From NCBI GenBank assembly GCA_964586735.1, contig CAZPIN010000105.1, positions 1-62,686 on the forward strand: DNA of 62,686 nt. Reading direction: 5' to 3'. The position numbers were made by a program, and so were the translations under genes. Shown here one piece after another: positions 1-62,686 of the stretch. Source of the stretch: an uncultured Rhodobacterales bacterium. Lineage in GTDB: Bacteria > Pseudomonadota > Alphaproteobacteria > Rhodobacterales > CAZPXZ01. Within the stretch, counting starts at the first letter, position 1; each line of letters starts with the position of its first letter. A model generated the notes under the pieces. The model did no database searches, had not been told where the DNA came from, and was given only the letters and a program-made list of their open reading frames with translations.

Positions 1-13
1 CCCCCCCCCCCCC
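1..13 (+). repeat. Homopolymeric poly-C tract (at least 13 C, cut by the window edge) directly upstream of the SD and start codon of Calx-beta autotransporter 1
   Basis: Positions 1-13 are all C, followed by gctcAGGGAGGGcgtc and ATG at 30. The same layout (poly-C, SD, ATG) recurs at 7451-7479 before the paralog. Confidence 0.9.
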
Positions 14-29
14 GCTCAGGGAGGGCGTC

Positions 30-3000
30 ATGAGGTGGCTGCGGACGGCGGGACTGCTGCTGGCATTGGCCGGCATGTGGCCGCTTGGCGCGTGGGCGCA
101 GATGGAGATGGATCCAGTGCCGGTTACGCTGGTCAAGAATACGGGTAAAACTGCAACCCTCAACGGAGTAAGCATGATCGCAGAAGCTACGAATGGAGTC
201 GTGGGCGCTCCGGCAGCCGGGTATACCGCCATTGCGCAACCGTTTCGCACTGGAGCGTCGGCTGGCGGCTATGAAATAGAAAGCGTGGATGTATGGAATG
301 ATCGAACATTAACCCACGTATTCCCGTTTGCCACACTTTCCTTTGTGGTTGAAATTGCGGAGGGGAATGCGGCGGGCACTGCGCCGGAAAGCGCCGATGC
401 CAATGTTTTGCACAGATGGACGTATGACAACTTGCAGAGTACAGCGAATCTTCCGGGCGGTGGCAGCGGCACCGCTTTGCGGATTGAGGTGGATGTGGAC
501 GACGGTACGCATGCAGCGCCAAAGGGTGACAGTGAAACAACGCTCTCCCCCAACACCACTTACTTTCTTGTACTAAGGTGGGCCAATATGACGGGTACGG
601 GGAGAGGATTCACTTCAGGTCCTGTTTCGAGAGACACCTTGGCAACTGACGTGGACACGGACAGCGCCAGCGGCTGGAGTCTGCCGGGCATTGTGAGAGG
701 AATTCGCACCCCTGGAACCTGGGTAGACTTTACTTCAGCGTCCAGGCTGTTAATCGATATCGAGGGGCACATACTGCCCCCGCCGGAGATCAGCATCAGC
801 GACGCTGACGCCGTGACGGAGGGCAATGGGGGAACGGGTGAAGCACCTGTATACCTTGAATACCCGGTGTCCATCGACAAGGCTCCGACTGAGCCGGTTA
901 CGGTCAGCTATGCGCCGGTCGCGTATGATCGAGTAAATGGGCCAACCACGGCGACGGCAGGCGAGGACTTTGTGACGGCTGATGCGTCGGGGACGCTGAC
1001 TTGGGAAGCAGGAGATGACACCGACAAGCTGATTAGGGTGCGGGTCATCGGCGACACGCTGTTCGAAATTGACAGAACTACATTTACCGAAACGCAGGAT
1101 GTGGCAATTATGCTGTCTTCGCCGACCGGCGGCGCCACTGTGAACATGGATATGGACACGGCTTCCGGCACTATCACTGATAACGACGCCAAGCCGCAGA
1201 CCACCGCCCGCGTGACAACAGTTGCAGAGGGCGACTCGGGCGATGCGGCCAGAACTCTGGACTTTGTAGTTACAAGGACAGGAGATGCGGACGAGACCGT
1301 TAACATAAGTACCGAAGTTTGGGTCCAAACCACAGCAGGGGTTTTGCCTGGAGAACCAGCCAATTTGGAACTCGCAGCCTATAACACAGATTTTACCATT
1401 GCAGGAGTCTCGGGCATAAGCGAATCCGGTGGGGCCATTGAAGGAGGTATCAGGTGGGGCGCCAACGAATTCGAGAGGACGGTTTCATTGCCTATTGTAC
1501 TGGACAACATTGCCGAGCCGGACAAGTTTATTGGTTTTTCCTTGGTTCGAGGCTCCTATATGGATGTTGTTGGGGGCAGCGGAGACAATGAATTTGAACG
1601 ATACTTCTTCGGCACCCTGACGGACGATGACCGGGGCATATCCATCGACTCGCCGGAAGTTACGGAAGCTAATTCGGGAGCAGACAGCACCCTGATGTAC
1701 ACCGTTTCGCTGGACGGAGTATGGCCGCATGATGTTACCGTGGAATACTTGGTGACCGGCGGCGACGCGGTAGCGGGCACCGACTACAATGCACTGACCC
1801 CCGGTACGCTGACGATTACAGCAGGCAGCACGTCGGGGACGATCGACATTACGGTTCCTGGCGATGGCGACCCCGAACCCGACAAGACGATTGAGGTAAC
1901 GATCCGCAACGCGCAGTGCGCGTCCTGCGCCGCCAATCTTGTGCCCACTATCACTACGGACGTTGGCGTGGGCACCATACGCGACAACGACACCCCCAGA
2001 GTGTCCATCAGCTCGCCAGCCGCCGTGACCGAAAACGCCGGAACGATGACGTTCAATGTTACGCCAGGTTCGGCCCCTACAGCGCAGGGAACTGTCACTT
2101 GGACGGTGTCCAGCACGAGCACGGCCATGGCAGGCACCGCCGCCGATTACACCATCGCGGACGGCAGTGGTACGCCGCTGAGTGGCACGTTGACGTTTCC
2201 GATAGGCGTCCGCACAGCGCAGCCGATCACGGTTGCCATCAACGACGACATGATCCACGAAGCGGAAGAAACCATCGTCATTGACCTTTCCTCACCCAGC
2301 GGGGGTGTCATACTGGACCCGGCGGCGTCCACCGGTACAGGCAGGATCACGGACAACGACCCCATCCCTACGCTGTCCATCAGCAATGCGACGGTCACCG
2401 AAGTCGATACCGGCACCTCTACCCTGAGCTTCACCGTAACGAAGCAGAATCAAACTGCGCTGCCCGCAAGCGTCAGCTACAGCGTAACGGGCGGCACGGC
2501 GACGTCCGGCACCGACTTCACGGCGCCCACGGGCACCTCGCTGGAATTCGCACCCGCCGAAACGCAGAAAACCATCGACATCCTGGTGACCGGTGACAAT
2601 CTGGCGGAAGGCAATGAAACCGTAGAGATCACCCTTGCCAGCCCTTCCGGCGCTACCATCGCAGGCGGCATGGGCGTCGGGATGGGTACCATCACCGACG
2701 ACGACCTTCTGGAGTTCTCTATCGACTCGACGCAGGTGGCGGAGGGCGCTGCCGGGCAAATGCCTACGATGACGCTTACCGTTTCGCTGGCCTCGGACCA
2801 CGCCTACTCCATTTCGGTGCCCTACACCGTCGAGGGCAGCGCTACCTCCGGCACGGACTACCAGGCGATTCCCGCCGGTCCGCTCGTGTTCGCTTCGGGC
2901 GAAAGGACAAAGACAATCACGGTTACGGTTACGGGCGATGACGACTCGGAGCCGAGCGAGACGGTCGAAATCGTCCTGGGCACGCCTACCTGCACGGGCT

Positions 3001-6000
3001 GCCCTACAGGACTGGACCCCAGCGTCGCGGCTGGTATGAGAAGGGGTGTGGCCACCATAACCAATGACGACTCGCCGCTTCTGTCCATCTCCTCGCCAAG
3101 CGTGACCGAGGGCGATATGGGCACCGTAGACCTGACCTATACGGTGACGCTGACTCCGGCGGTGGACGATCAGACAGTAACCGTCAGCTACGCCGTTACG
3201 GGCGGTACGGCGGAGGAAGGCGTCGACTACACGGCCCCGACTGGCAGCACGCTGACCTTCCAGCCCACCGTCACTACGCAGACCTTTACCATTAGCGTTG
3301 TCGGCGACGAGATCCACGAAGGCGACGAAGACGAAACGGTAATCATATCGCTGTCCAATCAAACGCCGGGCATCGAGCTGGCGCTGGAGCCCGGTACCGG
3401 CAGGATTGCCGACAACGACCCAGCCCCCGTGCTTTCCATCGACCCGTCGAGCGTGAGCGTGAGCGAGGGCGACATGGGTACGACGGACCTGGCATTCACG
3501 GTTACCAAGACCGGGAACGAGACGGCGCTGCCCGCGACGGTCAGCTTCGCCGTGGCGGACGGCACGGCGACCGTCGCCGACGGCGACTACGCCGCGCCAT
3601 CCGTCACTTCGCTGACCTTCGCGCCGGCAGACACCACAATGCCAATTACGGTACCGGTCACTGGCGACAACCGCGCCGAGGAGGACGAGGACCTGACCGT
3701 CACGCTCTCCAATCCTGTTGGCGCCACCATCGGCACGGCCATGGGCACCGGCACCATCCTCGACGACGACCCCCTGACGCTCTCCATCAATTCGCCAGAA
3801 GTGCTGGAAGGCGACTCGGGCACCGCGAACCTGACCTTCGAGGTAACGCTGGCGTCGCTGGCTGCCACTCAGGTCACCGTTGCCTATAGCGTGTCGGACG
3901 GTACCGCGACGGTTGCAGACAGCGACTATGCAGCCCCGCCCGACGGCACGCTGACGTTTCCGGCGGGCAGCATGGCCGCGCAGTCGATTTCCGTAACAGT
4001 CAACGGCGACGAGAACAACGAACCCCACGAGACGGTGACCGTGACGCTGTCCAGTCCCACGGGGGGAGCGATGTTCGTTGGCGGCGATACCACGCTCATG
4101 GGTACGGGCACCATTCTGTCCGATGACCTTCCCCTGATCACCGTAAGCTCGCCAAGCGTGCTGGAAGGGCGCACGGGCACGGCGAATCTCGAGTTTGTCG
4201 TGACGATGAGCCAGACTTGGCGGGATGCCGTTACGGTCGCCTATGAGGTCACGGACGGCACGGCCTCGGCTTCTGACGGGGACTATCGCCCGCTGGCCGA
4301 CACGCTGACCTTCGAGGCAAACACCACCGAGCTCCAGCAGACCATCACCGTTACGGTGAATGGCGACCACACTTCTGAAGGGGACGAGACTGTGACGGTT
4401 ACGCTCTCCAGTCCCGTCAACGCGATCTTCGATGGCGGCAGCTCCACGCTTGCAGGCATCGGCACGATACTCTCTGATGACAGGAGGCTGGCCATCAGCT
4501 CCGCGTCGCAGGTGCAGGAAGGCGATCCTGTGCCAGAAGACCAGGTTGCGGGAACCCCTAGATACCTTGAGTACACGGTGACGCTGAGCCCCGCCGCTGG
4601 CGATTCCCCCGTTCAGGTCGGCTACCAGATTACCGATGCCAGTACCGCCACCCCGAACGCGGACTACGGCATGTCGTCTCCCGAAAGCCCGCTGACCTTC
4701 ATGGCGGGCGAAACCTCTAAAACCATCAGAGTCGCGGTCAACGGCGACTACATTGAGGAGGACAGAGAGTCTGTCGAAATCATGCTGGTGCCAGCTGGAA
4801 GCGCCGCCTCCGTAGCGGGCGCCGTGATCGTGACTCGGTCCGCCAGAGCCTACATTCTGCCAAGAAAGCCTTCGGGCAGCTCGGTGCTGTCGGTGCGGCC
4901 GGGGCGTGTATCGAGTGGCGGAGCCGGAGCGGAGCCGACGGTAGACCTGACGTTTGAGATGAATCCGCCGCGGACGTATCCCGTGACGGTTCAATATCAG
5001 GTGCGGCTCCAGAGCGGCGGGTCAGGCTCCTCCCTTGCTAGAGGCGTAGGGTCCCGGATGCTGGGCGTCACCGCTACGGTTGATCTTGCCGCCAATCAGG
5101 GGATGGCGGATATCACCCATCGTCTGGGGACGTCGTTTGACACGGCTAACGCCCGCGATTTGGAGGTGCTGGTCGAGCAGGCACTGGTAGCGTCCAGCGG
5201 CGATCCCGACCCCAACGTCAACATTGCTGGAGTGCAGGCAGCGGTACGGGGAGGCGGCGCGTTTACCAGAGTGGGCGCGACGGACGCCGCTCGGCTTGCG
5301 AGGGGCTTGGGCTACGTGCTGTCCAGCGCAGGAAGGTCGCTTGCCACCGGACTTGTCGATGCGCTCTGGGAGCGCGCTGCGGCCCACCGGGCGGGCAGCG
5401 GAGAGCAGGTCGCCGTACTGGGCGGACGCGCCGTTGACACCGGGGCCTTCGCGCCGGGCACGGACGCCGGCCGGGCGGCGCGGGAAGTAGCCGGGTTGCT
5501 TGGGATCGAGGCCATAGCGCCCTCGGTACAGGCTGCCTCCTACTCCGGTGGCGTCTACGGCGACGGCATCGAATCGTACCGCGAGTGGGCTGGCCTGCCA
5601 GACTCGGGCGACGCGGCGCGACGCAGCCGATTCGCGCTGTCCCTTGGCGGGAGTGCCGTAGGATCCATCACGGCATGGGGTAGGGGCGACATCCGCTCGT
5701 ACGAGAGCGACTTGGCGGATAAGGGTTTTGCGTCCGAGGGGGAATCGTTCGCATGGCTGTTTGGCGTCGACTACCGGTACCAGGAAGACATTGTCGTAGG
5801 GGTGGCGGTCAGTCGGCTGTCGGGTGAGACCGACTACGTATTTGACGATAACGAGGGCGAAGGCGTGGTGGAAACAGGCCTGACCAGCTTCGCGCCATGG
5901 GTGCACTGGACCAATCCCGCCGGATACGTCGGATACGAGGCGTGGGGCAGCTTTGGTACCGGGTCGGGCACGGCGACGGTCGACGAGGACGGCGGCAAGG

Positions 6001-6785
6001 TGGAGACCGACGTAACCACGCGCATCCTGGCCGCCGGAGTGCGGGGAAGGGAGATGCCCTATGGGCGGGCCATAGTGGCGGCGAAGGCTGACATGTATCG
6101 GGCGACCCTGACATCGACCGCGGCGGAGGGCGGCCTTCAGGTGGCGGATGCGGACGGCAACTCTTCCCGCGTGCGGCTGGCTGTGGAGGCCGCGAGCAGC
6201 AGCAGCCTTGAAAGCGGCGAACAGCTCACCGCTGGATTGGACGTAGGAGCGCGGTTTGATGGCGGCGGGGCGGAGAGCGGTATGGGTGCGGATGTAGCGG
6301 TGGACTTCCGCTATGCCCACCCAACCAACGGCATCGAGGTGACGTGGCGGAACAACTGGCTGCTGTTTCATGGCCAAGACGGGTACAAGGAGTCGGCTTT
6401 CAGTCTCGGCGTCGCCTTTGACCCGGGGATATCCGGGCTGGGCTTCCACATGAACCTGGAGCCGTCGTGGAACGCCAGCCATCTGGGTGGCGGGTCGATG
6501 TGGGACTCGGGACCGGCCGCCGGCCTACTGAATCAGACCGGCGATGGCGCGGCCTATCGGGCTCGGCTCGGCTACGGCCTTGGCGCGCTGCGGGGGCGGG
6601 CTCTGGCGACAGCGTACGGCGAAGTCGACGGCGGCGAAGACGCGCGCATGCGACTGGGCGCGGACCTGCGCAACGCGGACAGCGGCATCAGCGCGGTGCG
6701 GCTGGGGATCTACGGGGAGCGCGAGCACAGCGGAGCGCCGGGCGAGGACGACACGATCATGCTGGAGGGGCGGGTCGGTTTTTGA
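30..6785 (+). CDS. Giant Calx-beta-repeat autotransporter-like outer-membrane protein (paralog 1, 2251 aa)
   Basis: SD AGGGAGGG lies 4-5 nt before ATG 30. Signal peptide MRWLRTAGLLLALAGMWPLGAWA/Q. A ~230-aa head is followed by about 11 tandem ~100-aa Calx-beta-like modules. Each module opens like ISISSPxVTEGD, has a core like VxYxVTGGTAxxGxDYxxxxGTLTFxxGxTxxTIxVxVxGDxxxExxETxxVxLS, and closes GTIxDDD. The C-terminal ~390 aa (nt ~5620-6782) shows alternating-hydrophobic strands (AWGRGDIRSY, GVDYRY, RLGYGL) and ends LEGRVGF, as in autotransporter beta-barrels. Confidence 0.88.
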   Translation: MRWLRTAGLLLALAGMWPLGAWAQMEMDPVPVTLVKNTGKTATLNGVSMIAEATNGVVGAPAAGYTAIAQPFRTGASAGGYEIESVDVWNDRTLTHVFPFATLSFVVEIAEGNAAGTAPESADANVLHRWTYDNLQSTANLPGGGSGTALRIEVDVDDGTHAAPKGDSETTLSPNTTYFLVLRWANMTGTGRGFTSGPVSRDTLATDVDTDSASGWSLPGIVRGIRTPGTWVDFTSASRLLIDIEGHILPPPEISISDADAVTEGNGGTGEAPVYLEYPVSIDKAPTEPVTVSYAPVAYDRVNGPTTATAGEDFVTADASGTLTWEAGDDTDKLIRVRVIGDTLFEIDRTTFTETQDVAIMLSSPTGGATVNMDMDTASGTITDNDAKPQTTARVTTVAEGDSGDAARTLDFVVTRTGDADETVNISTEVWVQTTAGVLPGEPANLELAAYNTDFTIAGVSGISESGGAIEGGIRWGANEFERTVSLPIVLDNIAEPDKFIGFSLVRGSYMDVVGGSGDNEFERYFFGTLTDDDRGISIDSPEVTEANSGADSTLMYTVSLDGVWPHDVTVEYLVTGGDAVAGTDYNALTPGTLTITAGSTSGTIDITVPGDGDPEPDKTIEVTIRNAQCASCAANLVPTITTDVGVGTIRDNDTPRVSISSPAAVTENAGTMTFNVTPGSAPTAQGTVTWTVSSTSTAMAGTAADYTIADGSGTPLSGTLTFPIGVRTAQPITVAINDDMIHEAEETIVIDLSSPSGGVILDPAASTGTGRITDNDPIPTLSISNATVTEVDTGTSTLSFTVTKQNQTALPASVSYSVTGGTATSGTDFTAPTGTSLEFAPAETQKTIDILVTGDNLAEGNETVEITLASPSGATIAGGMGVGMGTITDDDLLEFSIDSTQVAEGAAGQMPTMTLTVSLASDHAYSISVPYTVEGSATSGTDYQAIPAGPLVFASGERTKTITVTVTGDDDSEPSETVEIVLGTPTCTGCPTGLDPSVAAGMRRGVATITNDDSPLLSISSPSVTEGDMGTVDLTYTVTLTPAVDDQTVTVSYAVTGGTAEEGVDYTAPTGSTLTFQPTVTTQTFTISVVGDEIHEGDEDETVIISLSNQTPGIELALEPGTGRIADNDPAPVLSIDPSSVSVSEGDMGTTDLAFTVTKTGNETALPATVSFAVADGTATVADGDYAAPSVTSLTFAPADTTMPITVPVTGDNRAEEDEDLTVTLSNPVGATIGTAMGTGTILDDDPLTLSINSPEVLEGDSGTANLTFEVTLASLAATQVTVAYSVSDGTATVADSDYAAPPDGTLTFPAGSMAAQSISVTVNGDENNEPHETVTVTLSSPTGGAMFVGGDTTLMGTGTILSDDLPLITVSSPSVLEGRTGTANLEFVVTMSQTWRDAVTVAYEVTDGTASASDGDYRPLADTLTFEANTTELQQTITVTVNGDHTSEGDETVTVTLSSPVNAIFDGGSSTLAGIGTILSDDRRLAISSASQVQEGDPVPEDQVAGTPRYLEYTVTLSPAAGDSPVQVGYQITDASTATPNADYGMSSPESPLTFMAGETSKTIRVAVNGDYIEEDRESVEIMLVPAGSAASVAGAVIVTRSARAYILPRKPSGSSVLSVRPGRVSSGGAGAEPTVDLTFEMNPPRTYPVTVQYQVRLQSGGSGSSLARGVGSRMLGVTATVDLAANQGMADITHRLGTSFDTANARDLEVLVEQALVASSGDPDPNVNIAGVQAAVRGGGAFTRVGATDAARLARGLGYVLSSAGRSLATGLVDALWERAAAHRAGSGEQVAVLGGRAVDTGAFAPGTDAGRAAREVAGLLGIEAIAPSVQAASYSGGVYGDGIESYREWAGLPDSGDAARRSRFALSLGGSAVGSITAWGRGDIRSYESDLADKGFASEGESFAWLFGVDYRYQEDIVVGVAVSRLSGETDYVFDDNEGEGVVETGLTSFAPWVHWTNPAGYVGYEAWGSFGTGSGTATVDEDGGKVETDVTTRILAAGVRGREMPYGRAIVAAKADMYRATLTSTAAEGGLQVADADGNSSRVRLAVEAASSSSLESGEQLTAGLDVGARFDGGGAESGMGADVAVDFRYAHPTNGIEVTWRNNWLLFHGQDGYKESAFSLGVAFDPGISGLGFHMNLEPSWNASHLGGGSMWDSGPAAGLLNQTGDGAAYRARLGYGLGALRGRALATAYGEVDGGEDARMRLGADLRNADSGISAVRLGIYGEREHSGAPGEDDTIMLEGRVGF

Positions 6786-6791
6786 GGGGCT

Positions 6792-6814
6792 GGCCGCGCA
6801 TGGCTCGCGCGGCC
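6792..6814 (+). terminator. GC-rich stem-loop 7 nt after the stop codon of autotransporter 1 (possible terminator or mRNA-stabilising hairpin; no U-tract)
   Basis: GGCCGCGC (6792-6799), 7-nt loop atggctc, then GCGCGGCC (6807-6814): a perfect 8-bp stem. No T-run follows, so its function is uncertain. Confidence 0.3.
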
Positions 6815-7450
6815 CTGCGCGACCACGGACACCATCGTCGAAGATTGCCGCAGAGGCAGCCTTCACCTGCGCGAAGCGTGAAACGCGAACGCCATTGGCG
6901 GGAGGGAAGCGCCTGCTGGGCGTAGCAGCTTGGCGAAGCTGGAGACGGGGCCATTCGCAACGGATCTGTCGATGGCAGACGCGGTGATGGTAAAGCCGTA
7001 CTGTGCGGCGCATCCCAATGGCGCGTGGAGAAATGACGGGATATTCGTAGCGCCGCTGCTAGCGGCAGCCGTCATCACCATCGTCGCGGCCACCTGTCAG
7101 CCCAGGGCCAGCCTGTGGCGCCACCGAGCATCCTCGCCGCGTACGAGGCGCATCAGGCCTGAGCCCAGCGGGAGGGTACGGGCTGGAAGTAGATACGAGG
7201 CAGCCGAAGGGCGGGGCCGGGACCGAAGTGGCGGGCAGCGCTATACTGGTGACGCTGGGGCGGCTGGCAGCAGCGCATGCGGGCGCAGGTCGACTGGGTG
7301 CATCCGAGTCGGTGGCCGGAAGCCGTACAGGAACTCGTGGCACACGGCGGTTGCCTAGGACGGCGAGGTGGTGCTGCTGCCGAGGCTTGCCGGCGGGTAG
7401 AATGGCGCATGGCGCGCCGCAAAGAGGAGAAAAGCGCATGCTGAAAGCTT

Positions 7451-7460
7451 CCCCCCCCCC
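7451..7460 (+). repeat. Homopolymeric poly-C tract (10 C) between two SD/ATG pairs upstream of Calx-beta autotransporter 2
   Basis: Sequence: aaaGAGGAGaaaagcgcATG(7438)ctgaaagctt-C10(7451-7460)-gactAAGGAGGGtgtcATG(7477). With 10 C the two ATGs are in frame. Confidence 0.9.
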
Positions 7461-7476
7461 GACTAAGGAGGGTGTC

Positions 7477-10400
7477 ATGAAGTGGCTGCGGACAGCGGGT
7501 CTTCTGCTGGCAGCGGCAGGATTTTGGCCGCATGGCGCATGGGCGCAGACGGAGCCGATTCCCGTTACGCTGGTCGAGAATACGGGTCAAACTGCAGTAA
7601 CGAACGGACCTGGCATTGGCGCAAGGGTTACGGGTGATGGCGCGCTTAATCCGGCAATTGGCTATAATGCCTTGGCACAGCCGTTTACGACGGGAGCGTC
7701 TGCTGGCGGCTATGACATTGAAAGCGTCCGTGTGGTGGTTCAAGGGACGTTGTTTCAAGTCACCATTTTTAAGTCCATTGCCTTTGTGATTGAAATTGCA
7801 GAGGGGAATGCGGCGGGAACCGTGCCGGAAACCGCCGAGGCCAATGTTTTGCACAGGTGGACCTTTGACCTGGAAGCTGCCGACACACCCCTTTTTCCAG
7901 ATACAGAGGTGGATGTAGATGACGACAACCACACAACACCGAAGGGAGAAAATCAAACAGTGCTCGCTCCCAATGAGACTTACTTTCTTATTATTAGGTA
8001 TGATGTAACGGGCACAGGAGTTATGGCAGGTCCAAGATTTGAAGCCACCGCGCAGTCAGTCGTGGACAGTACCAGTTCGAGCGGCTGGAGCATGGGCGAG
8101 TTGAGTGTAGTGAATGTAGTTGAAGGTACAGAAAGCTGGCAAGTGCATATTCCAGAGCGTAGGCTGCATCTCGATATCGAGGGGCACGTGGTCCCGCCAC
8201 CGGAGATCAGCATCAGCGACGCCCCCGCCGTGATGGAAGGCGATTCGGGAATGAGCAATGAACTTGTCTATACAGTTTCCATTGACAAGGCCCCGTTGCA
8301 ACGGACAACGGTCAACTACGCGTCCGTCGCGTACAACACGGCCGGACCCACCACTTCGATGGCTGGCGAGGACTTTGTGGCGGCCGATGCAACTGGCATG
8401 CTGACCTGGGAAGCCGGGGATGACACCGATAGGGAGATCAGGGTGCGGGTTATCGGCGATACGCTGCACGAATTAGACATTAATACGTTAGACAGATCGC
8501 AGGACGTAGCTATTATGCTGTCTGCACCGACTGGAGGCGCCACGCTGGCCGCGGGTGGAGACACGGCCTCAGGCACAATCACCGATGACGACGGCAAACC
8601 GCGTGTTTCTGTAAGCGTGGGATCTGCCGCAGAAGGCGACTCGGGTGATGATACCAGAACCCTGGACGCTACGTTTACATGGACAGGAGATACGGATGAA
8701 AGTGAATTTGTGCGTGTTTCATATAATGTGATGACCTTGCCGGGGCTGGCTGGAGAACCCGCCAATCAATCTGTCGCAGTCGAAAACACTGACTATACCA
8801 CTGCAGGCATACAGGACTTGGACGAGTTTCTCGATGGCTTTGTGCAATTTAGTTCTGGCGAACGAGCCAGGACGATTTCATTTCCGATTGTAATGGACAA
8901 TATCGCCGAACCGGACAAGTATCTTGGCGTTGTCTTGACGCAAAATTTCTATGCGGACATATCTGGCAGCGCGGCGACAGACGAAGATCAAGTGGAATAT
9001 TACTTCTATGGCACCCTGACGGACGACGATCGAGGTATATCCATTGACTCGCCGGGAGTGGATGAAGCAGATTCGGGATCCAACATCACCCTGACCTACA
9101 CCGTGTCGCTGGACGGAGAATGGCCGCAGGAGGTTGCCGTGGACTACTCGGTGGCGGCGGAGAGCACGGCTACCTCCGGCACCGACTATGTTGCCCTGGC
9201 AGATGGAACGCTGACGTTTCCGGCAAACAGCAGTACAGCGCAGACGATCACGGTTACGGTTACTGGCGATGACGAGTTCGAGGAAGACGAGACGATTGTT
9301 GTAAGGCTGGCCAACGCGCGGTGCACGACATCCTGCGGAGTCAATCTTGCGCCCACCATCACTACGGCGGATGGCGAGGGCACCATACGCGACAACGACG
9401 ATCCAAGAATATCCATCAGTAACGCCGCAGCTGTGGATGAGGGCGATTCGGGCATGAGCGCCGAACTTGTCTATACGGTGTCCATCTCCGCTGCTCCGAT
9501 GGAGCAGGTAACGGTCAACTACGCGCCCGTCGCGTACAATTCAGCTGGTCCCACCACGGCGACATCTGGCGAGGATTTTGTGGCGGCCGATGCGATGGGC
9601 ACACTGACTTGGGAAGCAGGGGATGACAGTGACAGGGAAATCAGGGTAAGGATTATCGGCGATACGCTGCTGGAGAGAAATTCAGTCACAAGAGACAGGT
9701 CGCAGGATGTGGCCATCATGCTGTCTTCGCCGACTGGCGGCACCACGCTGGCCGCGGGTGGAGACACGGCTACGGGAACAATCACTGATGACGATGACAA
9801 TCTGCAGGTTACGGCACGCGTGGCAAGTGCTGCTGAAGGAGACTCGATCGATACTGCCAGAACCCTGGATGTTGTAATTGCAAAGACAGGAGACACAGAC
9901 GAAAGCTTTAGTTCTTTGGCAGTCGGATATGTTGTTTTATACAGAACGGGGCAGGCTGGAGAGCCCTCCAATTTGGCCATCGCTAGAAATGGCATCGACT
10001 ACACCACTGTAGGCATATCGAATATAAACATGGACCTCGAGGGTATTGTGCAGTTTGGTCCCACCGAGTACGAGCAAACGCTTTCGTTTCCGATTGTAAT
10101 GGACAATATCGCCGAGCCAGACAGGTATCTTGGCATTAGCTTGCAAAGTGGCACCGGCTTCGATCTAACTGGCGGGGCGGGGAATCAATTTGAACAAAAC
10201 TTCTACGGCACCCTGACGGACGACGACCGAGGCATATCCATCGACTCGCCGGGAGTGGATGAGGTCGATACGGGGGCCGACAGTACCCTGACCTACACCG
10301 TTTCGCTTGACGGGGAATGGCCACAGGAGGTTGCCGTGGACTATTCGGTGACGGCGGAAAGCACGGCTACCTCCGGTGCCGACTATGTTGCTTTGGTGGA

Positions 10401-13400
10401 TGGAACGCTGAGGTTTCCAGCAAACAACAGCGCAGCACGGACGATTACGGTAACGGTTACTGGCGATGACGCGTTTGAGGAAGACGAGACGATCATCGTA
10501 AGGCTCGCCAACGCGCGGTGCACGACATCCTGCGGAGCTAATCTCGCGCCATCCATTACTACAGCGGATGGTACGGGGACTATTCGCAATAATGACAGTC
10601 CCAGGATATCCATCAGTGACGCTCCCGCCGTGGACGAGGGCGACTCGGGAATGAGCGCTGAACTTGTCTATACCGTGTCCATCGACGCTGCTCCGCTACA
10701 GCGGGTAACGGTCAACTACGCGCCCGTCGCGTATGCTCGACTCGGGGACACCACGGCCATGGCAGGCGAGGATTTTGTGGCGGCCGATGCGATGGGCACG
10801 TTGACTTGGGAGGCAGGGGATGACACTGACAGGGAGATCAGGGTAAGGATTATCGGCGATACGCTGTACGAGGTAGATAACAATACTCTATCCGCGTCAC
10901 AGGACGTGGCCATCATGTTGTCTTCGCCAACAGGCGGCGCCATGCTGGCCGCGGGTGGAGACACGGCTTCTGGTACAATCACAGATGACGACAGCTTTCC
11001 GCAGATTACTGCCCGCGTGGGGTCCGCCACAGAGGGTGACTCGAGCGATGCGGCGGGAACCTTGGATGTTGTGGTTTCAAGGACAGGAGATACCGACGAA
11101 AGTACCAGCGTTAGCGCCTCATATTTTATCATAAGCGCATCAGGACTGGCTGGAGAGCCTGCAAATCTGGCCGTTGCAGCGCTGGACGCCGACTACACCA
11201 GAACGGGCATTGCTGGTCTAGATGAGTTTCTTGAGGGTAGTATTGGATTTGGCCCCACCGAATATGCGAGAACGCTTTCGTTTCCGATTATACGTGACAA
11301 TGTCGCCGAACCAGACAAGTACTTGGGAATAGCTCTGCTCAATGCTTCAGAAATTGAAATTACTGGTGGTACGCCAGACGATCCAGTTTTGCGAGGCGAA
11401 GTCTACTTCTATGGCACCCTGACGGACGATGATCGAGGCATATCCATCGATTCACCGGAAGTCACGGAGGCCAACACCGGAGCCGACAGCACCCTGACCT
11501 ACACCGTATCGCTGGACGGTGAATGGCCGCAGGAGGTTGCTGTGGACTACTCGGTGGTAACGGCGGACAGTACAGCGGCCTCCGGTACCGACTACGTGGC
11601 TCTGGCCGATGGTACACTGACGTTTCCGATGGGCAGCGCCACTCCGATGACCATTCCCGTGACGGTCACCGGCGACGACGCGTCCGAGGGTGACGAGACG
11701 ATTGTCGTAAGGCTCGCCAATGCACGCTGCACGACGCCCTGCGGAGACAACCTGGCGCCCACCATCACGACGGCGGATGGCGAAGGCACCATACGAGACA
11801 ACGATATCCCCAGAGTGTCCATCAGCTCGCCGGCTGCCGTGACCGAGGGGGACACGACGACCGTTGCGATGAGGTTCAGCGTCAGGCCAAGCGCGGCCCC
11901 GGATGCGCAGGAAACCGTCATTTGGACGGTCTCCAGCACAAGCACGGCCACGGCCGCCGCCGACTACACCATTGCGGGCGCCAGCGGTACGCCGCTGAGC
12001 GGCCAGCTGACGTTTCCCGCTAACCAAATCACGGCGCAGACGGTCACGGTTACGGTCAACGGCGACCTGCTCCACGAAGGGGACGAAACCATCGTCATTG
12101 ATCTTTCATCGCCGAGCGCGGGACTCATACTGGATACGGCGGCGCAGACGGGGACAGGCACGATCACGGACAACGACCCAGCCCCCGTGCTGTCCATCGG
12201 CAATGCGACGGTGGCCGAGGGCGACACCGGCACCGCGACCCTGCGCTACACCGTAGAGAAGGCGGGACAGACCGCGCTGCCTGCAAGCGTCAGCTACAGC
12301 GTGACGGATGGTACGGCGACGTCTGGCACCGACTTCACGGCGCCCACTGGCACCTCGCTGGAGTTCGCTCCCGCCGAAACGCAGAAAATGATCGAAATCC
12401 AGGTAACCGGAGACAACCTGGCCGAAGGCAACGAAACGGTCGAGATCACCCTTGCCAGCCCCAGCGACGCAACCATCGCAAGCGGCATGGCCGTCGGCAC
12501 GGGTACCATCACCGATGACGACCCCCTGGAGTTCTCGATTGATTCCACGCAGGTGGCGGAAGGCGCTGCCGGGGAATCACCCACGATGACGCTGACCATT
12601 TCGCTGGCGTCGGACCACGCCTACACCCTGACGGTGCCCTACACCGTCGAGGGCAGCGCGACTTCCGGTACGGACTATCAGGCGATTCCCGCCGGTCCGC
12701 TTGTGTTCGCTTCGGGCGAAAGGTCAAAGACGGTCACGGTTACCGTCACGGGCGACGACGATTCGGAGCCTAGCGAGACGGTTGAGATCGTCTTGGGCAC
12801 GCCATCCTGCACGGGCTGCCCCACGGGACTGGGGCCAAGCATCGCGATGGGCATGGCCAGAGGTGTCGGCACCATTGCCAATGACGATTCGCCGCTGCTG
12901 TCCATCGACTCGCCAAGCGTAACCGAGGGCGATGCTGGCGTCGTGGACCTGACCTTTACGGTGACGCTGACTCCAGCAGCGGACGATCAGACAGTAACCG
13001 TCAGCTACGGAGTTACGGGCGGCACAGCGACGGCAGGGGACGACTACACGGCCCCGACTGGCAGCACGCTGACCTTCCAGCCCACCGTTACTACGCAGAC
13101 CTTTACCATCAGCGTTGCTGGCGACGAAATCTACGAAGGCGACGAAACGGTCATCGTCGCGCTGTCGAACCAAACGGAGGGCATCGAGCTGGCGACGGCC
13201 CCCGGTACCGGCACGATCACTGACGACGACCCTATGCCCGTGTTCGCCATCGATTCGCCGAGCGTCAGCGAGGGCGACACGGGTACGACGGACCTGACGT
13301 TTACAGTCACCAAGACGGGGGCTACGGCGCTGCCCGCGACGGTCAGCTTCGCCGTGGCGGACGGTACGGCAACCGTCGCCGACAGCGACTACACCGCCCC

Positions 13401-16400
13401 ATCCGACACGTCGCTGGATTTCGCCCCGGCTGACACCACGTTGACGGTTACGGTTTCAGTTACAGGCGACAGCCGCGGCGAGGAGGACGAGACCCTTACC
13501 GTCACTCTCTCCAACGCTACCGGTGCCACCATCGGTACGGCGGTGGGTACTGGCACCATCCTCGACGACGACCCCCTGACGCTCTCCATCGATTCGCCAA
13601 GCGTGCTGGAAGGCGATTCCGGCACCGCGATCCTGACCTTCGAGGTAACGCTGGCATCTCCGCCATCCTCCCAGGTTACCGTCGCATACAGCGTATCGGA
13701 CGGCACGGCGACAGTCGCCGACGGTGACTATGTCGCGCCGCCCGACGGCACGCTGACGTTTCCAGTGGGCAGCATGGTCGCGCAGACATTTGCGGTAACG
13801 GTCAACGGTGACACCAACGCCGAACCCCACGAGACGGTGACCGTGACGCTGTCCAGCCCCACGGGCGGGGCGGGGTTTGCTGGGGACGGCGCCACGCTGA
13901 TGGGCACCGGTACTATCGTATCCGACGATCTTCCCCTGATCGCCGTCAGCTCGCCAAGCGTGCTGGAAGGACGCTCGGGTACGGCGACTCTCGATTTTGT
14001 CGTGACGATAAGCCAGACTTGGCAGGACGACGTTACGGTCGCCTATGAAGTATCGGACGGTACGGCCACGGCTGCCGACGGAGACTACAGTGCGCCGGCT
14101 TCCGCCACCCTGACCTTTGCGGCCAACACCGCAACGCTCGAGCAGACCATCACGGTCACGGTGAATGGCGACAACGTCTCCGAAGGGGACGAGACCGTGA
14201 CGGTGACGCTGTCCAGTCCTGTCAACGCGATCTTCGACGGCGGCAGTCCCACGCTCGTGGGGACCGGTACGATACTCTCGGACGACCGGAGACTGACCAT
14301 CAGCTCCTCATCCGAGGTGCGGGAAGGAGAGCCTGGAGGCGCACCTGCGTATCTTGAGTATACGGTGGCGCTGACCCCGGCGGCTGGCGGTAGCACGGTC
14401 GAAGTCGGCTACCGGATTACGGACGCCAGCACCGCTACCGTCGAGGCTGACTACTCGGCGCCGTCTCCCGAAAGCCCGCTGGTCTTCATGACGGGCGAAA
14501 CCTCCAAAACCATCAGGGTCGCGGTCAACGGCGACTACATCGAGGAGGCAAGGGAGTTTGTCGAGATCATGCTTGTACCGGCCGAGGGTGCCGTCTCTGC
14601 AGCGGGCGCCGTGATCGAGACGGAGCGCGCCAGAGGCTTCATCCTGCCAAGAAAACCCTCTGGCAGCTCCGTACTGTCGGTGCGCCCGGGACGGGTATCG
14701 ACGGGCGATGACGGGGCCGAGCCGGCGCTGGGTCTTTCGTTTGAGATGGATCCGCCGCGGACGTATCCCGTGACGGTCCAGTATCAGGTGCGGCTCCAAG
14801 GCGATGGACCGGGTACTGCCCTTGCGAGAGACGTCGGATTAGGGGCCGTTCTTGCGGGGGACGCCGGATCCCGGGTGCTGGGCGTCACCGCTACAGTTGA
14901 TCTTGCCGCCAGTCAGGGGACGGCGGAGATCGACCATCGTCTTGGGGCGGCGTTCGATGCAGGCAGCGCCCGAAATCTGGAAGTGCTGGTCGAGCAGGTG
15001 CTGGTCGCGTCCAGCGGCGATCCCGATCCCAACGTCAACATCTCCGGTACGCAGGTAGCGGTACGGGGAGGCGGCGCGGTCACCAGAGTCGGCGGCGCAG
15101 ATGCCGCGCGGCTTGCAAGAGGCCTGGGCTACGTGCTGGCCGGCGCCGGGCGGTCGTTTGCCACCGGACTCGTTGACGCGCTCTGGGAGCGGGCGGCAGC
15201 CCACAGGTCGGGGAGCGGCGAGTCGCTTGCCGTGCTGGGCGGCCGCGCCATCGATACAGCCGCCTTCGCGCCGGGTACGGATGCCAGCCGGGCGGCGCGG
15301 GAGGTAGCCGGGCTGTTTGGAGTCGAGGCGGTAGCGCCCTCGGCTCAGTACGAATCCCTCTACGGAAGCGCCTACGGCGACGGTCTTGAAAACTGGCAAG
15401 GAGCGGTCGCATACGCGGACTCCTACTACGACGGCTCCTATGGAGACGGCATCGGGTCGTACCGCGAGTGGGCTGGCCTGCCAGACTCGGGCGACGCGGT
15501 GCGGCGCAGCCGTTTCGCACTGTCCTTTGGCGGGAGCGCCGTCGGATCCATCACCGCTTGGGGAAGGGGCGACATCCGCTCCTACGAGAGCGATTTGGCG
15601 GATTCGGGATTTTCGTCCGAGGGGGATACGGTCGCATGGCTTTTCGGAGTCGACTACAGGTACCAGAAGGACATCGTCGTAGGGGTGGCGGTCAGTCGGC
15701 TTTCGGGCGAGACCGACTACGTATTTGACGAAAATGAAGGCGAAGGCGCGGTGGAAACCGGTCTGACCAGCTTTGCGCCATGGGTGCATTGGACTGGCTC
15801 CGCCGGATACGAGGCCTGGGGCAGCATAGGAGTCGGGTCGGGCACGGCGACGGTCGACGAGGGCGACAGGGCAGCGGAGACCGATGTCACTTCGCGCATC
15901 CTGGCGGCTGGCGTACGGGGAAGGGAGATGTCCTTTGGACAGGCCATTGTGGCGGCAAAGGCCGACGCGTATCGGGCAACCCTGACATCGTCTGCGGCGG
16001 GTGGCGGCCTTCAGGTGGCGGATGCGGACGGCAACTCGTCACGTGTGCGGCTGGCAGTGGAGGCGTCGCGCAACAGCAGCCTGGACAGCGGCGTACAGCT
16101 TGCCGCTGGACTGGACATAGGAGCGCGGTTTGACGGCGGCGCGGCGGAGAGCGGCATGGGGGCGGATGTTGCCCTCGACCTCCGCTACGCCCATCCAGCC
16201 AACGGCATCGAGGTGACGTGGCGCAGCAGCTGGCTGCTGTTTCATGGCCAGGACGGGTACAAGGAGTCGGCCTTCAGCCTCGGTATCGCCTTTGATCCGG
16301 GGATTTCCGGGCTGGGTTTCCACATGAGTCTGAAGCCGTCGTGGAACGCCGCCCATCTGGGCGGCGGGTCGCTGTGGGACTCGGGGCCAACTGCTGATGT

Positions 16401-16662
16401 ACTGGATCGGGACGGTGATGGCACAGCCTACCGGGCGCGGCTTGGCTACGGTCTGGAGGCGCTGCGGGGGCGGGCTCTGGCGACCGCGTACGGCGAAGTC
16501 GATGACGGCGGCGAAGAAGTACGCATGCGGCTGGGTGCGGACCTGCGCAACGCCGATACTGGCATTGGCGCGGTACGGCTGGGGCTGTACGGGGAGCGCG
16601 AGAACAGCGGAGCGCCGGACGAGGACGATACGATCATGCTAGAAGGGCGGGTCGGTTTCTGA
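7477..16662 (+). CDS. Giant Calx-beta-repeat autotransporter-like outer-membrane protein (paralog 2, ~3061 aa from ATG 7477)
   Basis: The ORF track gives 7228..16662. I place the start at ATG 7477 (SD AAGGAGGG, 7465-7472). The product then begins MKWLRTAGLLLAAAGFWPHGAWA/Q, collinear with paralog 1. An in-frame ATG at 7438 with its own SD (GAGGAG, 7424-7429) would read through the C10 tract (MLKASPPPTKEGV-MKWL). About 17 Calx-beta modules, including a 3 x ~1.2-kb super-repeat. The barrel (nt ~15508-16659) ends LEGRVGF. Long strings match paralog 1, e.g. VPYTVEGSATSGTDYQAIPAGPLVFASGER. Confidence 0.88.
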   Translation: MKWLRTAGLLLAAAGFWPHGAWAQTEPIPVTLVENTGQTAVTNGPGIGARVTGDGALNPAIGYNALAQPFTTGASAGGYDIESVRVVVQGTLFQVTIFKSIAFVIEIAEGNAAGTVPETAEANVLHRWTFDLEAADTPLFPDTEVDVDDDNHTTPKGENQTVLAPNETYFLIIRYDVTGTGVMAGPRFEATAQSVVDSTSSSGWSMGELSVVNVVEGTESWQVHIPERRLHLDIEGHVVPPPEISISDAPAVMEGDSGMSNELVYTVSIDKAPLQRTTVNYASVAYNTAGPTTSMAGEDFVAADATGMLTWEAGDDTDREIRVRVIGDTLHELDINTLDRSQDVAIMLSAPTGGATLAAGGDTASGTITDDDGKPRVSVSVGSAAEGDSGDDTRTLDATFTWTGDTDESEFVRVSYNVMTLPGLAGEPANQSVAVENTDYTTAGIQDLDEFLDGFVQFSSGERARTISFPIVMDNIAEPDKYLGVVLTQNFYADISGSAATDEDQVEYYFYGTLTDDDRGISIDSPGVDEADSGSNITLTYTVSLDGEWPQEVAVDYSVAAESTATSGTDYVALADGTLTFPANSSTAQTITVTVTGDDEFEEDETIVVRLANARCTTSCGVNLAPTITTADGEGTIRDNDDPRISISNAAAVDEGDSGMSAELVYTVSISAAPMEQVTVNYAPVAYNSAGPTTATSGEDFVAADAMGTLTWEAGDDSDREIRVRIIGDTLLERNSVTRDRSQDVAIMLSSPTGGTTLAAGGDTATGTITDDDDNLQVTARVASAAEGDSIDTARTLDVVIAKTGDTDESFSSLAVGYVVLYRTGQAGEPSNLAIARNGIDYTTVGISNINMDLEGIVQFGPTEYEQTLSFPIVMDNIAEPDRYLGISLQSGTGFDLTGGAGNQFEQNFYGTLTDDDRGISIDSPGVDEVDTGADSTLTYTVSLDGEWPQEVAVDYSVTAESTATSGADYVALVDGTLRFPANNSAARTITVTVTGDDAFEEDETIIVRLANARCTTSCGANLAPSITTADGTGTIRNNDSPRISISDAPAVDEGDSGMSAELVYTVSIDAAPLQRVTVNYAPVAYARLGDTTAMAGEDFVAADAMGTLTWEAGDDTDREIRVRIIGDTLYEVDNNTLSASQDVAIMLSSPTGGAMLAAGGDTASGTITDDDSFPQITARVGSATEGDSSDAAGTLDVVVSRTGDTDESTSVSASYFIISASGLAGEPANLAVAALDADYTRTGIAGLDEFLEGSIGFGPTEYARTLSFPIIRDNVAEPDKYLGIALLNASEIEITGGTPDDPVLRGEVYFYGTLTDDDRGISIDSPEVTEANTGADSTLTYTVSLDGEWPQEVAVDYSVVTADSTAASGTDYVALADGTLTFPMGSATPMTIPVTVTGDDASEGDETIVVRLANARCTTPCGDNLAPTITTADGEGTIRDNDIPRVSISSPAAVTEGDTTTVAMRFSVRPSAAPDAQETVIWTVSSTSTATAAADYTIAGASGTPLSGQLTFPANQITAQTVTVTVNGDLLHEGDETIVIDLSSPSAGLILDTAAQTGTGTITDNDPAPVLSIGNATVAEGDTGTATLRYTVEKAGQTALPASVSYSVTDGTATSGTDFTAPTGTSLEFAPAETQKMIEIQVTGDNLAEGNETVEITLASPSDATIASGMAVGTGTITDDDPLEFSIDSTQVAEGAAGESPTMTLTISLASDHAYTLTVPYTVEGSATSGTDYQAIPAGPLVFASGERSKTVTVTVTGDDDSEPSETVEIVLGTPSCTGCPTGLGPSIAMGMARGVGTIANDDSPLLSIDSPSVTEGDAGVVDLTFTVTLTPAADDQTVTVSYGVTGGTATAGDDYTAPTGSTLTFQPTVTTQTFTISVAGDEIYEGDETVIVALSNQTEGIELATAPGTGTITDDDPMPVFAIDSPSVSEGDTGTTDLTFTVTKTGATALPATVSFAVADGTATVADSDYTAPSDTSLDFAPADTTLTVTVSVTGDSRGEEDETLTVTLSNATGATIGTAVGTGTILDDDPLTLSIDSPSVLEGDSGTAILTFEVTLASPPSSQVTVAYSVSDGTATVADGDYVAPPDGTLTFPVGSMVAQTFAVTVNGDTNAEPHETVTVTLSSPTGGAGFAGDGATLMGTGTIVSDDLPLIAVSSPSVLEGRSGTATLDFVVTISQTWQDDVTVAYEVSDGTATAADGDYSAPASATLTFAANTATLEQTITVTVNGDNVSEGDETVTVTLSSPVNAIFDGGSPTLVGTGTILSDDRRLTISSSSEVREGEPGGAPAYLEYTVALTPAAGGSTVEVGYRITDASTATVEADYSAPSPESPLVFMTGETSKTIRVAVNGDYIEEAREFVEIMLVPAEGAVSAAGAVIETERARGFILPRKPSGSSVLSVRPGRVSTGDDGAEPALGLSFEMDPPRTYPVTVQYQVRLQGDGPGTALARDVGLGAVLAGDAGSRVLGVTATVDLAASQGTAEIDHRLGAAFDAGSARNLEVLVEQVLVASSGDPDPNVNISGTQVAVRGGGAVTRVGGADAARLARGLGYVLAGAGRSFATGLVDALWERAAAHRSGSGESLAVLGGRAIDTAAFAPGTDASRAAREVAGLFGVEAVAPSAQYESLYGSAYGDGLENWQGAVAYADSYYDGSYGDGIGSYREWAGLPDSGDAVRRSRFALSFGGSAVGSITAWGRGDIRSYESDLADSGFSSEGDTVAWLFGVDYRYQKDIVVGVAVSRLSGETDYVFDENEGEGAVETGLTSFAPWVHWTGSAGYEAWGSIGVGSGTATVDEGDRAAETDVTSRILAAGVRGREMSFGQAIVAAKADAYRATLTSSAAGGGLQVADADGNSSRVRLAVEASRNSSLDSGVQLAAGLDIGARFDGGAAESGMGADVALDLRYAHPANGIEVTWRSSWLLFHGQDGYKESAFSLGIAFDPGISGLGFHMSLKPSWNAAHLGGGSLWDSGPTADVLDRDGDGTAYRARLGYGLEALRGRALATAYGEVDDGGEEVRMRLGADLRNADTGIGAVRLGLYGERENSGAPDEDDTIMLEGRVGF
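8206..11814 (+). repeat. Intragenic tandem super-repeat: 3 copies of a ~1.2-kb unit, each encoding three different Calx-beta modules
   Basis: Unit boundaries fall at the ISIS(D/N)A motif: nt ~8206, ~9409, ~10606, with the next module at ~11815 (periods 1203, 1197, 1209 nt). Each unit runs ISISDAPAVxEGDSGMS...TITDDD, then AAEGDS...NIAEPDKYLG...YGTLTDDD, then RGISIDSPGVDE...ARCTTSCG.NLAP.ITTADG.GTIR.ND. Paralog 1 has one such unit (nt ~789-2000). Confidence 0.9.
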
Positions 16663-17052
16663 GGGACGGGCTGCCTATGCTGGCGGCCGCCTGCACCGAT
16701 GCGAACGCTGTTGAGGGGATACACCGTACGGTGAACCTGGACTCGTAGAGAGAGAGCTAAGCATGACTCCATCGGCGGGGGATGTCCGCCTTCGTTGAGG
16801 AGCGGCCTGCGGGCGAAGCTGGGATGAGCGCTTGACCGGTCGAACTTGTCGATGGCAGATGCTATGATGGTCGAGATGCCCAACCCACGATATCCCAATA
16901 GCTCACGGGATTGCGGTTTCACAGTGATATGGCAGTCATCACTAGACATCCAGAAATTTCGAGGTTGACCACGTGAAGCAAACTGTGCTAGAAGTACCCG
17001 ACAACCAGACTGTCTAGACAGTCTACCCACCACATCTTAGGGAGTGGCGAGA

Positions 17053-20000
17053 ATGAGCATCGAATCAGGCAGAGTGGAGAGCCGCTTTCTCCACAACGCT
17101 CCTGGCCAATCGGCACCAGTCTCTGAGGACACTGATGGCGACCAGACAACGGACAGGATCACGCAATACCACTATGAGTCTGACGCGGTTGGAGCAGACC
17201 TCGTTAGAGTGACGGTTCAGTATGGCAGTGTTGGCGAGGATGAGACCTTCGTTCCGGAAACGCAGGAGACTTGGTACTACGATGGAACGGGAGAGGACTA
17301 CGACTACATCATCTACGACGGTACCGAGGGGGGCGACGCGGCGGACGGTACTGGCGAATGGCTGGAGTATCGAGGCGGCGCAGACTTTGAGCATGTGCTC
17401 GACGGTGCGCAGACGGGTCTAGCCGGGGTGCAGGCGGTTCAGCTGTCAGGCCGGGGCGGCGCCACTACTCTGACTCTGTCCGACGGGGATCTGACGGAGC
17501 TTGCCAACGGAGCGGACGGCTACGTGGTGAAGATCGATGGCGGCCGCGACGACACGGTGGTGTTTTCCGGCAACATCATCTACGCCACTGGCCTCGTCGT
17601 GAATGGGCGTAGGGAGTTTCAGGGGACGGACGGAAAGGTTTATGTCGCGAATGCGGTGGCGTTCAGGGGAGCACGAGACCCGAGGGAGGTCATTCTTTCC
17701 AACCTCGCTGAGGCCACAGTGGATATGTTCGGACTACTGGCGGGCGGAAACGGTATTGTCGGCGTTACCGCGGATAATCTAGACTCCGTCAAGACGGTGA
17801 TAGGAGCATATGGATCTGCCACATCGCCTGCTCTGGCGGACCTTACGGAAGCCCAGATCGTGAATCTGGCGGGGGTTGTTTCCACAGGCCGTGCGGTACC
17901 CTCGGGCGGAAGGGTGCTTACAGCAACTCTTCAAGAAGATAATGTGTGCTTGCGCTTAGAAGTTGACGCGAACGGAGATAGTACGATCGACCAGCGCGTC
18001 GGAGTGACATTGGACGGGGCAACGCTGGCGGTGATCGGTCTGACACGGAGCATGGATAGCAACGGGGACGGTGTCTGGGACGACCGAAGTGAAGTGGACA
18101 GCAACTATGATGGTACCGTGGACCAAGTGATAACAGTTGGGCGGACAAAAACTGACAGCGACAGCGATGGAACTGCCGAAAGAATTGTAACGAAGACGTT
18201 TATTGACGGGACTCTGCGCATAAAGGCAACCGAGGAAGATATTGACGACGACAGCACCGTAGATACCGAGGAGACTCTCTACTATGATGGCACAGGTGAG
18301 CCGCGCGATGACGGCACTGGAGTGCCATATGATTATGCGGTGCTGGATGGTAGTGGAACCAGTGATAGGCAGGACGGAACGGCGGACCGGCTGGAGTACA
18401 AAAATGGGATTGATTTTACTCACACAATCTACGGCACGGGCAGGGAGGGGTTGGTCGGAATGAGGAGGATCATGCTTGCAGACGGAGAGGGGGACATCAC
18501 CCTGACATTTGCCGATGGTGCTTTGGAAGGGCTTGCCGCCAATGTAGACAACTATACGCTGACCATAGATGGCGACAGTGGCGACACAGTGGTGTTTTCC
18601 GATGACGTTTATAATACGGGAGTGCAGGAGGGCAGTCACGATGTGTACCGCGGCGAATCGGTGCGGGTTCTCGTTAATTCGGAGGTGGAGGTGATGGGAG
18701 AGCAGGATGCCCTCGAAGCCCTGCTCGCCAACTTGGATGATGCCACGGTGGGAATGTTTGAACGGGTGGGCGATGAGGGAATCGCCGGGGTCACCAGCGA
18801 CAACCTTGCCCTTGTCAAGGTGGTGTTGGGAGTTTTTGGCTCGGCAACCACGCCCCCGCTAACAGACTTGACGGAGGAGCAGGTGCAGAATCTGGCGTTG
18901 ATTGCGTCTAGCGGCTTTGCTGTTCCAGCAAGCAGTGCAGTGATGGCTGCCTCGGTGAGCCAGAACAACCTTGTCCTGAAAGTCGATCTGAATGGGGACG
19001 GTACGGAGGACCAGCGGTCAACGGTGAGCCTTGCTACAGGTACGATGGCTATGACCGATATGTTGCGAGTATACGACAGTGACAGCGACGGAGATTGGGA
19101 CAGTCGAAGTGAGAGGGATGTATACGACGATGGAACTCGTCAAAGTAAGGCGGTTCGAACGGACAGTGACGGGGATGAAATATTTGAGCGTATTGAGACG
19201 GAAACGTATCAGGCTAGTAGGCTGCACACCTATAAAGTGGAGCGGGATCTGAATGATGACGGAACAATAGACACGGCGGAGACCCAGTACTACGATGGTA
19301 CAGGAAGTAGATACGACTATGCCCTTTTCGACGGCGATGGAACCAATGATCCAGCGGATGGAACCGGGGAGTGGTTGGAGTACCGTAGTGGAACGAATTA
19401 TGATCGCCCATTCGATGGTGCGGAGGTAGGGGTCGCTGGAGTGCAGGCGATTCAGTTGGCTGGGCGGGGAGGTGTAACCACATTGAAGTTCTCCGACAGT
19501 GACCTGACCGAACTTGCAAACGGTGTCGGAGGATATATGCTTCGTATTGACGGTGACGCTGACGATTTGGTGAAGTTCAGTGGAGGGATATATGATACTG
19601 GGCAACATGACGGTGACTATGAGGTGTATCGGGGAACAAGCGGAACTGTGCTTGTGGATGCGGACGTGGTGGGAGTTTCGGGAACGTCGGACGCACTGTC
19701 GGCGTTGCGAATGAACATCTCCAAGGCCACGGTGGAAATGTTTGGATTGGTGGGGGACGGAATAACTGGCGTGAGCAAGGGTAATCTCGCAGCCGTTAGA
19801 ACGTTACTTGGCGAATACGTGGACTCCACGGCGATAGGTGGAGGTACCCTAACAGAGGCGCAGGTAGGAGCGTTGGTGAGCATTGTCAACGATGTTGAAA
19901 ATGTCCCGGAGGGTGCAGAGATTGCTACCATTACTGCGGTCGCCGGAAACAATCTTGTGCTTGAGATGACGCTCCCCGTATCCGGAGGAAGTAGAATGCG

Positions 20001-22479
20001 GGTAGAGTTAGGACTGAATGTGTCTAGCTACGCGATCACGAGAACAACTCGCAAGTTCGACGAGGATGGCGATGGTACCTATGAGCTGATTGAACATGAT
20101 CACGACGCGGACGGGATTTTGGACGTGGTGGAACATGACGAGGATGACGATGGAACCGTTGAATATAAAGCGTATGACGATGGAATTGGTAGCGGCGGTG
20201 ATGATGGCACCCCCGACAGACTGGAGGTTTTAACCGGGGGCGCACCGATGTTGATCATTGGCGCAGATATGGCGGAGGAGTTTGCGCTAGTAGCCCGAAT
20301 TGAGATGGCTAATGACGTGAGTAACGTGAGCGGTGTAACGCTTGTAAATGGGGTGCTGGATAGGCCGGCAGACCATAATGGTGATGGAACCGTTGACAGC
20401 GTGTTTACGCTTACGGTAGTAGGCGGTACAAACGACACGTTAGCGGTGGGAGACACAGCAGTTGTCCGCGAGGAATCATCCGACACAGCAGGTTTTAACG
20501 CTTATCGCGGATCGAGCGGGCTACTAATGGTCGACGAGGATGTGACAGTGGATTTCGCGCCGGCGCAGGCAGTGCGATCGATTCGAAGCGACCCCGCGAA
20601 TGCAACTACCGCGATGTTTGCCGATATTGGTATTGATGGGCTCAGCGACCGGAGTCTTGCAAATGTAAAGATGCTAATTGGGGCGTTTGACAGCGATAGC
20701 ACGCCTGCTCACTCGGAATTAACTTACAGCCAGATTCATAATCTTGTTGAAATTGCAAGTGACACCCGTGTTGTGAATGCGGATGGGACGGTGACTGCGG
20801 TTTCTTTGAGTGAAGATGGTATGACCGTGGATATAAACACCGACGCAGACAACGTTATTGAAGAACGATCTGTACTCAATCTTGACGCTGCGAGCTTAGC
20901 ACTATTAGATCAAGTAAAATGGTATGACTTGTTTGGCGATGGAACTTTCGATGTCCGAAGTTATGAAACGTATAACAGTATTGGACAAGTACTCAGCTAT
21001 GACTTTGTCTTGGGCAGATATTTGTCCAGTGAGCGATATACATATAAAGATGGTGCGCTAAATGCAAAGGTGACAGAAAAAGACTACGATGGCGACGGAA
21101 CAGTTGATCGCCGTGAAACTTACACATATCACAGCACTGGAGAGCGCGCAAGTAAGATCACTTTGTTTGACAATGACGATGATGGTACTATGGATGGCCG
21201 CTCGAATACTACATACAATGACAGGGGTTTTCCAACTTACGCGGAACATGACAGCGGAATTGACGGTACCATGGAGTCCCGCGAAACATGGATTTACCAC
21301 AGTACAGGTGAGTTGAAATCCAATACAACAGTGCGTGACGTCAATCATGACGGAACAGCAGATACCCAGGATCAAAGGTACAGCGAAAGTGGTAAATTGA
21401 TTAGTGTTGAGTTTGACAGTGGTACAGACGGTACCGTGGATACAACGACACACGGTTACAACGACAAAGAACAACTGGTAAGTACGAAGTTTGACAGAGA
21501 ATCTGACGGTACCATAGAACGGCGCGTAGATTACACATATCATAGTAATGGCGAGCGACATACAAAAATTCAACAAGAAGACAATAACGGTGACGGTACT
21601 TTTGATAGGAGGAGAGAGGAAAGTAATAATGAAAATGGAAAGCTGGTCAGTTTTGATTTTTATTACGGCAATTTCGACTACGTTAACTCTCGCAGAGAAA
21701 TCACTTACTTTGCGTCGGGAAGGAAAATGACAGACATTACACGTTATGACAATGATGACGATGGCGTTTTTGACAGGAAAACGGCGAATACTTACAATGA
21801 GTTTGGTATAATCCGGACTGATAGCGATTATGATTTCGATGGGACAATTGATTATCAGTTGGTATACACGTATCACGATAATGGCTATCGAGCGACATAC
21901 ATGGAGAGGCAAGATAATAATGACGACGGAACTGTTGGCCTTTCTATAACGTACACTTACAACGAGTCTGGACAAAAAATTCGATCGGAAATCGATCTCG
22001 ATGATGACGGAACCCCATATTTTGTATGGGTAGATGCGGATGCCGATGGTTACGGCGAAATGATGTCATTCAGCTGGGGAGACAGTGGGACAGTTAACTA
22101 TCGGATTTATGATGGTACAGGATCCTCTGACGATGACGGGACCCCAGATCGTTTGGTGTTTACTGATGAAACAAGATTTTCAATGAGGTTGGGAGGTCCC
22201 GAAGCGAGGACGGCTTCGGGTATCAGTACGATTGAATTAGCTGGTGAAGTCGACAGGTCGACAACACTTGAAATACAAGATGAAGATCTTACAGTATTGT
22301 CCGCTGGATTGAGTGAATATAGACTTGTTGTCAGAGGTACGGACAGTGATACGCTCCGAATTGGTGCTGGCATAAGTAGAATCACCGGCGAGGGTGCCTT
22401 GGACGGAGACCGTACGGGTTATGAAGGGTCGCACGGGAGAATATATGTTGACCCGGAAGTAGCAGTTGAACATGTATAG
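17053..22479 (+). CDS. Giant Ca-loop (DxDxDGxxD) repeat protein, family 2, with no signal peptide or BapA-type prefix; possible T1SS-type surface protein (~1808 aa)
   Basis: The ORF track starts at GTG 17044; ATG 17053 has SD AGGGAG (17038-17043). There are five ~330-aa supermodules, starting near 17355, 18385, 19369, 20215 and 22147. Each has module A (e.g. EWLEYRGGADF...AGVQAVQLSGRGGATTLTLSDGDLTELANGADGYVVKIDGGRDDTVVFSGN...GRREFQGTDGKVYVANAV). Module B follows (ATVDMFG..GVTADNLDSVKTVIGAYGS...LTEAQIVNLAGV), then arrays of DxDxDG loops. The 3' third holds about 12 YD-like repeats. The protein ends in a module A copy (...GYEGSHGRIYVDPEVAVEHV). Confidence 0.8.
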   Translation: MSIESGRVESRFLHNAPGQSAPVSEDTDGDQTTDRITQYHYESDAVGADLVRVTVQYGSVGEDETFVPETQETWYYDGTGEDYDYIIYDGTEGGDAADGTGEWLEYRGGADFEHVLDGAQTGLAGVQAVQLSGRGGATTLTLSDGDLTELANGADGYVVKIDGGRDDTVVFSGNIIYATGLVVNGRREFQGTDGKVYVANAVAFRGARDPREVILSNLAEATVDMFGLLAGGNGIVGVTADNLDSVKTVIGAYGSATSPALADLTEAQIVNLAGVVSTGRAVPSGGRVLTATLQEDNVCLRLEVDANGDSTIDQRVGVTLDGATLAVIGLTRSMDSNGDGVWDDRSEVDSNYDGTVDQVITVGRTKTDSDSDGTAERIVTKTFIDGTLRIKATEEDIDDDSTVDTEETLYYDGTGEPRDDGTGVPYDYAVLDGSGTSDRQDGTADRLEYKNGIDFTHTIYGTGREGLVGMRRIMLADGEGDITLTFADGALEGLAANVDNYTLTIDGDSGDTVVFSDDVYNTGVQEGSHDVYRGESVRVLVNSEVEVMGEQDALEALLANLDDATVGMFERVGDEGIAGVTSDNLALVKVVLGVFGSATTPPLTDLTEEQVQNLALIASSGFAVPASSAVMAASVSQNNLVLKVDLNGDGTEDQRSTVSLATGTMAMTDMLRVYDSDSDGDWDSRSERDVYDDGTRQSKAVRTDSDGDEIFERIETETYQASRLHTYKVERDLNDDGTIDTAETQYYDGTGSRYDYALFDGDGTNDPADGTGEWLEYRSGTNYDRPFDGAEVGVAGVQAIQLAGRGGVTTLKFSDSDLTELANGVGGYMLRIDGDADDLVKFSGGIYDTGQHDGDYEVYRGTSGTVLVDADVVGVSGTSDALSALRMNISKATVEMFGLVGDGITGVSKGNLAAVRTLLGEYVDSTAIGGGTLTEAQVGALVSIVNDVENVPEGAEIATITAVAGNNLVLEMTLPVSGGSRMRVELGLNVSSYAITRTTRKFDEDGDGTYELIEHDHDADGILDVVEHDEDDDGTVEYKAYDDGIGSGGDDGTPDRLEVLTGGAPMLIIGADMAEEFALVARIEMANDVSNVSGVTLVNGVLDRPADHNGDGTVDSVFTLTVVGGTNDTLAVGDTAVVREESSDTAGFNAYRGSSGLLMVDEDVTVDFAPAQAVRSIRSDPANATTAMFADIGIDGLSDRSLANVKMLIGAFDSDSTPAHSELTYSQIHNLVEIASDTRVVNADGTVTAVSLSEDGMTVDINTDADNVIEERSVLNLDAASLALLDQVKWYDLFGDGTFDVRSYETYNSIGQVLSYDFVLGRYLSSERYTYKDGALNAKVTEKDYDGDGTVDRRETYTYHSTGERASKITLFDNDDDGTMDGRSNTTYNDRGFPTYAEHDSGIDGTMESRETWIYHSTGELKSNTTVRDVNHDGTADTQDQRYSESGKLISVEFDSGTDGTVDTTTHGYNDKEQLVSTKFDRESDGTIERRVDYTYHSNGERHTKIQQEDNNGDGTFDRRREESNNENGKLVSFDFYYGNFDYVNSRREITYFASGRKMTDITRYDNDDDGVFDRKTANTYNEFGIIRTDSDYDFDGTIDYQLVYTYHDNGYRATYMERQDNNDDGTVGLSITYTYNESGQKIRSEIDLDDDGTPYFVWVDADADGYGEMMSFSWGDSGTVNYRIYDGTGSSDDDGTPDRLVFTDETRFSMRLGGPEARTASGISTIELAGEVDRSTTLEIQDEDLTVLSAGLSEYRLVVRGTDSDTLRIGAGISRITGEGALDGDRTGYEGSHGRIYVDPEVAVEHV

Positions 22480-22724
22480 GGTCAGTCTCCCATGTCTTTG
22501 GTCAATCAGCAGGAAGAGGGCGTACGGCAAGCCGTACAACACTCTTGCAGAATCCGCAGAAGAATAATGCAGAATGTAGAACATGTGGAAGGTGACATTC
22601 TTCTACAAGTGCAGTCTGCGGAGAGCAGTTGCAGTACGTACCAAACTTGTGTTTTTATGCGGAGAAGGGTAGTACTCTTGCACGGACAGAATGCAAACAA
22701 CAGTATTAAGGGCGAAAAATTCAA

Positions 22725-25700
22725 ATGATTACGCATCTGACAGCTCGGATAGCGGGCGGACTGTTGTCAGTCCGAGCGTGCGCGAGAACAACTGCCGCGG
22801 CAGTGGCATCCGTACTGGGGCATAGGTGGAGAACGGGGCTATTGCGGGCTACCGCGACGGCCGTATTGGCTTTTTGGGCAGTGATGGCGAGCTGGATTCC
22901 CGCGTCTGCGCAGGGCGCGTCGGGAATTGATATCTATTACATTACTACACTGCATGTTTGGGTGGAGCCAGGGCCGTTGCCTACCATTCCAGCAGGTCCC
23001 GATGGGTTGGATCTCGTAGCAGACCGGTCACATCCGGAATATGATAACAATGATGTAATTAAGAATGTGGATGATTTCTGTGGTGAAATTCCCGGAGATG
23101 ACGATGACAATACAATTGTTGAATATCCAGAGCCTCTGAAGCCGAATGATCCAAATGACATACAGGACGCTGAACGTATAAACATGAGTTTCAGAATATG
23201 TGCCGCATGGGAAACGCATGACTGCCCGGATGGCTTGAATTGCTCGTTCCTTACGACGGACGGGGCTAATCCGGGAAATATCGATATCACATATAGATTT
23301 CATGTTCCTTCGTCAAGTCAATGGCTTTGGACTGAGTATGGATCTGACTATACTGACTGGCCAAGGCAAGAGGAGTGCTCGAATGACCAATCTGGATCCA
23401 GATCTTTGGAGCTTGATGATAATTTGGCTGCTAATAATGTCCGTGATGGCAAAACATGGAGAACGATAAATTGTTATATAATTGGAGACGGCTTTTACGA
23501 GGAAGAGGAACACATTCAGCTTGAAATTCTGTCAGCGGATTGCGACAATTGTAATGGGCCATTATCTAGCAACCATCGGTGGGCCGAAATGCCAAGCGAG
23601 GCGATACTTGGAGGAAAAAGAAGATTAAGGCGCGATATCATCAACCGGGATCCGCCGCCGGTTGCGTACATTTTTTACGACGTCCCCGACAGCGACACGG
23701 TCGCGACGGGCTGGGGTGGACCGGAGGGCGCCGCTGGGGAAGAAACCGAGTACACAATCACGCTGCTTTTAACAGGCGAAACGCAATTGAGCATGTTTTT
23801 CAGCGTTGCAGTCGAAGACAGCCTGGAGGACGGGGGTTCATACACCAGCGGCGATGATTTGGGCTATCAAATTATTGGCCTGGACGATCTCGAGGGGGAT
23901 AATGGACGATTGTGTCTCGGCCCGTGCGGGGGTAAAATTGTTTCAAGATCGACCTTCTCCATTCTTGTAAAGGGAGACAATTGGGCGGAGCCAACGCAGT
24001 ACATTACCTTCAGGCTTGAAAATCCCTTGTGGGGTGTAATTTCAAGACGTTACCCCAGTCTCTCAATAGCGATTGAGAATGACGATTCGCTGCATTTTTC
24101 CCTTAGGAAGTCATCCGACCCGGTTGTGGAGGGAGATCAAGGCGACACAAGTCGAGTGGGGGTGACCGTAGCGCTGGCCTCGTTGGTGCAGGGGTCATTT
24201 ACCATGGACTACGCGATTTCGGGTACGGCGACAAACGGCGTGGACTATCAGCAGGTACTGCCAACTGGAACCATTGCGTTTGGCGGCGACGGTAATCTGG
24301 ACCCAGACCAGGTGCTGAGCCATACGCTATACTTTGACATAATACCCGATTTGCTAGTCGAAACAGACGAAACCATAGTCCTTTCGTTTGGCAATGTACA
24401 GTGTACCAGCTGTGTGGACGGCCCGGTAGGGCGCGTAACCTTCCCCGGCTGGGAGGCTGTGCGGAACGTCCAGGGGGCTACTATAATTACCATCGAGGAG
24501 GACGATTTTCCCGAAATTACCATAATTAGCCCCAGTCTGTTGGAGGGAGGGCCAGACAACAGCCTTTTGCTTGACTTCATCGTTGAACTATCGGCCGTTT
24601 CGCCGCTGGATATCGTCGTACGGTACAGCATAGAGGACGGCACGGCCACCGCAGGGAGAGACTACGTAGCGACGGATGGCGATCTACTGTTCACCGCAGG
24701 CCAAACGCTAAACCACGTTTCGGTGACCATCAACGGCGACGACGTCTACGAGCTTGACGAGACCATCACTGCCACGCTGTCCAACCCGGTGGCGGCGATT
24801 TTCCCCGGTGGCGCGTCCACCGTAACTGCCAGAGGCGTTATCGTCAACGACGACCCCCCACCAGTCATTACGCTTACCCAGCCCGCCAGCGTCACCGAAG
24901 GCGACACCGGCGAAACGGATATGGTGTTCACCATCACCAAGACGGGCCTGACGGAGGTGGACTCGACCGTAACCTATTCGCTGACGGGCTCTGCGGTAAG
25001 CGGCGTCGACTACACGCCGCATGACAGGTTCAACCTGACCATCCCGGCGTCGGTCTCCAGCATTCCGCTTACAGTTGTCGTTCTTGGAGACAATCTGGCA
25101 GAACCCAACGAAACCGTGGACCTGACGCTGGCGCTTCCGTATCACGCACACTTCATGGCGGGTAGCTCCACCACATCCACGACTGGGACCATCATCGACG
25201 ACGAGGTTCTATTGCTCGCCATTGATTCGCCGCAGATGCTGGAGGGCAACGCGGGCGACAGTACAGTTCTTGAGTTTACCGTGACGATGAGCGCGCGGGC
25301 CGACCAGGTCGTCTCCGTGGACTACTTTCTTACCCACGAGGGCGGCACAGCGACCGAGGGCGCCGACTACTCGATTCAATTCGACCCGCTGGTGTTCAGC
25401 CCGGGCGAAACCGTACGCAGAATCCCCGTAACGCTCGTTGGCGATTCCGTGGGCGAAGCCAACGAGACCATCGAGATTGATCTTCTTTTCCCGACCTGTA
25501 CGGCCTGCGCGGCGGCCGGCGTGATTCAGCCTGAAATAGAGACCGGACTGGGCGTCGCCACCATCATCAATGACGACGGTACTCTTCTGTCCATCGATTC
25601 GCCAAGCGTGGACGAGGGCAACGCGGGACAGCGCATGCTGACCTTTACCGTGTCGGTTGGCACAGCTCCGACCAAAACCATCCGCGTCCAGTACGCCGTA

Positions 25701-28700
25701 ACCGGAGGCACTGCATCGGTCGCTGGCGGCGACTACATCGTGCCGACTGGCAACACGTTGACCTTTCCTGCCAATGTGTCCACCCCGCGCACCATTCAGG
25801 TTGCCGTATTCGGCGACAGCATCTACGAGGCCGACGAGACCCTGACCGTGTCCCTGAGTACCAGCGAACCTGAATCCGAAGTGGCGCTTTTCCCAGCCAC
25901 GGGTACCGGCACCATCAGAAACGACGACGTTCCGCCTTTAGTCACCATCGATTCGCCGATACCGATCACCGAGGGCGACACCGGATCCAAGAGCCTGGAG
26001 TTTCTGGTCACCAAGTCGGGTCCGACGGAGCTGGACGCCACCATCGAGGTAGCCATTCTGGGCACGGCGACCAGCCCCTCCGACTACGTGGATGTCGTCG
26101 GCGGTTCCTCGCTGACCTTCGGTCCAGCCGAGACCACAAAGGCCATCACCTTAACCGTAATCGGAGACAGTGTGGCGGAGCCGGACGAAACTGTCATCGT
26201 ATCCCTGTCCGGTCTGGTTCACGCCGCCTTCACCGGCGGTGGTTCAACGCTATCAGGACGTACCAGTATCCAAAACGACGATGGCCTCCAATTCGCCATA
26301 GATTCGCCAAGCATCGACGAGGGCCAAAGCGGCACCACCCACAGGATGACCTTCACCGTCACGCTGGACGCGGAGTTCTCCCAGCAGACATCCGTTTCCT
26401 ACAGCGTCACGGGTGGCACCGCCACGGCCGGCGAGGACTACCAGACGCTGTCTCCCGGCACCCTGACTTTCGCGCCGGCCGTGACGTCGCAGACCATTGA
26501 CGTCACGGTTGTCGGCGACTTGCAGATCGAAGGAAGCGAGACGGTCATCGTCACACTGGCCAATCCAACCTGCACCAGCTGCGCCGGTCTTGGCGTCGCG
26601 CTGGCCACCATTTCCCCTGACCATGGCGTCGGTACGGGCACAATCGTGGGGGACGATCAGCCTCTTCTCTCCATTGACTCCCCGTCGGTGATGGAGGGCG
26701 ACAGCGGACAGGTCAGTACGCTGGAGTTCACAGTCACCATGACTCAGCGGTGGCACAGCCAGGTCTCGGTCGACTACAGCGTGACCGGCGGCACGGCGAC
26801 GGCGGGAGAGGATTACCGTACGGTCGCCGACGGCACGCTGATTTTTGTCGTTAACACCGACACCCAGTCCACGATCTCCGTCGACGTGCTCGGCGACGGC
26901 GACGGCGAGCGCGACGAAACCCTCGTTGTCACTCTCTCCAACCCCATCAACGCCACCATCATGTCCGGCGTCGGCACCGGTACCATCCGCTCCGATGACC
27001 GCAGCCTCTCCATCCGCGCCGCCACCCCCAGTGTAACGGAAGGCGAAGACCGGCCTCTGGAGTTCCTCGTTGAAATGGATCCCCCCGCTGACAGCCGGCT
27101 GATGGTCGATTTCGAGGTCACGCCGCAGTCCACGGCCACCGTCGGTGCGGACTTCGAATCCCCGTCTTTCACCCAGCTGGTCTTTGAAAGAGACGAGTCA
27201 TCCAAGTCCATCATGGTGATGGTCAAGGACGACTCTCTGGAGGAAGACGAGGAGTTCGTCGAGATCGCCCTCGTCGACTCGGTGGAGTCCGCCAGCATCA
27301 CCACGGCTACGGCAAGGGGCGCCATCATTCCGCGCCGGCCCGCCGGGGGATCTGTGCTGTCGGTCGCCCGGCTGGGACCAACATTGGGGTCCGACGGGAC
27401 GGGACCCACCACCGACATGATTTTCCGCTTCGATCCGCCCCGCAACGTCGCCACTTCGATTACCTATATCGTGCGGCTCAGCGATCCCGGCGTGACTGGA
27501 AGCGGCAGGCTGGGCATCCCCGTCACCGTTACCGTTCCAGCCGACCAGAGAGAGTTCAGGGATACCTACTCTTTAGGACCCGCCTTCAATCTGGAGCACG
27601 TCGGCCTTCTCGTCGTCGAGGTAGTCTCGGTGTCCGTCGAAGGTGAAACCGAGCCAGATCCCCTAGTTAACATCAGAGGCTTGCAGGACTCCAGCGGCAG
27701 GGCATTGGTCGGGCACAACGGCGAGGAGGCGGGCAGGCTCGCGGTCGGCATGCGCTACGTCCTCTCAGGCGCCGGGCGAGCGGTGGCCGCCAGCCTCGTC
27801 GAGACGGTCTGGGAGCGGGCCGAGGCGTACCGCTATGGCCGGCCGGAGTCCACCGCCACAGTCGGCGGCCGCCGCGTCGACGTCGCCGCTTTTGCCCATG
27901 GAGACGATCCAGGCCGTGCCGCGGGCGAAGTCGCCCGGCTGCTTGGCATCGAGACGTCGGCGCCTTCGGCGCGGCGTGGCAACAGCCACTCCGGTTCCGG
28001 CTTCGGCGCCTGGCGCGACTGGGCTGGACTGCCCGGCGATGACCTTGCCCGCGGCACCCGTTTTTCGCTGACTTCTGGCGACCGCGGCGTCGGTATGTCC
28101 ACTGTTTGGGGCCGCGGGGACTTCCGCTCGTTCGAAAACGTCTCAGACAACGACGACCTGACCGTGGAAGGCGACACCGATACGCTGCTTCTCGGCTTTG
28201 ACCACCGCTACAGAAAGAACCGCCTTGTCGGCGTAACCCTGAGCCGGGCGTCGGGCGATGTCAGCTACGTCTTTGGCACCAAGGACGAGGGATCCATGAC
28301 GGTCAGCCTGACCACCCTTGCGCCGTGGTTCCACCGCGCCTCCGACACTGGCGGAGAGGCATGGGGAATCGCGGGCATTGGCATGGGTACGGCGGGGGTC
28401 GAGGAAAGCGGCGTCTCTGTCGACACCGACGTCCGGATGCTGATGCTGGCATTCGGCCTGCGTGGCAAAGACGTGCTAATAGGCAATTCCATGGCCGCCC
28501 TGAAGGCGGACGCCTTCATGGCGTCTCTGTCGGCGGACGCGGCTGACGGAGACCTGCGGGTCGCCAAGGCGTCCGCCGACACGCATCGCCTGCGGCTTGC
28601 GCTCGAACTCGCCGGCGGCTGGAATTTCGAAAGCGGCGGCGAGTTCGCCGGCCTTCTGGATGTAGGAGCGCGCTCCGACGGCGGCGACGGGGCTAGCGGC

Positions 28701-29207
28701 TCCGGCATGGACGCCATTCTGGGTTTCCGCATGACATCTGGTGGCGGAGGTCTCGAGATGACCGGCAAGACAGGGATCCTGCTCTCCCATAGCCAGGAAG
28801 GCTACGACGAGTCTTTCATGAGCTTCGCCCTTGCTTTGGACCCAAGCGGCGAGGGGCGGGGAATCCAATTGTCCTTGGAGCCCGCCCTGAACGCCGCAGC
28901 CATACGAGGCAGCGGATACCAGTGGAACGCGGCTCCGGATGGCAAAAGGGATGCGCCTTTGACCTCGGGAGCCTCCCTGCGCTCGCGGCTGGGCTACGGG
29001 TTAAGGGTAATGGACGACTGGGCGCTGGCAACGGCTTACGGCCAGGTCGAAAGCGGAGAGGACCAGTCCAGCCTGCGTCTGGGTGCCGAGCTGCGCGGCC
29101 TGAACCGGCGGGAGGGCGGATTCACCATCGAGGTCTATGGCCAGCGCGAGGCGGCGGCCTTGCAACCTGACGATGCGCTCATGCTGGAGGGCCGCTTTGG
29201 CATATAG
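22725..29207 (+). CDS. Giant Calx-beta-repeat autotransporter-like outer-membrane protein (paralog 3, divergent, 2160 aa)
   Basis: Long N-terminal leader ending LAFWAVMASWIPASA/QG. A low-GC, Cys-rich head (nt ~22930-24090) is followed by about 10 Calx-beta modules (e.g. LLSIDSPSVDEGNAG...VQYAVTGGTASVAGGDYIVPTGNTLTF...VAVFGDSIYEADETLTVSLS). The C-terminal barrel (nt ~28057-29204; VWGRGDFRSF, GFDHRY, RLGYGL) ends LMLEGRFGI. Confidence 0.85.
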   Translation: MITHLTARIAGGLLSVRACARTTAAAVASVLGHRWRTGLLRATATAVLAFWAVMASWIPASAQGASGIDIYYITTLHVWVEPGPLPTIPAGPDGLDLVADRSHPEYDNNDVIKNVDDFCGEIPGDDDDNTIVEYPEPLKPNDPNDIQDAERINMSFRICAAWETHDCPDGLNCSFLTTDGANPGNIDITYRFHVPSSSQWLWTEYGSDYTDWPRQEECSNDQSGSRSLELDDNLAANNVRDGKTWRTINCYIIGDGFYEEEEHIQLEILSADCDNCNGPLSSNHRWAEMPSEAILGGKRRLRRDIINRDPPPVAYIFYDVPDSDTVATGWGGPEGAAGEETEYTITLLLTGETQLSMFFSVAVEDSLEDGGSYTSGDDLGYQIIGLDDLEGDNGRLCLGPCGGKIVSRSTFSILVKGDNWAEPTQYITFRLENPLWGVISRRYPSLSIAIENDDSLHFSLRKSSDPVVEGDQGDTSRVGVTVALASLVQGSFTMDYAISGTATNGVDYQQVLPTGTIAFGGDGNLDPDQVLSHTLYFDIIPDLLVETDETIVLSFGNVQCTSCVDGPVGRVTFPGWEAVRNVQGATIITIEEDDFPEITIISPSLLEGGPDNSLLLDFIVELSAVSPLDIVVRYSIEDGTATAGRDYVATDGDLLFTAGQTLNHVSVTINGDDVYELDETITATLSNPVAAIFPGGASTVTARGVIVNDDPPPVITLTQPASVTEGDTGETDMVFTITKTGLTEVDSTVTYSLTGSAVSGVDYTPHDRFNLTIPASVSSIPLTVVVLGDNLAEPNETVDLTLALPYHAHFMAGSSTTSTTGTIIDDEVLLLAIDSPQMLEGNAGDSTVLEFTVTMSARADQVVSVDYFLTHEGGTATEGADYSIQFDPLVFSPGETVRRIPVTLVGDSVGEANETIEIDLLFPTCTACAAAGVIQPEIETGLGVATIINDDGTLLSIDSPSVDEGNAGQRMLTFTVSVGTAPTKTIRVQYAVTGGTASVAGGDYIVPTGNTLTFPANVSTPRTIQVAVFGDSIYEADETLTVSLSTSEPESEVALFPATGTGTIRNDDVPPLVTIDSPIPITEGDTGSKSLEFLVTKSGPTELDATIEVAILGTATSPSDYVDVVGGSSLTFGPAETTKAITLTVIGDSVAEPDETVIVSLSGLVHAAFTGGGSTLSGRTSIQNDDGLQFAIDSPSIDEGQSGTTHRMTFTVTLDAEFSQQTSVSYSVTGGTATAGEDYQTLSPGTLTFAPAVTSQTIDVTVVGDLQIEGSETVIVTLANPTCTSCAGLGVALATISPDHGVGTGTIVGDDQPLLSIDSPSVMEGDSGQVSTLEFTVTMTQRWHSQVSVDYSVTGGTATAGEDYRTVADGTLIFVVNTDTQSTISVDVLGDGDGERDETLVVTLSNPINATIMSGVGTGTIRSDDRSLSIRAATPSVTEGEDRPLEFLVEMDPPADSRLMVDFEVTPQSTATVGADFESPSFTQLVFERDESSKSIMVMVKDDSLEEDEEFVEIALVDSVESASITTATARGAIIPRRPAGGSVLSVARLGPTLGSDGTGPTTDMIFRFDPPRNVATSITYIVRLSDPGVTGSGRLGIPVTVTVPADQREFRDTYSLGPAFNLEHVGLLVVEVVSVSVEGETEPDPLVNIRGLQDSSGRALVGHNGEEAGRLAVGMRYVLSGAGRAVAASLVETVWERAEAYRYGRPESTATVGGRRVDVAAFAHGDDPGRAAGEVARLLGIETSAPSARRGNSHSGSGFGAWRDWAGLPGDDLARGTRFSLTSGDRGVGMSTVWGRGDFRSFENVSDNDDLTVEGDTDTLLLGFDHRYRKNRLVGVTLSRASGDVSYVFGTKDEGSMTVSLTTLAPWFHRASDTGGEAWGIAGIGMGTAGVEESGVSVDTDVRMLMLAFGLRGKDVLIGNSMAALKADAFMASLSADAADGDLRVAKASADTHRLRLALELAGGWNFESGGEFAGLLDVGARSDGGDGASGSGMDAILGFRMTSGGGGLEMTGKTGILLSHSQEGYDESFMSFALALDPSGEGRGIQLSLEPALNAAAIRGSGYQWNAAPDGKRDAPLTSGASLRSRLGYGLRVMDDWALATAYGQVESGEDQSSLRLGAELRGLNRREGGFTIEVYGQREAAALQPDDALMLEGRFGI

Positions 29208-29334
29208 CCGATGTCGGCTTGCTGACAGGGTGGTGAGAATCCGGAATGCGGTACGGGCACGGTGCCGCTGCGGAAGACAGGCAAAACGCGCTTCCTGCTG
29301 TTTGCCAGACGTTGGCCTGCGACCTGCTTGGACA

Positions 29335-29368
29335 ACGGCGGCGCCGCCGAATGTCCGAATGCCGCCGT
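29335..29368. terminator. GC-rich stem-loop between convergent genes (autotransporter 3 and Rpn-like gene); possible bidirectional terminator
   Basis: ACGGCGGC (29335-29342) pairs with GCCGCCGT (29361-29368) across an 18-nt loop. An alternative perfect palindrome CGGCGGCGCCGCCG lies at 29336-29349. No U-tract. Confidence 0.25.
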
Positions 29369-30393
29369 CAGCCTTTGCCGTGCCCGTTGAAGACCCGGTC
29401 AATCGAGTTGCTGTCAAAAGACTGCATGAACCAGTCTTCGATCTCCTGCGCGTCAGCGGCGGCGACCCGTTCCCGATACTGCTCAGGCAGCGGCCCGAAT
29501 CTGCGCCGGAGAACGTTCGTCAGCACTTCGGCCCTGCCTCTGGCTCTTTCTCTGGCTTCGCCCTTGGCCTCGCCTTCGGCCCAGTATCTTTCCACCATGT
29601 TCGCCATGATCCTTCCTCCATCCTTCGGGTAGGCTTGGCGAAGCGCCCGCTCCACCATCCTTCTGGTTACTTCATCATACTCGCTTTCGAAGAACGCCGC
29701 AAGCGGCTGCAGAACATCAGAGTCCTTTCCGACCATCCTGAGGATCGTCACCATCAAGTGCATGATGTTCAGGTCCTTCCGCCTGCTGACGCAGGAGTAG
29801 TACAGTGCCAGCAGGATGGCCGTAACCTCGCTGTTGCCGCAGTACAGATGTTCCGGCCTCAGCCGGGAGAAGTCCACGATATGGATGTGGATGTTCAGCA
29901 CGCGCTTGCCCAGCCGGGCGATACCCGGCAGCCACCAGTCAAGAGACAACGGAAATTTCCACGGCCTGTCCCCGGTGTAGAGGAGAATGCCGCAGATTGC
30001 GGCGTGCGCGCGGATGCCCAGTACGCACTCGAGCAGGGCGCAGACCACGTAGCCTATCAGCTGCGCAGGCGCCTCCCTGGACGGGGACGACTTCGCCTCC
30101 AGCACGCTCTCAACGAGGGGCATGCCGTCGGGGTTCGTTTCCATCCGGAAGCGGGCGTCGCATTCGCTGGGGCGCAGGACCTGGCTGATGAATTTTGTGG
30201 GCAGGATCTCGGCGGGGCCGTCGGCCAGCGCGCCGGCAAACTCGATGGGACCGAAGACCCTTGCAAAGACGCCAGCCCGAGTCGGGTCTCTGAACCCGAT
30301 TCGGATGAGGCTGTCGCGGGCTTGGTAGGTTTTGCGCTTCTCAGCGCCTCGGTCGTTCTCTCGGTGGCCTGACGCGCCGGTCTGTGTGTGCAT
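29368..30393 (-). CDS. Rpn/YhgA-like PD-(D/E)XK recombination-promoting nuclease / putative transposase with DUF4351-like C-terminal module (341 aa)
   Basis: Nuclease-core-like strings are ECDARFRME...VESVLEAKSS...AQLIGYV and ICGILLYTGDRPW. The C-terminus WAEGEAKGEARERARGRAEVLTNVLRRRFGPLPEQYRERVAAADAQEIEDWF...SNSIDRVF matches the E-x-x-G repeats plus helical DUF4351 pattern. Confidence 0.75.
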   Translation of the reverse strand: MHTQTGASGHRENDRGAEKRKTYQARDSLIRIGFRDPTRAGVFARVFGPIEFAGALADGPAEILPTKFISQVLRPSECDARFRMETNPDGMPLVESVLEAKSSPSREAPAQLIGYVVCALLECVLGIRAHAAICGILLYTGDRPWKFPLSLDWWLPGIARLGKRVLNIHIHIVDFSRLRPEHLYCGNSEVTAILLALYYSCVSRRKDLNIMHLMVTILRMVGKDSDVLQPLAAFFESEYDEVTRRMVERALRQAYPKDGGRIMANMVERYWAEGEAKGEARERARGRAEVLTNVLRRRFGPLPEQYRERVAAADAQEIEDWFMQSFDSNSIDRVFNGHGKG

Positions 30394-30574
30394 GGTTTTT
30401 CTCCCTGCGCTGCGTCTGCGGAGCGTCTGCGCCGCCGTATGTTGTCAGCCGCTCGCTCGCACGGACCATCCGTGGTGCGGCCGTCGGCTGGATTGGTTGA
30501 GCACTGCCATAGCAGGTTGAAGCGGGGAGCGCAAACCGGGATTCTGGGATGGGTATATTTCGCGGTGAAGTGTC

Positions 30575-30616
30575 ATTTTTGGGACCGCCCAGAAACAATT
30601 TGAAAAAAGTGATTTT
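30575..30616 (-). promoter_or_regulatory. AT-rich conserved motif / candidate sigma70-type promoter about 180-205 nt upstream of the Rpn-like gene
   Basis: Minus strand reads AAAATCACTTTTTTCAAA, giving TTCAAA (-35), an 18-nt spacer and AAAAAT (-10). The 18-nt core (plus 30599-30616, TTTGAAAAAAGTGATTTT) is 17/18 identical to 41194-41211, upstream of the second minus-strand Rpn gene. Confidence 0.3.
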
Positions 30617-31186
30617 GGCGCGAAACCCCCAGTCATGCCCATGAATCCGGCCCTGTCAAGCGCCTGCGTGCACCGCCCGTGCGGGAGCATGACCGCGCCC
30701 TTCGACCAGTCCGCGTATAGCGTATTGGCGTCTGACGCGGGCGGCGGCGTCGATGGCCTTGGTGCCGGGCGGTGTCGGCTGTGCGCCGTCTCGCGAGGCG
30801 GTCATGGCGTGGCGCTGGAGCGGCGCGCGGCTTTCGGTCTTCCTCCGCCTCCGTGCCGGCGCCTGACCGAGGACGTCGCCATTCCGGACCGGCCTGCGCA
30901 TCTCTGCCGGGTCCTGCGGGCTATATGAGACGCCGCACAGATTCCATCGGCGACTCGGGGAGAGTGCGATTCGCGGTCTGTCCGGTGTGCTCATGCTGGC
31001 GCCCCATCCCAGCATCGAGTCTGGCAGGGCAGCGCCTTCGGCGGCGCGGCAGACGCGGCTGCCCGGATGGCGCGTTCGGCATTGCCACGCTACGGCAAAT
31101 CGGCGGGCCGACTCGCAGGAGAAATTTTGGCTATCTTGCATCGCCGGAATGCACCGTCTCGAAAGCCGGGACGCAGGGAGAGGAAA

Positions 31187-32740
31187 TTGGCGGGGAGAGA
31201 ACGCAAGCGGCGGCGCCAGGGCGGCCATGCCAGCAACCCAAGGCTCAACCAGTCGGCGGCGCAGCAGCGGCCCTGGAAGCAGCCGGTCAACACCGACAGG
31301 TACATCGAGCCTCTCGACGAGGAGGGGGTCCGGTTCATCCACGACGGCGCCATGCGCATGCTGGAGGACGTCGGCCTGGAGATCCATCACGACGAGGCGC
31401 TGGGCCTGCTTCGCGACGCCGGGGCCATCGTCGACTTCGACAGCAAACACGTCCGAATCGGCCGCGAGATCATCGAGGAGGCGGTGCGGCAGGCGCCGGA
31501 GACCTTCGAGATGGAGCCCCGCAATCCGGAGCGGCGAATCACCATCGGCGGCCGCTATCTGACCATCTCGCCCGTGGGTAGTGCACCCAACGTCCAGGAC
31601 ATTGACCGCGGCCGCCGCACCGGCAACCGCGAGGACTTCCGCAACCTCGTCCGCCTGGGGCAGCATTTCAACTGCATCCACCTCATCGGCGGCTATCCGG
31701 TCGAGCCCATCGACCTGCACCCCTCCATCCGCCATCTCGAGGCGCAGCTCGATAAGCTCATGATCTCCGACAAGATCACCCATGCCTACAGCCTCGGCAA
31801 GGAGCGCGTCTCCGACATCATGGAGATGGTGCGCATCTCCTCGCGGGTCAGCGAGGACGAGTTCCCCGAGGTGGCGCGCATGTTCACCAACATCAACACC
31901 AACTCGCCGATGAAGATCGACGGGCCGATGATGGACGGCGCCATGCGCTGCGCCGAGCGCGGCCAGGGCGTGGTGGTGACTCCCTTCACCCTGTCGGGCG
32001 CCATGGCCCCGGTCACCGTCGCCGGCTCGGTTGCCCAGCAGACCGCCGAAGCGCTGGCGGGCATCGCCGTCTGCCAATTGCTCAAGCCAGGGGCCCGCTG
32101 CGTCTACGGCGGCTTCGTTTCCAACGTCGACATGAAGTCCGGTGCTCCCGCCTTCGGCACCCCCGAGTACATGCGCGGCGCCCAGGTTGGCGGCCAGATG
32201 GCCCGCTTCTACAAGCTCCCCTACCGCGCCTCCAACGTCAACGCCTCCAACCATCCCGACGCCCAAAGCGTCTGGGAGTCGGCGTTTTCGCTGTGGGGCG
32301 TGCTGACCGGCGGCGTCAACCTCGTTTTCCATGGCGCAGGCTGGCTGGAAGGCGGGCTCTCGGCCAGCTTCGAGAAGTACATCATCGACTGCGAGATGCT
32401 CAACTGGCTGGCCGCCTACTACGACGGCTTCGAGCTCAGCGAAGACGCCCTGGGCATCGAGGCGGTGCGGGAGGTTGGCCCGGGCGGGCACTTCTTCGGC
32501 TGCGCCCATACCCAGGCGCGCTACGAGACTGCCTTCCACCAGCCGTTCCTCAGCGACTGGCGCAACTACGAGACCTGGCAGGAGACCGGCGCGGTCGATG
32601 CCACCCGCCGCGCCAACGCCATGTGGAAGAGCATCCTCAAGGAGTTCGAGCCAGCGCCCCTCGACGAGGGCGTCCGCGAGGAGCTCGAGGCGTTCGTCGC
32701 CCGCCGCACCGAGGAGGGCGGCGCGCCCACCGACTTCTAG
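31187..32740 (+). CDS. MttB-superfamily (trimethylamine methyltransferase family) protein, non-pyrrolysine type, copy 1; probable quaternary-amine (glycine-betaine-type) methyltransferase
   Basis: The ORF track gives 31067..32740. I favour TTG 31187, preceded by GGGAGAGGA, because it aligns with GTG 33028 of copy 2 and gives equal lengths (517 aa). Family-like strings: RKRRRQGG, PLDEEGVRFIHDGAMRMLEDVGLEIHH, NINTNSPM, VVVTPFTLSGAMAPVT. No internal TAG. The start codon is uncertain. Confidence 0.82.
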   Translation: MAGRERKRRRQGGHASNPRLNQSAAQQRPWKQPVNTDRYIEPLDEEGVRFIHDGAMRMLEDVGLEIHHDEALGLLRDAGAIVDFDSKHVRIGREIIEEAVRQAPETFEMEPRNPERRITIGGRYLTISPVGSAPNVQDIDRGRRTGNREDFRNLVRLGQHFNCIHLIGGYPVEPIDLHPSIRHLEAQLDKLMISDKITHAYSLGKERVSDIMEMVRISSRVSEDEFPEVARMFTNINTNSPMKIDGPMMDGAMRCAERGQGVVVTPFTLSGAMAPVTVAGSVAQQTAEALAGIAVCQLLKPGARCVYGGFVSNVDMKSGAPAFGTPEYMRGAQVGGQMARFYKLPYRASNVNASNHPDAQSVWESAFSLWGVLTGGVNLVFHGAGWLEGGLSASFEKYIIDCEMLNWLAAYYDGFELSEDALGIEAVREVGPGGHFFGCAHTQARYETAFHQPFLSDWRNYETWQETGAVDATRRANAMWKSILKEFEPAPLDEGVREELEAFVARRTEEGGAPTDF

Positions 32741-33027
32741 GGCCGTCGGTTTGTACCAGTCCCCAGCGGGGCTGCCAGGCATAGGCATTCCGCATCGGAA
32801 GCCGCCACGTTTCCCGGCGGCCTTTCCTTCCTTCGCGGGAAGGTCCAGCGCGCGCGGTTCGTTCCTATCTGAGGCGCGGGTAAGGTTCGCGCGCGCAGGC
32901 TCGATACCGCCGACGCCGCTGCTTTGGTCCCTGCTATCCGTAAGTATGTCGGTAAACCGTCTGGATTTCCGCTATCCTGCGTCGCCAGTACATGGGTCAT
33001 GAGGACCGGAGCGCAGGGGAGGACAGT

Positions 33028-34581
33028 GTGGCGGCGCCAGAGCGGATGCGGCGACGGCAGGGCGGACGTTCCAGAAACCCTCGGTCCCGCGGGTCAGCGA
33101 TGCGCCAGAGACCCTGGTGCCAGCCAGTCAACACGGACCGCTGCATCGAGCCGTTGGACGAGGAAGGCGTCCGCTTCATCCACGACGGCGCCATGCGCAT
33201 GCTGGAGGACGTCGGCCTCGAGATCCACCATGAAGAGGCGCTTGGCCTGCTCCGCGACGCCGGCGCCATCGTCGACTTAGACAGCAGGCACGTGCGAATT
33301 GGCCGCGAGATCGTCGAGGAGGCGGTCAGGATGGCGCCGGAATCCTTCGAGATGGTGCCCCGCAATCCCGAGCGACGGATCACCATCGGCGGGCAGCATG
33401 TGGCGGTCCAGCCGGTGGCCGGCGCTCCCAACGTCCAGGACATCGACCGAGGGCGCCGCGCCGGCAGCCGCGAAGACTTCCGCAACCTCGTCCGCCTCGG
33501 GCAGCACTTCAACTGCATTCACATCATCGGCGGCTACCCGGTCGAGCCCATCGACCTGCATCCTTCCATCCGCCACCTTGAGGCGCACCTCGACAAGCTT
33601 GCCATCTCCGACAAGGTCACGCATGCCAACAGCCTCGGCCGCGAGCGCATTGCCGACGTCATGGAGATGGTGCGCATCGCCTCGCGGGTCGGCGAGGACG
33701 AGTTTCCCGATGTGGCGCGCATGTTCACCAACATCAACACCAACTCGCCGATGCTGATTGACGGTCCCATGATGGACGGTGCCATGCGCTGCGCCGAGCG
33801 CGGCCAGGGCGTGGTGGTCACTCCCTTCACCCTGTCGGGCGCCATGGCGCCGGTGACCATCATCGGCTCGGTCGCCCAGCAGACCGCCGAGGCGCTGGCG
33901 GGCATCGCCGTCTGCCAGCTGCTCAAGCCGGGCGCCCGCTGCGTCTACGGCGGCTTCGTGTCCAACGTGGACATGAGGACCGGCGCTCCGGTCTTCGGCA
34001 CTCCCCAGTACATGCGGGGCGCCCAGATCGGCGGCCAGATGGCCCGCTTTTACAGGCTCCCGTATCGCGCCTCCAACGTAAACGCTTCCAACGTCCCCGA
34101 TACCCAGAGCATATGGGAGTCGGTGCTGTCGCTGTGGGGAGTGCTCACCGGCGGCGTCAATATCATCGTCCACGGGGCAGGCTGGCTCGAGGGAGGGCTT
34201 TCCGCCAGTTTCGAGAAATACATCATCGACTGCGAGGTGCTCGACTGGCTGGCGGCCTACTACGAGGGCTTCGAGTTCAGCGAGGACGCGCTGGGCATCG
34301 AGGCGGTGCGGGAGGCTGGCGCGGGAGGGCATTTCTTCGGCTGCGGCCACACCCAGGCGCGCTACGAAACCGCCTTCCACCAGCCGTTCCTCAGCGACTG
34401 GCGCAACTACGAGACCTGGCATGAGACTGGCGCAATCGACGCCACCCGCCGCGCCAACGCCATGTGGAAGAGCATCCTCAGGGAGTTTGAGCCCGCGCCA
34501 CTCGACGAGGGCGTCCGCGAGGAACTCGAGGCGTTCGTCGCCCGGCGCACCGAAGAGGGCGGCGCCCCCACCGACTTCTAG
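33028..34581 (+). CDS. MttB-superfamily protein, non-pyrrolysine type, copy 2 (tandem duplicate)
   Basis: The ORF track gives 32992..34581. GTG 33028 follows GGGGAGGA (33016-33023); ATG 32992 and ATG 33046 are alternatives. It is collinear with copy 1 and mostly identical, e.g. IEPLDEEGVRFIHDGAMRMLEDVGLEIHH and FHQPFLSDWRNYETW in both. No internal TAG. Confidence 0.82.
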   Translation: MAAPERMRRRQGGRSRNPRSRGSAMRQRPWCQPVNTDRCIEPLDEEGVRFIHDGAMRMLEDVGLEIHHEEALGLLRDAGAIVDLDSRHVRIGREIVEEAVRMAPESFEMVPRNPERRITIGGQHVAVQPVAGAPNVQDIDRGRRAGSREDFRNLVRLGQHFNCIHIIGGYPVEPIDLHPSIRHLEAHLDKLAISDKVTHANSLGRERIADVMEMVRIASRVGEDEFPDVARMFTNINTNSPMLIDGPMMDGAMRCAERGQGVVVTPFTLSGAMAPVTIIGSVAQQTAEALAGIAVCQLLKPGARCVYGGFVSNVDMRTGAPVFGTPQYMRGAQIGGQMARFYRLPYRASNVNASNVPDTQSIWESVLSLWGVLTGGVNIIVHGAGWLEGGLSASFEKYIIDCEVLDWLAAYYEGFEFSEDALGIEAVREAGAGGHFFGCGHTQARYETAFHQPFLSDWRNYETWHETGAIDATRRANAMWKSILREFEPAPLDEGVREELEAFVARRTEEGGAPTDF

Positions 34582-34845
34582 GGCCGTCCGCCCTCGACGG
34601 CCTGCTGCGGATTGCGGCTCGTTTTGTGGCAGAGACTGCCGCGCTGGTGGCAGTTCCCGGGTCTCTGCGCTTCAGCACCCTCGATACACGGCATGGCCAG
34701 CGCGTCGATTTCTACAGTGCCTTCCGTCCGCATTGCCCAGCGGGGCGGGCGCATTGCCAAACGCCATACAAGGGTGAAGCCGCTTGCGCCGCTGCCGCAG
34801 CCCGTCTATGCTGACATGAAAGAGATCCCCCTGGAGAAACCTGAT

Positions 34846-36462
34846 ATGGCAAAGACAGCGCTGCCGATTGGAGTACAGTCGTTCGGAACGATTCGCCGGC
34901 AAGGACTTCGCTATGTAGACAAGACAGGCTTTGCCAAACGGCTGGCGGATAGGGGGAAGTGGTACTTTCTTTCCCGTCCCAGGCGGTTTGGCAAGAGCCT
35001 GTTCATAAGCACGCTGAAAGAGCTGTTCGAAGGCAACGAGAAGCTGTTCCGGGGGCTGGCCATACATGGGCAATGGGACTGGAGCGTACGCTATCCCGTC
35101 ATACGGCTTAGCTTTGGAGCGGGTAACTACGCGGGGAAAGGAGTGCTCCTCAGCCGGATGCACAAAATTCTCGATGACGCGGCCGTAGCTGCTGGCCTGT
35201 CGCGGTGGGCAGTCATGGCTCGTAGGATTGTTCGAAATGCCGCGCGCAGCTTTGGTAGAGTCGGTTCACATGAATTGTCTGCACCGGATGACCGCTTCAC
35301 GGATCTAATTCACAGTCTCAGGAGGAAGTTCGGCCGACCCGTAGTCGTGCTCGTGGACGAATACGACAAGCCGGTACTTGCTGCCGTCGACAATCCAGAG
35401 GTCGCCCGGGAAAACCGAGATATGCTGCAGAGCTTCTATGCGGTGCTGAAGGAAGAGGATGATAACATTCATTTCTGCTTCGTGACGGGAGTGTCGCGGT
35501 TCTCGAAGGTCAGCCTGTTCTCGGGAGCGAACCAGCTTCACGATATTACGCTGGTTCCAGAGTATTCCGCCATTTGCGGCTATACGGAATCGGATATCGA
35601 CGAGGTGTTCTCCGAGGAGCTGGCCGGACTTGACCGCGACAAGGTGCGCGAATGGTACAATGGATACAATTGGCGTGGCGAAGAAAGCGTATACAACCCG
35701 TACGGCATTCTGCTGCTGCTGGAGAACCGGGAGTTCAAAGCATGGTGGTTTTCTACCGGCACTCCAACTTTTCTTATCGATGTCATGAAACAGCGAGGCA
35801 TGTTTCCGATCATGCTGGAGGACGTGGTGGTTTCTGACGGCGATTTGCTGGTATCTGACATTAACAGCATATCCGCCGAGGCGCTGCTGTTTCAGTCTGG
35901 ATACATGACGGTTGTCGATGAAGAATTGGCGGGAGATCTGTCGCTGTACACGTTGGGCTACCCAAACCGTGAAGTAAGGCAGGCCCTTAACGAAAGCCTC
36001 CTCATGGACCTGTTTCCACAGCCTCCCGCAGCTCTAGCGAAGAACAGGCAGAACCTGATCAGATATCTTGAAAACGGAGATATGGATAAGCTGAAAGGCG
36101 TTCTTCATTCCATGTTTGCCGGCATACCGCATCAGTGGCATATGAGCTCCGCGGCGGCGAACTATGAAGCCTATTTTTCAAGCGTGGTGTACGGATACTT
36201 TCTTGGATGGGGACTGGACGTTCGAGTCGAGGATTCGACAAGCGAAGGGAGAATTGACCTCGCCGTGGTTGCCTCTGCGCACATCTACCTGTTTGAGTTC
36301 AAAGTGGTGAATGGAAGCCCCGAAGGAACGGCAATCGAGCAGCTTCGGGACAGGAACTACGCCGACAAGTACAGGCTTCATGGAAAGCCCATTCATCTTG
36401 TCGGGGTAGAATTCAGCAGGGAGACGAGGAATCTGCAGGTGTTCAATGCGGAACCTGCCTGA
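34846..36462 (+). CDS. AAA-ATPase-like / PDDEXK_9-type predicted ATPase-nuclease (copy 1, 538 aa)
   Basis: ATG 34846 has GGAGAA 8 nt upstream and aligns with the start of the 49596 paralog. N-terminal strings: YVDKTGF, FLSRPRRFGKSLF (P-loop-like), VVVLVDEYDKP (Walker-B-like). C-terminal PD-(D/E)XK-like string: GRIDLAVV...HIYLFEFKV. Confidence 0.8.
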   Translation: MAKTALPIGVQSFGTIRRQGLRYVDKTGFAKRLADRGKWYFLSRPRRFGKSLFISTLKELFEGNEKLFRGLAIHGQWDWSVRYPVIRLSFGAGNYAGKGVLLSRMHKILDDAAVAAGLSRWAVMARRIVRNAARSFGRVGSHELSAPDDRFTDLIHSLRRKFGRPVVVLVDEYDKPVLAAVDNPEVARENRDMLQSFYAVLKEEDDNIHFCFVTGVSRFSKVSLFSGANQLHDITLVPEYSAICGYTESDIDEVFSEELAGLDRDKVREWYNGYNWRGEESVYNPYGILLLLENREFKAWWFSTGTPTFLIDVMKQRGMFPIMLEDVVVSDGDLLVSDINSISAEALLFQSGYMTVVDEELAGDLSLYTLGYPNREVRQALNESLLMDLFPQPPAALAKNRQNLIRYLENGDMDKLKGVLHSMFAGIPHQWHMSSAAANYEAYFSSVVYGYFLGWGLDVRVEDSTSEGRIDLAVVASAHIYLFEFKVVNGSPEGTAIEQLRDRNYADKYRLHGKPIHLVGVEFSRETRNLQVFNAEPA

Positions 36463-36850
36463 AAGTGCCCTCAGTACACTGGCCAATCGCGGTTAACGCT
36501 GGCGGATTCCCATCCAGGCCGCTGCCCCCGCGCTGCGGCAAGTCGCATCAATCGGGGAAGGACTGCAGCGGGCCGCTGACGGGGCGCATTCGCACCAGAA
36601 GCGGACGACGGTCCGTTTGCTGGGCATGGATGCGCGGTCCGGCATACGGATGCTGGTCCTTTGTCCGCGCCAGTCACGGCCAGACCCCCGCGTCTGCCCC
36701 TGTCCGCTGCGCTTGCGCCATCGTGGGCTTCGGCGGCAGCCGTGCGCGAATCGGCGTCGGCATCGCAGTGGCGGCGGTGCGGCAGGCGCCGTCGACGCCA
36801 TGCGCCATGCAAACGCCTTCTGCATAGGCTATCCTAAGGGAGCTCGGTCC

Positions 36851-36952
36851 GCGCCCCTCGACGAGGGCGTCCGCGAGGAGATCGATGCATTTGCCGCCCG
36901 CCGCACCGAGGAGGGCGGCGCACCCGCCAGCATTTGCAGCAGTCCGCCCTCG
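36851..36952 (+). pseudogene. Relic of the 3' end of a third mttB-family copy (last ~25 codons plus downstream bases)
   Basis: gcgcccctcgacgagggcgtccgcgaggag (36851-36880) matches mttB copy 1 at 32654-32683 in 30/30 positions. gcccgccgcaccgaggagggcggcgc matches in 26/26. gtccgccctcg matches the sequence just after the copy 2 stop. It translates to APLDEGVREEIDAFAARRTEEGGAP, against APLDEGVREELEAFVARRTEEGGAPTDF in the intact genes. Confidence 0.75.
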
Positions 36953-36983
36953 CGGGCGCGCGCAAGCCATAAGGAACAGATCA

Positions 36984-39410
36984 TTGGATACCCATGCAAA
37001 TACCGTCGTCATCGGCGGCGGAGTCGTTGGCTGCTCGGTTCTTTACCATCTCGCCAAGGCGGGATGCGAAGACTGCCTCCTGATCGAGCGCGCCGAGCTT
37101 ACCGTCGGCTCCTCCTGGCATGCCGCCGGCGGCATGCACATGCTCAACGGCGACCCCAACGTCGCCGGCCTCCAGAAGTACACCATGGAGGTGATGGCCG
37201 AGATTGAGGAGCTGTCCGGCCAGAGCTGTGGCGTCCACATAACGGGCGGTCTGCTGCTGGCGGGTACCGAGGAGCGGCTCGACTGGCTGCGGATGCTGGT
37301 CGCCCGCGGCCGCTTCCATGGCGTGCAGCACCGCATCCTCTCAGCCGGCGAGGCCCACGAGCTGTTCCCGATCATGGACCCCAGCTTCTTTGTCGGGGCG
37401 ATGCTTGACGAGCACACTGGCCACGTCGACCCCTCCGGAGTCACGCACGCCTACGCCAAGGCGGCGCAGAAGCTGGGGGCCAAGGTGCGGTTGCGCGACC
37501 GGGTGGTGGAAACCCGCCAGCGCGCCGACGGCGGCTGGGACGTCGTCACCGAGCAGGGCACGGTGCATGCCGAGCGGGTGGTCAACGCCGGCGGCCTGTG
37601 GGCCCGCGAAGTCGGGCGTATGGCCGGCCTCGAGCTCCCCGTCCTGGCCATGGAGCACCACTACATCCTCACCGACGACATGCCCGAGGTGATCGAGGCG
37701 CAGGAAAAGTCCGGCCACCAGCTGATCCACGCCACCGATTTCTCCGGCGAGCTGTACATGCGCCAGGAGCGCATGGGGATGCTGATGGGAACTTACGAGA
37801 AAGCCTGCGTGCCCTGGTCCATGCGCGAGACGCCGTGGGACTTCGGTCCCGAGCTGCTCCAGCCCGACATGGAGCGAATCGCCCCCTCGCTTGAGGTGGG
37901 CTTCCGCCACTTCCCGGCCTTCTCCCGCGCCGGAATCCGTGAAACCATCAACGGCCCCTTCACCTTCGCCCCGGATGGCAATCCCTTGGTCGGCCCCGTG
38001 CGCGGTCTGCCCAACTACTGGGTCGCTGTCGGCGTCATGGCCGGCTTCAGCCAGGCGGGCGGCGTCGGCCTGGCCCTTGCCAGCTGGATGGAGACCGGCG
38101 ATCCCGGCGCCGACATCTGGGGCATGGACGTCGCCCGCTACGGCGACTGGACCACCATGGCCTACACGCGGGCCAAGGTCTGCGAAAACTACTCCCGCCG
38201 CTTCCAGATACGTTTCCCCAACGAGGAGCTGCCCGCCGGGCGGCCGCTGCTGGCGAGTCCGCTCTACCACCGCCATCGCGCCATGGGCGCCGTCATGGGC
38301 GAGTCGGCTGGGCTGGAGGTGCCGCTGTGGTACGCGCCCGAGGGCGTCTCCGACGTCCTGTCGTTCCGCCGCTCCACCGACTTTCCCCACGTAGCCGCCG
38401 AGTGCCGCGCAGTGCGCGAGGCGGTGGGCGTCGCCGAGATCACCGGCTTCGCCAAGTACGAGGTCACCGGCGATGGCGCCCGCGAGTGGCTCGACCGCGT
38501 CCTCGCCGGCCGCCTGCCGCGCCAGGGGCGCATGTCGCTCACGCCGATGCTCAACGAGCGCGGCCGCCTCATCGGCGACTTCACCACCGCCCAGCTGGGC
38601 GAGGGGCACTACTTTATGGTGGGATCGGGCGCCGCCGAGACGTATCACATGCGCTGGTTCGAGGCGCAGGACCCGCAGGGCGCCGGGGCGGCCGTCGATA
38701 CCCTCGGCCTGGCGATGGGAGGGCTGGCCATCGCCGGTCCCCGTTCCCGCGACCTACTGGCGCGGCTGGTCGACGAAGACGTCTCCACCGCGGCGTTTCC
38801 GTTTATGGCCATCCGCATGATGGACGTGGCCATGGTCACCTGCCTGGTGGGCAGGGTCAGCTACACCGGCGACCTGGGCTATGAGATCTGGTGCCCCGAG
38901 CCCAATCTGGCTGGACTGTACGAGCGGGTGCTGGAGGCCGGCGCGGGTCTGGGCCTGCGTCCGTTCGGCAGCCGCGCCCTCAACGGCCTTCGCCTGGAAA
39001 AGGGCTTCGGTTCCTGGGCGACCGAGTACCGGCCGCTCTACGGTCCCGTCGAGGCGGGCCTGGACCGCTTCGTTGCCTACGACAAGAACGCTCCCTTCAT
39101 CGGCCGCGACGCCGCGCTTGAGGAGCGCGAGCAGGGCGGCGAGACGCGGCTGCGCGTGTTTCTGGTGGACACCCCTGACATCGACGTGCTGGGCGACGAG
39201 CCCATCTGGCGCGGCGGCGCCATGTGCGGGCGGGTGACGTCCGGCGGCTACGCCCATGCCTCGGGCAGGTCGGTGGCGCTGGGCTACGTGCCCCGGGAGA
39301 TCGCCGACGAGGCGGAGGGATGGAGCGTCGAGATACTGGACACCCGCCATCCGGCGACGCTTCAGTCCGAGCCGCTGTTTGACCCCGAGGGAACGCGCAT
39401 GCGGGCCTAA
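36984..39410 (+). CDS. Dimethylglycine/sarcosine dehydrogenase-like protein: FAD-dependent oxidoreductase fused to a GcvT-type aminomethyltransferase (folate-binding) domain (~808 aa)
   Basis: The ORF track starts at 36885. The likely start is in-frame TTG 36984, after AAGGAA, giving MDTHANTVVIGGGVVGCSVLYHLAK (GxGxxG at the N-terminus). C-terminal GcvT-like strings: LAIAGPRSRDLLARL, VSYTGDLGYEIWCP, GSRALNGLRLEKGF. The size is typical of the DMGDH family. Confidence 0.85.
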   Translation: MDTHANTVVIGGGVVGCSVLYHLAKAGCEDCLLIERAELTVGSSWHAAGGMHMLNGDPNVAGLQKYTMEVMAEIEELSGQSCGVHITGGLLLAGTEERLDWLRMLVARGRFHGVQHRILSAGEAHELFPIMDPSFFVGAMLDEHTGHVDPSGVTHAYAKAAQKLGAKVRLRDRVVETRQRADGGWDVVTEQGTVHAERVVNAGGLWAREVGRMAGLELPVLAMEHHYILTDDMPEVIEAQEKSGHQLIHATDFSGELYMRQERMGMLMGTYEKACVPWSMRETPWDFGPELLQPDMERIAPSLEVGFRHFPAFSRAGIRETINGPFTFAPDGNPLVGPVRGLPNYWVAVGVMAGFSQAGGVGLALASWMETGDPGADIWGMDVARYGDWTTMAYTRAKVCENYSRRFQIRFPNEELPAGRPLLASPLYHRHRAMGAVMGESAGLEVPLWYAPEGVSDVLSFRRSTDFPHVAAECRAVREAVGVAEITGFAKYEVTGDGAREWLDRVLAGRLPRQGRMSLTPMLNERGRLIGDFTTAQLGEGHYFMVGSGAAETYHMRWFEAQDPQGAGAAVDTLGLAMGGLAIAGPRSRDLLARLVDEDVSTAAFPFMAIRMMDVAMVTCLVGRVSYTGDLGYEIWCPEPNLAGLYERVLEAGAGLGLRPFGSRALNGLRLEKGFGSWATEYRPLYGPVEAGLDRFVAYDKNAPFIGRDAALEEREQGGETRLRVFLVDTPDIDVLGDEPIWRGGAMCGRVTSGGYAHASGRSVALGYVPREIADEAEGWSVEILDTRHPATLQSEPLFDPEGTRMRA

Positions 39411-39445
39411 TCTTGGTCAGTAACGCTAGCGGGTACTAGGCAAGG

Positions 39446-39958
39446 TTACTCGCTGGCGTCGCCGTTGCCGCTTCCGTTGAACACCGACTTCAGGTCAGGG
39501 GCTATGTGCAACCTGTCAAGCCACACCAATATCTGGCCCGACGACGCGTCGCTCACCCGGGCTGCAAGATGGTCCGGGACGCTCTGAAACCGCTCTTCGG
39601 CAGCCTTCAGAAAAGCATTCCGATGGGCCATCCTCAGCATTTCCCCATCCTTGAACGTCTCCACTCCTCGCTTGATCTCTCTTGCCAATGCGACCCAGGC
39701 AAACTGCAATACTGGTTGACCGCTGGCCACACTGTCGCCACTTCCGCTGAACACCGACTCCAAGTTTGAAGCTTCCTGCAACATGCCATGCCAGACATCG
39801 AGCTGGTCCGGCGATGCACCGCGCACCCGGATCACCAGATGCTCCGGGATGCTTGTTTTGAATTGCTTCTCGGCAGCCTCCAGAAAAGCCTTCTGGCGTC
39901 CTGTGACATATCCATAAACGTAACCAAGATTCGTCAGGTGCCTAAAGTACGGGCCCAT
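39446..39958 (-). CDS. Free-standing protein made of two tandem DUF4351-like (Rpn C-terminal) modules
   Basis: Module 1: FLEAAEKQFKTSIPEHLVIRVRGASPDQLDVWHGMLQEASNLESVFSGSGDSVAS. Module 2: FLKAAEERFQSVPDHLAARVSDASSGQILVWLDRLHIAPDLKSVFNGSGNGDASE. Both are collinear with the C-terminus of the adjacent frameshifted Rpn gene. ATG 39958 follows TGGAGG; the track start is TTG 39997. Confidence 0.6.
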   Translation of the reverse strand: MGPYFRHLTNLGYVYGYVTGRQKAFLEAAEKQFKTSIPEHLVIRVRGASPDQLDVWHGMLQEASNLESVFSGSGDSVASGQPVLQFAWVALAREIKRGVETFKDGEMLRMAHRNAFLKAAEERFQSVPDHLAARVSDASSGQILVWLDRLHIAPDLKSVFNGSGNGDASE

Positions 39959-40074
39959 GACTGCCTCCAAACCTTCTTGCTTCAGCTCCTTCTCCAAAAC
40001 CGCCGCGATGCGATGCTGGACTCTGCGAACTGGCGCTGACTTGCCAGAGCGGCCCCGGCAAACCGCGAAACCGG

Positions 40075-41024
40075 CTATCCGCTGGCATCGCCGTTGCCGC
40101 TTCCGTTGAACACCGACTCCAGATCGGAAGCCTCGTACAGACTGTCAAGCCAGGCATCGATCTGGTCCGATGATGCGCCGCGCGCCTGGGCCGCCAGATG
40201 CTCCGGGACGCGCTGAAACCGCCGCTCAGCGGCCCGCAGAAAAACCTCCGTTTGGCCCTCGGCGCGGCCCTCGCTCCTCAGCTGTTCCTTAATCACGTCC
40301 ATGGCTCTGTTCGCCTCCTCCTGGTTCTTCCCTCTTGCCAGAACTGCCAGCCACCGCTCCACCGGCACGCCCAGCACTTCGACAACCTCTCCAACAATAT
40401 AGCCCCTCATCTCCTCATTGTGAAGCTCTGCCGCCTCGCCCAGATAGGCAAGGCCCCTGTCGTCCAGCTCTCGCCCGCCCCAGCCAACCGTAAACGGCAG
40501 TATCAGCCCACCAGCCTCCGGGTCCTCGCAAAGGTCATCCAGGCCAATCTCCCCGAAGTCGAGTTCGCCAATTGTCAGGGTGTTCATCGCGGCCTTCTTC
40601 TCCTCCTCGGTGAGGCCGGCCTGTCGTCCAGATCTTTCGGAGGATGCTTCGACGCACCTCGGTGCAGGGCGAGCACGCCGCACATGATTGGCATCTTGCC
40701 TTCTGTAGACTTTCCATCCTCCACCAGCACGTACGCCTTGGCGAAGACGTAGCGCGCCAGCTGCAGCTTCGCGTTCTTCGACGGATAGGACTTGTGCTCC
40801 CATACGATGAGCAGGAAGCGGCCGTCGGTCAGCTTCGCAAGGACCACCAGGTCAGCCTCGCCGAAGCCCACGATTATGGGGTTGATCGGCTGGAGGCCAA
40901 ATTCCGTGCAGAGCTGCAGGTAGAATACCGGGGCGAGGCTCAGCCGGGCCAGCTCCCAGAGTACCTTCCGGTAGTTGCCCAGCCTGCGGAAATTGGCATC
41001 CTGCCGATTGTTGGGGTCGTGCAT
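40075..41024 (-). pseudogene. Rpn/YhgA-like PD-(D/E)XK nuclease gene split by a frameshift near 40610-40635 (or a sequencing error)
   Basis: The N-terminal part lies in ORF 40584..41144. The likely start is ATG 41024 after AAGGGAG, giving MHDPNNRQDANFRRLGNY...EADLVVLAKL...LLIVWEHKSYP...ARYV. The C-terminal part lies in a different frame, ORF 40075..40803 (...LTIGELDFGEIGLDDL...EGRAEGQTEVFLRAAERRFQRVPEHLAAQARGASSDQIDAWLDSLYEASDLESVFNGSGNGDASG). The two ORFs overlap by 220 nt. Confidence 0.6.
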
Positions 41025-41170
41025 GGCGATTGCTCCCTTGTCTGCGTGGAGACGCTGCCAGCCAGCCTCTCCGGATTGATGGTTCATGCAAGGTAGGCAT
41101 GCGGCGGGGAATTGCAAACGGCGCAATTGCGCAGCACCATGCAATGCGCTCCGTACGACAAATCCTCTCC

Positions 41171-41211
41171 AAAATATTGCTCAAAATAACTGGTTTGAAA
41201 AATGTGATTTT
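41171..41211 (-). promoter_or_regulatory. AT-rich conserved motif / candidate promoter about 150-170 nt upstream of the frameshifted Rpn gene
   Basis: Minus strand reads AAAATCACATTTTTCAAA, giving TTCAAA (-35), a 17-nt spacer and TATTTT (-10). The core is 17/18 identical to 30599-30616. Confidence 0.3.
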
Positions 41212-41977
41212 ATGGACGTGACTCTTATGGCGCAAGGGTTAACGCACGTCCAAGCCGTTTATCGAGGTGAACGCCGCCCCTACATCGCGGCCATGATTAT
41301 GGACGGCTCAGCCGCCCCCGTACGGCGTTGATGCAGTCCCGGGCCGCCCATTCGTGGGCTGCTGGCGTGGCGACTCATAGGATCGGCACCGACGGCAATT
41401 TTGGCAAGAGGGCGCGAGGTCGACATGCAGTCCAGCCAGCCATGGAGGCCGTCTTCAGCGGCGATGGCGGGCAGGCGGCCGCGCAGGGTATTCATGAAGG
41501 GGCTGGCTGGCCGTCGCCGTTAGTCCTGCCATCGTCTCGGCCTCGCCGCTATGCTGATGGTTCCTCAGGATTCCCGCCAACGCCTCGACTATGGGGGACT
41601 GCAGGGCTTGGGCTCGTGCCGCTGCATGAACTTCTGAATTCACCAGGCTGCGCCGCGGGTCAAGAGCCTTCGCCCGTCCAGGGGCGCGGGGGCTTCAAAG
41701 GATGACGTCCCATCAGCGGACGGCAGAGCCGGGCGCCGCTTCTCCGGTCGCCAATGCCGCATGCCACGCCGCAGCCCGTCGACACCGCGGCGGTAGGCTC
41801 AATGCGACGCGCCGCGGGTTGATAAGGGGAGACGCGCCACTATATGGCGAATTGCTCCCGCCGAGGTCCGCTGCCGTTGCGGCACAGGCTCTCGGGGCAG
41901 CCGCAGTCAAGGGAGGCATCCCGACAACTGGCATTTCCCGCGCCGGCGGCTGCGCTGCGGGGATGAGGAGACCGCAA

Positions 41978-42787
41978 ATGGCAAGGCAGAGCGCTGCTAG
42001 TACGGCAGGCATGTACAAGTCGGCGAAATGTTTGCTGGCCGCGTGCGCGGTCGCCCTGCTTGGCGCGTGCGGCGGCGGTTCCGAACCGCAGACAAGGGTT
42101 CTAACGGTCGACAGTTTCGCACTCGTAACGGTCAAGAGAGAGGCTGTAGTGGAGGTGGATGGCGTAGCCATAAAGGATATGGGCGACGTCCAGAATCTTG
42201 TCGAGCCCATCGAGGTGCAGGACTGCGCCGGCGCAAGTCTGCGCTATGAGCAGGTAAGGCGAAACGGCGTGCTTCAGGATGAGCCGGTCTGGGTTACGGT
42301 TGAACCTCTCGAAGGGATCTACGTCCGCAGATTCCGGGTGACCAACGACTCCGCTGCTACGCTGAACATCAGCCGCGCGGATGCCGTGCTGGTCGACGCG
42401 GCCGGCAACGACAACGAGGTCGCCACAGCGGAAATACTGAAGCAGAACGTGCTTGCGCGCTACCCCTGCTCCAGCGGACCGGCGATCGTTCGCACGCTGC
42501 GGCCGCTGAAGATGCTGGGCTCCGACATACGCGTTCGCCCGGGCCGGTCGGTAACGCTTTACGCCATGTTTCCCAGCGCCGACATCAGCATTCTCGGTGA
42601 TTGGGTTCTGGAGATCAACGACTTCCCCGTTCAGGCCGATGCCAGCGGAGACGTCTCCAAAGTCGCCCAGTTCAAGTTCGATCTGGTAGCCAAGGGATAC
42701 AGAACTACGATCACCCAGGAAAAGGAGGGCCTGCTGTCGGGATGGGTCGATGTCGACCGCACCACGGAAGAGCTGGATGACATCTGA
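41978..42787 (+). CDS. Predicted lipoprotein of unknown function (~269 aa)
   Basis: The ORF track starts at 41702. GAGGAG (41965-41970) precedes ATG 41978, and ATG 42011 is an alternative. The N-terminus MARQSAASTAGMYKSAKCLLAACAVALLGAC-GGGSEPQ has a lipobox (LLGAC). I recognise no other domain. Confidence 0.55.
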   Translation: MARQSAASTAGMYKSAKCLLAACAVALLGACGGGSEPQTRVLTVDSFALVTVKREAVVEVDGVAIKDMGDVQNLVEPIEVQDCAGASLRYEQVRRNGVLQDEPVWVTVEPLEGIYVRRFRVTNDSAATLNISRADAVLVDAAGNDNEVATAEILKQNVLARYPCSSGPAIVRTLRPLKMLGSDIRVRPGRSVTLYAMFPSADISILGDWVLEINDFPVQADASGDVSKVAQFKFDLVAKGYRTTITQEKEGLLSGWVDVDRTTEELDDI

Positions 42788-42886
42788 TCCGCAGCGGATG
42801 GACGCTGCCTAGATGAGCCTTCGCGTCCGCCATCGGCGGCTGTGCCGCGCCCCGGGCATGTCGGCGGCTCCAAACGCGCGCATCGC

Positions 42887-45166
42887 ATGAAGTTCGGCAT
42901 CGGCCAGCCGGCGCCGCGGGTCGAGGACCCCCGCCTGCTCAGGGGCGCGGGGTCGTTTCTGGATGACGCCCCTCCGGAGGACGGCGAGGTCGCCGCGCTG
43001 TTTCTCCGTTCGCCCATGGCGCATGCCGTCCTGCGCTCCATCGATGCCGAGGCGGCGCGCGGCATGCCCGGCGTGGCGGCGGTGATCTTGGGCAGCGACC
43101 TCGACGGGGCGGGAGTCAACGACACTTCGGCCGTCGCGCTGACCTGCGCCGACGGCAAGCCCATGCCGCGGCCGCGGAGGCCGCTGATTGCCAGCCGGCG
43201 TGTCCGCTATGTCGGCGAGCCCGTAGCCCTGGTGCTTGCCGACACCCTCCATCAGGCGCGGGACGCCGCCGAGGCGGTCGAGGTCGACTACGACGAATTG
43301 CCCGCCGCACCGCACACGGCCCATGCCGGAGACGGTCTCGACCTGCACCCGGAGGCGCCGGGCAACGTCGCCTTCGACTGGGAGGCGGGGGACGCGGAGG
43401 CGACCGACGCCGAGCTCGCCAGATGCGCCCACCGGGTCGAGGTGGAGCTGGTCAACAACCGCGTCGCCGCCGTCCCCCTCGAGCCGCGGGGCGCCATTGC
43501 CCGCTGGGACGCCGAGAACCAGACCCTGCATCTTGCCGTCGGCAGCCAGGGTGTCTGGCGGGTGCGCGACGAGATATGCCTGCGCCTGGGACTGGACGCC
43601 GAGCGGGTCTGGGTCACCACCGGAGACGTGGGCGGCGGCTTCGGTGCCAAGACCATGCCCTATCCCGAGTACACGGCCGTCGCCTACGCCGCCCGCAGCC
43701 TCGGCCGCGGCGTGCGCTGGGTTGCCGACCGATCAGAGTCGTTTCTCTCCGACGCCCAGGGCCGCGATCACGCAGTGCGGGCGGTGGCGGGCTTCGACGG
43801 CGGCTTGCGGCTGCGGGCGCTGAAGGTGGACAGCCTCGTCGCTCTGGGTGCCTATCTGTCGCAGCACGGCGCGGTGATTCCCTCGAAGCTGCTGGCCAAC
43901 GTGCTGCCGGGCGCCTACGACTTTGGCTGCATGCACTACCGGGCGCGCGGCGTGTACACCAGCACCACCCCCGTCGACGCTTACCGCGGTGCCGGCAGGC
44001 CCGAGGCCAACTACATCGTCGAGCGGGTGATGGACCTGGCGGCGCGAGAGCTGGGCGTCGACAAATTCGAAATTCGCCGCCGCAGCCTGGTGCGGGCGTT
44101 TCCCTACCGCAACGCCGCCGGGGCGACCTACGATTCGGGCGACTACCAGCGGCTGCTTGCCCGCGCCGAGCGGGAAGCCGAGGGCTTCGCCAACCGCCGC
44201 GCCGAATCGGAGTCGAAGGGATGCCTGCGCGGCCTCGGCCTCGCCTGCTACGTCGAAAGCATCCTCGGCTCGCCCGAAGAGCGGGCGGCGCTGGTACCGC
44301 TGGAGGACGGAGGCTGGGAGCTGCGGGTGGGTACGCAGTCCACGGGCCAGGGGCATGCCACCTCCTATCTGCAGCTGCTGCTTCAAAGGACCGGCATCCC
44401 TCCGGAGCGGGTGCAGGTGGCGCAGGGAGATTCGCGGGCGATTCCCTTCGGCGGCGGCACGGGAGGGTCGCGCAGCCTCACTGTGCAGGGCGCCGCCATC
44501 GAGGAGGCCAGCCAGCGACTGGTCGAGCGGCTGATGGAGGAGGCGGAGGACGCGCTGGAGGTGGACCGTCTGGACATCGAGCACGAGTCCGGCGTCTACC
44601 GCGCCGCAGGCAGCGACCGCACTGTCACGGGCTTGGAGCTGGAGGAGAGAATCCGCGGGCGCGGCGACATCGACAGCCTGAGGGTGGATGCGACGGCGCT
44701 GCTGGAGCGGCGGTCGTTTCCCAGCGGCTGCCATCTGTGCGAGGTGGAAATCGACCGGGCGACGGGCGCGGCGCGAATCGACCGCTATCTGGCGGTGGAC
44801 GACTTCGGCACGCTGGTCAATCCGATGCTGGTGGAGGGGCAGGTGTTTGGCGGAGTCGCCCAGGGCCTCGGCCAGGCGATGATGGAGCACGCATGCTTTG
44901 ACGGCGACGGCCAGCCGATGGCCGGGAGCTTCATGGACTACGCCATGCCGCGCGCCGCCGACATGCCCATCATGCGGTTTGCCAGCGAGCCCACGCCAAC
45001 CGACGCCAATCCCCTTGGCGTCAAGGGATGCGGCGAGGCGGGTACCGTCGGCGCCCTGCCGGCCGTGGTCAACGCCGTGGCCGACGCGCTGTGGGAGGCG
45101 GGAGTGCGCGACGTCCAGCCGCCGATGACTCCCTGTCGAATCTGGAGTCTGCTGCAGCGGCGGTGA
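42887..45166 (+). CDS. Xanthine dehydrogenase/aldehyde oxidase-family molybdopterin-binding large subunit, form-II CoxL-like (759 aa)
   Basis: The product begins MKFGIGQPAPRVEDPRLLRGAGSFLDD. Family motifs: GDVGGGFGAK, VDAYRGAGRPEANY (the AYRGAGR loop of form-II CoxL-type proteins, not the AYXCSFR of true CO dehydrogenases) and GVKGCGEAGTVGALPAVVNAV. Confidence 0.88.
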   Translation: MKFGIGQPAPRVEDPRLLRGAGSFLDDAPPEDGEVAALFLRSPMAHAVLRSIDAEAARGMPGVAAVILGSDLDGAGVNDTSAVALTCADGKPMPRPRRPLIASRRVRYVGEPVALVLADTLHQARDAAEAVEVDYDELPAAPHTAHAGDGLDLHPEAPGNVAFDWEAGDAEATDAELARCAHRVEVELVNNRVAAVPLEPRGAIARWDAENQTLHLAVGSQGVWRVRDEICLRLGLDAERVWVTTGDVGGGFGAKTMPYPEYTAVAYAARSLGRGVRWVADRSESFLSDAQGRDHAVRAVAGFDGGLRLRALKVDSLVALGAYLSQHGAVIPSKLLANVLPGAYDFGCMHYRARGVYTSTTPVDAYRGAGRPEANYIVERVMDLAARELGVDKFEIRRRSLVRAFPYRNAAGATYDSGDYQRLLARAEREAEGFANRRAESESKGCLRGLGLACYVESILGSPEERAALVPLEDGGWELRVGTQSTGQGHATSYLQLLLQRTGIPPERVQVAQGDSRAIPFGGGTGGSRSLTVQGAAIEEASQRLVERLMEEAEDALEVDRLDIEHESGVYRAAGSDRTVTGLELEERIRGRGDIDSLRVDATALLERRSFPSGCHLCEVEIDRATGAARIDRYLAVDDFGTLVNPMLVEGQVFGGVAQGLGQAMMEHACFDGDGQPMAGSFMDYAMPRAADMPIMRFASEPTPTDANPLGVKGCGEAGTVGALPAVVNAVADALWEAGVRDVQPPMTPCRIWSLLQRR

Positions 45167-45248
45167 CGGGACTTCGGGCAAGTACGCGCAGCCCCTGCGT
45201 TGGCGGTGCCCAGGTGAGATTGCCGCATGTGAAAGCGGAATTTGGATA

Positions 45249-45276
45249 TTGACATCAAGGTGACATTCTGTATCAT
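45249..45276 (+). promoter_or_regulatory. Near-consensus sigma70-type promoter candidate ~160 nt upstream of giant gene 45437..49330
   Basis: TTGACA (45249-45254), a 16-nt spacer, then TATCAT (45271-45276), within a locally AT-richer stretch of the intergenic region. Confidence 0.35.
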
Positions 45277-45436
45277 TCAGTACAGCGTGACTGGTAGCGT
45301 GGAGATTCGCGCGGCTGGTCGCCGCTGGGTGGCAGTGCCCGCTGCCGACGCGGTCTTGGGGCCGCGGCGCGCGGCGGGATGCCCCGAAAGACGCGGCTAG
45401 GAGCGCAGCAGGGAGCGCAAGAGGAGCGGGCCGTAA

Positions 45437-48400
45437 ATGGCAAGCGGGGTTGTAGGCGCAGCGGATGCGACCAGCGGCCTAACGGTGGCGGCGATGGCCA
45501 GCCTGACGGAGAAACTGCGTCTGGCCGGAATCGAATCACAGGTCGTCGAAACCTACCGCGACGGAAACAGCCTCGTGCTGGTGCTGGCCGACGGCCGCGA
45601 ACTGCGCATCGAAGACTACTACCTGCAGACGCAGCGCCACGCGACCGAAGATGCGACGGCGGCAACGGGCCTGATCGAAGACGAAACCGCTGCCGACATG
45701 GCGCTGGCAAGGGCCTCTCTGGAAGAGATGTTTGGCGGAGACGGCGATCACGCCGCAGCCGCCGAGGCAACCGGCTCGGCAGTTCTGGATATGGGGCCTC
45801 AGGTGGCGTCGGCGGCGCCGCTGGGCGGGCTGGGCCTGCCGCTTGGACTGACGGCACTGGTGGCGGCCGCGCTGGGCGGCGACAGTGGCGGAGGGTCAAG
45901 CTCCCCTGAATCGTCTCCCGCCGCCCAGCCGCAGGAGAACGGGCTGGCGCCGCCGCCCTCGCCGCAGCGAACCGTCACAAAGACCCCAACTGCGAGCGGA
46001 GGCCAGTCTGAGACGTCGCCGCAGCCTGATACGTCGCCTAAGCCTGATACGTCGCAGCAGACTGAGGCAGATACCGCGAATGCTGAGTCGGAAGATGGCG
46101 ATTCGGAAACGGGCACGGTTTCGGTACCGGAGGACGGACAGTTGGGGACTTCATCAAAGCAGTCTGGCGGAGAATCCCAGACGGGAAGCGGTGGCAGTAC
46201 GGATAGCCAGCCTCAGACAGCGAAGCAGCAGACTCTGAATCAGGAGGAGCAGGCGCGGCAGCCGGACCAGACGGCGCAGATAGGCCCGGGCGTGGGAGGC
46301 CCCGGGAATCCCCCACCTCCGCCGACGCCACAGGAAACCGCGCTGGCGAGAATTCTGACCAGCCCGCAAACGGCGACCGTGGATACGTTTGCGACGGCAG
46401 GAGTTTCTGGCGTAACCGCTGTGCGGCTGGACTCCGTCAAGTCCCTGCTTGGCGCGATGGACGACGTCGAAAAGACGGAGCTGGGACTGGACAGCCTGCA
46501 GTACGTAGCAGACATCGTTTCGCGCTACGTCAACCCGGGCGCCACGAACTTCCTGGATGCGGCGGTCAGCTTCCCCAACGGCGGCACCGCCCTTGAAGTG
46601 GAAGTCGACACCGACGCAGATGGATCGCCCGACCGCACCATGACGTACCTTCACGATGGCCTGAGCCAGTTCCGCATCGAATTCGATGACGGCAGCGACG
46701 GAACCTTGGACCGCATCGACCTTGACGATGACGGTGATGGAACCGTGGACCAAATCGAGACTCGCGTCTTCAACTCAGACGGGGTGATGACGCTGCGAAG
46801 CATCGACAGCAATGCTGACGGGTACGCGGACATCGACTACTACGACGAGGATGCGGACGGGTCGGTGGACCGAACCGATACGCATGTCTACGACGGGCAG
46901 GGAAGGCGGAGCGAGACGCGCAAGGACCTGGATTCGGATGGCACCATCGATGAAACGCTTGCCATAGGCTACGACGCGCAGAACAGGGTGAACCTGAACC
47001 GGTATACCGCGGACGGCAATGATGACGGGACCCCTGACTCCATACTGGAGTACCGCTACGACCCGGACAGCGGGGGCCGCGTAGTCAGCTACACGAGCGA
47101 CGGAAACGCCGACGGAACCGTGGAGGTGATCAAGCACTATCGGTATGACGGCAATGGACGGCTTGTCTACAGCGTGGAGGATGACGGGGGCGACGGCACA
47201 GCTGATCGAGTCGTTTTCACGGACGGCATTGGCTACGCCTATAGCCTGGAAGCGGCGGAGGCGGTAACGCTTGCGGGACTAGACCGCGTGGTGCTGGCGG
47301 GAGATAGCGGATCGACCACGCTGCGCATGACGGACGAGGCGCTGACAGCGCTGGCGGACGGGGAGTCCGCGTATTCCCTCGCGATTGATGGCGAGGATGA
47401 CGACGTGGTGCTGCTCATGGGAAGCGGGTACGCCTTGGCGGGCGGAACCGACTCTTCCGGGCGAATCGAATATGCGGGGACCGGCGGCTCGGTATTTGTG
47501 GATGCGGACGTACCCGTAGTTACCGTGGGCAATCCCGAGGCCTTTGAAGCCATACTCGCGGCCATCATGTCGCGGGGGGTAAGCCCCAGCGCGGCGCAGA
47601 TGCAGTCAATTGCCCGTATCGCGGACTATGTGCCGGAGGGCACCGAGGTGGATTCCGCCAGCTACGCGCACGCAAGCAAAAGCCTGTCGCTGGAGATCAG
47701 CGGAGACCCCGTATACACGGAAATGTACATTCGCCTGAACAGCGGCTTTGCTGCGACGTACGCGCAGTATTCAAACTCTGACAGCACCCGGATAAAGATG
47801 GTGAATGATGCCGATGCCGACGGAAATTTGGAAAAGGCCACGGTACAGGAGTATTTTCTGGCGGGGTCGCTCCTTGAGGGGCTGCGGCAGGGCAATATAG
47901 CGAGAGATCAGTCCAGTTACGACAACAACGACGACGGCACCATGGATGTCGTCTGGATACGCCAGTGGCTTGATGGAGGCCCGATACATCGCAGCGAACA
48001 GGATTTTGACGCTGACGGGAGGATGGACAAGGTGGAGGTGTCTGGATACGACGCCAGCGGCAGGAAGTCGTATGTAGTAGAGGACTACACGCTAGGACAG
48101 CCTGCCGACGGCGCGATGGACAGGATTTTGTTTGTCGACTCCGTCAGCCGCACGGTAGCGCCCACCGCAGCGGAAGCGGTGGAGTTTGCCGGAATTGATA
48201 GCGTCAGGATGGCCCAGAAAGGCGGCGCCAGCACGCTGGTATTGCGCGAAGCGGCGCTGGCGGCAATTGCGGGCAGCGATGAAGCATACAGGCTTACAAT
48301 TGACGGTGACGCGGACGACACGCTGCATTTACGGGGCGGGAGCATTGTGCGCGACGTCTCGGCCGATGCCGGCGGTCGCGAAGCCTATACGATGGACGGC

Positions 48401-49330
48401 AGTACCGTGCTCGTGGATGCGGACGTAGGGGTGCTCCATATCAGGAATCCGCAGGCTTTTGACAAAATACTCGGGGCGTTCAATGGAGCCACGCGGACCG
48501 GTTTCAGTTTGGCTCAGATGCAGTCGCTTGTACGCGCGTCGGACTATGTCCCTGATGATGCAGAGGTATTGACGGCGCGGTACGGTTCGCAGTTCAACTA
48601 CCTGCAACTAACTGTCACTGGCGATCCCGTGTACGCCAACATTAGGATTAATTTGAACAGCGACTACGCTCCTACGCTGGTGCAGTATTCCAACTCAAGC
48701 CGTACCGAGGTCAGGATGCTGGTAGACGACGACGCCGACGGATTCCTGAACGAGACTCACTACCACCGCAACACCGCGGACCGCACACTGTACTGGGAGC
48801 GGCGGGTTTTCGACAGCGACGACGACGGTACGGCGGACGTAATCTGGATTAAGCGGTACAGCCCAGACGGGGGAGCGCTGCTGCGCAGCGAACTTGATAC
48901 GGATGCCGACGGGACAGCCAACAACATCGAGGTTCGGGGGTATGACGGCGAAGGGAGGTCGGCCTACACAGCCGTCGACAAGACCGCAGACGGCTCGATG
49001 GACAGCCTGACGTTCAACGACGGTGAAGACCGCGCAATTGCATGGGACGCGGCGGCGGCGGCAGACCTGGCCGGGCTGAACAGCATTGCGCTGGCGGGAG
49101 GAGATGGCGCGAGCACGCTGTCGCTCAGCGAGGCGGTATTGGCTGCTCTGGCGAACGGCGAAACTGGGTATACGCTGCGCATCGACGGCGATGCCGATGA
49201 CACGGTGCGGTTCACGGATGGTGAGATAGCGCGGGACTCCTCAGCCGATGCTGGGGGACGGGAAGCCTACGCCGCAGGCGGTATCACAGTCCTGATCGAC
49301 CCGGACGTTGCGGTCCAGTTGCCTTCGTAG
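45437..49330 (+). CDS. Giant Ca-loop repeat protein, family 2, with BapA-prefix/retention-like N-terminus (1297 aa); probable T1SS-type adhesin
   Basis: SD GAGGAG lies 10 nt before ATG 45437. The N-terminus VVETYRDGNSLVLVLADGRELRIEDYYLQ resembles the R-x-G-N-D-L-V-I...F-F prefix of BapA/LapA-type adhesins. A hydrophobic G/A/L segment (LGGLGLPLGLTALVAAALGG) follows, then a P/T/S/Q-rich linker and YD-like plus DxDxDG repeats. There are three module A copies, the last at the C-terminus (...REAYAAGGITVLIDPDVAVQLPS). Confidence 0.8.
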   Translation: MASGVVGAADATSGLTVAAMASLTEKLRLAGIESQVVETYRDGNSLVLVLADGRELRIEDYYLQTQRHATEDATAATGLIEDETAADMALARASLEEMFGGDGDHAAAAEATGSAVLDMGPQVASAAPLGGLGLPLGLTALVAAALGGDSGGGSSSPESSPAAQPQENGLAPPPSPQRTVTKTPTASGGQSETSPQPDTSPKPDTSQQTEADTANAESEDGDSETGTVSVPEDGQLGTSSKQSGGESQTGSGGSTDSQPQTAKQQTLNQEEQARQPDQTAQIGPGVGGPGNPPPPPTPQETALARILTSPQTATVDTFATAGVSGVTAVRLDSVKSLLGAMDDVEKTELGLDSLQYVADIVSRYVNPGATNFLDAAVSFPNGGTALEVEVDTDADGSPDRTMTYLHDGLSQFRIEFDDGSDGTLDRIDLDDDGDGTVDQIETRVFNSDGVMTLRSIDSNADGYADIDYYDEDADGSVDRTDTHVYDGQGRRSETRKDLDSDGTIDETLAIGYDAQNRVNLNRYTADGNDDGTPDSILEYRYDPDSGGRVVSYTSDGNADGTVEVIKHYRYDGNGRLVYSVEDDGGDGTADRVVFTDGIGYAYSLEAAEAVTLAGLDRVVLAGDSGSTTLRMTDEALTALADGESAYSLAIDGEDDDVVLLMGSGYALAGGTDSSGRIEYAGTGGSVFVDADVPVVTVGNPEAFEAILAAIMSRGVSPSAAQMQSIARIADYVPEGTEVDSASYAHASKSLSLEISGDPVYTEMYIRLNSGFAATYAQYSNSDSTRIKMVNDADADGNLEKATVQEYFLAGSLLEGLRQGNIARDQSSYDNNDDGTMDVVWIRQWLDGGPIHRSEQDFDADGRMDKVEVSGYDASGRKSYVVEDYTLGQPADGAMDRILFVDSVSRTVAPTAAEAVEFAGIDSVRMAQKGGASTLVLREAALAAIAGSDEAYRLTIDGDADDTLHLRGGSIVRDVSADAGGREAYTMDGSTVLVDADVGVLHIRNPQAFDKILGAFNGATRTGFSLAQMQSLVRASDYVPDDAEVLTARYGSQFNYLQLTVTGDPVYANIRINLNSDYAPTLVQYSNSSRTEVRMLVDDDADGFLNETHYHRNTADRTLYWERRVFDSDDDGTADVIWIKRYSPDGGALLRSELDTDADGTANNIEVRGYDGEGRSAYTAVDKTADGSMDSLTFNDGEDRAIAWDAAAAADLAGLNSIALAGGDGASTLSLSEAVLAALANGETGYTLRIDGDADDTVRFTDGEIARDSSADAGGREAYAAGGITVLIDPDVAVQLPS

Positions 49331-49595
49331 GCTGTGGATACGGTGGCTGCTGTGTTTGAGCAGTCCGCAGCAAAAAAGCAAGCAACGTAAAGCACTTTGC
49401 AGCTAATGCGACTGTGCGAAGTTCCTTGTACGAGTGTCTGCTAGTAATGATGCACATGCACTGGAGACGGACTTGCCTTCTGCAGGCAGGTATCCTATAC
49501 TCCGCACGTGGCCGCCCTGCCCGACACAGCTGGGCTGTCGGAATTAGGCGAACCGCATTAGTGGTCATGCTGTGTGACCGGGAGAGGTAGAGACA

Positions 49596-51146
49596 ATGGA
49601 AGAGGGCAAGCTTCCAACCGGAATCGACGACTTTCGCAGCATTCGCGAAGGCGGATACTACTATGTCGACAAGACAGGTTTCGCCGAACGGATGGTCCGC
49701 TCGGGCAAAAACTACTTCTTGTCAAGGCCAAGGCGATTCGGCAAGACCCTGTTTGCTGACACGCTTCAAGAGTTGTTCGAGGGCAGCGAGGAGCTGTTCA
49801 AGGGGTTAGCGATTCACAACAGCTGGGATTGGACTACTCGCTACCCTGTGGTTCACCTAGACTTAGGTGGCGACTTCTTTACTGAGCCGGAATACCTTGC
49901 TGGCTATCTCAACTCTGAATTGGATGACATCGAGCTAGCTACCGGTATCACCACTAAATCAAGCGATGCTCCGTTACGTCTTGCTCAGCTGGTGAGGGGG
50001 CTCCGCAGGAAGTCTGGCCGCCCCGTTGTTCTGCTGATTGACGAGTATGACAGACCCATTCTCGATGCGCTCCATCTGCCAGAGGTAGCTCTGTCTAACA
50101 GGAACTACTTGCATAGAATATTTTCTGCAATTAAACGACTGAGCTCCAGCATTCATTTTGTTTTCATTACGGGAATTACTAGATTCTCGAAAGTGAGCAT
50201 GTTCTCCGGCCTCAACAATCTCGAGGATATATCTATAGAGCCGTCGTTTTCGTCAATTTGCGGATATACGGACAGTGACATTGACAATGTATTTGCCCCC
50301 GAACTCGATGGTCTCGACCGTGAAGAAATCCGAGAATGGTACAACGGATACAGTTGGTTTGGGGATGATCGAGTCTATAATCCATTTGATATTCATTTAT
50401 TGCTGAAGTTTCGGGACTATAAACCATGGCGGAGGGAGACTGGAACGCCGGATTTTCTAGTAAATGAGCTAAAGAAGCGTAGCTTGTATTCTGTTGATTT
50501 TGGCAATCCGATCAGTTACGGTGACTTGAACTTTTCTTTTGAGATAGGCAAGGTAGATCCTCAGGCGCTACTGTTTCAAAGTGGTTATTTGACGATTGTG
50601 GGGGAAGAAATAAGAGAAGATGGAAAATATCATCGACTCGATTTTCCAAATCGTGAAGTTTCTATCTGCTTCAATCAGCTTTTGGTGAATAACATGCTTC
50701 CACAATCCCATGTTAGCCACATGGCGCGAGCCTCTTCTATTAGCAAATTTCTTCGGAGTGCAGACTTTAATGGACTAAGAGAGCACTTTTATTCAATTTT
50801 TGCTGGAATTCCGCATCAATGGTTTGTTCGCGCAAACGTGACCAGATACGAAGCCTACGTCGCTGGTTTGTTTTTCTCATATTGCAAAGGAGCGGGGCTT
50901 GACGTTAGAGTTGAAGAAACTACTAACAAGGGGCGGGAAGACATGGCTATACTGGAGCAGAACAATATTTTTCTGTTTGAGTTCAAGGCGGTAGAGGACC
51001 AGCCTACAGGAGACGCTTTGCAGCAGTTGCGAGACAAGCAGTACGCGGATAAATTCCGGCATCTTGGTCGTCCAATTCACCTTATTGGTGTCGAGTTTAG
51101 CAACAGCGAGCGCAACATTGTCGCCTTCGACGTTGAGCAAGCGTAA
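49596..51146 (+). CDS. AAA-ATPase-like / PDDEXK_9-type predicted ATPase-nuclease (copy 2, 516 aa)
   Basis: SD GGGAGAGG precedes ATG 49596. Strings: YVDKTGF, FLSRPRRFGKTLF, VVLLIDEYDRP, and C-terminal GREDMAILEQNNIFLFEFKAV. Collinear with 34846..36462. Visibly lower GC than its neighbours (21/60 in line 50641). Confidence 0.82.
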   Translation: MEEGKLPTGIDDFRSIREGGYYYVDKTGFAERMVRSGKNYFLSRPRRFGKTLFADTLQELFEGSEELFKGLAIHNSWDWTTRYPVVHLDLGGDFFTEPEYLAGYLNSELDDIELATGITTKSSDAPLRLAQLVRGLRRKSGRPVVLLIDEYDRPILDALHLPEVALSNRNYLHRIFSAIKRLSSSIHFVFITGITRFSKVSMFSGLNNLEDISIEPSFSSICGYTDSDIDNVFAPELDGLDREEIREWYNGYSWFGDDRVYNPFDIHLLLKFRDYKPWRRETGTPDFLVNELKKRSLYSVDFGNPISYGDLNFSFEIGKVDPQALLFQSGYLTIVGEEIREDGKYHRLDFPNREVSICFNQLLVNNMLPQSHVSHMARASSISKFLRSADFNGLREHFYSIFAGIPHQWFVRANVTRYEAYVAGLFFSYCKGAGLDVRVEETTNKGREDMAILEQNNIFLFEFKAVEDQPTGDALQQLRDKQYADKFRHLGRPIHLIGVEFSNSERNIVAFDVEQA

Positions 51147-51206
51147 CCGCGCTGAGCAAGTACGCGTAACTTCACATTCGGTGCAGCGACAGTAGAAGGC
51201 ACAGAC

Positions 51207-52169
51207 ATGGGTATTCTAGTAACGGGCAGCAACGGCTTCATTGGCCACCATACATGCAGACAGCTGGTCGAGCGGGGCGAGGATGTCGTCGGCGTTGACG
51301 ATCTTTCCACAGGCTTTGAGGAGGCACGAGTTCCGGGCGCGAACTACCACGTTCGCAATATTCAGGACTTGGAGTATCTGACCGGCCTGCTGCGCGACGT
51401 TCGCCCTCGGGCCGTCATCCATCTGGCTGCCATCGCACGCGTGGCCCAGTCGGTTCAATATCCCCTGCGTAACGCCGACGCCAACGTACTTGGCACGCTG
51501 TCGGTACTCAGCGCGGTGCGGGACGCGGGTTTGGTCGAGCATACCCGAGTAGTGTCCGCCAGCAGCAGCAGCGTCTATGGCAACACGGAAGTGTTGCCGA
51601 CGCCGGAAACAGCAGACCGCAGTCCACGCTCCCCCTACGCTCTTGCCAAACTACAGGCGGAGCAGTGGTGCTCGATGTTCCATAACCTGTATGGGCTGGA
51701 TGCGGTTTCGCTGCGATACTTCAATGTCTATGGTCCTGGCGCTCGCTTCGGCGGCGCTTATTCCACGGTGCTGCCAGCTTGGCTGTACCATATTTTCGTC
51801 GAGCCGTCGGAGGTAGCCTTTCTTGAAGGCGACGGTACGCAGTCCCGCGACTTCAGCTACGTAGACGACGTGGTGTGCGCCAATCTCGCAGCGGCCGACC
51901 GTGCCGTGAGGTTTTCTGGTGAGGCGGTCAACATTGGCGGCGGGGATAGCCAGACACTGCTTGATATAGCCAGGCTGCTGGAGGAAACCGCTGGCAGCGA
52001 GCTGAATCTGGAACGGCGCCCGCCCCGTCAAGGTGATGTGATGCACACCGCCGCAGACATCAACGTTGCGCAGCGTTTGCTGGCTTGGACGCCGCAGGTA
52101 CCGTTCGACGAGGGATTGCGTCGTACAGTGGACTGGTGGCGAGAGGCACGTCCACCGCAATTATCATGA
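51207..52169 (+). CDS. NAD-dependent epimerase/dehydratase (extended SDR family, UDP-sugar 4-epimerase-like; 320 aa)
   Basis: N-terminal Rossmann motif ILVTGSNGFIGHH. Catalytic YxxxK in SPYALAKLQAE. Also RYFNVYGPG. Typical length for the family. Confidence 0.88.
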   Translation: MGILVTGSNGFIGHHTCRQLVERGEDVVGVDDLSTGFEEARVPGANYHVRNIQDLEYLTGLLRDVRPRAVIHLAAIARVAQSVQYPLRNADANVLGTLSVLSAVRDAGLVEHTRVVSASSSSVYGNTEVLPTPETADRSPRSPYALAKLQAEQWCSMFHNLYGLDAVSLRYFNVYGPGARFGGAYSTVLPAWLYHIFVEPSEVAFLEGDGTQSRDFSYVDDVVCANLAAADRAVRFSGEAVNIGGGDSQTLLDIARLLEETAGSELNLERRPPRQGDVMHTAADINVAQRLLAWTPQVPFDEGLRRTVDWWREARPPQLS

Positions 52170-52399
52170 CCTGAGGTGTTGTGAGCGGGGTGTATTCGCC
52201 TGTGTCCTGGTGACCCAGGTGTGGCGATTCGGACACGGTATTTCAGCATCAGTATTGTCGGGACGGTCTGCTATGCGGAAAGAGATACATCTCCTACGCC
52301 GGCGGGTTGGGCGACGAACTCCTCATGCTTTGAGCTGTTGCGTGAGACTTTTGCCCGCCGGTGCAGTAGTCCCCGTCTTGCGGACTCGAGATGCTGCTG

Positions 52400-55300
52400 T
52401 TAAAGGGCAACGACCGTGATATCAGGATCGATGAAGATTATGCCATCTGTTCCCTGATACCCGTTTCGCCCCGCTTCGTCTGTTTCCTTGTCACCCGTGG
52501 CCCCGCTAAGGCCACTTAGTGTTACGCGATCGTTGCCGTCTCCATCAATAATTAGCTTATAGTTCAATGCGCTGCCCGCAAGTACTGTCAAGTCCTCGTC
52601 GCTAATTGTGATCTTCGTTGAACCAATTCTAAATCCGTCGTTCCCTGCCAGCTCCATCTTGGTGATTCCGGTTAGCAACGCTAGGTCAAAATCGCTCAAG
52701 GTCAACGTTACAGTATTTCCGTCAATGAACTCCAACCGATCCGGTGTACCGTCGTTTGATCCACCCTCATTGTCATATATTCTAATGTCCATAATGCCGT
52801 CCATTGTAGTATCCCCTGTTCCGTCCATATCCTCGTCTAGTGGGCCTTCGGTTGCAAGGTCAAATTCTTGCCGTTCCGCTGTTGAATCAAAGTTCGGATC
52901 GAACCACCTGCGCACCGTCCTGCCAAAGAAGCTGAAAGTGGTGACATAGTCCACTTCGATGCCGGAAGGCGATAGATTATCGTCCAGGCTGAGTTTAACT
53001 CTCCTTCGATCCACTGGCGTTACGCCATCGCTCTCAAATGTCTCCAAAGAAAATCTCATGAGCGGTTCGGTGCCCTCAAATCTAACAGTGTCGGTGATAA
53101 ACCTGGATACACCGGGAATGACGTACTCATTGGCGACAAAGTCGTCAATCAATGTTTCCAGCATTTCTCTGCTTATGTCAGTATACCTTAGTGGAAACGG
53201 GAAACGAAATGCCCGTACTGCCTGCCAAACCAAATGATGGTCCACATCCGCGGCGTTTACGCCATGCCGCTCGAAAACCGATTCATGGTTGTACGCAGTC
53301 CCGTCGAACGCGTCCCCGGCCCGTATAGCGCTTCGATTACCGTCAATTACCTCCAAAACATCCAATACTCGAATTACCTCCACGCCTGAATCAACGTATA
53401 CTGTTCCATCAGAGCCTTGATACTCGTCCCGGCCGCTGGAGTCAGTACCCCCAGTCGCCACTATCCCACCTCCCAAGTCCAACACGCCGCCATCTGCGCC
53501 ATGAAAAACAATGGTATAGCCCGATCTGCTGCCAGCCAGGGCGGTCAGCGTATCGTCAGACAGCCTGAATGTTGAATCAACATCTTCACCGGAGAAGTGC
53601 ACATTCCCAATTCCTGCAAAGTCACCAGTCTCCGCTTCTTTGAGATTGAAAAAGTGAGGCGCATCTCTGTAGAAGTGAATCGCGTCAGGCGAACCATCTC
53701 CCAGTTCGTCATCCACTCCATATATGCGGGTTCCTTCGTCATCATAGAAATACTGCAGCTCGCGTACTAGTGTTTCATTTGTCCCGCTGTACACTAGTTC
53801 CCTGTCAATCTGCCCGTTTGAATTGAAGTGCCGTACCGCCACGTGATCCGTGCCGTTTAGCATACCGTCATCACCACGCTCCTCGTATCGTTCTACGACA
53901 GCGAGGTATCCCGCTGCATCATACGTAGTTTGTCGCCATGTCTCAAATGTTCCGTCTTCATCGTTGTCTGTACGTACTGTTTCAGTTTCTCTCGTGTTGG
54001 CCTGGACTCTGTAATTCGTTTCACGGCGAACCTCTAGTGTTCCGTTGTTGTCGTAATCTACTTCAAAAAGAACTTCATCGCCGTTTATGTTTAGTTCGCG
54101 CTTGTCAGAATGGTCTACTGTACCGTCATCTGCGGTTCCCATGTCCATATTCGAACCGCCAAGTCCATCATCGTATTCAATATGCAACTCCGATACGGCC
54201 ATACCATCTGGCGCATAGATCGTACGCAAACGCCTTTCAAAGTGTCCGTCGTCGTCCATATCAGTAACGTCATGCCTTTCCGTAAGTATGTCATCCTCCG
54301 TCCCATTGTCGCTTGTCGTACTGTATCGCAATTCTACCCGGCCTTCGGGTGTGCCGTCTCCGTCGACATCCGTGTAGGTAATTGTGGAAACAGCTTCATT
54401 CGTACCATTGCTGTCCATGTCAGTCTCCGTTCGATCCGGTCTACCATCCAGATTATCATCAAACACCGCATATTCAGAGGCCAATGTGCTGTCGTTCAGG
54501 GTAAGCCAAACGACAAAATTTTCCGAACTGCCTGCATCGTCGCTGTCAATCCCGAGCATGAGGGTCAAAGCGCCTTCTTCACCTTGGGAAACTGATGCGG
54601 ACACAATCGCGCCGCCTGTCGGTACAAAACGGTCTACAGCGTCCGTCAACGAGTCAACTCTTGTTTGGTTGAAGGTTGAGTAGAGGTTGAGAAGCACAAC
54701 CGACTCTTCGCGGCTATCCGTCTCCAAGCTGTCTAGAATAGCGTCCAGTGCAGCAGGGGTACCCAGTACCGAAACCGCCTGCGCGACTAGAACTTTTCCG
54801 TTTCGTCCCTGGTATTCGTCTTTTCCATCGATAACTCTACCCGTCGCGTATATGCCTCCATTGAAGGTCACGGAGTCGTTAGCCTCGCCATCAATAGCAA
54901 GTTCATAGCCGCTCTCGCCGTTTGCCATTGTCGTCAGATGAGTGTCATCCAGAGTAAGTCTGGTAACCCCTTCAGAAGACGAGTCCGTACCGGTGACCTG
55001 GTCCCCCGACAGCTTAATGGCATCAATGCCTGCAAACTCAACTGCGATTTCAGCAGTTACAACCACCTCGGTGCGATCGGGCACGGTCGGAGCGGGAGCC
55101 TGCGGGGGAGCAACTCCATCGGGGAACTTAACGCTGTCCAGAGTCCCATCTTCATCGCTGGTACCAGATCCGTCACGCAGGATGAAATCCGTTGTTCCGT
55201 CCTCATTAATATCGCGGTCAATCGATTCGTCAATACCATCATAGTCGCGATCTGCTTCAATGGTATCAATGGTTCCATTTCCGTCGCGATCCCGATGTAC

Positions 55301-58300
55301 GATAATTCCAGTTATGGAAAACGCCGCTGGAGAAACAATTATTTGCAGCATTCGGTCAACTGTTTGGTCACTGTCTTCATCTATGCCGATCACAAGTCTG
55401 TCCGGTATGGCAGACTGAGTGAATGGTATAGCTGGCTGCGCTGGTGCAAACACAGAAGAAATAACAGAATCGTCAGTTCCAAATACGCGGTGCTCGCCGG
55501 CGATATCAATTAACCCCTGTACCTGAGTCGAGGTTAAGTCGCGTAGCTTTGGGCTAGAATGCTGTTCGTTGTCGAAAGAGCCAATCAATCCTTTTATATT
55601 TTCCAGATTTCCCTCTGTTACATCAGTGAGTCCCGCCAGTTCAAACATCTTCAAAGTAGCTTCTCCCAAGTGGCGCAGCACTCCCGCGAGCGGGTCCAGT
55701 GCCCCTCGGACCTCCACGTCTGGGCCCACGTAGAATTTTGCATTCGTGCCCTGGTACTCACGCCGGCCTTGATCGTCCGTTCCTCCGGTTTGATAGATAA
55801 TCTCATTGCCATTGGTGGTTCCGTCTCCGATAATGACGAAGTCATCAACATTTCCATTCACCGGAGAATCTGGATACCCATCAACGGTAAAGGAGTAATT
55901 ACTGTCCAGTACGCCATTGGGGCTTGCCAATGCGGTGAGGGCATCGTCGTCAATTTTCAGAGAAACGCCAACACCGCTATAAGGCGGGTTGGGCGACTTG
56001 GTACCAGGTAACATAACCTCTCTCACTCCAGTAACTTCACTCCTAGTTGAATCCAGCGTTAGGTCGTAGTGTATTACCTCATCCGTTCCGAAACCAGCCG
56101 CAAAGAACTGCAATCGGTCTACCGTGCTGTCGTATCGGTTATCCGTTCCAAATCCGTCATACCTGGTGTACAGAGCTTCGCTGTTGCTTCCTAGATAAGT
56201 GTGATACTCCGCCCTGTCTCGAGTGCCGTCAGCGTCGTCGTCGAAAAACTGCGTATCAATACGACCAGTAGCGTCATAGGCATTGGTTTGAGTTTCATCT
56301 GCCGTTCCGTCGTCGTCGATATCCGTTTCAATTTGCACCGTTTCAATAAAGCCGTCTCCCGAGTACATGGTGATGGTTACTCTATCAACAACGTATGCGT
56401 CATCGTCGCTGTTTATTTCAACGCGAAGCTCTTCAAGCGCAGCCCCGTCGGCACCAAACGTTTCAAACCGGTGCTCATCACGTGTACCGTCAACATCCGT
56501 ATCAATAGCGGTAGTACGAGTTATCAGCAGCCCGTTGGTGAAATTAGAAGTTGCCACAGTCTCGTATGTTCCGTCCATGTTGATGTCGATGCTTTCGGTT
56601 ACGATATCTACCATGCCGTCAAAGTTGTTGTCGGCCTCCTGCCGGTCCCCAATGGTTCCATCATTGTCAGCATCGACATCCCGCACCATTTCTGTTGGTG
56701 CAAACGCTGCTGAATCGAGAGTCAGCGTAACCCGCTGATCGACTGTGCCATCTCCGTCGGTGCTGATACCAAGTACCAGCTGCTCCATATCCAGGCTAGC
56801 GATTTCCAACACCCCCCCAAAAGGCACTACAGCGACTTCGCCGGTGATTATTCCTGCTAATGCCCGTACTTGCGCTAGTGTAAGGCTTTCCCGAGGTGGC
56901 GTGGTTTCTTCGTTCCATTGCCCAATTACCAGCTTTACGGCGGAGAGATTTTCACTGGTCACACCGGGAATGGCTGCCGTGGCAAACAGTTCCACCGTAG
57001 CAGCGCCGAGGTTGCTGAGAATGCTCATTAAGGCGTTAAACAGCGTGAAGTCGACGATGATGTCCGAATCCAGCAATATCGTGCCGTGACTGCCCCTTAG
57101 AGCGCGATATCCAGCAGGAGTTTGGTCAACTGTCGCGTCCACGATCTGATCGTCTGTAACCGCAAGTGCTCCACTGGCCCCATTGACTGTAAGCACGAAT
57201 CCGACATCGGGGGTTCCATCGCTGTCCCTGTCTGACAGCCGGGTTAACGTCTCGTCGTCTATCTCTACACTTTGCTCACCACTTCCTTCTCCAAGATTGA
57301 TCTCGGTAATTCCCGCGAATTTCTCCACTTCGTTAGCGCCGAACGCCAGGTGGAAGGATACACCGCTGGCAAGCGTTAGCTTGTCGAGCGTACCGTCATC
57401 GTCTCCGGTACCCGTGCCATCGCTAAGGATGTAGTCAACTGTACCGTCATCATTGGAATCGTACGCGATGGTTTCGGCATTGCCGTCTGCTTCAGCGTCG
57501 GTTGCCACCGTCTCGTAGGTGCCGTCGGAGTCGTCATCGCGGCTTAGTGTTGCTCCAGAAACAGCAAAATTCGCAATATTTAGCGCAAGCGCCGCGCTCA
57601 GTTCAATCGCTGGATCCGAGTGGGTGCTTATGCCAAGCGTTAGTACACTCCCTGACCAGGCTGCAGAGTCAACGATTGCGCCAGCGGGCACGATCTCGGC
57701 GTCGTTGACAATGTCTACAAGCCCCTGTATCTGTACCTGCGTCAGACTGGTCAGAATTGGCGTGGTTTCCGCGCCGAAAGCACCGATGGTCGTTCGTACG
57801 TTTTCCAGATTGCCAGAGGAGATACCCCTCAGACCGGTCTGCTCGATCATCGCCAGCGTCGCGATGTCCAGATGTCGAAGCACTGCTGTCAGTGGATCAA
57901 CCGCTCCCATCACACTGACCGCCGGTCCTACTAGAACCCTGCCGTTCGTGCCCTGATACTCTTCGCGGCCATTGGCAGTGACGCCGGTTCCGTAGATTGC
58001 GTTTCCAGTAAACACCAACCGGTCGTCGCTTCCCCCGTCAATAACCAGTTCATAGCCGCTGTCTGGCGTACCGTCGCCCTTGCCATCCGCCAGCAGAGTC
58101 AGCTGCGCGTCAGAAATAGTAAGCGTTGTCCTTCCGGTTCCGATGCGGATGTCACCGGCCAGATCAATCGCGCGGATGCCGGCAAATTCCCTCGCAAGTG
58201 CATCGCGCAAGGCCAGGTTGTATTCCCCGGGGCCGGAAATCACCAGACGGTCTGGAACGCCGTCGTCATCGGACGTTCCCGTGCCGTCATACAGCATGTA

Positions 58301-60982
58301 CCCGACTGTACCGTCGCTGTCAGAGTCATAGGCCACGCTCTCGCTTGCACCGTCTCCATCGGCGTCGGTTGCCACCCTCTCAAAATTGCTGTCGCCATCG
58401 GCGTCCTCCAGTATCAGATTGTCATATGCGCCATCTCCGTCAGTGTCCTCGCGGACCGTTGCGCCAGCCGGCCCATAGGTTTTCGGCGCGAGCCCAATGA
58501 CAACTTCTCGCTCGTCACCAATGCGCTGGCCGGTGTCTATCCGCAGAGTCAGCGTGCCAGCCCCACCTCCCGCGCTCTCCGTGTACGCGGCGCTGGAGAT
58601 GGCCGCTCCGCTCGGTACGAAATTCGCTTCATCCGCGATTTCAGCCAGCGACTGCACCTGCGTCAGACTCAGGTTGGTGCGCATCGGATTGCTATTGCCG
58701 TCCCATGCCTCCAGCACCGCCTGCACATTGGCCAGATTGGCGCTGGTAGCCGTGGTAATCCCTGCCAGCTTATACATGGCCACGTCGTTGTCTGAAGCGG
58801 ACGGGTCGGCGAGTATGTTCCGCAGCGCCTGCGCAGACCTGTCGACTACCTCGACATTCGCGTCGACATGGACTCTTCCATTGGTGGCGATAAAGATTTG
58901 CCTCCCTGTCTCCGCCTCGGTTCCCGCGCTCGCAAAGCCGTGGGAGGCCAGAATTACGGCGTCACCTGCTTCGCCCGCGATGACCAACTGATAGCCGCTG
59001 TCCGGGGCACCATCTCCATCGCGGTCCGCCAGCAGGGTCAAATGCAAGTCGGAAATCGTTAGCCTGGTCGATCCATCCGTTCCTGCTATGTCGTCGGCAA
59101 AATTGATTGCCTGCAGGCCGGCAAACGCAGCTGCCAGATCGTCGGTCAGTGCCAGCGCGTAGGTTTTGCCATCCACAAACTCCAGCCGGTCTATGGTGCC
59201 GTCTGCCGGGTCGCTGGTACTGAAGCCGTCGACTGCCGTGTAGACGTGGTCCTCGTTGGCGCCGTCAAAGTAGCGGGTCGAGTCGATGTCTAACGCTCCA
59301 TCGTCGTTAGTGTCTTCGCTTATCTGCTCTCGTTCGACGAATCCGTCGTCGCCATAGAAGTACTGCCGCCGTTCATCGACGTTGTCGTCGCTGTCGGGGT
59401 TCAATTCCACCGTGCGCAGCCTGCCGTTAGCGTAGAATCTGGAGATTCTGTCTAAGCCGCCGTCGCCGTCCGTGTCCGATTCGATCCTATCCAGAGTGCC
59501 GTCTTCGCGGTAGAAGTAGAAGTCCGTCTTGTCCGCTTTGCCGTCTGGGGTGCCGTCCTCGGTCTCGCCATCGTCGTACACTTCGGATGCCAGCCGGTCC
59601 CCAATGCCGTCCCCGTCAATATCCATGTACAATAGAGTCCTGATCTGCCGCAGCAGCCTCGGGTCCGTGATTCCGGCTGTCTTCTCGTCCGCGTCCGGCG
59701 TTCCATAGCTCTCGACAGCGTCGACGCTGCCGTCTGCCGATTCGCCCGGCGTTCCGCTGTCGTCGATGGACCGTTCGATGACGTAGTTGCCGCTGCCGTA
59801 GGTAAAGCTCTCGATTCGGCTGTAATGCCTGACGTCGTCTGGATTCGAGGCGATACCCGCCACATCCACGGTCCCTTGGGCGGGAGCCTCGGCAATGCGC
59901 ATTTCGCTTGGCACGAGCAGTTCGTTCTGCACAATGTAAACCACCCGGTCCACATCACCTGTACCATCGCTCGGATTGTCAATCTCTAGTCGCAGCGACC
60001 CCGCATCGGCAACAAGCACGGCCTCGCCTCCCTCAGAGTCGACTGCCTCGTTGACGGTGTCAATCAGTACCTGCAGTCGTTGCCTCTGCACCGCACTGTC
60101 TTGGTTGACCAGCCCAACCAGCGCCCCGCTTGCCTCGTCAAGCTCGGCCTCCAGCACTGTCCTCAGATTCTTCAGATTGCTTTCCGTAACGCTATCCAGT
60201 CCGGCGACCAGAGCCCGTCCCGCCGTCAGCGAATCTGGATTGCTGAGAATTCGCCTTAAGGCGCTTTCGGGTGTCTCCCTATCCTCAGCGCCGCCGCTGG
60301 ATGCGCTTCCGGCTGCCAGCAGCAGCACCCCGCCAAGAAGGGCTGCGCCGCCGCCAGGAACGCCAAGCCACCAGCCGCCGTCTTCCTCTTCGCCCGTCGA
60401 CTCCTCGGCTTGTGCCGGAACGGTCGCCTCGGATGCCGGCTTGGCCGCAGCTGCTTCCTGCGCGGTTTCCCCGACTGGCGACGTCGGCGCAGACTCTGCC
60501 GAGACTGCCTGCGCCGTTCGGAGTGGGCTTCCGCCAACCGCCGCGTCCGCTTCAGTCCCTGCCTCTAGATTCGCTTTCTCATGCTCGGCTGCATCCCACT
60601 GCGTGATTTCGGCTGCCTGTGTGACTCTGGCAACTGCCTCTGGTGTCCGTTCGACGCCAAGCATCTCATCCAGATGGCTGCGGGAAACCGCCTCAAAAGA
60701 GATGATGCGTCCCGCCTCGGTAACCTTGACCACGAGGGCTCCGCTGTTACCGTCATTGACAAGCAGCGCGGGACTTCCAGCAGTGTCAGTGCGGAAATAG
60801 TCCTGTACCACCAGTGAGCGTCCGTCGGCCAGCTCTAGGATCAGGTTGTTGCCCTCGCGGTAACTGAGAAGAATCTCCTCAATGGCGACCTGCAGCCGGA
60901 CAGATTCAACGCTACCGCCGCTAACCCAGACCTCCCGCTCAGGGGGAGTCGTCATTGGCTGGGCAACCGTGTCAACGCTCAT
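52400..60982 (-). CDS. Giant Ca-loop repeat protein, family 2, with BapA-prefix/retention-like N-terminus (~2860 aa); probable T1SS-type adhesin
   Basis: The ORF track starts at GTG 61024; ATG 60982 follows GAGG. The N-terminus is SVRLQVAIEEILLSYREGNNLILELADGRSLVVQDYFRTDTAGSPALLVNDGNSGALVV (BapA-prefix-like). A hydrophobic segment follows (GGWWLGVPGGGAALLGGVLLLAAG). There are seven supermodules of the same A/B/Ca-loop type as 17053..22479. It ends in module A (...GYQGTDGIIFIDPDITVVAL). Confidence 0.85.
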   Translation of the reverse strand: MSVDTVAQPMTTPPEREVWVSGGSVESVRLQVAIEEILLSYREGNNLILELADGRSLVVQDYFRTDTAGSPALLVNDGNSGALVVKVTEAGRIISFEAVSRSHLDEMLGVERTPEAVARVTQAAEITQWDAAEHEKANLEAGTEADAAVGGSPLRTAQAVSAESAPTSPVGETAQEAAAAKPASEATVPAQAEESTGEEEDGGWWLGVPGGGAALLGGVLLLAAGSASSGGAEDRETPESALRRILSNPDSLTAGRALVAGLDSVTESNLKNLRTVLEAELDEASGALVGLVNQDSAVQRQRLQVLIDTVNEAVDSEGGEAVLVADAGSLRLEIDNPSDGTGDVDRVVYIVQNELLVPSEMRIAEAPAQGTVDVAGIASNPDDVRHYSRIESFTYGSGNYVIERSIDDSGTPGESADGSVDAVESYGTPDADEKTAGITDPRLLRQIRTLLYMDIDGDGIGDRLASEVYDDGETEDGTPDGKADKTDFYFYREDGTLDRIESDTDGDGGLDRISRFYANGRLRTVELNPDSDDNVDERRQYFYGDDGFVEREQISEDTNDDGALDIDSTRYFDGANEDHVYTAVDGFSTSDPADGTIDRLEFVDGKTYALALTDDLAAAFAGLQAINFADDIAGTDGSTRLTISDLHLTLLADRDGDGAPDSGYQLVIAGEAGDAVILASHGFASAGTEAETGRQIFIATNGRVHVDANVEVVDRSAQALRNILADPSASDNDVAMYKLAGITTATSANLANVQAVLEAWDGNSNPMRTNLSLTQVQSLAEIADEANFVPSGAAISSAAYTESAGGGAGTLTLRIDTGQRIGDEREVVIGLAPKTYGPAGATVREDTDGDGAYDNLILEDADGDSNFERVATDADGDGASESVAYDSDSDGTVGYMLYDGTGTSDDDGVPDRLVISGPGEYNLALRDALAREFAGIRAIDLAGDIRIGTGRTTLTISDAQLTLLADGKGDGTPDSGYELVIDGGSDDRLVFTGNAIYGTGVTANGREEYQGTNGRVLVGPAVSVMGAVDPLTAVLRHLDIATLAMIEQTGLRGISSGNLENVRTTIGAFGAETTPILTSLTQVQIQGLVDIVNDAEIVPAGAIVDSAAWSGSVLTLGISTHSDPAIELSAALALNIANFAVSGATLSRDDDSDGTYETVATDAEADGNAETIAYDSNDDGTVDYILSDGTGTGDDDGTLDKLTLASGVSFHLAFGANEVEKFAGITEINLGEGSGEQSVEIDDETLTRLSDRDSDGTPDVGFVLTVNGASGALAVTDDQIVDATVDQTPAGYRALRGSHGTILLDSDIIVDFTLFNALMSILSNLGAATVELFATAAIPGVTSENLSAVKLVIGQWNEETTPPRESLTLAQVRALAGIITGEVAVVPFGGVLEIASLDMEQLVLGISTDGDGTVDQRVTLTLDSAAFAPTEMVRDVDADNDGTIGDRQEADNNFDGMVDIVTESIDINMDGTYETVATSNFTNGLLITRTTAIDTDVDGTRDEHRFETFGADGAALEELRVEINSDDDAYVVDRVTITMYSGDGFIETVQIETDIDDDGTADETQTNAYDATGRIDTQFFDDDADGTRDRAEYHTYLGSNSEALYTRYDGFGTDNRYDSTVDRLQFFAAGFGTDEVIHYDLTLDSTRSEVTGVREVMLPGTKSPNPPYSGVGVSLKIDDDALTALASPNGVLDSNYSFTVDGYPDSPVNGNVDDFVIIGDGTTNGNEIIYQTGGTDDQGRREYQGTNAKFYVGPDVEVRGALDPLAGVLRHLGEATLKMFELAGLTDVTEGNLENIKGLIGSFDNEQHSSPKLRDLTSTQVQGLIDIAGEHRVFGTDDSVISSVFAPAQPAIPFTQSAIPDRLVIGIDEDSDQTVDRMLQIIVSPAAFSITGIIVHRDRDGNGTIDTIEADRDYDGIDESIDRDINEDGTTDFILRDGSGTSDEDGTLDSVKFPDGVAPPQAPAPTVPDRTEVVVTAEIAVEFAGIDAIKLSGDQVTGTDSSSEGVTRLTLDDTHLTTMANGESGYELAIDGEANDSVTFNGGIYATGRVIDGKDEYQGRNGKVLVAQAVSVLGTPAALDAILDSLETDSREESVVLLNLYSTFNQTRVDSLTDAVDRFVPTGGAIVSASVSQGEEGALTLMLGIDSDDAGSSENFVVWLTLNDSTLASEYAVFDDNLDGRPDRTETDMDSNGTNEAVSTITYTDVDGDGTPEGRVELRYSTTSDNGTEDDILTERHDVTDMDDDGHFERRLRTIYAPDGMAVSELHIEYDDGLGGSNMDMGTADDGTVDHSDKRELNINGDEVLFEVDYDNNGTLEVRRETNYRVQANTRETETVRTDNDEDGTFETWRQTTYDAAGYLAVVERYEERGDDGMLNGTDHVAVRHFNSNGQIDRELVYSGTNETLVRELQYFYDDEGTRIYGVDDELGDGSPDAIHFYRDAPHFFNLKEAETGDFAGIGNVHFSGEDVDSTFRLSDDTLTALAGSRSGYTIVFHGADGGVLDLGGGIVATGGTDSSGRDEYQGSDGTVYVDSGVEVIRVLDVLEVIDGNRSAIRAGDAFDGTAYNHESVFERHGVNAADVDHHLVWQAVRAFRFPFPLRYTDISREMLETLIDDFVANEYVIPGVSRFITDTVRFEGTEPLMRFSLETFESDGVTPVDRRRVKLSLDDNLSPSGIEVDYVTTFSFFGRTVRRWFDPNFDSTAERQEFDLATEGPLDEDMDGTGDTTMDGIMDIRIYDNEGGSNDGTPDRLEFIDGNTVTLTLSDFDLALLTGITKMELAGNDGFRIGSTKITISDEDLTVLAGSALNYKLIIDGDGNDRVTLSGLSGATGDKETDEAGRNGYQGTDGIIFIDPDITVVAL

Positions 60983-61364
60983 TCGCGCACCTCGTTTGCC
61001 AGTGGCTTCGTTGCTACCAGACACCGCTGCGGCTGGGGTTCCAATACTGAGGCTTGACCCAAAAAGCCGCCCGCAGCCGTGCGGACATTCTATCCGCCGA
61101 TTTGTTCGAGATGGGCCTTCGCAGCTCTAGGCCAAGCGCAGCCGCTGCCACACGCCATTTGCAGGACAATGTACTGATCGTTCGAAGCTGGCGGCTTGGT
61201 AGGAGGCCACCCTCACCCTGAGGGGGGTGCGCTTGTGCCCGCCGTCCGTCCACGCTAGACACGACCCGCAACGTTCGCTTGGCGGTCTTCCAGATTGGCG
61301 CTCGTGGACACAGGCCGGACGGGCATCTGTTGTGCCTGCTCCGAGGCAGCCAAGGGAGCGCATC

Positions 61365-62444
61365 ATGCAGGACGAAGCCAGCGAATCGAACCCTCAGGAA
61401 GTGGCCAGCAAGGACATCGAGTCTAGGCTGATCCACTTCCCGTATGACAGCATCCTGAGCTTGATGTTCGATGACGAGCAGTGTTGTACCGACTTTGTTT
61501 TGGACCACGGCGACAAGGACTTGGTCCGTCATCTGGCTGGGGGTCCCGCCTCGACTAAGCCCACCAGGCAGGTCGGCAATGGGCTGAAGCGCGCAGAAGC
61601 CGATTCGCGGTTTAGGCTGGCGACGACGGATGAGGAGATGTCCGACGTAGAAGTCACGGTGGAGTTTGATTCGGGCGGGAACGACACCAAGGCGTTCAAG
61701 AAGACGCTGGGCTATGTGCTCAGGGGAGTGCTTCGTTGGCTGAGAAGCGGTGAGGCCCCTCTCGCCTCCAGCGCGTTTCTCGTAAGCACGGGAGAAAGGC
61801 CGTATTCAGGCCCTCGGTCACTTGGAGAATTGGTGCCCGGGCTCGACCGCATGGGGGATTCCGCTCTGAATTTCATAATAAAAATTCTGGATTTTTCCCA
61901 TGTAGAGCCGAAAGATCTGGTAAGCAAGAACCAGAAGAATTCGGTCATTCTCCTGACTGTGTACTTCGCCGTTGCCTCCCGGCGCGCTAGAGCAGACTTT
62001 GATAGCTGGATGGACTTCATCTTCAGCCAGCCGAATGTCCGAGACGACGTACTGGCAGTGGTTGTGCTGTTCATGAAGTTCCTGTATGGTGACGCGTATC
62101 AGGCGGTGATGAAGGCTAAGCTCCGTTCCGCCCGACCCTATGACTGGAGGAATATCATGGATGCTGCAATCAGGGAAATCGTGGAAGCCGTAGGGCCAGA
62201 GTACGAGGCCCGCGGAGAGGCCCGCGGGGAGGCCCGCGGGGAGGCCCGCGGGGAGGCCCGCGGGGAGGCAAAGGGGAGGTCCAAGATACTCACCCATTCG
62301 CTGGAAAGCGTGTTTGGTGCCCTGCCGAACGGCTACAAGCAGCGCATCAGCGACGCCAGCGAGGAGGACATCCTGCGCTGGAACGTCAGGCTTCACGGGG
62401 CCACCTCGCTCGACCAGGTCTTCGACGACTCCGCTGATGACTGA
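61365..62444 (+). CDS. Rpn/YhgA-like PD-(D/E)XK family protein with (EARG)5 repeat and DUF4351-like C-terminal module (359 aa)
   Basis: The ORF track starts at 61227; ATG 61365 follows AAGGGAG (61352-61358). Core-like strings: AEADSRFRL...VEVTVEFDSG...LGYVLRG and FLVSTGERPYSGPRSL. The C-terminus is EYEARGEARGEARGEARGEARGEAKGRSKILTHSLESVFGALPNGYKQRISDASEEDILRWNVRLHGATSLDQVF. Confidence 0.75.
   Translation: MQDEASESNPQEVASKDIESRLIHFPYDSILSLMFDDEQCCTDFVLDHGDKDLVRHLAGGPASTKPTRQVGNGLKRAEADSRFRLATTDEEMSDVEVTVEFDSGGNDTKAFKKTLGYVLRGVLRWLRSGEAPLASSAFLVSTGERPYSGPRSLGELVPGLDRMGDSALNFIIKILDFSHVEPKDLVSKNQKNSVILLTVYFAVASRRARADFDSWMDFIFSQPNVRDDVLAVVVLFMKFLYGDAYQAVMKAKLRSARPYDWRNIMDAAIREIVEAVGPEYEARGEARGEARGEARGEARGEAKGRSKILTHSLESVFGALPNGYKQRISDASEEDILRWNVRLHGATSLDQVFDDSADD
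62205..62276 (+). repeat. In-frame 12-bp tandem repeat GAGGCCCGCGGR x5 plus one variant unit (encodes EARG x5, EAKG)
   Basis: Units start at 62205, 62217, 62229, 62241 and 62253, with the variant gaggcaaagggg at 62265. The duplicated copy downstream (62532-62591) has only 4 perfect units plus the variant. Confidence 0.92.
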
Positions 62445-62477
62445 CCGGCTGCTGCTGGGGCCAGCGGTGACTGGAGA

Positions 62478-62686
62478 ATGATCATGGATGCTGCAATAAG
62501 GGAAATCGTAGAGGCCGTAGGGCCGGAATACGAGGCCCGCGGGGAGGCCCGCGGAGAGGCCCGCGGAGAGGCCCGCGGGGAGGCAAAGGGGAGGTCCAAG
62601 ATACTCACCCATTCGCTGGAAAGCGTGTTTGGTGCCCTGCCGAACGGCTACAAGCAGCGCATCAGCGACGCCAGCGAGGAGGACAT
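62478..62686 (+). CDS. Partial (3'-truncated by window) free-standing DUF4351-like ORF: duplicated Rpn C-terminal module with its own ATG
   Basis: ATG ATC ATG GAT GCT... translates to MIMDAAIREIVEAVGPEYEARGEARGEARGEARGEAKGRSKILTHSLESVFGALPNGYKQRISDASEED. It stays open to the window end. It is absent from the ORF track because no stop codon is reached. I see no convincing SD. Confidence 0.5.
   Translation, partial: MIMDAAIREIVEAVGPEYEARGEARGEARGEARGEAKGRSKILTHSLESVFGALPNGYKQRISDASEED

What the first reader, a model, noticed from the sequence alone, without database searches (positions are those of the whole stretch)
1..32. Poly-C tract (at least 13 C) next to the ribosome-binding site of Calx-beta autotransporter 1
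Seen: positions 1-13 are a pure C run, and 16 nt further on (through the SD AGGGAGGG) is ATG 30 of a 2251-aa surface protein. The reading frame stays open backwards through the tract (..PPPPLREGV-MRWL). Established: G/C homopolymers of this length are classic slipped-strand contingency switches for surface proteins, e.g. Bordetella fim promoters and Neisseria opc or pgl genes. Inference: expression of this gene may be phase-variable. The true tract length and the promoter lie outside the window.
Basis: partly seen in the sequence, partly recalled or inferred. Interest (0 to 1): 0.65.

Follow-up and report, generated by a model that had tools for sequence, protein, structure and literature searches.

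The report
Slippery poly-C run before adhesin gene
A run of at least 13 C's sits 16 bases before the start of a giant surface-protein gene in an uncultured sponge-associated bacterium; it is real, and relatives carry C-runs of other lengths at the same spot, so it is probably a mutation-prone expression dial of a known kind, though switching could not be shown.

Summary
Window 1-13 is C13, then 16 nt containing AGGGAGGG, then ATG 30 of a 2251-aa Calx-beta protein. The window is a whole contig, so the tract is cut by the contig end.

It is not an artefact. The tandem paralogue has C10 at the same offset (7451-7460, ATG 7477). More distant relatives have C8, C7 and C5 at the homologous leader site. 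A ~90% relative in another sponge study has an interrupted C5-TACT-C4.

Logan contigs recover the missing upstream flank of gene 1: an intact thiS-like gene, then the same SD1-ATG1 as upstream of gene 2. The tract therefore lies between two SD-ATG pairs and not in a -35/-10 spacer. Its length sets the frame of ATG1 relative to the ORF, giving three states:
- an in-frame Pro-rich extension;
- a stop at the ATGA overlap;
- an out-of-frame run 116 nt past ATG2.

Two assemblers both break inside the gene-1 tract. The C10 tract assembles identically in three samples.

Within-population length variation and any effect on expression could not be tested, because only contigs and no RNA runs were available. 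The verdict is a plausible contingency tract, probably graded and not on/off, and a new member of a known kind. "Autotransporter" rests on architecture only.

The parts
1..13 (+). Poly-C tract of gene 1 (at least 13 C, truncated by the contig end)
   Evidence: The Logan contig of run X1 begins at position 4, inside the tract.
18..25 (+). Shine-Dalgarno sequence SD2 (AGGGAGGG), 4 nt before ATG 30
   Evidence: Conserved in gene 2 (AAGGAGGG, 7465-7472) and in the X4 relative (CAGGGAGGG).
30..6785 (+). Gene 1: 2251-aa Calx-beta repeat protein with an N-terminal signal-peptide-like segment and a C-terminal predicted beta-barrel ending in F
   Evidence: No Pfam or PDB match for the barrel.
30..98 (+). 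Predicted Sec signal peptide MRWLRTAGLLLALAGMWPLGAWA, with a putative cut before Q24 (judged by eye; no predictor was run)
   Evidence: Aligned with the gene 2 N-terminus.
31..33 (+). TGA overlapping ATG2 (ATGA). It stops a reading frame that enters from the tract in the +2 frame
   Evidence: The same ATGA overlap is present in gene 2 (7477-7480), L002 and L003.
146..148 (+). TAA, the first stop for the third frame entering from the tract. That frame overruns ATG2 by 116 nt
7321..7400 (+). Relic of the 3' end of a thiS-like gene (..PYRNSWHTAVA*DGEVVLLPRLAGG*). It marks the start of the duplicated unit shared with the unassembled upstream flank of gene 1
   Evidence: L001 has an intact thiS ending in EVVLLPRLTGG*.
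7424..7429 (+). Upstream Shine-Dalgarno sequence SD1 (GAGGAG) of gene 2. An identical 30-mer (7413-7442) is present in the contig that represents the upstream flank of gene 1
7438..7440 (+). Upstream start ATG1, in frame with ATG2 at C10. The public gene call for gene 2 (3074 aa) starts here
7451..7460 (+). C10 tract of paralogue gene 2, homologous to 1-13
   Evidence: C10 without gaps in the contigs of runs X1, X2 and X3.
7477..16662 (+). Gene 2: 3061-aa paralogue. Identity to gene 1 is 56% in the head and 84% in the barrel

Best explanation
The poly-C run is a genuine, slippage-prone homopolymer in the 5' leader or first codons of a giant Calx-beta surface-protein gene.

The layout is inferred for gene 1 from its paralogue and from the recovered upstream contig: thiS-like gene stop, 23 nt, SD1 (GAGGAG), 8 nt, ATG1, about 11-13 nt, C(n), 16 nt containing SD2 (AGGGAGGG), then ATG2 and a Sec signal peptide.

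Slipped-strand mispairing during replication changes n. This changes the frame of ribosomes that start at ATG1, giving three states:
1. In frame: a pre-protein with a Pro-rich N-terminal extension (MLKA-Pn-LREGV-MRWL...).
2. +2 frame: a short leader peptide that stops at the TGA of the ATGA overlap, allowing coupled re-initiation at ATG2.
3. +1 frame: an out-of-frame read that overruns SD2/ATG2 by 116 nt and should interfere with initiation there.

Because ATG2 keeps its own strong SD, the expected result is a heritable, reversible, graded change in the amount of the adhesin-like protein, and possibly in its export kinetics. It would not be a strict ON/OFF switch.

Shown: the anatomy, the positional conservation, the length differences between copies, and the frame consequences. 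Inferred: the switching itself, the use of ATG1, and any effect on expression.
For: **The tract is real and unusual.**
- C13 is expected 0.0045 times in the window. The two longest homopolymers in the window sit at homologous sites, each 16 nt before the ATG of the two tandem paralogues.

**Length differs at the homologous leader position in copies and relatives.**
- Gene 1 has at least 13 C and gene 2 has C10.
- L001 has C8, preceded by GAGGAG-N7-ATG and followed by AGGGGAG.
- L002 has C7, followed by GATAGGAGG...ATG.
- L003 has C5 directly after ATGCTG.
- The ~90% relative in run X4 has C5-TACT-C4.
- The more distant L004 has no tract.

**The upstream flank of gene 1 was recovered.**
- A 447-nt Logan contig at genome-like depth (8.7x) is about 93% identical to 7321-7442 and shares the exact 30-mer carrying SD1 and ATG1.
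- It continues upstream as an intact thiS-like ORF (RGVSVTVDGEPYRNSWHTAVAEDSEVVLLPRLAGG*). This is the same synteny as in L001.

**The ATG1 frame.**
- It is open and in frame with the main ORF in gene 2, L001, L002 and the X4 relative (42 nt from ATG1 to ATG2).
- It ends at the ATGA overlap in L003.

**Assembly behaviour.**
- Two assemblers, the MAG assembler and Logan at k=31, both stop inside the gene-1 tract. The contig on the upstream side also does not reach it.
- The C10 tract and the interrupted X4 tract are assembled through.

**Published precedent.**
- G/C tracts of 8 nt or more are mostly variable in N. meningitidis (PMC5084427).
- The G(n) tract 29 bp upstream of M. catarrhalis uspA1 gives graded expression (PMC7302503).
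Against: - No length heterogeneity was observed. Only consensus contigs of 2021-2023 runs were available, and the gene-2 tract is C10 in all three samples of the source study.
- The assembly break at gene 1 can equally come from Illumina quality loss in a long G/C homopolymer at about 10x coverage.
- ATG2 has its own near-perfect SD. Frame changes upstream may therefore have little effect, and the mature protein after signal-peptide cleavage would be identical in all states.
- An abundant close relative has an interrupted, non-slippery C-rich segment at the same place. A long pure run is therefore not required.
- The 8 or so bases between ATG1+5 and the gene-1 tract, and the true n, are unknown. 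The current frame state of gene 1 cannot be given.
- No promoter or transcription start site was mapped, and no RNA run holds the locus.
Confidence: 0.5

Rival explanations
1. The C-run is a structural or coding leader element with neutral length drift. It is kept because it pairs with the G-rich SD2 as an anti-SD hairpin that is opened by ribosomes coming from ATG1, or because it encodes a Pro-rich N-terminal extension or leader peptide. Its length drifts by slippage without serving as a heritable switch.
For: - In five leaders the minimum-energy fold pairs the C-run with the adjacent GGGAGGG/GGAGG motif, at -8.5 to -10.6 kcal/mol. The predicted probability that SD2 is paired is about 0.83 and does not change with n above about 8.
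- The X4 relative replaces the pure run with C5-TACT-C4. Its CUCCC is an exact complement of the GGGAG in SD2, and the ATG1 frame is preserved (MLKAPPTPRRREG.).
- The C10 tract is invariant across three samples.
Against: - The folds are no better than dinucleotide shuffles, with z-scores from -0.7 to +0.9. The pairing follows from composition alone.
- A structural role needs only about 5-6 C's. It does not explain pure runs of 10 and at least 13.
- Such long G/C runs are intrinsically unstable, so they would be expected to mutate or be interrupted unless tolerated or favoured.
Confidence: 0.3
2. The tract is a transcriptional phase-variation element of the promoter type, as in Bordetella fim, Neisseria opc and porA, and T. 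pallidum tpr. It would lie inside or immediately upstream of the core promoter, and its length would set promoter strength.
For: - This is the most common precedent for homopolymers just upstream of outer-membrane protein genes.
- In T. pallidum tpr paralogues the poly-G ends 4 nt before the transcription start and is followed by an RBS (PMC7864442).
- uspA1 tract length changes mRNA level (PMC7302503).
Against: - No sigma-70-like -35/-10 pair was found around the homologous gene-2 tract.
- Only 16 nt, filled by SD2, separate the tract from ATG2.
- A conserved SD1-ATG1 lies directly upstream, and the ATG1 frame is kept open through the tract in several lineages.
- Promoters of this uncultured lineage are unknown, so this reading is not excluded.
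Confidence: 0.1
3. The tract is a sequencing or assembly artefact at a contig end, for example poly-G tails from two-colour chemistry, and there is no long tract in the genome.
For: - The run sits exactly at the contig end.
- No contig crosses it.
- Both assemblies derive from the same reads.
Against: - A C10 run lies internally at the homologous site of the paralogue, with the same 16-nt spacing, and is assembled identically in three runs.
- Relatives from other studies carry C7, C8 or a C-rich segment there.
- An artefact would need several fragments to end at the same base.
Confidence: 0.03

Closest known systems
Moraxella catarrhalis uspA1 G(n) tract (PMC7302503)
   Same: A G/C homopolymer of about 6-12 nt lies a few tens of bases upstream of the ORF of a large surface adhesin (29 bp upstream of the ORF). 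It differs in length between strains and gives graded, not all-or-none, expression.
   Different: In uspA1 the effect was measured at mRNA level, and switching was shown by fragment analysis. Here nothing was measured. In addition, the tract here lies between two SD-ATG pairs, so a translational effect is more likely.
Treponema pallidum tpr gene family poly-G tracts (PMC7864442)
   Same: Paralogous outer-membrane protein genes each carry a homopolymer of different length at the same upstream position. In both cases the annotation of the true start codon and signal peptide is confused by the tract.
   Different: The tpr tracts sit just upstream of the transcription start and modulate the promoter. 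Here a conserved start codon with its own SD precedes the tract.
Intragenic 5' homopolymer switches, e.g. Gardnerella nanH3 poly-C (bioRxiv 10.1101/2020.09.16.300947), and Neisseria and Campylobacter contingency genes
   Same: A poly-C run of 8-14 lies near the 5' end of a secreted or surface protein gene. Its length sets the reading frame, and an alternative start codon is involved in annotation.
   Different: In nanH3 the tract follows the signal peptide, so frameshifts truncate the protein (true ON/OFF). Here the tract precedes the signal peptide, and a second SD-ATG downstream can rescue expression.
Helicobacter pylori tlpB leader G-repeat targeted by the sRNA RepG (PMC8295292)
   Same: A variable homopolymer in an mRNA leader acts post-transcriptionally through base pairing and gives gradual control.
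   Different: That system needs a trans-acting C/U-rich sRNA, and none is known here. The only candidate partner here is the cis SD2 sequence, and the fold support is not significant.
Bordetella pertussis fim2/fim3 and Neisseria meningitidis opc/porA promoter tracts (own knowledge; discussed in PMC7864442)
   Same: Poly-C or poly-G runs of about 10-15 nt control surface-protein genes through slipped-strand mispairing.
   Different: Those tracts lie within or next to the -35/-10 region. That placement was tested here and not found (and the leader anatomy).

Membership tests
Simple-sequence contingency locus (phase variation by slipped-strand mispairing) | Uninterrupted homopolymer long enough to slip (about 8 nt or more for G/C) | tested here: met
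   C13 or longer at 1-13 and C10 at 7451-7460. The threshold is from PMC5084427.
Simple-sequence contingency locus (phase variation by slipped-strand mispairing) | The tract is placed where its length can change expression (promoter, leader or 5' coding region) | tested here: met
   The tract lies between SD1-ATG1 and SD2-ATG2, and there are three distinct frame outcomes.
Simple-sequence contingency locus (phase variation by slipped-strand mispairing) | Length polymorphism at the same site between paralogues, strains or relatives | tested here: met
   Lengths of >=13, 10, 8, 7 and 5, plus an interrupted C5-TACT-C4.
Simple-sequence contingency locus (phase variation by slipped-strand mispairing) | Length heterogeneity within one population or clone | tested here: inconclusive
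   Only Logan consensus contigs were available. C10 is invariant in three samples. The gene-1 tract is not crossed by any contig. That fits heterogeneity, but it equally fits poor sequencing of a long homopolymer.
Simple-sequence contingency locus (phase variation by slipped-strand mispairing) | Expression or phenotype changes with tract length | not testable with these tools
   No RNA runs hold the locus, and the organism is uncultured.
Promoter-spacer homopolymer switch (fim, opc, porA type) | The tract lies between or overlaps the -35 and -10 elements | tested here: not met
   No sigma-70-like site was found in 6700-7600. SD1-ATG1 lies upstream and SD2-ATG2 lies 16 nt downstream. Caveat: only the E. 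coli-type consensus was scanned.
Type Va (classical) autotransporter | C-terminal beta-domain matching the Pfam Autotransporter family or a solved autotransporter barrel | tested here: not met
   No Pfam family at E<=5 for residues 1780-2251. No PDB sequence match for the profile of five relatives.
Type Va (classical) autotransporter | Architecture: N-terminal Sec signal peptide, passenger domain, C-terminal beta-barrel ending in an aromatic residue | tested here: inconclusive
   A signal-peptide-like N-terminus and a terminal F are present. The AF2 model has a mean pLDDT of only 51 but consists almost entirely of long antiparallel strands. The passenger is made of Calx-beta repeats.

The most novel reading that the evidence does not exclude
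The thiS-leader-C(n)-SD2 module is a dual-start, three-state translational rheostat. It is conserved in a clade of giant Calx-beta surface proteins of sponge symbionts. Homopolymer length selects between a long Pro-rich signal-peptide isoform, coupled re-initiation at an ATGA overlap, and an overrunning out-of-frame read that occludes the main start. This would let an uncultured symbiont population stochastically vary the dose or export of its host-contact adhesins. It would be contingency-locus behaviour in a mutualist and not in a pathogen.
Probability: 0.2. Interest if true: 0.6.

Novelty: new member of a known kind. Interest (0 to 1): 0.4.

Why it matters
Hypermutable homopolymers that vary surface proteins are well known in host-adapted pathogens. 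They are hardly documented in uncultured symbionts of marine invertebrates. In the library searched, the single paper that contained "phase variation", "homopolymeric", "sponge" and "symbiont" together was about an unrelated gut bacterium.

If the tracts before these tandem giant adhesin-like genes really switch, sponge symbionts would use stochastic surface variation in dealing with host or phage. The locus would also give a simple marker, tract length, for following symbiont subpopulations.

On the practical side, the finding explains why the MAG contig ends here. It also flags an ambiguous start-codon annotation: the public gene call for gene 2 starts at the upstream ATG.

Tried and rejected
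The rest of the genome could not be searched for the upstream contig, for other tracts or for mismatch-repair genes.
Tract lengths of the relatives could not be compared across samples.

**Searches that found nothing.**
- The search for related loci with the N-terminal head (A2) and with the barrel (A4) found nothing in genome contigs or metagenome contigs. A3 was too diverse to use as a query.
- Exact look-up of gene 1's protein found nothing.
- The head domain has no homologue other than gene 2, either as a region of the full protein or as a stand-alone 260-aa query.
- P0007 and P0008 are not on record as contigs.
- The thiS protein of L001 occurs on one contig only.
- No RNA run holds the locus, and no further DNA runs were found.

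**Analyses with weak or negative results.**
- The anti-SD hairpin was folded for five leaders. The C-run pairs with SD2 every time, but no better than in shuffles, so this is kept only as a rival.
- Rfam gave only a sub-threshold sX5 match (21.9 bits against a cutoff of 50). I regard it as chance.
- The promoter and terminator scan of 6700-7600 found nothing. The TAGAAT that looked like a -10 box is the thiS stop codon plus AAT.
- The AF2 model of the barrel was too weak (pLDDT 51) to justify a fold search.

**Rejected.** The poly-G artefact reading is rejected because of the paralogous C10 tract and the runs in relatives.
Full report
**Observation**

Window positions 1-13 are thirteen C's. 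They are followed by GCTCAGGGAGGGCGTC, which contains AGGGAGGG at 18-25, and then by ATG 30. That ATG opens an ORF to 6785 encoding 2251 aa.

From base composition, a C13 run is expected 0.0045 times in the window, and it is the longest homopolymer present. The contig that carries the neighbouring gene is 62,686 nt long, the same as the window. The tract is therefore cut by a contig end, and 13 is a minimum.

The protein has ten Calx-beta stretches. Its N-terminus looks like a Sec signal peptide (MRWLRTAGLLLALAGMWPLGAWA|Q), judged by eye. Its C-terminal ~470 aa are predicted to be almost entirely long antiparallel strands and end in F. The model is weak, however (pLDDT 51), and there is no Pfam or PDB sequence match. 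"Autotransporter" therefore describes the architecture and is not a tested family membership.

**The tract is real**

The second-longest homopolymer of the window is C10 at 7451-7460. It lies before the tandem paralogue, gene 2 (ATG 7477..16662, 3061 aa), with exactly the same layout:
- gene 2: C10 + GACTAAGGAGGGTGTC + ATG AAG TGG CTG CGG
- gene 1: C>=13 + GCTCAGGGAGGGCGTC + ATG AGG TGG CTG CGG

The motif of a C-run followed by a G-rich SD occurs nowhere else in the window.

The window comes from a sponge metagenome. In three runs of that study, the Logan contigs carry the gene-2 tract as C10 without gaps. A poly-G read artefact at a contig end therefore cannot explain the gene-1 tract.

**What lies upstream**

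Upstream of the gene-2 tract there is a second ribosome-binding arrangement: GAGGAG (7424-7429), 8 nt, then ATG 7438. At C10 this ATG is in frame with ATG 7477 (MLKASPPPTKEGV-MKWL...). The public gene call for gene 2 (3074 aa) starts there.

Positions 7359-7400 read DGEVVLLPRLAGG*, which is the C-terminus of a ThiS/MoaD-like protein. It is preceded by an in-frame TAG and so is a relic. The TAGAAT that looks like a -10 box is this stop codon plus AAT.

When Logan contigs were laid on 7250-7560 at 80% likeness, all three runs showed a second, paralogous contig. In X1 it is 447 nt long at 8.7x depth.
- It matches 7321-7442 with about nine differences.
- It ends on the exact shared 30-mer 7413-7442, which contains SD1 and ATG1.
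- Upstream of 7321 it diverges from the window.
- Reconstructed from the listed differences, it encodes an intact ThiS-like C-terminal half, RGVSVTVDGEPYRNSWHTAVAEDSEVVLLPRLAGG*. This is close to the ThiS of relative L001 (DRGVSVSVDGELYRHSWQTAVSDDSEVVLLPRLTGG*).

This contig is most plausibly the missing upstream flank of gene 1. Gene 1 would then be preceded by thiS, the same SD1-ATG1, and then the tract. Gene 2 arose by tandem duplication of a unit that starts about 80 nt inside thiS.

The only unassembled piece is the tract plus about 8 nt before it. Both the MAG assembler and Logan (k=31) stop inside the tract. The Logan contig starts at window position 4.

**Relatives**

The N-terminal head has no homologue apart from gene 2. 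The barrel region finds relatives, and their contigs show the same leader module:
- L001 (52% barrel identity): thiS, then GAGGAG-N7-ATG, 25 nt, C8, AGGGGAG.
- L002 (48%): ATG GCT GAA AGG..., C7, GATAGGAGG, with ATG 18 nt after the run and the two ATGs in frame.
- L003 (44%): a degenerate thiS 3' relic, AAGGAA-N5-ATG CTG C5, and a leader ORF that ends at a TGA overlapping the main ATG.
- L004 (36%): no tract.
- Run X4, from another sponge study, at 125-140x depth: an approximately 83-93% identical locus whose coding sequence resembles gene 1. Its leader reads ATGCTGAAAGC-A-CCCCC-TACT-CCCC-GACG-CAGGGAGGG-CAT. This is an interrupted C-rich segment that was assembled through. ATG1 and ATG2 are 42 nt apart and in frame (MLKAPPTPRRREG.).

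At one homologous position the series is therefore >=13, 10, 8, 7, 5 and an interrupted form. This is the pattern expected of a slippage-prone site. It also shows that a long pure run is not obligatory.

**Frame consequences for gene 1**

A ribosome entering from the tract meets one of three fates:
- It stays in frame with ATG2 (..PPPLREGV-MRWL..).
- It stops at TGA 31-33, which overlaps ATG2.
- It runs out of frame to TAA 146-148, 116 nt past ATG2.

Gene 2 has the same first two outcomes. In the third frame it stops at TAA 7464-7466, inside SD2. All four leaders with a clear ATG2 have the ATGA overlap.

Because the bases between ATG1 and the gene-1 tract, and the true n, are unknown, the present state of gene 1 cannot be given.

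**Mechanism**

The anatomy argues against a promoter-spacer switch of the fim/opc type:
- No sigma-70-like promoter was found around the homologous gene-2 tract.
- SD2 fills the 16 nt between the tract and ATG2.
- A conserved SD1-ATG1 precedes the tract, and its frame is kept open through it in several lineages.

I therefore favour a leader or first-codon homopolymer whose length sets the relation between an upstream start and the main ORF. The expected effect is graded, because ATG2 has its own strong SD.

A rival reading is that the C-run matters as an anti-SD partner of GGGAGGG or as Pro codons, and that its length merely drifts. In favour of the rival:
- All five leaders fold with the C-run paired to SD2.
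- The interruption in the X4 relative creates an exact complement (CUCCC/GGGAG).

Against it:
- The fold energies equal those of shuffles (z-scores -0.7 to +0.9).
- Five or six C's would suffice for pairing.

**What could not be tested**

- Within-population heterogeneity. Only consensus contigs at 4-10x were available, and no raw reads.
- Transcription start. No RNA run holds the locus.
- Expression.

The break of two assemblies at the gene-1 tract fits heterogeneity. It fits sequencing failure in a long G/C run equally well.

**Comparison with known systems**

- The closest analogue is the G(n) tract 29 bp upstream of M. catarrhalis uspA1. It is a surface adhesin with graded expression and lengths of 6-11 between strains (PMC7302503).
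- The T. pallidum tpr family shares the feature of paralogous OMP genes that each carry a tract of different length, but there the tract is at the promoter (PMC7864442).
- Gardnerella nanH3 shares a 5' poly-C of 8-14, but that tract lies after the signal peptide and gives true ON/OFF switching.
- In N. meningitidis, homopolymers of 8 nt or more were predominantly variable in deep sequencing (PMC5084427).

**Verdict**

This is a new member of a known kind. Interest is moderate, mainly because the host is an uncultured sponge symbiont and because of the two-start layout.

I found the C10 tract independently before reading that note. I checked its claim about relatives myself.

Noticed in passing
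window 7321-7400: Relic of the 3' end of a thiS/MoaD-like gene (PYRNSWHTAVA*DGEVVLLPRLAGG*), with an in-frame TAG at 7356-7358. It marks the 5' boundary of the tandem duplication that created gene 2. The copy upstream of gene 1, which is off the contig, appears intact.
   Followed up: yes
window 7438-7476; L001 1165-1560; L002 2001-2300: Gene callers start these genes at the upstream ATG. In L001 and L002 the frame stays open for roughly 80-140 codons between the C-run and the recognisable signal peptide (GFGRLLWVAVCALLFASLELYSSSANA in P0004). This is unlikely by chance and remains unexplained. It could be a long N-terminal extension or a rearranged leader.
   Followed up: partly
window 5367-6782 and 15244-16659: The C-terminal ~470-aa predicted beta-barrel of these proteins has no Pfam family (E<=5) and no PDB sequence match, although it has many relatives in metagenomes (47 hits). 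It is an uncatalogued outer-membrane anchor family.
   Followed up: partly
window 34612-36462 and 49596-51146; L003 9223-10773: Genes of the type AAA-ATPase_like (PF09820) plus PDDEXK_9 (PF08011) occur twice in the window and again directly downstream of the related giant gene in L003. The association with the giant surface-protein genes may be more than chance.
   Followed up: no
run X4 laid on window 17-286 and 7330-7554: A different sponge study holds a relative at 125-140x depth that is about 83-93% identical. It has at least two downstream variants branching after the shared 30-mer at window-equivalent 12-41. This could reflect paralogues or strain variants of the head domain.
   Followed up: partly
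window 6967-7000 and 16846-16880: The sequence downstream of gene 1 and of gene 2 shares a conserved core (GTCGATGGCAGA.GC..TGATGGT). The duplicated unit therefore also included the 3' flank.
   Followed up: no
window 7435-7503: Sub-threshold Rfam match to the Xanthomonadaceae sRNA sX5 (21.9 bits, cutoff 50). It is probably caused by the C-run/G-run composition.
   Followed up: no
window 32992-34581, 36885-39410, 42842-45166: The metabolic neighbours are an MttB-family methyltransferase, a DAO/GCV_T (dimethylglycine-dehydrogenase-like) fusion and a molybdopterin-dependent dehydrogenase. This fits a methylated-amine-using marine symbiont.
   Followed up: no

Follow-up and report, generated by a model that had tools for sequence, protein, structure and literature searches.

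In Neisseria pilC, a poly-G tract in the signal-peptide coding region acts as a strict ON/OFF switch by frameshifting within the ORF, while the promoter poly-C tract of Bordetella fim serves as a spacer between the activator site and the -10, and the poly-G tracts of the Treponema tpr genes are analogues at the transcript level. Almost all contingency loci known to us come from host-adapted pathogens. Here, we describe a C10 tract that resembles those of pilC and fim as a G:C homopolymer at the extreme 5' end or just upstream of genes for surface structures, of which several paralogs may be switched independently. Unlike both of these systems, it is followed immediately by a second start equipped with its own Shine-Dalgarno (SD) sequence.

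Three characterised systems are instructive for comparison. In Moraxella catarrhalis uspA1, a G(n) tract 29 bp upstream of the adhesin ORF sets a graded mRNA level, and its variation has been shown experimentally (PMC7302503). As in uspA1, where the tract measures about 8-12 nt and single-base changes lead to graded high or low rather than all-or-none expression, the homopolymer described here lies a few tens of nucleotides upstream of a large ORF for a putative autotransporter-type adhesin. However, uspA1 belongs to a human pathogen and its tract affects mRNA with no upstream ATG or frame logic, whereas the present tract lies 16 nt before the ATG of the signal peptide and 10 nt after an SD-equipped ATG in the same frame. 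Haemophilus influenzae licA (lic1) carries a CAAT repeat with alternative initiation codons and forms a translational switch with more than two states (PMC2212159). There, every alternative ATG precedes the tetranucleotide repeat, which lies within the ORF, and one of the frames is a genuine OFF state; here, in contrast, one ATG stands on each side of a homopolymer, and since the downstream one comes with an SD of its own, none of the frames is necessarily OFF. Indeed, the two ATGs upstream of the tract (7402 and 7438) share one common frame instead of offering alternative ones, and the main ATG is independent of the tract. Finally, a G7 homopolymer in the 5' UTR of Mycobacterium tuberculosis espR alters translation, and a one-base insertion raises translation efficiency (PMC11898584). 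Both espR and the present locus combine a G:C homopolymer in the 5' leader with two candidate SD/start sites. [quoted passage not shown]

The C10 tract between two starts

We analysed a window of 62,686 nucleotides, which holds two paralogous genes with the following features.

1-13, strand not assigned: homopolymer of at least 13 C's before paralog 1, a minimum length as it is cut by the window edge
14-6785, plus strand: 16-nt spacer with GGAGGG (20-25), ATG at 30 and ORF of paralog 1 (30-6785, 2251 aa), from sequence comparison
7321-7450, plus strand: leader segment duplicated with the gene, homologous to the upstream regions of paralog 1 and of the X4/X5 relative
7398-7403, plus strand: TAGAAT, best -10-like hexamer in the conserved leader, candidate only; no mismatch listed in paralogous or related contigs, no matching -35
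7424-7429, plus strand: upstream SD-like GAGGAG, 8 nt before ATG 7438
7438-7476, plus strand: upstream ATG (7438-7440) and 13 codons (MLKASPPPTKEGV), from computed frames and the public gene call
7451-7460, strand not assigned: C10 homopolymer, candidate slipped-strand tract, from the sequence and a run scan
7464-7466, plus strand: TAA overlapping the main SD, end of the upstream ORF at 3n+2 C's (C8, C11, C14)
7465-7472, plus strand: main SD AAGGAGGG, with a GGAGGG core invariant in paralog 1, paralog 2 and the X4/X5 relative
7477-7545, plus strand: main ATG and predicted signal peptide MKWLRTAGLLLAAAGFWPHGAWA, with cleavage before Q (AWA then Q), from inspection of n-, h- and c-regions
7477-16662, plus strand: paralog 2, predicted secreted protein of 3061 aa with an N-terminal beta-sandwich, 13 Calx-beta repeats and a C-terminal beta-rich domain
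7478-7480, plus strand: TGA overlapping the main ATG as ATGA, end of the upstream ORF at 3n C's (C9, C12, C15)

Every element of the layout given in the original prediction was found at its coordinates: GAGGAG, eight nucleotides, ATG 7438, the stretch ctgaaagctt, C10, gact, AAGGAGGG, tgtc and ATG 7477-7479. The frame arithmetic was likewise confirmed, with ATG 7438 in frame with ATG 7477 at ten C's. Computing the frames for other lengths, we found that 3n+1 C's (10, 13) fuse the upstream frame to the main ORF, while at the remaining lengths ATG 7438 opens a short upstream ORF. The main ORF can be translated from its own start in all three upstream frames. A clean ON/OFF switch, one of the options originally proposed, is unlikely, since a strong SD serves the main ATG directly and each of the two out-of-frame upstream ORFs terminates at or next to this start; with such an SD at the main ATG, the output is probably graded. 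Occlusion of the second ribosome binding site, also suggested originally, finds a weak lever in RNA structure, for the modelled accessibility shifts by only 0.3-0.4 kcal/mol per C.

As for the product, Pfam detected 13 Calx-beta repeats in paralog 2 and 10 in its counterpart, and the two proteins are 75% identical across about 2000 aa. The label of autotransporter attached to paralog 2 is weakly supported: a Sec signal peptide (by inspection) and a passenger made of the beta-sandwich and the Calx-beta repeats, both traits of Type Va, are present, whereas PF03797 remained below threshold (19.4 bits for a cut-off of 26, E 9.5e-4) and the C-terminal domain gave neither a match in NCBIfam nor a barrel match in a PDB profile search. 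The AlphaFold model of the C-terminal domain is all-beta at low confidence (pLDDT 50), and the C-terminal residue is F. The N-terminal domain was modelled with a pTM of 0.69 and had only weak, jelly-roll-like PDB matches; a protein search with the N-terminal 400 aa returned Calx-beta matches only, and the two-paralog N-terminal alignment had no match as query of a word-indexed protein search. Intergenic ORFs within 6525-7956 had no Pfam match.

We propose, with confidence and doubt about evenly balanced, that C10 is a slippage-prone contingency tract that sets the upstream frame and lies in the transcribed 5' part of a gene for a giant secreted Calx-beta surface protein. As in contingency loci, a perfect G:C tract of about 8 or more nucleotides stands where an insertion or deletion changes the upstream frame near a surface-protein gene. 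The host is a sponge-associated alphaproteobacterium, in which ribosomes would have two sites of initiation, one at the upstream SD-ATG (7424-7440) and one at the main SD-ATG of the signal peptide (7465-7479), and the number of C's would set the frame of translation initiated upstream. With 3n+1 C's (10, 13), the precursor would be extended at its N-terminus by at least 13 residues and lose them along with the signal peptide; with 3n+2, upstream translation would terminate at the TAA on the main SD; with 3n, it would end at the TGA in the overlap with the main ATG, a classic layout for coupling. The paralogs could be set independently of each other. Most likely, tract length adjusts how much adhesin is produced or how it is targeted, and does not switch it off fully. 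We infer a useful rate of slippage, transcription of the tract, use of both starts and an expression that depends on length.

Tract length among paralogs and relatives

The run is not due to chance. Under a first-order Markov model, C/G runs of at least 7 are depleted in the window (3 observed, 11.2 expected), and runs of at least 10 number 2 against 0.285 expected. Two or more of these longer runs arose in only 1% of simulations, a figure that ignores their homologous placement; the sole runs of at least 10 in 62.7 kb stand at homologous positions before the two paralogs. In a comparison set of proteobacterial loci (338.8 kb), we found one C/G run of at least 8 and none of at least 10. Part of the enrichment may be passive, since non-coding DNA tolerates long homopolymers more easily.

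The tract lengths of the two paralogs differ as originally claimed, being 10 and at least 13. Their 5' regions are homologous, with the same layout behind each tract, and the segment 7413-7442 (30 nt, with the upstream SD-ATG) is identical in the contig upstream of paralog 1; tract length has therefore evolved faster than the sequence beside it. Contigs of paralog 1 and of a related sponge-metagenome population (runs X4 and X5) match 7321-7442/7448 with 9-11 mismatches and then continue into a different 5' neighbour. Among the five sequencing runs, which we compared as assembled Logan contigs, the consensus contigs (not reads) of both samples that span the tract, X1 and X2, read C10. The longer tract of paralog 1 breaks assembly, and the source contig as well as the Logan contigs of X1-X3 end at or before it. 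We considered an assembly or poly-G artefact as the source of this edge tract and rejected it, as the homologous internal C10 is spanned in two runs and an X2 contig starts inside the paralog-1 tract.

Is the arrangement a common feature of the family? The original prediction held that a tract fixed at ten C's in all reads and relatives would refute a switch. At the equivalent place we found C5-TACT-C4, C8 and G15, which adds to the C10 and the run of at least 13 C's in the two paralogs. In the X4/X5 population, where C5-TACT-C4 interrupts the tract, the upstream SD and ATG are kept: GAGGAG is intact, the only mismatches within 7393-7440 are at 7408 and 7411, and the upstream ATG lies 42 nt from the main ATG, also in frame. 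This interruption indicates that the family can do without a hypermutable tract. In the distant homolog L083, C8 is the only run of at least 7 in 8.7 kb; a GAGGAG-N7-ATG, in frame with the ORF, precedes it by 25 nt, and some 310 nt separate the tract from the likely start of the signal peptide, a distance that suits the translational model less well. Homolog L086 carries a G15, the only such run in 4.7 kb, which ends 5 nt before the signal-peptide ATG; its upstream ATGs read through G15, one base out of frame, and stop at a TAG 3 nt before the main ATG. In total, the upstream ATG is in frame in 3 of the 4 measurable cases (paralog 2, X4/X5 and L083). The tracts of L083 and L086 follow ATGs in a similar context, and the leader motifs around the upstream ATG aligned better than shuffled sequences, of which 22/2000 (L083) and 13/2000 (L086) reached the observed score. 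The exact DNA pattern GGAGGGYGTCATGARGTGGCTGCGGAC had no match in genome or metagenome contigs, a protein-pattern scan of JGI metagenome contigs gave no relative, and the homologs of the C-terminal domain, P0008 and P0009, have no tract upstream.

What these members share is a G:C homopolymer placed between an upstream start and the start of the secretion signal, on either strand. The tract consists of C's in some members and of G's in another, which points to a property of the DNA (slippage, frame) rather than to an encoded or RNA-structural one. Because similar runs recur in the paralog and in distant relatives, the C10 run is probably a mutational expression switch. We speculate further, tentatively and with the view that it is rather unlikely in this full form, that the giant adhesin-like family of sponge-associated bacteria shares a conserved translational rheostat with three states, none of them fully OFF. 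A G:C homopolymer would then be maintained between the start of the signal peptide and an upstream start that is itself conserved (context ..GCGCATGCTG..), and slippage would cycle each paralog among an extended precursor, an upstream ORF ending on the SD and one ending in the ATGA overlap.

Alternative readings of the tract

Could the tract act on the transcript instead? It might lie in or beside a promoter, in the transcription start region or in the 5' UTR, where its length would alter mRNA initiation or stability and the upstream ATG would be irrelevant. We judge this unlikely, even though most characterised homopolymers upstream of adhesin ORFs, such as that of uspA1 with its graded mRNA, affect transcript level, the L083 tract lies so far from the probable start, and the conserved motif of the GCGCATGCTG type could be a DNA-binding site instead of a start context. 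A scan of 6700-7600 for promoters and terminators returned no sites, and no sigma-70-like -35/-10 pair flanks the tract. The sequence just after it is not -10-like and differs between the paralogs (GACTAA and GCTCAG). The invariant GGAGGG follows the tract by about 4-7 nt and is itself followed by N4-ATG, which implies a position of the tract within the mRNA; this GGAGGG would be useless if transcription began downstream. The promoter-spacer alternative of the original prediction is disfavoured on the same grounds. An in-frame upstream ATG in most measurable cases is also not what a purely transcriptional model predicts. A sigma-54-like TGGCAC...TTGC at 7338-7354 was rejected by inspection on account of its wrong spacing and a TTGC mutated in paralogous copies.

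The tract might also be no switch at all, a C-rich leader spacer that drifted to a homopolymer and is tolerated as non-coding, with length differences as neutral slippage noise. The X4/X5 relative is abundant (90-140x depth) despite its interrupted tract, the consensus is C10 in both samples that span it, and one C more or less has a small predicted effect on the accessibility of the ribosome binding site; moreover, as the main start is usable in all frames, the phenotypic effect of tract length could be small. We nevertheless regard this explanation as distinctly improbable, given that distant homologs from different assemblies independently show pure G:C runs at this place, including a G15 of opposite sense, against a background of a single run of at least 8 in 339 kb, and that both diverged paralogs keep uninterrupted runs though 5 of the 16 nucleotides flanking the tract differ between them.

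A classical frameshift switch within the ORF would place the true start at 7438 and the tract in an extended signal peptide, with 3n+1 as the only productive length and 7477 as an internal methionine. In its favour, a good SD precedes the upstream ATG, whose frame matches that of the ORF in paralog 2, X4/X5 and L083; the public gene call P0010 (3074 aa) begins at 7438 with the same protein, which at C10 reads MLKASPPPTKEGV-MKWLRTAG...; in that frame, the substitutions that follow the tract are conservative (K/R, V/I and a synonymous GGT/GGC); and the out-of-frame G15 of L086 could be a captured OFF variant. However, the perfect AGGAGG that stands 5 nt ahead of ATG 7477 does not vary although its flanks do, 7477 is exactly where a complete and canonical signal peptide (by inspection) begins, and the positions at which the out-of-frame upstream ORFs end favour re-initiation. 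Extensions of 45 aa (L086) and 128 aa (L083) are, in addition, implausible for a Sec signal peptide, and we consider this reading very unlikely.

An RNA-level element that needs no change in length, whether a hairpin between the C-run and the SD or stalling at CCC codons (poly-proline, EF-P dependent) on the main SD, is the least probable by far: the minimum-free-energy folds of both paralogs do pair CCC.CC with GG.GGG, the upstream frame at C10 encodes SPPP with the ribosome 12-20 nt before the main ATG, and leader ORFs with proline codons are known regulators (PMC8092293), but the leader folds no better than shuffles (z = +0.65 to -1.77), the G15 of L086 conserves neither anti-SD pairing nor proline codons, and no start follows the L083 run at SD spacing. 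Likewise, we found no inverted repeats in 7300-7520 and no Rfam family match in the window.

Implications for sponge symbionts

The tracts have a practical side, as they break short-read assemblies and gene callers choose differing start codons for these genes. For metagenomes, the recurrence of G:C runs at one position in distant homologs offers a testable marker of such loci. Should the rheostat reading hold, it would be the first family of contingency loci to be described from a symbiont of a marine invertebrate, with a switch design that lacks a fully OFF state. If the C10 tract does vary and thereby tunes expression, localised hypermutation would serve a sponge symbiont to diversify its giant eukaryote-like (Calx-beta) surface proteins, copy by copy, which would bear on how symbionts escape phagocytosis or attack by phages and how they persist in a host that feeds by filtering.

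Anatomy and frame logic of the tract

Reading the sequence directly, we found in front of paralog 2 (7477-16662, + strand, 3061 aa) exactly the layout that had been proposed, a C10 tract between two Shine-Dalgarno (SD)-ATG pairs:

7424-7429, + strand: upstream SD, GAGGAG, followed after 8 nt by an ATG
7438, + strand: upstream ATG, separated from the tract by ctgaaagctt
7451-7460: C10 homopolymer, with gact directly after it
7465-7472, + strand: main SD, AAGGAGGG, followed by tgtc and the main ATG at 7477

Translation from 7438 yields MLKASPPPTKEGV and continues into MKWLRTAGLLLAAAGFWPHGAWA/Q, which starts at ATG 7477 and is, judged by inspection, a textbook predicted signal peptide. As originally noted, both ATGs share one frame at 10 C. 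We computed the frame outcomes for tract lengths of 7-17: with 3n+1 C (7, 10, 13, 16) the upstream ATG is fused to the main ORF, with 3n+2 C the upstream frame ends at TAA 7464-7466 within the main SD, and with 3n C it ends at TGA 7478-7480, forming an ATGA overlap with the main ATG. The public gene call of this protein (P0010, 3074 aa) begins at 7438, not at the signal-peptide ATG, and the start-codon annotation of the family will flip as tract length changes.

We see about an even chance that this is a contingency tract setting the frame of upstream-initiated translation. Slippage would alter the number of C and, with it, the frame of translation begun at the upstream ATG, and out-of-frame upstream ORFs would terminate on or beside the main start. 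The effect is probably graded, since a strong SD of its own serves the main start and both out-of-frame ORFs end on or next to it. Of the switch proposed originally, the frame-setting tract is thus favoured by its anatomy and its recurrence in homologs, but a clean ON/OFF is not.

The proteins and their surroundings

Paralog 2 and its upstream neighbour, paralog 1 (30-6785, 2251 aa), are predicted to be secreted proteins of giant size. Pfam finds 13 Calx-beta repeats in paralog 2 and 10 in paralog 1, and the two are 75% identical across about 2000 aa. Their C-terminal ~300 aa are beta-rich and end in F. The match to the Pfam Autotransporter beta-domain stayed below threshold (E 9.5e-4, 19.4 bits versus a cut-off of 26), NCBIfam and PDB profile searches gave no match to a barrel in this domain, and its AlphaFold model is all-beta at low confidence (pLDDT 50); the label "autotransporter", though plausible, is thus unproven. 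The N-terminal ~220 aa (7546-8211 in paralog 2, 99-779 in paralog 1) are predicted by AlphaFold to form a beta-sandwich (pTM 0.69) with the conserved motifs TLVxNxGQ ... AQxFxTGxxxxGY ... W. This domain matched no Pfam or NCBIfam family and gave no informative structural match, PDB matches being weak and jelly-roll-like; a set of 1.8 billion representatives contains very few homologs of it.

A ~1.2-kb module is present in three tandem copies in paralog 2 (8211-11850; periods 1197-1209 nt, 76-86% identity) and as a single copy in paralog 1 (around 944-2030), which explains most of the 810-aa size gap and indicates a recent internal repeat expansion. A non-coding block is conserved 3' of both stop codons (6930-7030 and 16810-16910; ..GGCGAAGCTGG..TGTCGATGGCAGA.GC..TGATGGT..ATCCCAAT..), so the duplication also took in about 130 nt on the upstream side and about 250-330 nt on the downstream side.

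The DNA comes from a sponge metagenome, and a neighbouring dimethylglycine-dehydrogenase-like gene (36885-39410), 74% identical to Rhodobacterales MAGs, places the organism within the Alphaproteobacteria. Together with MttB (32992-34581), this gene belongs to betaine and dimethylglycine catabolism genes, among which two paralogous genes (34612-36462 and 49596-51146) encode AAA-ATPase_like (PF09820) and PD-(D/E)XK nuclease (PF08011) domains. GC content dips to 46-55% at 17044-24000, compared with about 60-66% elsewhere in the window. This region, which may be a foreign island, covers a 1811-aa ORF without Pfam match (17044-22479) and the beginning of a gene for a third Calx-beta protein with 8 repeats (22725-29207); upstream of this gene neither a homopolymer nor a conserved leader was found.

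Recurrence and placement of the tract

Is the tract a recurrent feature? At paralog 1 the window opens with C13, cut at its edge, followed by 16 nt including GGAGGG, an ATG and a homologous signal peptide; the length difference originally noted between the paralogs, at least 13 C versus C10, thus holds.

In public sponge-metagenome runs, tract lengths come from Logan contigs, which give a consensus. Three runs of the same population (X1-X3, 4-10x depth) gave C10 without gaps in the tract-spanning contigs of X1 and X2, while the X3 contig stops 3 nt past the tract. A second contig aligns to 7321-7442 with 9 mismatches, is identical over 7413-7442 and has a different 5' neighbour; we take it to be the paralog-1 upstream region, in which case paralog 1 too would have an upstream SD and ATG. 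Assembly breaks at the paralog-1 tract in X1, X2, X3 and the source contig, which fits a long or heterogeneous tract and equally an Illumina failure on long homopolymers. Two runs from two other studies (X4 and X5, about 90-140x) contain a population that is related and shows three or more paralogous 5' ends. Their upstream contig aligns to 7321-7448 and continues as A-CCCCC-TACT-CCCC-GACGCAGGGAGGGCAT.. into a paralog-1-like gene, so that the tract is interrupted (C5-TACT-C4). By mismatch counts in three 48-nt sub-windows, GAGGAG and ATG 7438 are unaltered in this contig, the single extra mismatch falling in 7441-7448; the alignment is gapless and the two ATGs, 42 nt apart (11+30+1), are again in frame.

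With the extended N-terminus as query, exhaustive HMMER searching returned P0010 and a few remote homologs with retrieved loci. L083 (Logan SRR26493824) encodes P0011 (2402 aa), which shares the overall architecture of the window's paralogs, and its C8 (1190-1197) is the sole run of at least 7 in 8.7 kb. The leader, GAGGAGaacagctATG...GCTTG-C8-AGGGGAG, has motifs similar to the window's (GAGGAG-ATG...GCTTG-C8-AGGGGAG, 1150-1210); ATG 1165, a candidate start, is in frame across C8 with the entire ORF, and the hydrophobic signal segment begins only about 128 codons downstream. L086 (ENA ERZ24894577, a 933-kb contig) encodes P0015, a predicted 576-aa secreted protein with two copies of the N-terminal domain family, and carries G15 (1481-1495) ending 5 nt before a clear signal-peptide ATG. 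Two upstream ATGs read across G15, one at 1367 (context aatGCGCATGCTG, a 10-mer identical to window 7434-7443) and one at 1412 with a GGAGG SD; both frames end at TAG 1496-1498, 3 nt before the main ATG, and one additional G would join them to the main ORF. The alignment score around the upstream ATG was reached by 22/2000 (L083) and 13/2000 (L086) shuffles. No tract was found in L084 or in two homologs that share just the C-terminal domain, and L085, with C9 520 nt upstream and T8 within the ORF, was counted as lacking the feature.

C/G runs of at least 7 are rarer in the window than expected (3 versus 11.2, first-order Markov model), while runs of at least 10 number 2 versus 0.285, two or more occurring in 1% of simulations. 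Both sit at homologous sites, and 338.8 kb of other proteobacterial loci hold one run of at least 8 and none of at least 10. The placement of the tract is not chance. The sole other window run of at least 7, C7 on the + strand (56812-56818; G7 on the coding strand) inside a 2874-aa ORF (52400-61024, - strand), would be a suitable control, within the same stretch, for sequencing errors at homopolymers.

Judged from these loci, what is conserved is a G:C homopolymer placed between an upstream start codon and that of the signal peptide; the coding strand may carry either base. The pattern points to a DNA-level property, slippage, with reading frame as its direct readout.

Alternative explanations and known systems

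In M. catarrhalis, a G(n) tract 29 bp upstream of the ORF of the autotransporter-type adhesin uspA1 gives graded expression (PMC7302503), and this is the closest functional analogue of the C10 tract. A transcript-level rheostat of the same kind is unlikely here. The promoter-spacer role considered originally is disfavoured: a promoter scan found no hexamers flanking the tract, the sequence 3' of it shows no conservation as a -10, and the tract end is followed within 4-5 nt by an invariant GGAGGG that precedes the ATG by 4 nt. Slightly less probable than the rheostat is a neutral, tolerated homopolymer; the interrupted tract of the abundant X4/X5 relative speaks for it, and the recurrence of G:C runs in distant homologs against it. 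We consider doubtful, more so than either of these, an ON/OFF switch that works strictly within the ORF, 7438 being the sole true start: 3 of 4 measurable cases have the upstream ATG in frame, but the implied extensions of 45 aa (L086) and 128 aa (L083) are implausible as signal peptides. An RNA- or peptide-level element is very improbable, since the coding strand carries C in some loci and G in another, fold z-scores for anti-SD pairing are not significant, the modelled opening energy shifts by only 0.3-0.4 kcal/mol per C gained or lost, and poly-proline stalling needs CCC codons, which L086 lacks.

For the frame-setting tract, H. influenzae licA offers a similar frame and start-codon logic, but its defining layout differs, as here the alternative starts are not all upstream and no frame is OFF (PMC2212159). 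M. tuberculosis espR shows that translation can be tuned by a homopolymer in the leader (PMC11898584). A literature search for homopolymer phase variation in sponge symbionts found nothing relevant; the unusual aspects of the candidate tract are its host context and its two-start arrangement.

What the first reader, a model, noticed from the sequence alone, without database searches (positions are those of the whole stretch)
22147..22479. The ~110-aa C-terminal module of all three family-2 giants also recurs internally (15 copies in total)
Seen: each protein ends in the same module. Examples: ...TLEIQDEDLTVLSAGLSEYRLVVRGTDSDTLRIG...GYEGSHGRIYVDPEVAVEHV; ...TLSLSEAVLAALANGETGYTLRIDGDADDTVRFT...REAYAAGGITVLIDPDVAVQLPS; ...KITISDEDLTVLAGSALNYKLIIDGDGNDRVTLS...GYQGTDGIIFIDPDITVVAL. 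The same module occurs 4, 2 and 6 more times internally, each preceded by DGT.DRL(E/V)F and followed by a conserved ~100-aa helical-looking module (AT..MF...G..GVT..NL..VK..IG.F...LT..QVQ.L). Established: T1SS substrates carry an uncleaved C-terminal secretion signal. From memory, the pattern L-x-L-x-D-(V/L)-L...I-x-G-D-x-x-D-x-V...Y...V-x-V-D-x-D-(V/I) resembles the VC_A0849-type T1SS C-terminal target domain. Inference: a secretion-signal-like domain has been co-opted as an internal repeat, or this is a new supermodule. Either would be undescribed as far as I know. No T1SS ABC, MFP or TolC genes are in the window.
Basis: partly seen in the sequence, partly recalled or inferred. Interest (0 to 1): 0.72.

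Follow-up and report, generated by a model that had tools for sequence, protein, structure and literature searches.

The report
Repeated end-cap domain of secreted giants
Three giant acidic proteins from a sponge-metagenome bacterium are built from repeated three-part units that each end in the same ~110-residue domain, and this domain belongs to an uncatalogued family that normally sits at the very end of proteins exported by the type I secretion system.

Summary
Exactly 15 copies of a ~110-aa module (A) occur in three proteins: G3 17044-22479(+), G5 45437-49330(+) and G6 52400-61024(-). They split 5, 3 and 7, and one copy forms each C-terminus.

The proposed identity is wrong. A is not a VC_A0849-type (TIGR03661) domain: no HMM or profile-profile match was found, and a positive control scored. 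A matches no Pfam, NCBIfam or PDB entry.

The broader idea holds up. Of 105 relatives among 1.84 billion representative proteins, 76 end in A, including 49 of 51 single-copy proteins. Relatives carry BapA prefix domains, RTX repeats and FG-GAP propellers. In a distant branch (hhalign 98.2%) A directly follows RTX nonapeptides, and three such genes sit next to type I secretion ABC/adaptor genes.

The true repeat unit is B (helical) – C (Ca-loop rungs) – A, so each protein simply ends with a complete unit. Terminal and internal copies form distinct subtypes. Terminal copies carry (I/V)-D-P-D-(I/V)-T-V plus a short tail.

Best reading: A is a C-terminal cap for calcium-binding repeat blocks. The last copy also carries the secretion signal. 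Export itself is untested, and no secretion genes lie in the window.

The parts
17044..22479 (+). G3, 1811 aa. Five units, the first lacking B. It has no BapA prefix and starts in the middle of a unit, so it is N-terminally truncated.
45437..49330 (+). G5, 1297 aa. BapA prefix-like N-terminus, Gly-rich hydrophobic segment, Pro/Ser/Thr/Gln-rich linker, then three B-C-A units.
52400..61024 (-). G6, 2874 aa. BapA prefix-like N-terminus, Gly-rich hydrophobic segment, then seven B-C-A units.
45533..45646 (+). BapA_N prefix-like match in G5 (aa 33-70). It is below the curated cutoffs.
60686..60943 (-). BapA_N prefix-like domain in G6 (aa 28-113). Pfam score 34.2 bits against a cutoff of 27.
17341..17670 (+). 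Module A, G3 copy 1 (aa 100-209), internal type
18370..18699 (+). Module A, G3 copy 2 (aa 443-552), internal type
19354..19674 (+). Module A, G3 copy 3 (aa 771-877), internal type
20200..20556 (+). Module A, G3 copy 4 (aa 1053-1171), internal type
22132..22476 (+). Module A, G3 copy 5 (aa 1697-1811). Terminal type, ends ...IYVDPEVAVEHV. This is the region of the finding.
47192..47524 (+). Module A, G5 copy 1 (aa 586-696), internal type
48104..48439 (+). Module A, G5 copy 2 (aa 890-1001), internal type
48986..49327 (+). Module A, G5 copy 3 (aa 1184-1297). Terminal type, ends ...VLIDPDVAVQLPS.
58841..59206 (-). Module A, G6 copy 1 (aa 607-728), internal type
57905..58267 (-). Module A, G6 copy 2 (aa 920-1040), internal type
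57047..57400 (-). Module A, G6 copy 3 (aa 1209-1326), internal type
55703..56131 (-). Module A, G6 copy 4 (aa 1632-1774), internal type with insertions
54761..55153 (-). Module A, G6 copy 5 (aa 1958-2088), internal type
53369..53698 (-). Module A, G6 copy 6 (aa 2443-2552), internal type
52403..52756 (-). Module A, G6 copy 7 (aa 2757-2874). Terminal type, ends ...IFIDPDITVVAL.
17674..17985 (+). Module B (four-helix), G3 copy 1. Further G3 copies lie at 18703-19011, 19687-19998 and 20563-20853.
46337..46624 (+). Module B, G5 copy 1, which precedes the first A. Shortened copies lie at 47591-47710 and 48455-48628.
59960..60265 (-). Module B, G6 copy 1, which precedes the first A. Further copies lie at 58532-58834, 57605-57898, 56741-57040 and 55397-55696, with a partial copy at 54536-54670.

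Best explanation
Module A is a ~110-residue alpha/beta domain that caps the C-terminal end of a calcium-binding repeat block in proteins exported by a type I secretion system (T1SS).

G5 and G6 are BapA-prefix-type giant surface or adhesin-like proteins made of tandem B-C-A supermodules. G3 is a 5'-truncated copy. B is a four-helix module. C is a variable number of Asp-rich DxDxDG-type rungs. A's first strand, DGTxDRLxF, is the last rung of C.

Each protein ends with a complete unit, so its C-terminus is an A domain. That last copy belongs to a separate 'terminal' subtype, which ends in G-x-(I/V)-(Y/F/L)-(I/V)-D-P-D-(I/V)-(T/A)-V plus 2-4 mostly hydrophobic residues. I infer that this subtype contains the uncleaved secretion signal.

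Internal copies lack this signature and end in a Gly that leads into the next B. I infer that they are structural.

T1SS substrates emerge C-terminus first and fold outside the cell on binding Ca2+. Each A would therefore appear before its own C and B, fold, nucleate the upstream Ca rungs, and act as one tooth of a folding ratchet.

Shown here: the anatomy, the family, the C-terminal bias, the two subtypes, and the association with RTX repeats and T1SS genes in relatives. Inferred: export of these three proteins, the location of the signal, and the cap/ratchet role.
For: - Copies: 15 copies, highly significant. The unit order is B-C-A.
- Structure: AF2 models are confident. A-B-C-A gives pLDDT 83.4 and pTM 0.76. 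A alone gives pLDDT 87 and pTM 0.82.
- C-terminal bias: the family has only 106 representatives at E<=1e-3 among 1.84e9. In 76 of 105 the last copy ends <=15 aa from the C-terminus, and 49 of 51 single-copy proteins are terminal.
- Two subtypes: the nearest neighbour is terminal-to-terminal for 32 of 36 copies and internal-to-internal for 31 of 39 (permutation p<2e-4). In 9 of 11 multi-copy proteins the terminal copy is closer to another protein's terminal copy than to its own internal copies. DP[DE] occurs in 31 of 76 terminal copies against 5 of 112 internal copies.
- Relatives look like T1SS substrates: 17-25% Asp+Glu in most, almost no Cys, and no signal peptide seen by eye in the N-termini. 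They carry BapA_N (11-13 of 40), RTX (4 of 40) and a LapA retention module (1).
- Distant branch: it is homologous to A (hhalign 98.2%, E 4e-14) and follows RTX nonapeptides directly. An RTX motif lies within 60 aa upstream of 45% of 220 copies, against 12% at random positions.
- T1SS genes sit next to three relatives. One is an alphaproteobacterial MAG with OEP, ABC and MFP genes. One is a Pantoea agglomerans plasmid with TolC, ABC and HlyD genes directly after a 3516-aa BapA_N adhesin that ends in the domain. One is Novosphingobium pSA1 with ABC and MFP genes.
- G3, G5 and G6 are 12% Asp, 1-2% Lys and have 0-1 Cys.
- Literature: in serralysins and MpIBP the C-cap of the RTX roll contains the secretion signal. 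Folding is vectorial from C to N and ratchets export (PMC6891781; PMC9120197; PMC10511787).
Against: - No T1SS genes lie in the 62.7-kb window, and the rest of the source genome could not be examined.
- The four close-branch loci with readable flanks (L003-L006) show no adjacent T1SS genes. All three T1SS-adjacent examples belong to the distant branch.
- The window proteins have no canonical RTX nonapeptides.
- Foldseek finds no significant similarity between A and solved RTX caps. The best hit has E 0.77, and TM-scores against CyaA and lipase hits are <=0.46.
- G5's terminal copy is closer to its own internal copies than to other terminal copies.
- G3 lacks the N-terminal prefix and may be a non-functional remnant.
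- No experiment bears on export or on Ca-dependent folding.
Confidence: 0.6

Rival explanations
1. A is a VC_A0849-type (TIGR03661) T1SS C-terminal target domain that has been duplicated internally.
For: Its position at the extreme C-terminus and a loosely similar L-x-L-x-D-x-x-L stretch. This rests on memory only.
Against: No hit of TIGR03661 to any of the 15 copies, or to the last 200 aa of G3, G5 or G6, at E<=10. The EHEC ECs_0542 C-terminus scored E 7.9e-9 in the same search. None of 40 relatives hit it. hhalign probability is 0.07% for A1 and 0.6% for A6 against a bona fide domain.
Confidence: 0.03
2. A is an ordinary structural or ligand-binding repeat of a surface protein and has no role in secretion. 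It sits at the C-terminus only because the supermodule happens to end with it.
For: Twelve of the 15 copies in the window are internal. Internal copies are as well conserved as terminal ones. No T1SS genes lie in the window.
Against: - 49 of 51 single-copy relatives place A within 15 residues of the stop codon, behind unrelated N-terminal architectures such as FG-GAP, RTX and BapA_N.
- Terminal copies form their own subtype with a conserved final strand.
- Three relatives are adjacent to T1SS operons.
Confidence: 0.15
3. Each supermodule is a former or latent independent T1SS substrate, and the giants are fusions of tandem paralogous genes. Internal A copies would then keep signal activity. 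For example, they might act after cleavage at Asp-Pro bonds, or re-engage the transporter during export of very long chains.
For: - In RTX/FG-GAP relatives every supermodule looks like a complete substrate: propeller, RTX repeats, then A, repeated 2-6 times.
- Tandem arrays of separate genes that each end in A exist: four in L005 and two in L006.
- Asp-Pro is conserved in terminal copies, and some A/B junctions read D-P.
Against: Internal copies lack the terminal signature (5 of 112 against 31 of 76 with DP[DE]) and end in a conserved Gly. There is no evidence of processing. The split between internal and terminal subtypes looks old, not recent.
Confidence: 0.12
4. A is a sorting domain for another pathway, such as a T9SS-like C-terminal domain or a cell-surface anchor.
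For: It is a folded ~100-aa domain at the extreme C-terminus, as T9SS CTDs are.
Against: - The N-termini of G5 and G6 lack a Sec signal, which T9SS and T5SS need. The Calx-beta giants in the same window do have one.
- The hosts are Proteobacteria.
- A co-occurs with RTX and BapA_N.
- T1SS genes are adjacent in three relatives.
Confidence: 0.03

Closest known systems
C-cap of RTX beta-rolls: serralysin/AprA C-terminal domain, MpIBP region V, CyaA block V and the linkers of its five RTX blocks
   Same: It follows a Ca-binding repeat block directly. The last copy lies at the protein's C-terminus, where the uncleaved T1SS signal sits. In CyaA, capped blocks also recur along the chain and fold in series from C to N (PMC6891781, PMC9120197, PMC10511787, PMC8486122).
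   Different: There is no detectable sequence relationship and no significant Foldseek match. A is a larger alpha/beta domain with two helices. In the window it caps 13-residue DxDxDG rungs rather than GGxGxDxUx nonapeptides. It is part of a B-C-A supermodule.
TIGR03661 T1SS_VCA0849 C-terminal target domain
   Same: It is a ~90-110 aa domain at the extreme C-terminus of giant, acidic, repetitive adhesin-like proteins with BapA/LapA-type N-termini.
   Different: It is not homologous by HMM or by profile-profile comparison. To my knowledge TIGR03661 has not been reported as an internal repeat.
BapA/LapA/SiiE-type T1SS giant adhesins
   Same: G6 has a BapA_N prefix and G5 a marginal one. A Gly-rich hydrophobic segment follows the prefix. 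The body is long, acidic, Ca-binding and repetitive. A distant relative in Pantoea has the same N-terminal organisation and sits beside TolC, ABC and HlyD genes.
   Different: The extender is not made of Ig-like, Calx or cadherin domains. It is made of B-C-A supermodules that match no Pfam family. No RTX block or known T1SS C-terminal model is present.
T9SS C-terminal domain (functional analogy only)
   Same: It is a folded ~100-aa domain at the extreme C-terminus that would mark cargo for export.
   Different: The pathway, the taxa and the requirement for a Sec signal all differ. There is no homology.

Membership tests
TIGR03661 (T1SS_VCA0849 C-terminal target domain) | Score above the model's curated cutoff (17.6 bits) | tested here: not met
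   No hit at E<=10 for the 15 copies or for the last 200 aa of G3, G5 and G6. The positive control ECs_0542 scored 36.6 bits in the same call.
TIGR03661 (T1SS_VCA0849 C-terminal target domain) | Remote homology detectable by profile-profile comparison | tested here: not met
   hhalign of A1 against the ECs_0542 C-terminus gives probability 0.07%. A6 gives 0.6%.
TIGR03661 (T1SS_VCA0849 C-terminal target domain) | Location at the extreme C-terminus | tested here: met
   In 76 of 105 family proteins the last copy ends <=15 aa from the end, and 49 of 51 single-copy proteins are terminal.
Type I secretion substrate (class) | No N-terminal Sec signal peptide | tested here: met
   By inspection only, with no predictor run. 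The N-termini of G5 and G6 lack an n/h/c region. G1, G2 and G4 in the same window have a clear one (MRWLRTAGLLLALAGMWPLGAWAQ).
Type I secretion substrate (class) | Acidic, Cys-poor, Ca-binding repetitive sequence | tested here: met
   Asp 12%, Glu 5-7%, Lys 1-2%, Cys 0-1. DxDxDG-type loops with 13- or 27-29-residue spacing lie upstream of 13 of the 15 A copies, with ordered periods visible before 10; G3 copy 1 has none in the 90 aa upstream.
Type I secretion substrate (class) | RTX nonapeptide repeats (PF00353) upstream of the C-terminus | tested here: not met
   No HemolysinCabind hit in G3, G5 or G6. The feature is met in the distant branch of the same domain family.
Type I secretion substrate (class) | BapA prefix-like N-terminal domain | tested here: inconclusive
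   G6 scores 34.2 bits in Pfam against a cutoff of 27. G5 scores 22.1, below the cutoff. Both are below the NCBIfam cutoff of 35. G3 has none.
Type I secretion substrate (class) | Cognate ABC transporter, membrane fusion protein and TolC-like gene nearby or in the genome | tested here: not met
   None lies in the window. The feature is met for three distant relatives: L007, L009 and L010.
Type I secretion substrate (class) | C-terminal region sufficient for export | not testable with these tools
   Needs a reporter-fusion secretion assay.
RTX-type C-cap | Directly follows a Ca-binding repeat block | tested here: met
   In the AF2 model A's first strands continue the 13-residue rungs.
RTX-type C-cap | Fold similar to solved caps (AprA, lipases, CyaA block V) | tested here: inconclusive
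   Foldseek lists PML and LipA lipases and CyaA RTX fragments only at E 0.8-4, with TM <=0.46.
RTX-type C-cap | Required for Ca-dependent folding of the upstream block | not testable with these tools
   Needs CD or NMR of C and C-A constructs with and without Ca2+.

The most novel reading that the evidence does not exclude
The giants are natural concatenations of T1SS cargo units, and the internal A domains are not inert. They would act as reiterated secretion or re-engagement signals, or as Ca-triggered Asp-Pro processing points, letting a T1SS handle chains of 2000-5000 residues or release several products from one gene.

A more modest version: internal and terminal copies of one domain within one protein form a natural matched pair. 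The differences isolate the elusive T1SS recognition determinant, here (I/V)DPD(I/V)TV plus a hydrophobic tail.
Probability: 0.12. Interest if true: 0.8.

Novelty: new variant of a known kind. Interest (0 to 1): 0.55.

Why it matters
T1SS secretion signals are widely described as lacking a consensus. Only a few C-terminal domain families, such as RTX caps and TIGR03661, are catalogued.

This is a further, uncurated C-terminal domain family. It reaches from sponge-associated Alphaproteobacteria to Pantoea, Novosphingobium and Nitrosomonas. It has a confident predicted fold with no solved relative.

The same domain exists in terminal and internal versions within single proteins. The differences between them, concentrated in the last strand, give a directly testable hypothesis for what a T1SS recognises.

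The repeating pattern 'Ca-binding block plus cap' also generalises the CyaA picture of serial, C-to-N templated folding to non-RTX giants.

Practically, a curated model for this domain would give a functional clue for many large proteins currently annotated as 'hypothetical'.

Tried and rejected
- The search for homologous proteins with the 15-copy alignment and with a terminal-copy alignment returned nothing. The word prefilter failed on this composition.
- With A4, the search for related loci found one locus in the GTDB representatives, a Jannaschia MAG with only the C-terminal fragment on the contig. It found none in the JGI metagenomes.
- Exact look-ups of G6 (two start codons), the right-end ORF, P0016, P0007 and P0003 were not on record. 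I therefore could not walk beyond the window ends to look for T1SS genes.
- Four close-branch loci (L003-L006) showed no adjacent T1SS genes.
- tblastn of G6's terminal A against plasmids found no match.
- Foldseek of the four-domain model and of A alone against the PDB found nothing significant. The TcdA, OspA and LolA hits have TM<=0.25 and I reject them.
- PDB sequence searches with A1 and A6 gave only chance-level hits.
- The weak LanM, EF-hand and FapA hits reflect Asp-rich loops and are not homology.
- I looked for a citable statement of the 'acidic residue plus hydrophobic tail' motif of protease-type T1SS signals and did not find it in the papers I opened. That comparison therefore rests on my own recollection of Ghigo and Wandersman 1994.
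- I considered the FrpC-type self-processing module because of the conserved Asp-Pro. I have no homology evidence for it and keep it only as part of the novel case.
Full report
**What is in the window**

The window holds six giant ORFs. G1 (30-6785), G2 (7228-16662) and G4 (22725-29207) carry 8-13 Calx-beta domains each. They have clear Sec signal peptides and end in ...GR(V/F)G(F/I), like outer-membrane barrels.

The finding concerns the other three: G3 (17044-22479, +, 1811 aa), G5 (45437-49330, +, 1297 aa) and G6 (52400-61024, -, 2874 aa). The interval 22147-22479 is the C-terminal ~110 residues of G3.

**Checking the observation**

An HMM built from only the three C-termini recovers 12 further copies, with i-Evalues from 5.9e-9 to 4.8e-28. 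It finds nothing in G1, G2 or G4. A profile of all copies finds exactly 15 domains at 86-124 bits, against a maximum of 6.3 bits in 150 shuffled sequences. The split is 5, 3 and 7, as reported. The consensus is xDGTxDRLxF...AGxxxIxLAG..G.TTL...D..LT.LA....GY.L.IDG...D.V...G......G....GR..Y.G..G.V.VD.DV.V.

The helical module B begins within two residues of the end of eight internal copies and is shortened after four others. It also precedes the first A in G5 and G6. The repeat unit is therefore B-C-A. C is a variable run of Asp-rich DxDxDG-type loops spaced 13 or 27-29 residues apart. A's 'DGTxDRLxF' is the last of these rungs. Each protein simply ends with a complete unit.

G5 and G6 start with a BapA prefix-like domain. 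The G6 match is above the Pfam cutoff and the G5 match is marginal. A Gly-rich hydrophobic segment follows the prefix.

G3 has neither feature and starts in the middle of a unit. Independent contigs from three sponge-metagenome runs span the G2-G3 junction without a difference, so the truncation is not an assembly artefact of the window.

**Is A a known domain?**

No Pfam or NCBIfam family matches any copy, even at E<=10. No PDB sequence matches.

The C-terminus of the EHEC adhesin ECs_0542, which lies beside lapB-like T1SS genes, scores 36.6 bits. The last 200 residues of G3, G5 and G6 score nothing in the same run. Profile-profile comparison gives a probability of 0.07%. That identification is rejected.

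AlphaFold2 gives confident models. A-B-C-A of G6 919-1327 has pLDDT 83.4 and pTM 0.76. The terminal A of G3 has pLDDT 87 and pTM 0.82.
- A is an alpha/beta domain with about ten short strands and two helices.
- B is a four-helix module.
- C is a set of hairpins followed by short 13-residue rungs.

Foldseek against the PDB finds nothing significant for either model. T1SS lipases and CyaA RTX fragments appear only at chance level.

**The family**

A profile search of 1.84 billion representative proteins finds only 106 proteins at E<=1e-3. Two of them, P0001 and P0002, are G6 and G3 themselves with shorter start-codon calls. In 76 of 105 the last copy ends within 15 residues of the C-terminus. 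Among single-copy proteins this holds for 49 of 51.

Most of the 40 relatives examined are 17-25% Asp+Glu, nearly Cys-free and without an obvious signal peptide. Of these 40, 11-13 carry BapA_N, 9 carry FG-GAP propellers, 4 carry RTX repeats and one carries a LapA retention module. None hits TIGR03661.

Terminal and internal copies are different subtypes.
- The nearest neighbour of a terminal copy is another terminal copy in 32 of 36 cases.
- The nearest neighbour of an internal copy is another internal copy in 31 of 39 cases (permutation p<2e-4).
- In 9 of 11 multi-copy proteins, including G3 and G6 but not G5, the terminal copy is closer to another protein's terminal copy than to its own internal copies.

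The differences are concentrated in the last strand. Terminal copies read (I/V)-D-P-D-(I/V)-(T/A)-V plus a short, mostly hydrophobic tail. DP[DE] occurs in 31 of 76 terminal copies against 5 of 112 internal copies. Internal copies end in a Gly in 68% of cases, against 0% for terminal copies. All three window proteins show the terminal signature: VDPEVAVEHV, IDPDVAVQLPS and IDPDITVVAL.

**Link to type I secretion**

The weaker hits form a distant branch with the consensus ...GIExIDLxGSGxNTLxLxxxDLxxLSDTxNxLxIDGxxGDTV...W...GY..YT.G.ATLLID.DI... It is homologous to A (hhalign 98.2%, E 4e-14 over 94 columns) and is likewise unrelated to TIGR03661.

In this branch the domain directly follows RTX nonapeptides (PF00353). 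In giants such as P0021, P0038 and P0061 the unit 'FG-GAP propeller - RTX repeats - A' recurs 2-6 times. Across the family an RTX-like motif lies within 60 residues upstream of 45% of 220 copies, against 12% at random positions in the same proteins.

Three genes of this branch lie beside T1SS genes.
- P0085, in an alphaproteobacterial MAG, is followed by MFP, ABC (with a faint C39-like domain) and OEP genes. It is flanked by EAL and CHASE2-cyclase genes.
- A 3516-aa BapA_N 'Ig-like' adhesin on Pantoea agglomerans plasmids carries the domain at residues 3408-3509. It is followed by genes for a TolC-family protein, a T1SS permease/ATPase and a HlyD adaptor. tblastn found matches on 20 Pantoea plasmid records, but I inspected only one locus.
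- A BapA_N protein of at least 1722 aa on Novosphingobium resinovorum pSA1 carries the domain at residues 1622-1720. It is followed by ABC and MFP homologues.

The window itself has no T1SS genes. Four close-branch loci also have none within 10 kb. T1SS genes are often unlinked from their cargo, so this neither confirms nor refutes export. Two of those loci show tandem arrays of separate genes that each end in A.

**Interpretation**

In serralysins and in MpIBP region V, the domain that caps the RTX beta-roll also contains the uncleaved secretion signal in its last ~20 residues. RTX blocks need their C-terminal flank to fold. Export and folding proceed from C to N and act as a Brownian ratchet (PMC6891781). 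CyaA has five such blocks that fold in series, templated from the C-terminal one (PMC9120197, PMC10511787, PMC12874523).

Module A fits this role. It always follows a Ca-binding block, which is RTX in distant relatives and DxDxDG rungs here. It ends every supermodule. Only the last copy has the terminal signature.

My conclusions, with confidence:
- G5 and G6 are T1SS-type giant surface proteins, and G3 is a truncated paralogue (about 0.85).
- The terminal A bears the secretion signal, and internal copies act as folding caps or ratchet teeth (about 0.5-0.6).

'Secretion signal co-opted as an internal repeat' is therefore partly right. The domain is a secretion-associated C-terminal module, but the evidence points to a cap that is reiterated with each Ca-binding block rather than to reiterated signals. 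The alternative, that internal copies keep signal or processing activity, is not excluded. I rate it at about 0.12.

**Novelty**

The kind of thing, a C-terminal cap or target domain of T1SS cargo, is known. This family, its fold, its terminal and internal subtypes and the B-C-A supermodule are not in Pfam-A, NCBIfam release 20 or the PDB. I file it as a new variant of a known kind.

**Source**

The window is held by three sponge-metagenome runs. The one related locus among the GTDB representative genomes is an uncultured Jannaschia (Rhodobacterales) MAG.

Noticed in passing
window 16663-17100 (G2 stop to G3 start): G3 starts (GTG 17044 or ATG 17053) in the middle of a Ca-loop region. It has no BapA prefix, no hydrophobic segment and no first B module, and lies 381 nt after the stop of the unrelated giant G2. 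It looks like a 5'-truncated paralogue. Logan contigs from three runs cover the junction with zero differences.
   Followed up: partly
window 30-6785, 7228-16662, 22725-29207: The three 'family-1' giants have Sec signal peptides and 8-13 Calx-beta domains. Their conserved C-termini end in ...MLEGR(V/F)G(F/I), like outer-membrane beta-barrels, yet they hit no Pfam autotransporter model. Two different export routes appear to serve giants within one 62-kb stretch.
   Followed up: partly
window 34612-36462 and 49596-51146: Two paralogous genes encode AAA-ATPase_like plus PD-(D/E)XK (PDDEXK_9) proteins. One lies immediately downstream of G5.
   Followed up: no
window 18000-24000 and 50000-58000: G+C falls from ~0.65 to 0.47-0.55 inside G3, the 5' part of G4 and G6, while neighbouring metabolic genes are 0.63-0.69. 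This could reflect compositional constraint of the Asp/Thr/Asn-rich repeats or foreign origin. I did not resolve it.
   Followed up: no
G6 aa ~205-232 (window ~60330-60410, - strand); G5 aa ~127-150 (window ~45815-45890): A Gly-rich hydrophobic segment follows the BapA prefix (GGWWLGVPGGGAALLGGVLLLAAGSASSGG in G6, APLGGLGLPLGLTALVAAALGG in G5). The same feature occurs in the T1SS-adjacent Pantoea adhesin (WLPFMLLGGAAGGVAIGASG). It may be part of a retention or anchor element.
   Followed up: no
L005 (GCA_964509455.1 contig CAZDXS010000097.1) 1956-21216; L006 752-5322: Tandem arrays of separate genes that each end in module A. L005 has four FG-GAP proteins in a row. L006 has a pair and comes from the same sponge sample as the window. 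This suggests that giants with internal A copies could arise by fusion of such arrays, or the arrays by fission of giants.
   Followed up: partly
L007 246-12074 (GCA_009929775.1): The A-terminated protein P0085 is flanked by a cNMP-binding EAL protein and a CHASE2-guanylate/adenylate cyclase, then by the T1SS genes. This recalls the cyclic-nucleotide control of LapA-type adhesins.
   Followed up: no
window 61227-62444: This ORF has a fivefold (E-A-R/K-G) repeat near its C-terminus and no Pfam hit. The opposite strand carries overlapping ORFs with (AGLP/AGLS) repeats. It was not characterised.
   Followed up: no
window 32992-34581, 36885-39410, 42842-45166: An MttB-family methyltransferase, a DAO/GCV_T fusion oxidase of the dimethylglycine/sarcosine type, and a molybdopterin hydroxylase subunit lie between the giants. 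This points to methylated-amine metabolism, which fits a marine or sponge-associated alphaproteobacterium.
   Followed up: no
G3 aa 1173-1695 (window 20560-22128): The last unit of G3 has its C region expanded to about ten ~45-residue repeats of the form Y-T-Y-H-S-x-G-E...D-x-D-x-D-G-T-x-D. These resemble YD/RHS-like hairpins joined to Ca loops. Four of the 40 relatives give weak RHS_repeat hits.
   Followed up: no

Follow-up and report, generated by a model that had tools for sequence, protein, structure and literature searches.

A frameshifted Rpn-family gene followed by a two-module copy of its own C-terminal domain in an uncultured Rhodobacterales bacterium

Rpn systems encode a PD-(D/E)XK DNA endonuclease, RpnL, that is blocked by RpnS, a protein corresponding to its own C-terminal helical domain (PMC10400941). 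RpnS is made from an internal start, and the rpn genes of E. coli contain an internal site at which transcription of the short form begins (PMC10400941). RpnL expressed alone is strongly selected against, and each RpnS is reported to act specifically on its cognate partner (PMC10400941). Separately encoded copies of RpnS, termed RpnSs, lie downstream of rpn genes, as exemplified by ypaA after rpnE in E. coli K-12 and by rpnCSs after rpnC in other strains (Zhong et al., PNAS 2023, PMC10400941). The ypaA product is synthesised in E. coli (PMC10400941).

Here, we describe an rpn-like locus from a sponge symbiont, within a 62,686-nt stretch of DNA (the window). A preliminary description had proposed that the locus holds an Rpn-type nuclease gene, broken by a frameshift and followed by three tandem copies of its own C-terminal module. 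Its open reading frame (ORF) positions and its summary of the E. coli work proved accurate. It also implied that the free-standing copies were novel; RpnSs such as ypaA and rpnCSs had already been published (PMC10400941), so the arrangement is less new than was suggested. What is new is the fused two-module form accompanied by a dead toxin.

The closest described arrangement is rpnE-ypaA (L007: 6905–7804 and 7817–8002), in which a same-strand copy of the gene's C-terminal unit follows the stop codon, has its own start and clusters with the tail of the upstream gene. The annotation of RpnE as an inactive nuclease-like protein is a further parallel with our locus, where the nuclease is dead. The two loci differ in several respects. 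Our locus has two extra copies instead of one, fused in a single two-module protein, and a 116-nt spacer at the first junction; its copies are old (dS ~0.55, 45–55% protein identity) and not near-identical, and its nuclease is inactivated by a frameshift. Its tail is of the DUF4351 type, whereas the tails of E. coli RpnE and YpaA have no DUF4351 match in Pfam. The downstream ORF, designated ORF-C, resembles described RpnSs in lying directly downstream on the same strand and in being duplicated from the upstream gene's own C-terminal unit, but those proteins contain one S module each and ORF-C contains two.

The locus resembles RpnA, RpnB and RpnP2 in its Transposase_31 PD-(D/E)XK N-terminal domain and small helical C-terminal domain. 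It also has a candidate internal promoter and a candidate internal start with a Shine-Dalgarno sequence, and four-residue repeats in the first helix occur in its relatives and in a third rpn gene of the window. In contrast to those systems, the locus belongs to a very divergent clade, has a broken long form and a catalytic motif that reads E-H-K rather than E-H-Q and lies outside any obvious defence island; any toxicity, neutralisation or phage defence on its part is hypothetical. Orphan or surplus type II antitoxins can persist past their cognate toxin and may neutralise related toxins that enter the cell or are encoded elsewhere in its genome, an idea known as anti-addiction. Persistence of an antitoxin-type gene after inactivation of the toxin is likewise seen at our locus, but this gene was copied from a domain of the toxin itself and forms a tandem fusion, and cross-neutralisation by its product is hypothetical.

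Structure of the interrupted rpn-like gene

The minus strand between 41024 and 40075 contains a divergent Rpn-family gene that encodes a PD-(D/E)XK nuclease and a DUF4351-type tail (Table 1). AAGGGAG precedes the ATG at 41024. The N-terminal part contains a PD-(D/E)XK core composed of HD at residues 2–3, GEAD58 and WE76-H-K78-S; the latter two motifs, which contain the predicted catalytic residues, align in register with SD and IEHQS in RpnE from E. coli. A local nuclease HMM matches this part with an iE of 9e-28.

Table 1 Features of the locus and of the other rpn genes in the window
Feature	Position	Strand	Remarks
ORF	40584..41144	-	real start ATG 41024, assigned by homology
rpn-like N-terminal part	40623..41024	-	134 codons, original frame
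Frameshift site	40621..40622	-	AG in place of one Leu codon of all homologues; net 1-nt deletion
Out-of-frame tail of truncated product (…RPASPRRRRRPR)	40584..40620	-	stop TGA 40586-40584
ORF	40075..40803	-	frame differs from that of ORF 40584..41144
rpn-like C-terminal 181 codons	40078..40620	-	shifted frame; helical middle region and module 1
Candidate sigma-70-like promoter	40396..40424	-	TTCACA-17-TATATT, 10/12; consensus match only
Candidate internal translation start	40300..40302	-	Met of RAMDVIKEQL; GGAGGAGG 11-12 nt upstream
Duplication unit 1, parent copy	40075..40365	-	PVERWLAVLAR…SVFNGSGNGDASG, TAG stop
Duplication unit 2	39716..40074	-	module 2 from ATG 39958; ends CAA (Gln, 39718-39716)
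Duplication unit 3	39446..39715	-	PVLQFAWVALAR… module 3 … SVFNGSGNGDASE, TAA
ORF	39446..39997	-	183 aa; contains ORF-C, ATG 39958
ORF-C (P0015), two-module RpnSs-like	39446..39958	-	170 aa; ATG with GGAGG 5 nt upstream
Second rpn gene, intact	29368..30393	-	341 aa; Transposase_31 40.5 bits; outside array
Third rpn gene and tail copy	61365..62686	+	gene to 62444; copy from 62445

Direct Pfam scores of the window's own pieces fall below threshold: Transposase_31 (PF04754) scores 17.9 bits on the N-terminal fragment (gathering score 21), and DUF4351 scores 15.6 bits (versus 25) on residues 178–229 of the 242-aa ORF. Family membership was therefore established through homologues and profiles. Hmmscan, which the preliminary description had suggested as a check, thus fell short on the window itself and succeeded on intact homologues P0001 and P0002, which pass the gathering score of Transposase_31 with 22.6 and 22.8 bits, respectively. 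Searching with a clade profile recovered 785 proteins; 98 of the best 144 match Transposase_31 (best E 1e-58) and 97 match DUF4351. When the three modules were compared by hhalign with 21 Pfam-positive DUF4351 proteins, the match was 98.1% (E 9.5e-14, 63 columns), which bears out the proposal that the modules are Rpn C-terminal domains. These sequence comparisons place the locus, as a divergent member, in the Rpn (YhgA-like) toxin-antitoxin and defence family. Only four homologues were found in a word-indexed search of 5.8 billion proteins, and the clade profile showed the clade to be absent from GTDB representative genomes and JGI metagenomes. Scans of ORFs and homologues with NCBIfam and PADLOC gave no match, and sequence searches of the PDB with clade profiles as well as fold searches did not recover the RpnAS structure. 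A structure prediction for P0001 from a six-row alignment (pLDDT 48) was too poor for use.

The long form lacks an uninterrupted reading frame at the locus. Intact homologues P0001 (332 aa) and P0002 (315 aa) read ...DLDD-L-AGLT... across the position at which the window reads GAC GAC AG GCC GGC. Logan unitigs from two independent runs, X1 and X3, cover 40483–40846 without a single difference or gap, and a variant haplotype in run X2 that differs by four SNPs likewise has no indel at the frameshift. The extra base was absent from every near-identical contig searched. Since X1, X2 and X3 are sponge-metagenome runs that all contain the same break, the frameshift is not an assembly error. Programmed frameshifting was rejected because GAC GAC AGG lacks a slippery heptamer of the form X XXY YYZ and every homologue is in frame. 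The terminal TGA of the truncated product overlaps the ATG at 40587–40585 (ATGA) of a 170-aa C-terminal ORF reported by gene callers (P0008).

The candidate promoter lies inside the rpn-like gene and precedes the candidate internal start by 94 nt; two promoter-like sites were found compared with 0.5 expected in shuffles. Translation from 40302 would yield a predicted 75-aa RpnS-like protein consisting of module 1, and both the Met and the Shine-Dalgarno sequence of this start are conserved in L001 and L002. Four-residue repeats at this locus are limited to EGRA-EGQT in module 1. Searches around the locus revealed no tRNA or Rfam match and no terminator-like site. The locus has a G+C content of 59% and its flanks 69%; the whole window averages 60%, and an apparent low-G+C island at the locus was consequently dropped.

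Anatomy of the duplicated modules

Three direct DNA repeats of 186 nt occupy 39444–39629, 39714–39899 (60%) and 40073–40258 (75%), and the tail motif TCGGTGTTCARCGGAAGYGGCRAC occurs three times against 0 expected. The encoded modules are 45–55% identical to one another, and each ends in ..SVF(N/S)GSG.., the shared ending that had been noticed at the outset along with the nucleotide repeats. Tandem Repeats Finder did not detect the copies because they are too diverged and their period is too long. All three modules originated in the tandem duplication of a 3′ unit of ~290 nt. Both junctions are homologous at the DNA level, such that the TAG of unit 1 corresponds to the CAA of unit 2, and this homology extends back to PVERWLAVLAR of the parent. 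In addition, the three modules group in a single clade that also contains the tail of the gene itself and its P0002 homologue. Copying from the gene's own 3′ end, as initially proposed, is thus upheld. The count of three copies after the nuclease holds if the gene's own tail is included; only two are extra, and these are modules 2 and 3, fused in a separate ORF as had been described.

ORF-C begins 116 nt past the rpn stop codon on the same strand, and its start codon and Shine-Dalgarno sequence correspond by homology to the parent's internal start. The first ~115 nt of unit 2 have decayed to an intergenic spacer in which the frame is lost. A local module HMM places the two modules of ORF-C at residues 22–74 and 113–164; the helix of module 2, counted from the aligned Met to FL, is four residues longer. 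The ratio dN/dS between modules is 0.37–0.49 at a dS of ~0.55, including the pair of extra copies, and this dS indicates that the copies are old. DUF4351 was not matched by direct Pfam hmmscan on the 183-aa ORF or on ORF-C. An AlphaFold model of ORF-C (mean pLDDT 81.7, >90 inside the modules) predicts two helical modules separated by a low-confidence linker. Foldseek comparison of this model with the PDB returned nothing with E <3; a two-domain helical query is probably unable to recover the small RpnAS chain. A scan of viral contigs and tblastn searches of phages with the modules gave no sign of a phage-encoded decoy.

Other rpn genes and relatives of the locus

Two further rpn genes in the window had been overlooked. 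The C-terminal unit of the third is followed, directly past the stop codon and in frame, by a second copy that is 99% identical and runs off the end of the window; ARGE is repeated five times in the gene and four times in the copy. This arrangement closely matches rpnE-ypaA, down to a difference of one four-residue repeat.

Among clade homologues on contigs >20 kb, 3/3 have a module-only ORF on their own contig, and this ORF contains two modules in 2/3. P0014 (two modules) lies on a contig of 77,558 nt, as does P0001; P0005 and P0002 each lie on a contig of 25,848 nt, and P0019 (two modules) and P0011 each on one of 64,603 nt. Searches for exact protein matches to P0001, P0002, P0005, P0014 and P0015 returned nothing, so that adjacency of these partner ORFs is deduced from the equal contig sizes and from L130, in which the first three codons of P0019 are seen 113 nt past the stop of P0011. 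This recurrence is the reason that we read ORF-C as a real gene. P0005, the ORF-C homologue in the P0002 genome, starts inside module 2, which suggests that module 2 may be degraded there. Between homologues, module 3 diverges faster (60%) than module 1 (78%).

Intact P0001 is present at equal depth in the same samples as the window locus and has an A-type tail that is about 34% identical. The modules of ORF-C are both of B type; those of P0014 are A and B (P0001 is A-type), and those of P0019 are both A (P0011 is B-type). No intact-frame B-type RpnL that could serve as a target of ORF-C was found in these samples. Elsewhere, L003 and L005 carry arrays of tail copies together with free-standing C-terminal halves, and L075, L127 and L055 each contain an rpn gene with an extra tail copy. 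Clear four-residue repeats are found in relatives P0012, P0014 and P0034.

Interpretation of the module-only genes

ORF-C is probably a genuine RpnSs-type partner gene that outlived its cognate toxin, leaving antitoxin-type products at the locus. Tandem duplication acted twice on the ~290-nt 3′ unit that codes for RpnS. The stop codon survived at the first junction and the copy retained the internal start and Shine-Dalgarno sequence, so that it came to form a gene of its own downstream; at the second junction, conversion of the stop codon to Gln joined two RpnS modules in one 170-aa chain. A later 1-nt deletion broke the long nuclease form after residue 134. The remaining products, most likely of antitoxin type, would be module 1, translated from the ATG at 40302 or as the 170-aa ORF from 40587, and ORF-C. 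These proteins, presumably expressed, are predicted to bind the matching RpnL C-terminal domain through helix-helix pairing and to neutralise the nuclease.

Recombinational debris, which the preliminary description had offered as one option, is the strongest competing explanation, albeit an unlikely one. The locus would then be a dying rpn pseudogene at one of the duplication-prone Rpn loci, with extra modules that are untranslated by-products of tandem duplication and frames kept open by the short time elapsed and by G+C-rich DNA. Chance long ORFs are indeed frequent in the G+C-rich DNA of the window, the nuclease is frameshifted and P0005 appears N-terminally truncated. Moreover, disruptions are found in 3/5 of the closest clade members, including a 13-nt duplication and an in-frame TAA in L001 and an in-frame TAG in L002; the clade may simply be decaying. 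However, the age of the copies is at odds with a short elapsed time: despite it, the modules and the fused junction remain open, and the dN/dS values point to constraint. The frame of unit 2 is lost only upstream of the Met and is intact from this residue onward, a pattern expected under selection on a Met-initiated product. The homology of the ORF-C start and Shine-Dalgarno sequence and the recurrence of module-only ORFs in the clade also argue against simple debris.

The modules might instead have functions other than that of antitoxins, acting as helix-turn-helix (HTH)-like DNA-binding proteins that regulate transcription of rpn loci or as scaffolds. HHpred relates RpnS to HTH motifs (PMC10400941), and nuclease-less proteins with two to four modules are common (25 among the best 150 representative hits); in the 8-kb locus of one of these, L032, the strand that encodes it has no nuclease match. 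We consider such roles improbable: the sole experimental data on the domain demonstrate direct binding and inhibition of the cognate RpnL (PMC10400941), and the modules here, in L003, L005 and L075 and at the third window locus were copied from the tail of the adjacent nuclease.

Even less likely is a functional split gene, in which a 146-aa nuclease core and a 170-aa C-terminal half are translationally coupled and still come together as an active, regulated nuclease. The ATGA overlap, with AGGAGGAGAAGAAGG upstream, would fit such coupling, the Met at 40587 is conserved in 4/5 homologues, the D…E-x-K core lies within the 134 retained residues, and the free-standing C-terminal halves in L003 and L005 start at the equivalent boundary. 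Nevertheless, every intact homologue is a single ORF, the break falls inside the Transposase_31 domain (~profile position 125 of 203) and leaves a 12-residue out-of-frame Arg/Pro tail, and the ATGA overlap arises incidentally from an in-frame Met that lies 15 codons past the lesion. Finally, that the frameshift or the repeat array is a sequencing or assembly artefact is extremely unlikely: the repeat-rich locus splits into many short unitigs in all three runs and the same samples also contain a close paralogue, but besides the agreement of the runs across the frameshift, unitigs also span 39460–39816 and 39788–40117, and the paralogous contig translates exactly to P0001, identifying it as a separate gene rather than a corrected form of the locus.

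A more speculative and rather doubtful extension is that, in this sponge-associated clade, two-module DUF4351 proteins are no leftovers and act as dedicated single-chain double antitoxins that cross-neutralise several Rpn nucleases. Were this true, cross-neutralisation of co-resident or incoming Rpn nucleases would add a networked, anti-addiction layer to a gene-within-gene system. The two modules of one chain could differ in specificity type, a double antitoxin could persist after the death of its own toxin, and the arrays of L003 and L005, which vary in the number of four-residue repeats, would represent a library of antitoxin specificities.

It was not until 2023 that Rpn systems were recognised as toxin-antitoxin and anti-phage modules whose antitoxin is part of the toxin itself. 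The locus and its relatives are relevant to the ways in which these obligatorily co-evolving partners diversify and to what follows once an antitoxin has escaped from its toxin gene. The antitoxin-coding 3′ unit has been copied out repeatedly, with examples that range from fresh (99% identical with one repeat different, at the window end) to old and fused (the locus); it is concatenated into proteins of two to four modules and can outlive the nuclease. In either case the arrangement is an incremental variant and not a new type of system. If the fused modules are non-functional, the locus would illustrate cleanly how a symbiont genome can lose a toxin and yet retain its antitoxin. If they are functional, they would provide a simple system in which to test how specific RpnS is, whether paralogues cross-protect and what part dimerisation plays.

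Disruption of the nuclease gene

The locus consists of three minus-strand ORFs, the first two of which cover a single rpn-like gene in different frames; the third, ORF-C (170 aa), lies downstream. Translation of 40560–40720 in all three frames revealed that the first frame reads …ALHRGASKHPPKDLDD and passes into RPASPRRRRRPR and a stop, and that the second reads on as …AGLTEEEKKAAMNTL…. A word-indexed search of 5.8 billion proteins returned only four homologues. Two of these, P0001 (332 aa, 68% identity) and P0002 (315 aa, 60%), are encoded full-length by a single ORF. Both align as DLDD-L-AGLT over the stretch that is GAC GAC AG GCC GGC in the window. One Leu codon is thus reduced to two bases at 40622–40621, a net deletion of 1 nt. 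No slippery heptamer was found at the frameshift site. The window derives from a sponge metagenome, and Logan unitigs of two sponge-metagenome runs (X1 and X3) are identical to it over 40483–40846, with 0 differences and 0 gaps; those of a third run (X2) carry a four-SNP haplotype over this interval without an indel. Because the X1 and X3 unitigs match exactly and the X2 haplotype has no indel, the frameshift is present in the reads and is not a slip of assembly. The break that the preliminary description had placed at 40600–40650 is therefore kept in all three runs, and its claim of a broken nuclease frame stands.

Features of the locus, of the window, and of related contigs
Feature	Position	Strand	Remarks
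ORF 1 of locus	40584..41144	minus	start ATG 41024 backed by homology
ORF 2 of locus	40075..40803	minus	frame differs from that of 40584..41144
ORF 3 of locus (ORF-C)	39446..39997	minus	ATG at 39958
Second rpn gene, intact	29368–30393	minus	341 aa; 40.5 bits with Transposase_31; a single DUF4351-like module, EAKG/EARE repeats
Third rpn gene	61365–62444	plus	six-frame local-HMM scan
ENA arrays (ERZ25070530)	L003 2735–6220; L005 1995–6183		copies as separate ORFs, only EGR(V/A) repeat number differing
P0001 rpn and P0014	both on contig of 77,558 nt		P0014: 197 aa, two modules
P0002 rpn and P0005	both on contig of 25,848 nt		P0005: 116 aa
P0011 rpn and P0019	both on contig of 64,603 nt		P0019: 176 aa, two modules

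Family membership fell short in direct Pfam scans but held through relatives. The N-terminal piece scored 17.9 bits with Transposase_31 (threshold 21), the tail piece scored 15.6 bits with DUF4351 (threshold 25), and ORF-C had no match. The intact P0001 and P0002 exceed the Transposase_31 threshold (22.6 and 22.8 bits). An exhaustive search of 1.84 billion representatives with a clade profile yielded 785 proteins at E ≤ 1e-3; among the best 144 of these, 98 match Transposase_31 (best 1e-58) and 97 match DUF4351 (best 3e-25). A profile of the three modules matched that of 21 Pfam-positive DUF4351 proteins with 98.1% probability (E 9.5e-14), which upholds the earlier assignment of the modules as Rpn C-terminal domains. 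The HD, D58, and E76-H-K78 motifs are in line with E. coli RpnE. AlphaFold modeling of ORF-C (mean pLDDT 81.7) predicts a pair of helical modules separated by a low-confidence linker; in either module, a long helix comes first and is followed by two or three short ones. The model is consistent with the published description of RpnAS, although RpnAS itself was not recovered from the PDB by fold or sequence searches.

Genes next to the locus are of metabolic type, with a molybdopterin oxidoreductase, a dimethylglycine-dehydrogenase-like gene, and a lipoprotein-like ORF that lacks annotation. Around the locus we found no recognizable defense island, tRNA, or Rfam match; base composition gave no signal of transfer, and viral collections contained no relatives. 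Two genes away, a 616-aa protein (34612–36462, plus strand) combines AAA-ATPase_like and PDDEXK_9 domains, and the 3' end of its gene lies within a patch of low G+C (52–53% at 36000–36450). Giant ORFs of 1,800–3,100 aa occupy 30–6785, 7228–16662, and 22725–29207 (plus strand) as well as 17044–22479 and 52400–61024; three contain 6–9 Calx-beta repeats each. Such proteins of a sponge symbiont probably act at the cell surface or in adhesion.

Triplication of the 3' unit

A repeat search revealed a direct repeat of 186 nt in three copies (39444–39629, 39714–39899, and 40073–40258) that are 60–75% identical. Module 1 is the tail of the rpn-like gene itself, and modules 2 and 3 constitute ORF-C. At the protein level, module identity is 45–55%, and each module terminates in SVF(N/S)GSG, an ending that the preliminary description had already noted; the tail motif occurs three times versus 0 expected. 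DNA homology extends beyond the end of each module. In an alignment, junction 1-2 (…GCCAGCGGA TAG CCGGTTTCGCGGTTTGCCGGGGCCGCTCTGGCAAG) and junction 2-3 (…GCCAGCGGT CAA CCAGTATTGCAGTTTGCCTGGGTCGCATTGGCAAG) both lead into sequence akin to PVERWLAVLAR of the parent gene (40365 onward), so the unit is ~290 nt and exceeds the 59-position DUF4351 model. The alignment indicates a common origin for the two junctions. Modules 2 and 3 are fused because the TAG of the rpn gene is a Gln codon (39718–39716) at the second junction.

Upstream of its Met, unit 2 has lost its frame and now forms a 116-nt spacer; it is open throughout from ATG 39958, which has GGAGG five bases upstream. This ATG is the homologue of an internal Met in the parent gene, RAM-DVIKEQL (ATG 40302, GGAGGAGG upstream), and the internal Met and its Shine-Dalgarno sequence are also found in two homologous loci, L001 and L002. 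Units 1 and 3 are ~75% identical overall, whereas over their final ~40 nt (39449–39490 versus 40078–40119; …SVFNGSGNGDAS) they agree at ~40 of 46 DNA positions. This could reflect constraint on the protein, gene conversion, or an association with the duplication breakpoint just beyond. We have high confidence in three points: the locus belongs to the Rpn family, its frameshift is genuine, and its 3' unit is present in triplicate.

Separately encoded tail copies in related loci

RpnL, the long nuclease form, is toxic (Zhong et al., PNAS 2023, PMC10400941). RpnS is the C-terminal domain of RpnL, translated from a start within the gene off an internal transcript; it binds to its cognate RpnL and inhibits it. 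Specificity depends on how many four-residue repeats the first helix contains, and a plasmid-borne Rpn confers protection against phages (PMC10400941). An RpnS may also have a gene of its own, which carries the DUF4351 annotation in some species: ypaA (rpnESs) follows rpnE and rpnCSs follows rpnC, each a derivative of the gene upstream of it, and YpaA is known to be synthesized (PMC10400941). Direct inspection of the E. coli locus revealed that rpnE carries the annotation of an inactive nuclease-like protein and that ypaA begins 12 nt after it, in frame, as a copy of the rpnE tail lengthened by one four-residue repeat. The "extragenic antitoxin-like" tail copies of the preliminary description are present in the window but are not new as a category, since ypaA and rpnCSs had been reported.

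A six-frame scan of the window with local HMMs uncovered two further rpn genes, so the window carries three rpn loci. Directly after the stop of the third, and in frame, lies a 99%-identical copy of its own tail (gene and copy together at 61365–62686, plus strand) with four ARGE repeats versus five, cut by the window end. This arrangement closely matches E. coli rpnE-ypaA, and the copy is a fresh instance of the same duplication process, of the RpnSs (separately encoded RpnS) type. A second unitig family over 40483–40846 has 13 and 10 substitutions in two aligned blocks; the stretch between them, too divergent for alignment, is four bases longer. Block one is an exact P0001 translation, and the residue-changing substitutions of block two also match P0001. 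This family and the window copy were equal in depth in all three runs (6.8 versus 7.1, 8.35 versus 7.94, and 7.3 versus 6.8). The intact P0001-type paralogue probably belongs to the same genome as a fourth rpn locus; its tail is A-type, one of two module classes (A and B) in the clade, and only ~34% identical to the window modules.

All three clade homologues on contigs over 20 kb share the contig with a module-only ORF, paired by equal contig size in nucleotides; two of the three ORFs have two modules. P0005 runs from the end of module 2 through the same linker sequence (…PVLQFAWVALAREIKRG…) to module 3. Codons 1–3 of P0019 (ATG GAG ACG, with GGAGGAG before) lie 113 nt past the P0011 stop in a Logan contig (L130 1055–1176), similar to the 116 nt of the window. 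Since P0001, P0002, and P0011 are intact, the broken nuclease of the window is the exception among partner-bearing rpn genes. Module types are mixed: P0014 combines one A-type and one B-type module and shares its contig with the A-type P0001, P0019 has two A-type modules beside the B-type P0011, and both modules of ORF-C are B-type. Such mixing hints at shuffling or multi-specific partners.

Extra modules recur more widely. Two large ENA contigs each contain an intact rpn of 388 aa that precedes two to four copies of its C-terminal half (98–100% identical; units of 809–893 nt; variable EGR(V/A) repeat number); a HepT-like gene and IS1595 transposases are close by. We surveyed 120 loci from species-representative genomes, chosen by the motif LLERRFGPLP: 62 clusters have a canonical nuclease and one module, 20 an orphan single module, and 10 two or three modules on one strand. 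The rpn genes with extra DUF4351 ORFs that the preliminary description proposed to look for do exist: among the 10 multi-module clusters, L075, L127, and L055 each pair an rpn gene with a further copy of its tail, which frequently differs in repeat number. In L024 and L011, what follows the rpn gene is the C-terminal half of an rpn of another type. L125 and L098 consist of complete rpn genes in tandem, as L026 also seems to. In L032 (5380–6207), likewise one of these clusters, a 275-aa ORF of a Rhodopila MAG contains three modules, and the best 150 representative matches include 25 nuclease-less proteins of <280 aa with two to four modules each. Three or four tandem modules without a nuclease occur in unrelated bacteria (L032; P0136; P0155–P0158), including a 258-aa four-module protein; our literature search found no paper on these architectures. 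In a Tara scaffold (L008 2643–8267), a 208-aa two-module ORF lies directly upstream of a 512-aa rpn that itself has two C-terminal modules; Schlafen/AlbA_2-HATPase and CbiA/AAA_31 genes adjoin.

Nature of the downstream gene

By analogy, our analysis favors ORF-C as a genuine RpnSs-type partner gene that probably outlasted its cognate toxin. RpnL without enough RpnS is under strong counter-selection (Zhong et al., PMC10400941), and the long form is disrupted in three of the five closest members, the window counted. In L001 (P0003/P0006; 4660–4860), a 13-nt tandem duplication (ATGAGGCATTATT) shifts the frame and an in-frame TAA stands just ahead of the module; in L002 (P0004/P0007; 1160–1357), two slightly different sequences share an in-frame TAG at codon 205. 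These disruptions fit such counter-selection; they also fit plain decay. Debris without function is the strongest rival and an unlikely one. Among the three window modules, the extra-copy pair included, dS is ~0.54–0.61 and dN/dS 0.37–0.49 (Nei-Gojobori); by these estimates, the copies are old and were not neutral for most of their age.

A non-antitoxin role of the DUF4351 modules ranks next and is improbable. Still less probable is a split but functional nuclease coupled via the ATGA overlap at 40587–40584; P0001 and P0002 are single ORFs. An artefact, with the frameshift present in reads, is hardly credible.

A separately encoded RpnS copy downstream of an rpn gene is already known (PMC10400941). 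New here are the fusion of two putative RpnS modules in one downstream protein, the recurrence of such a two-module protein, with module types mixed, in a rare sponge-associated clade, and the death of the cognate nuclease.
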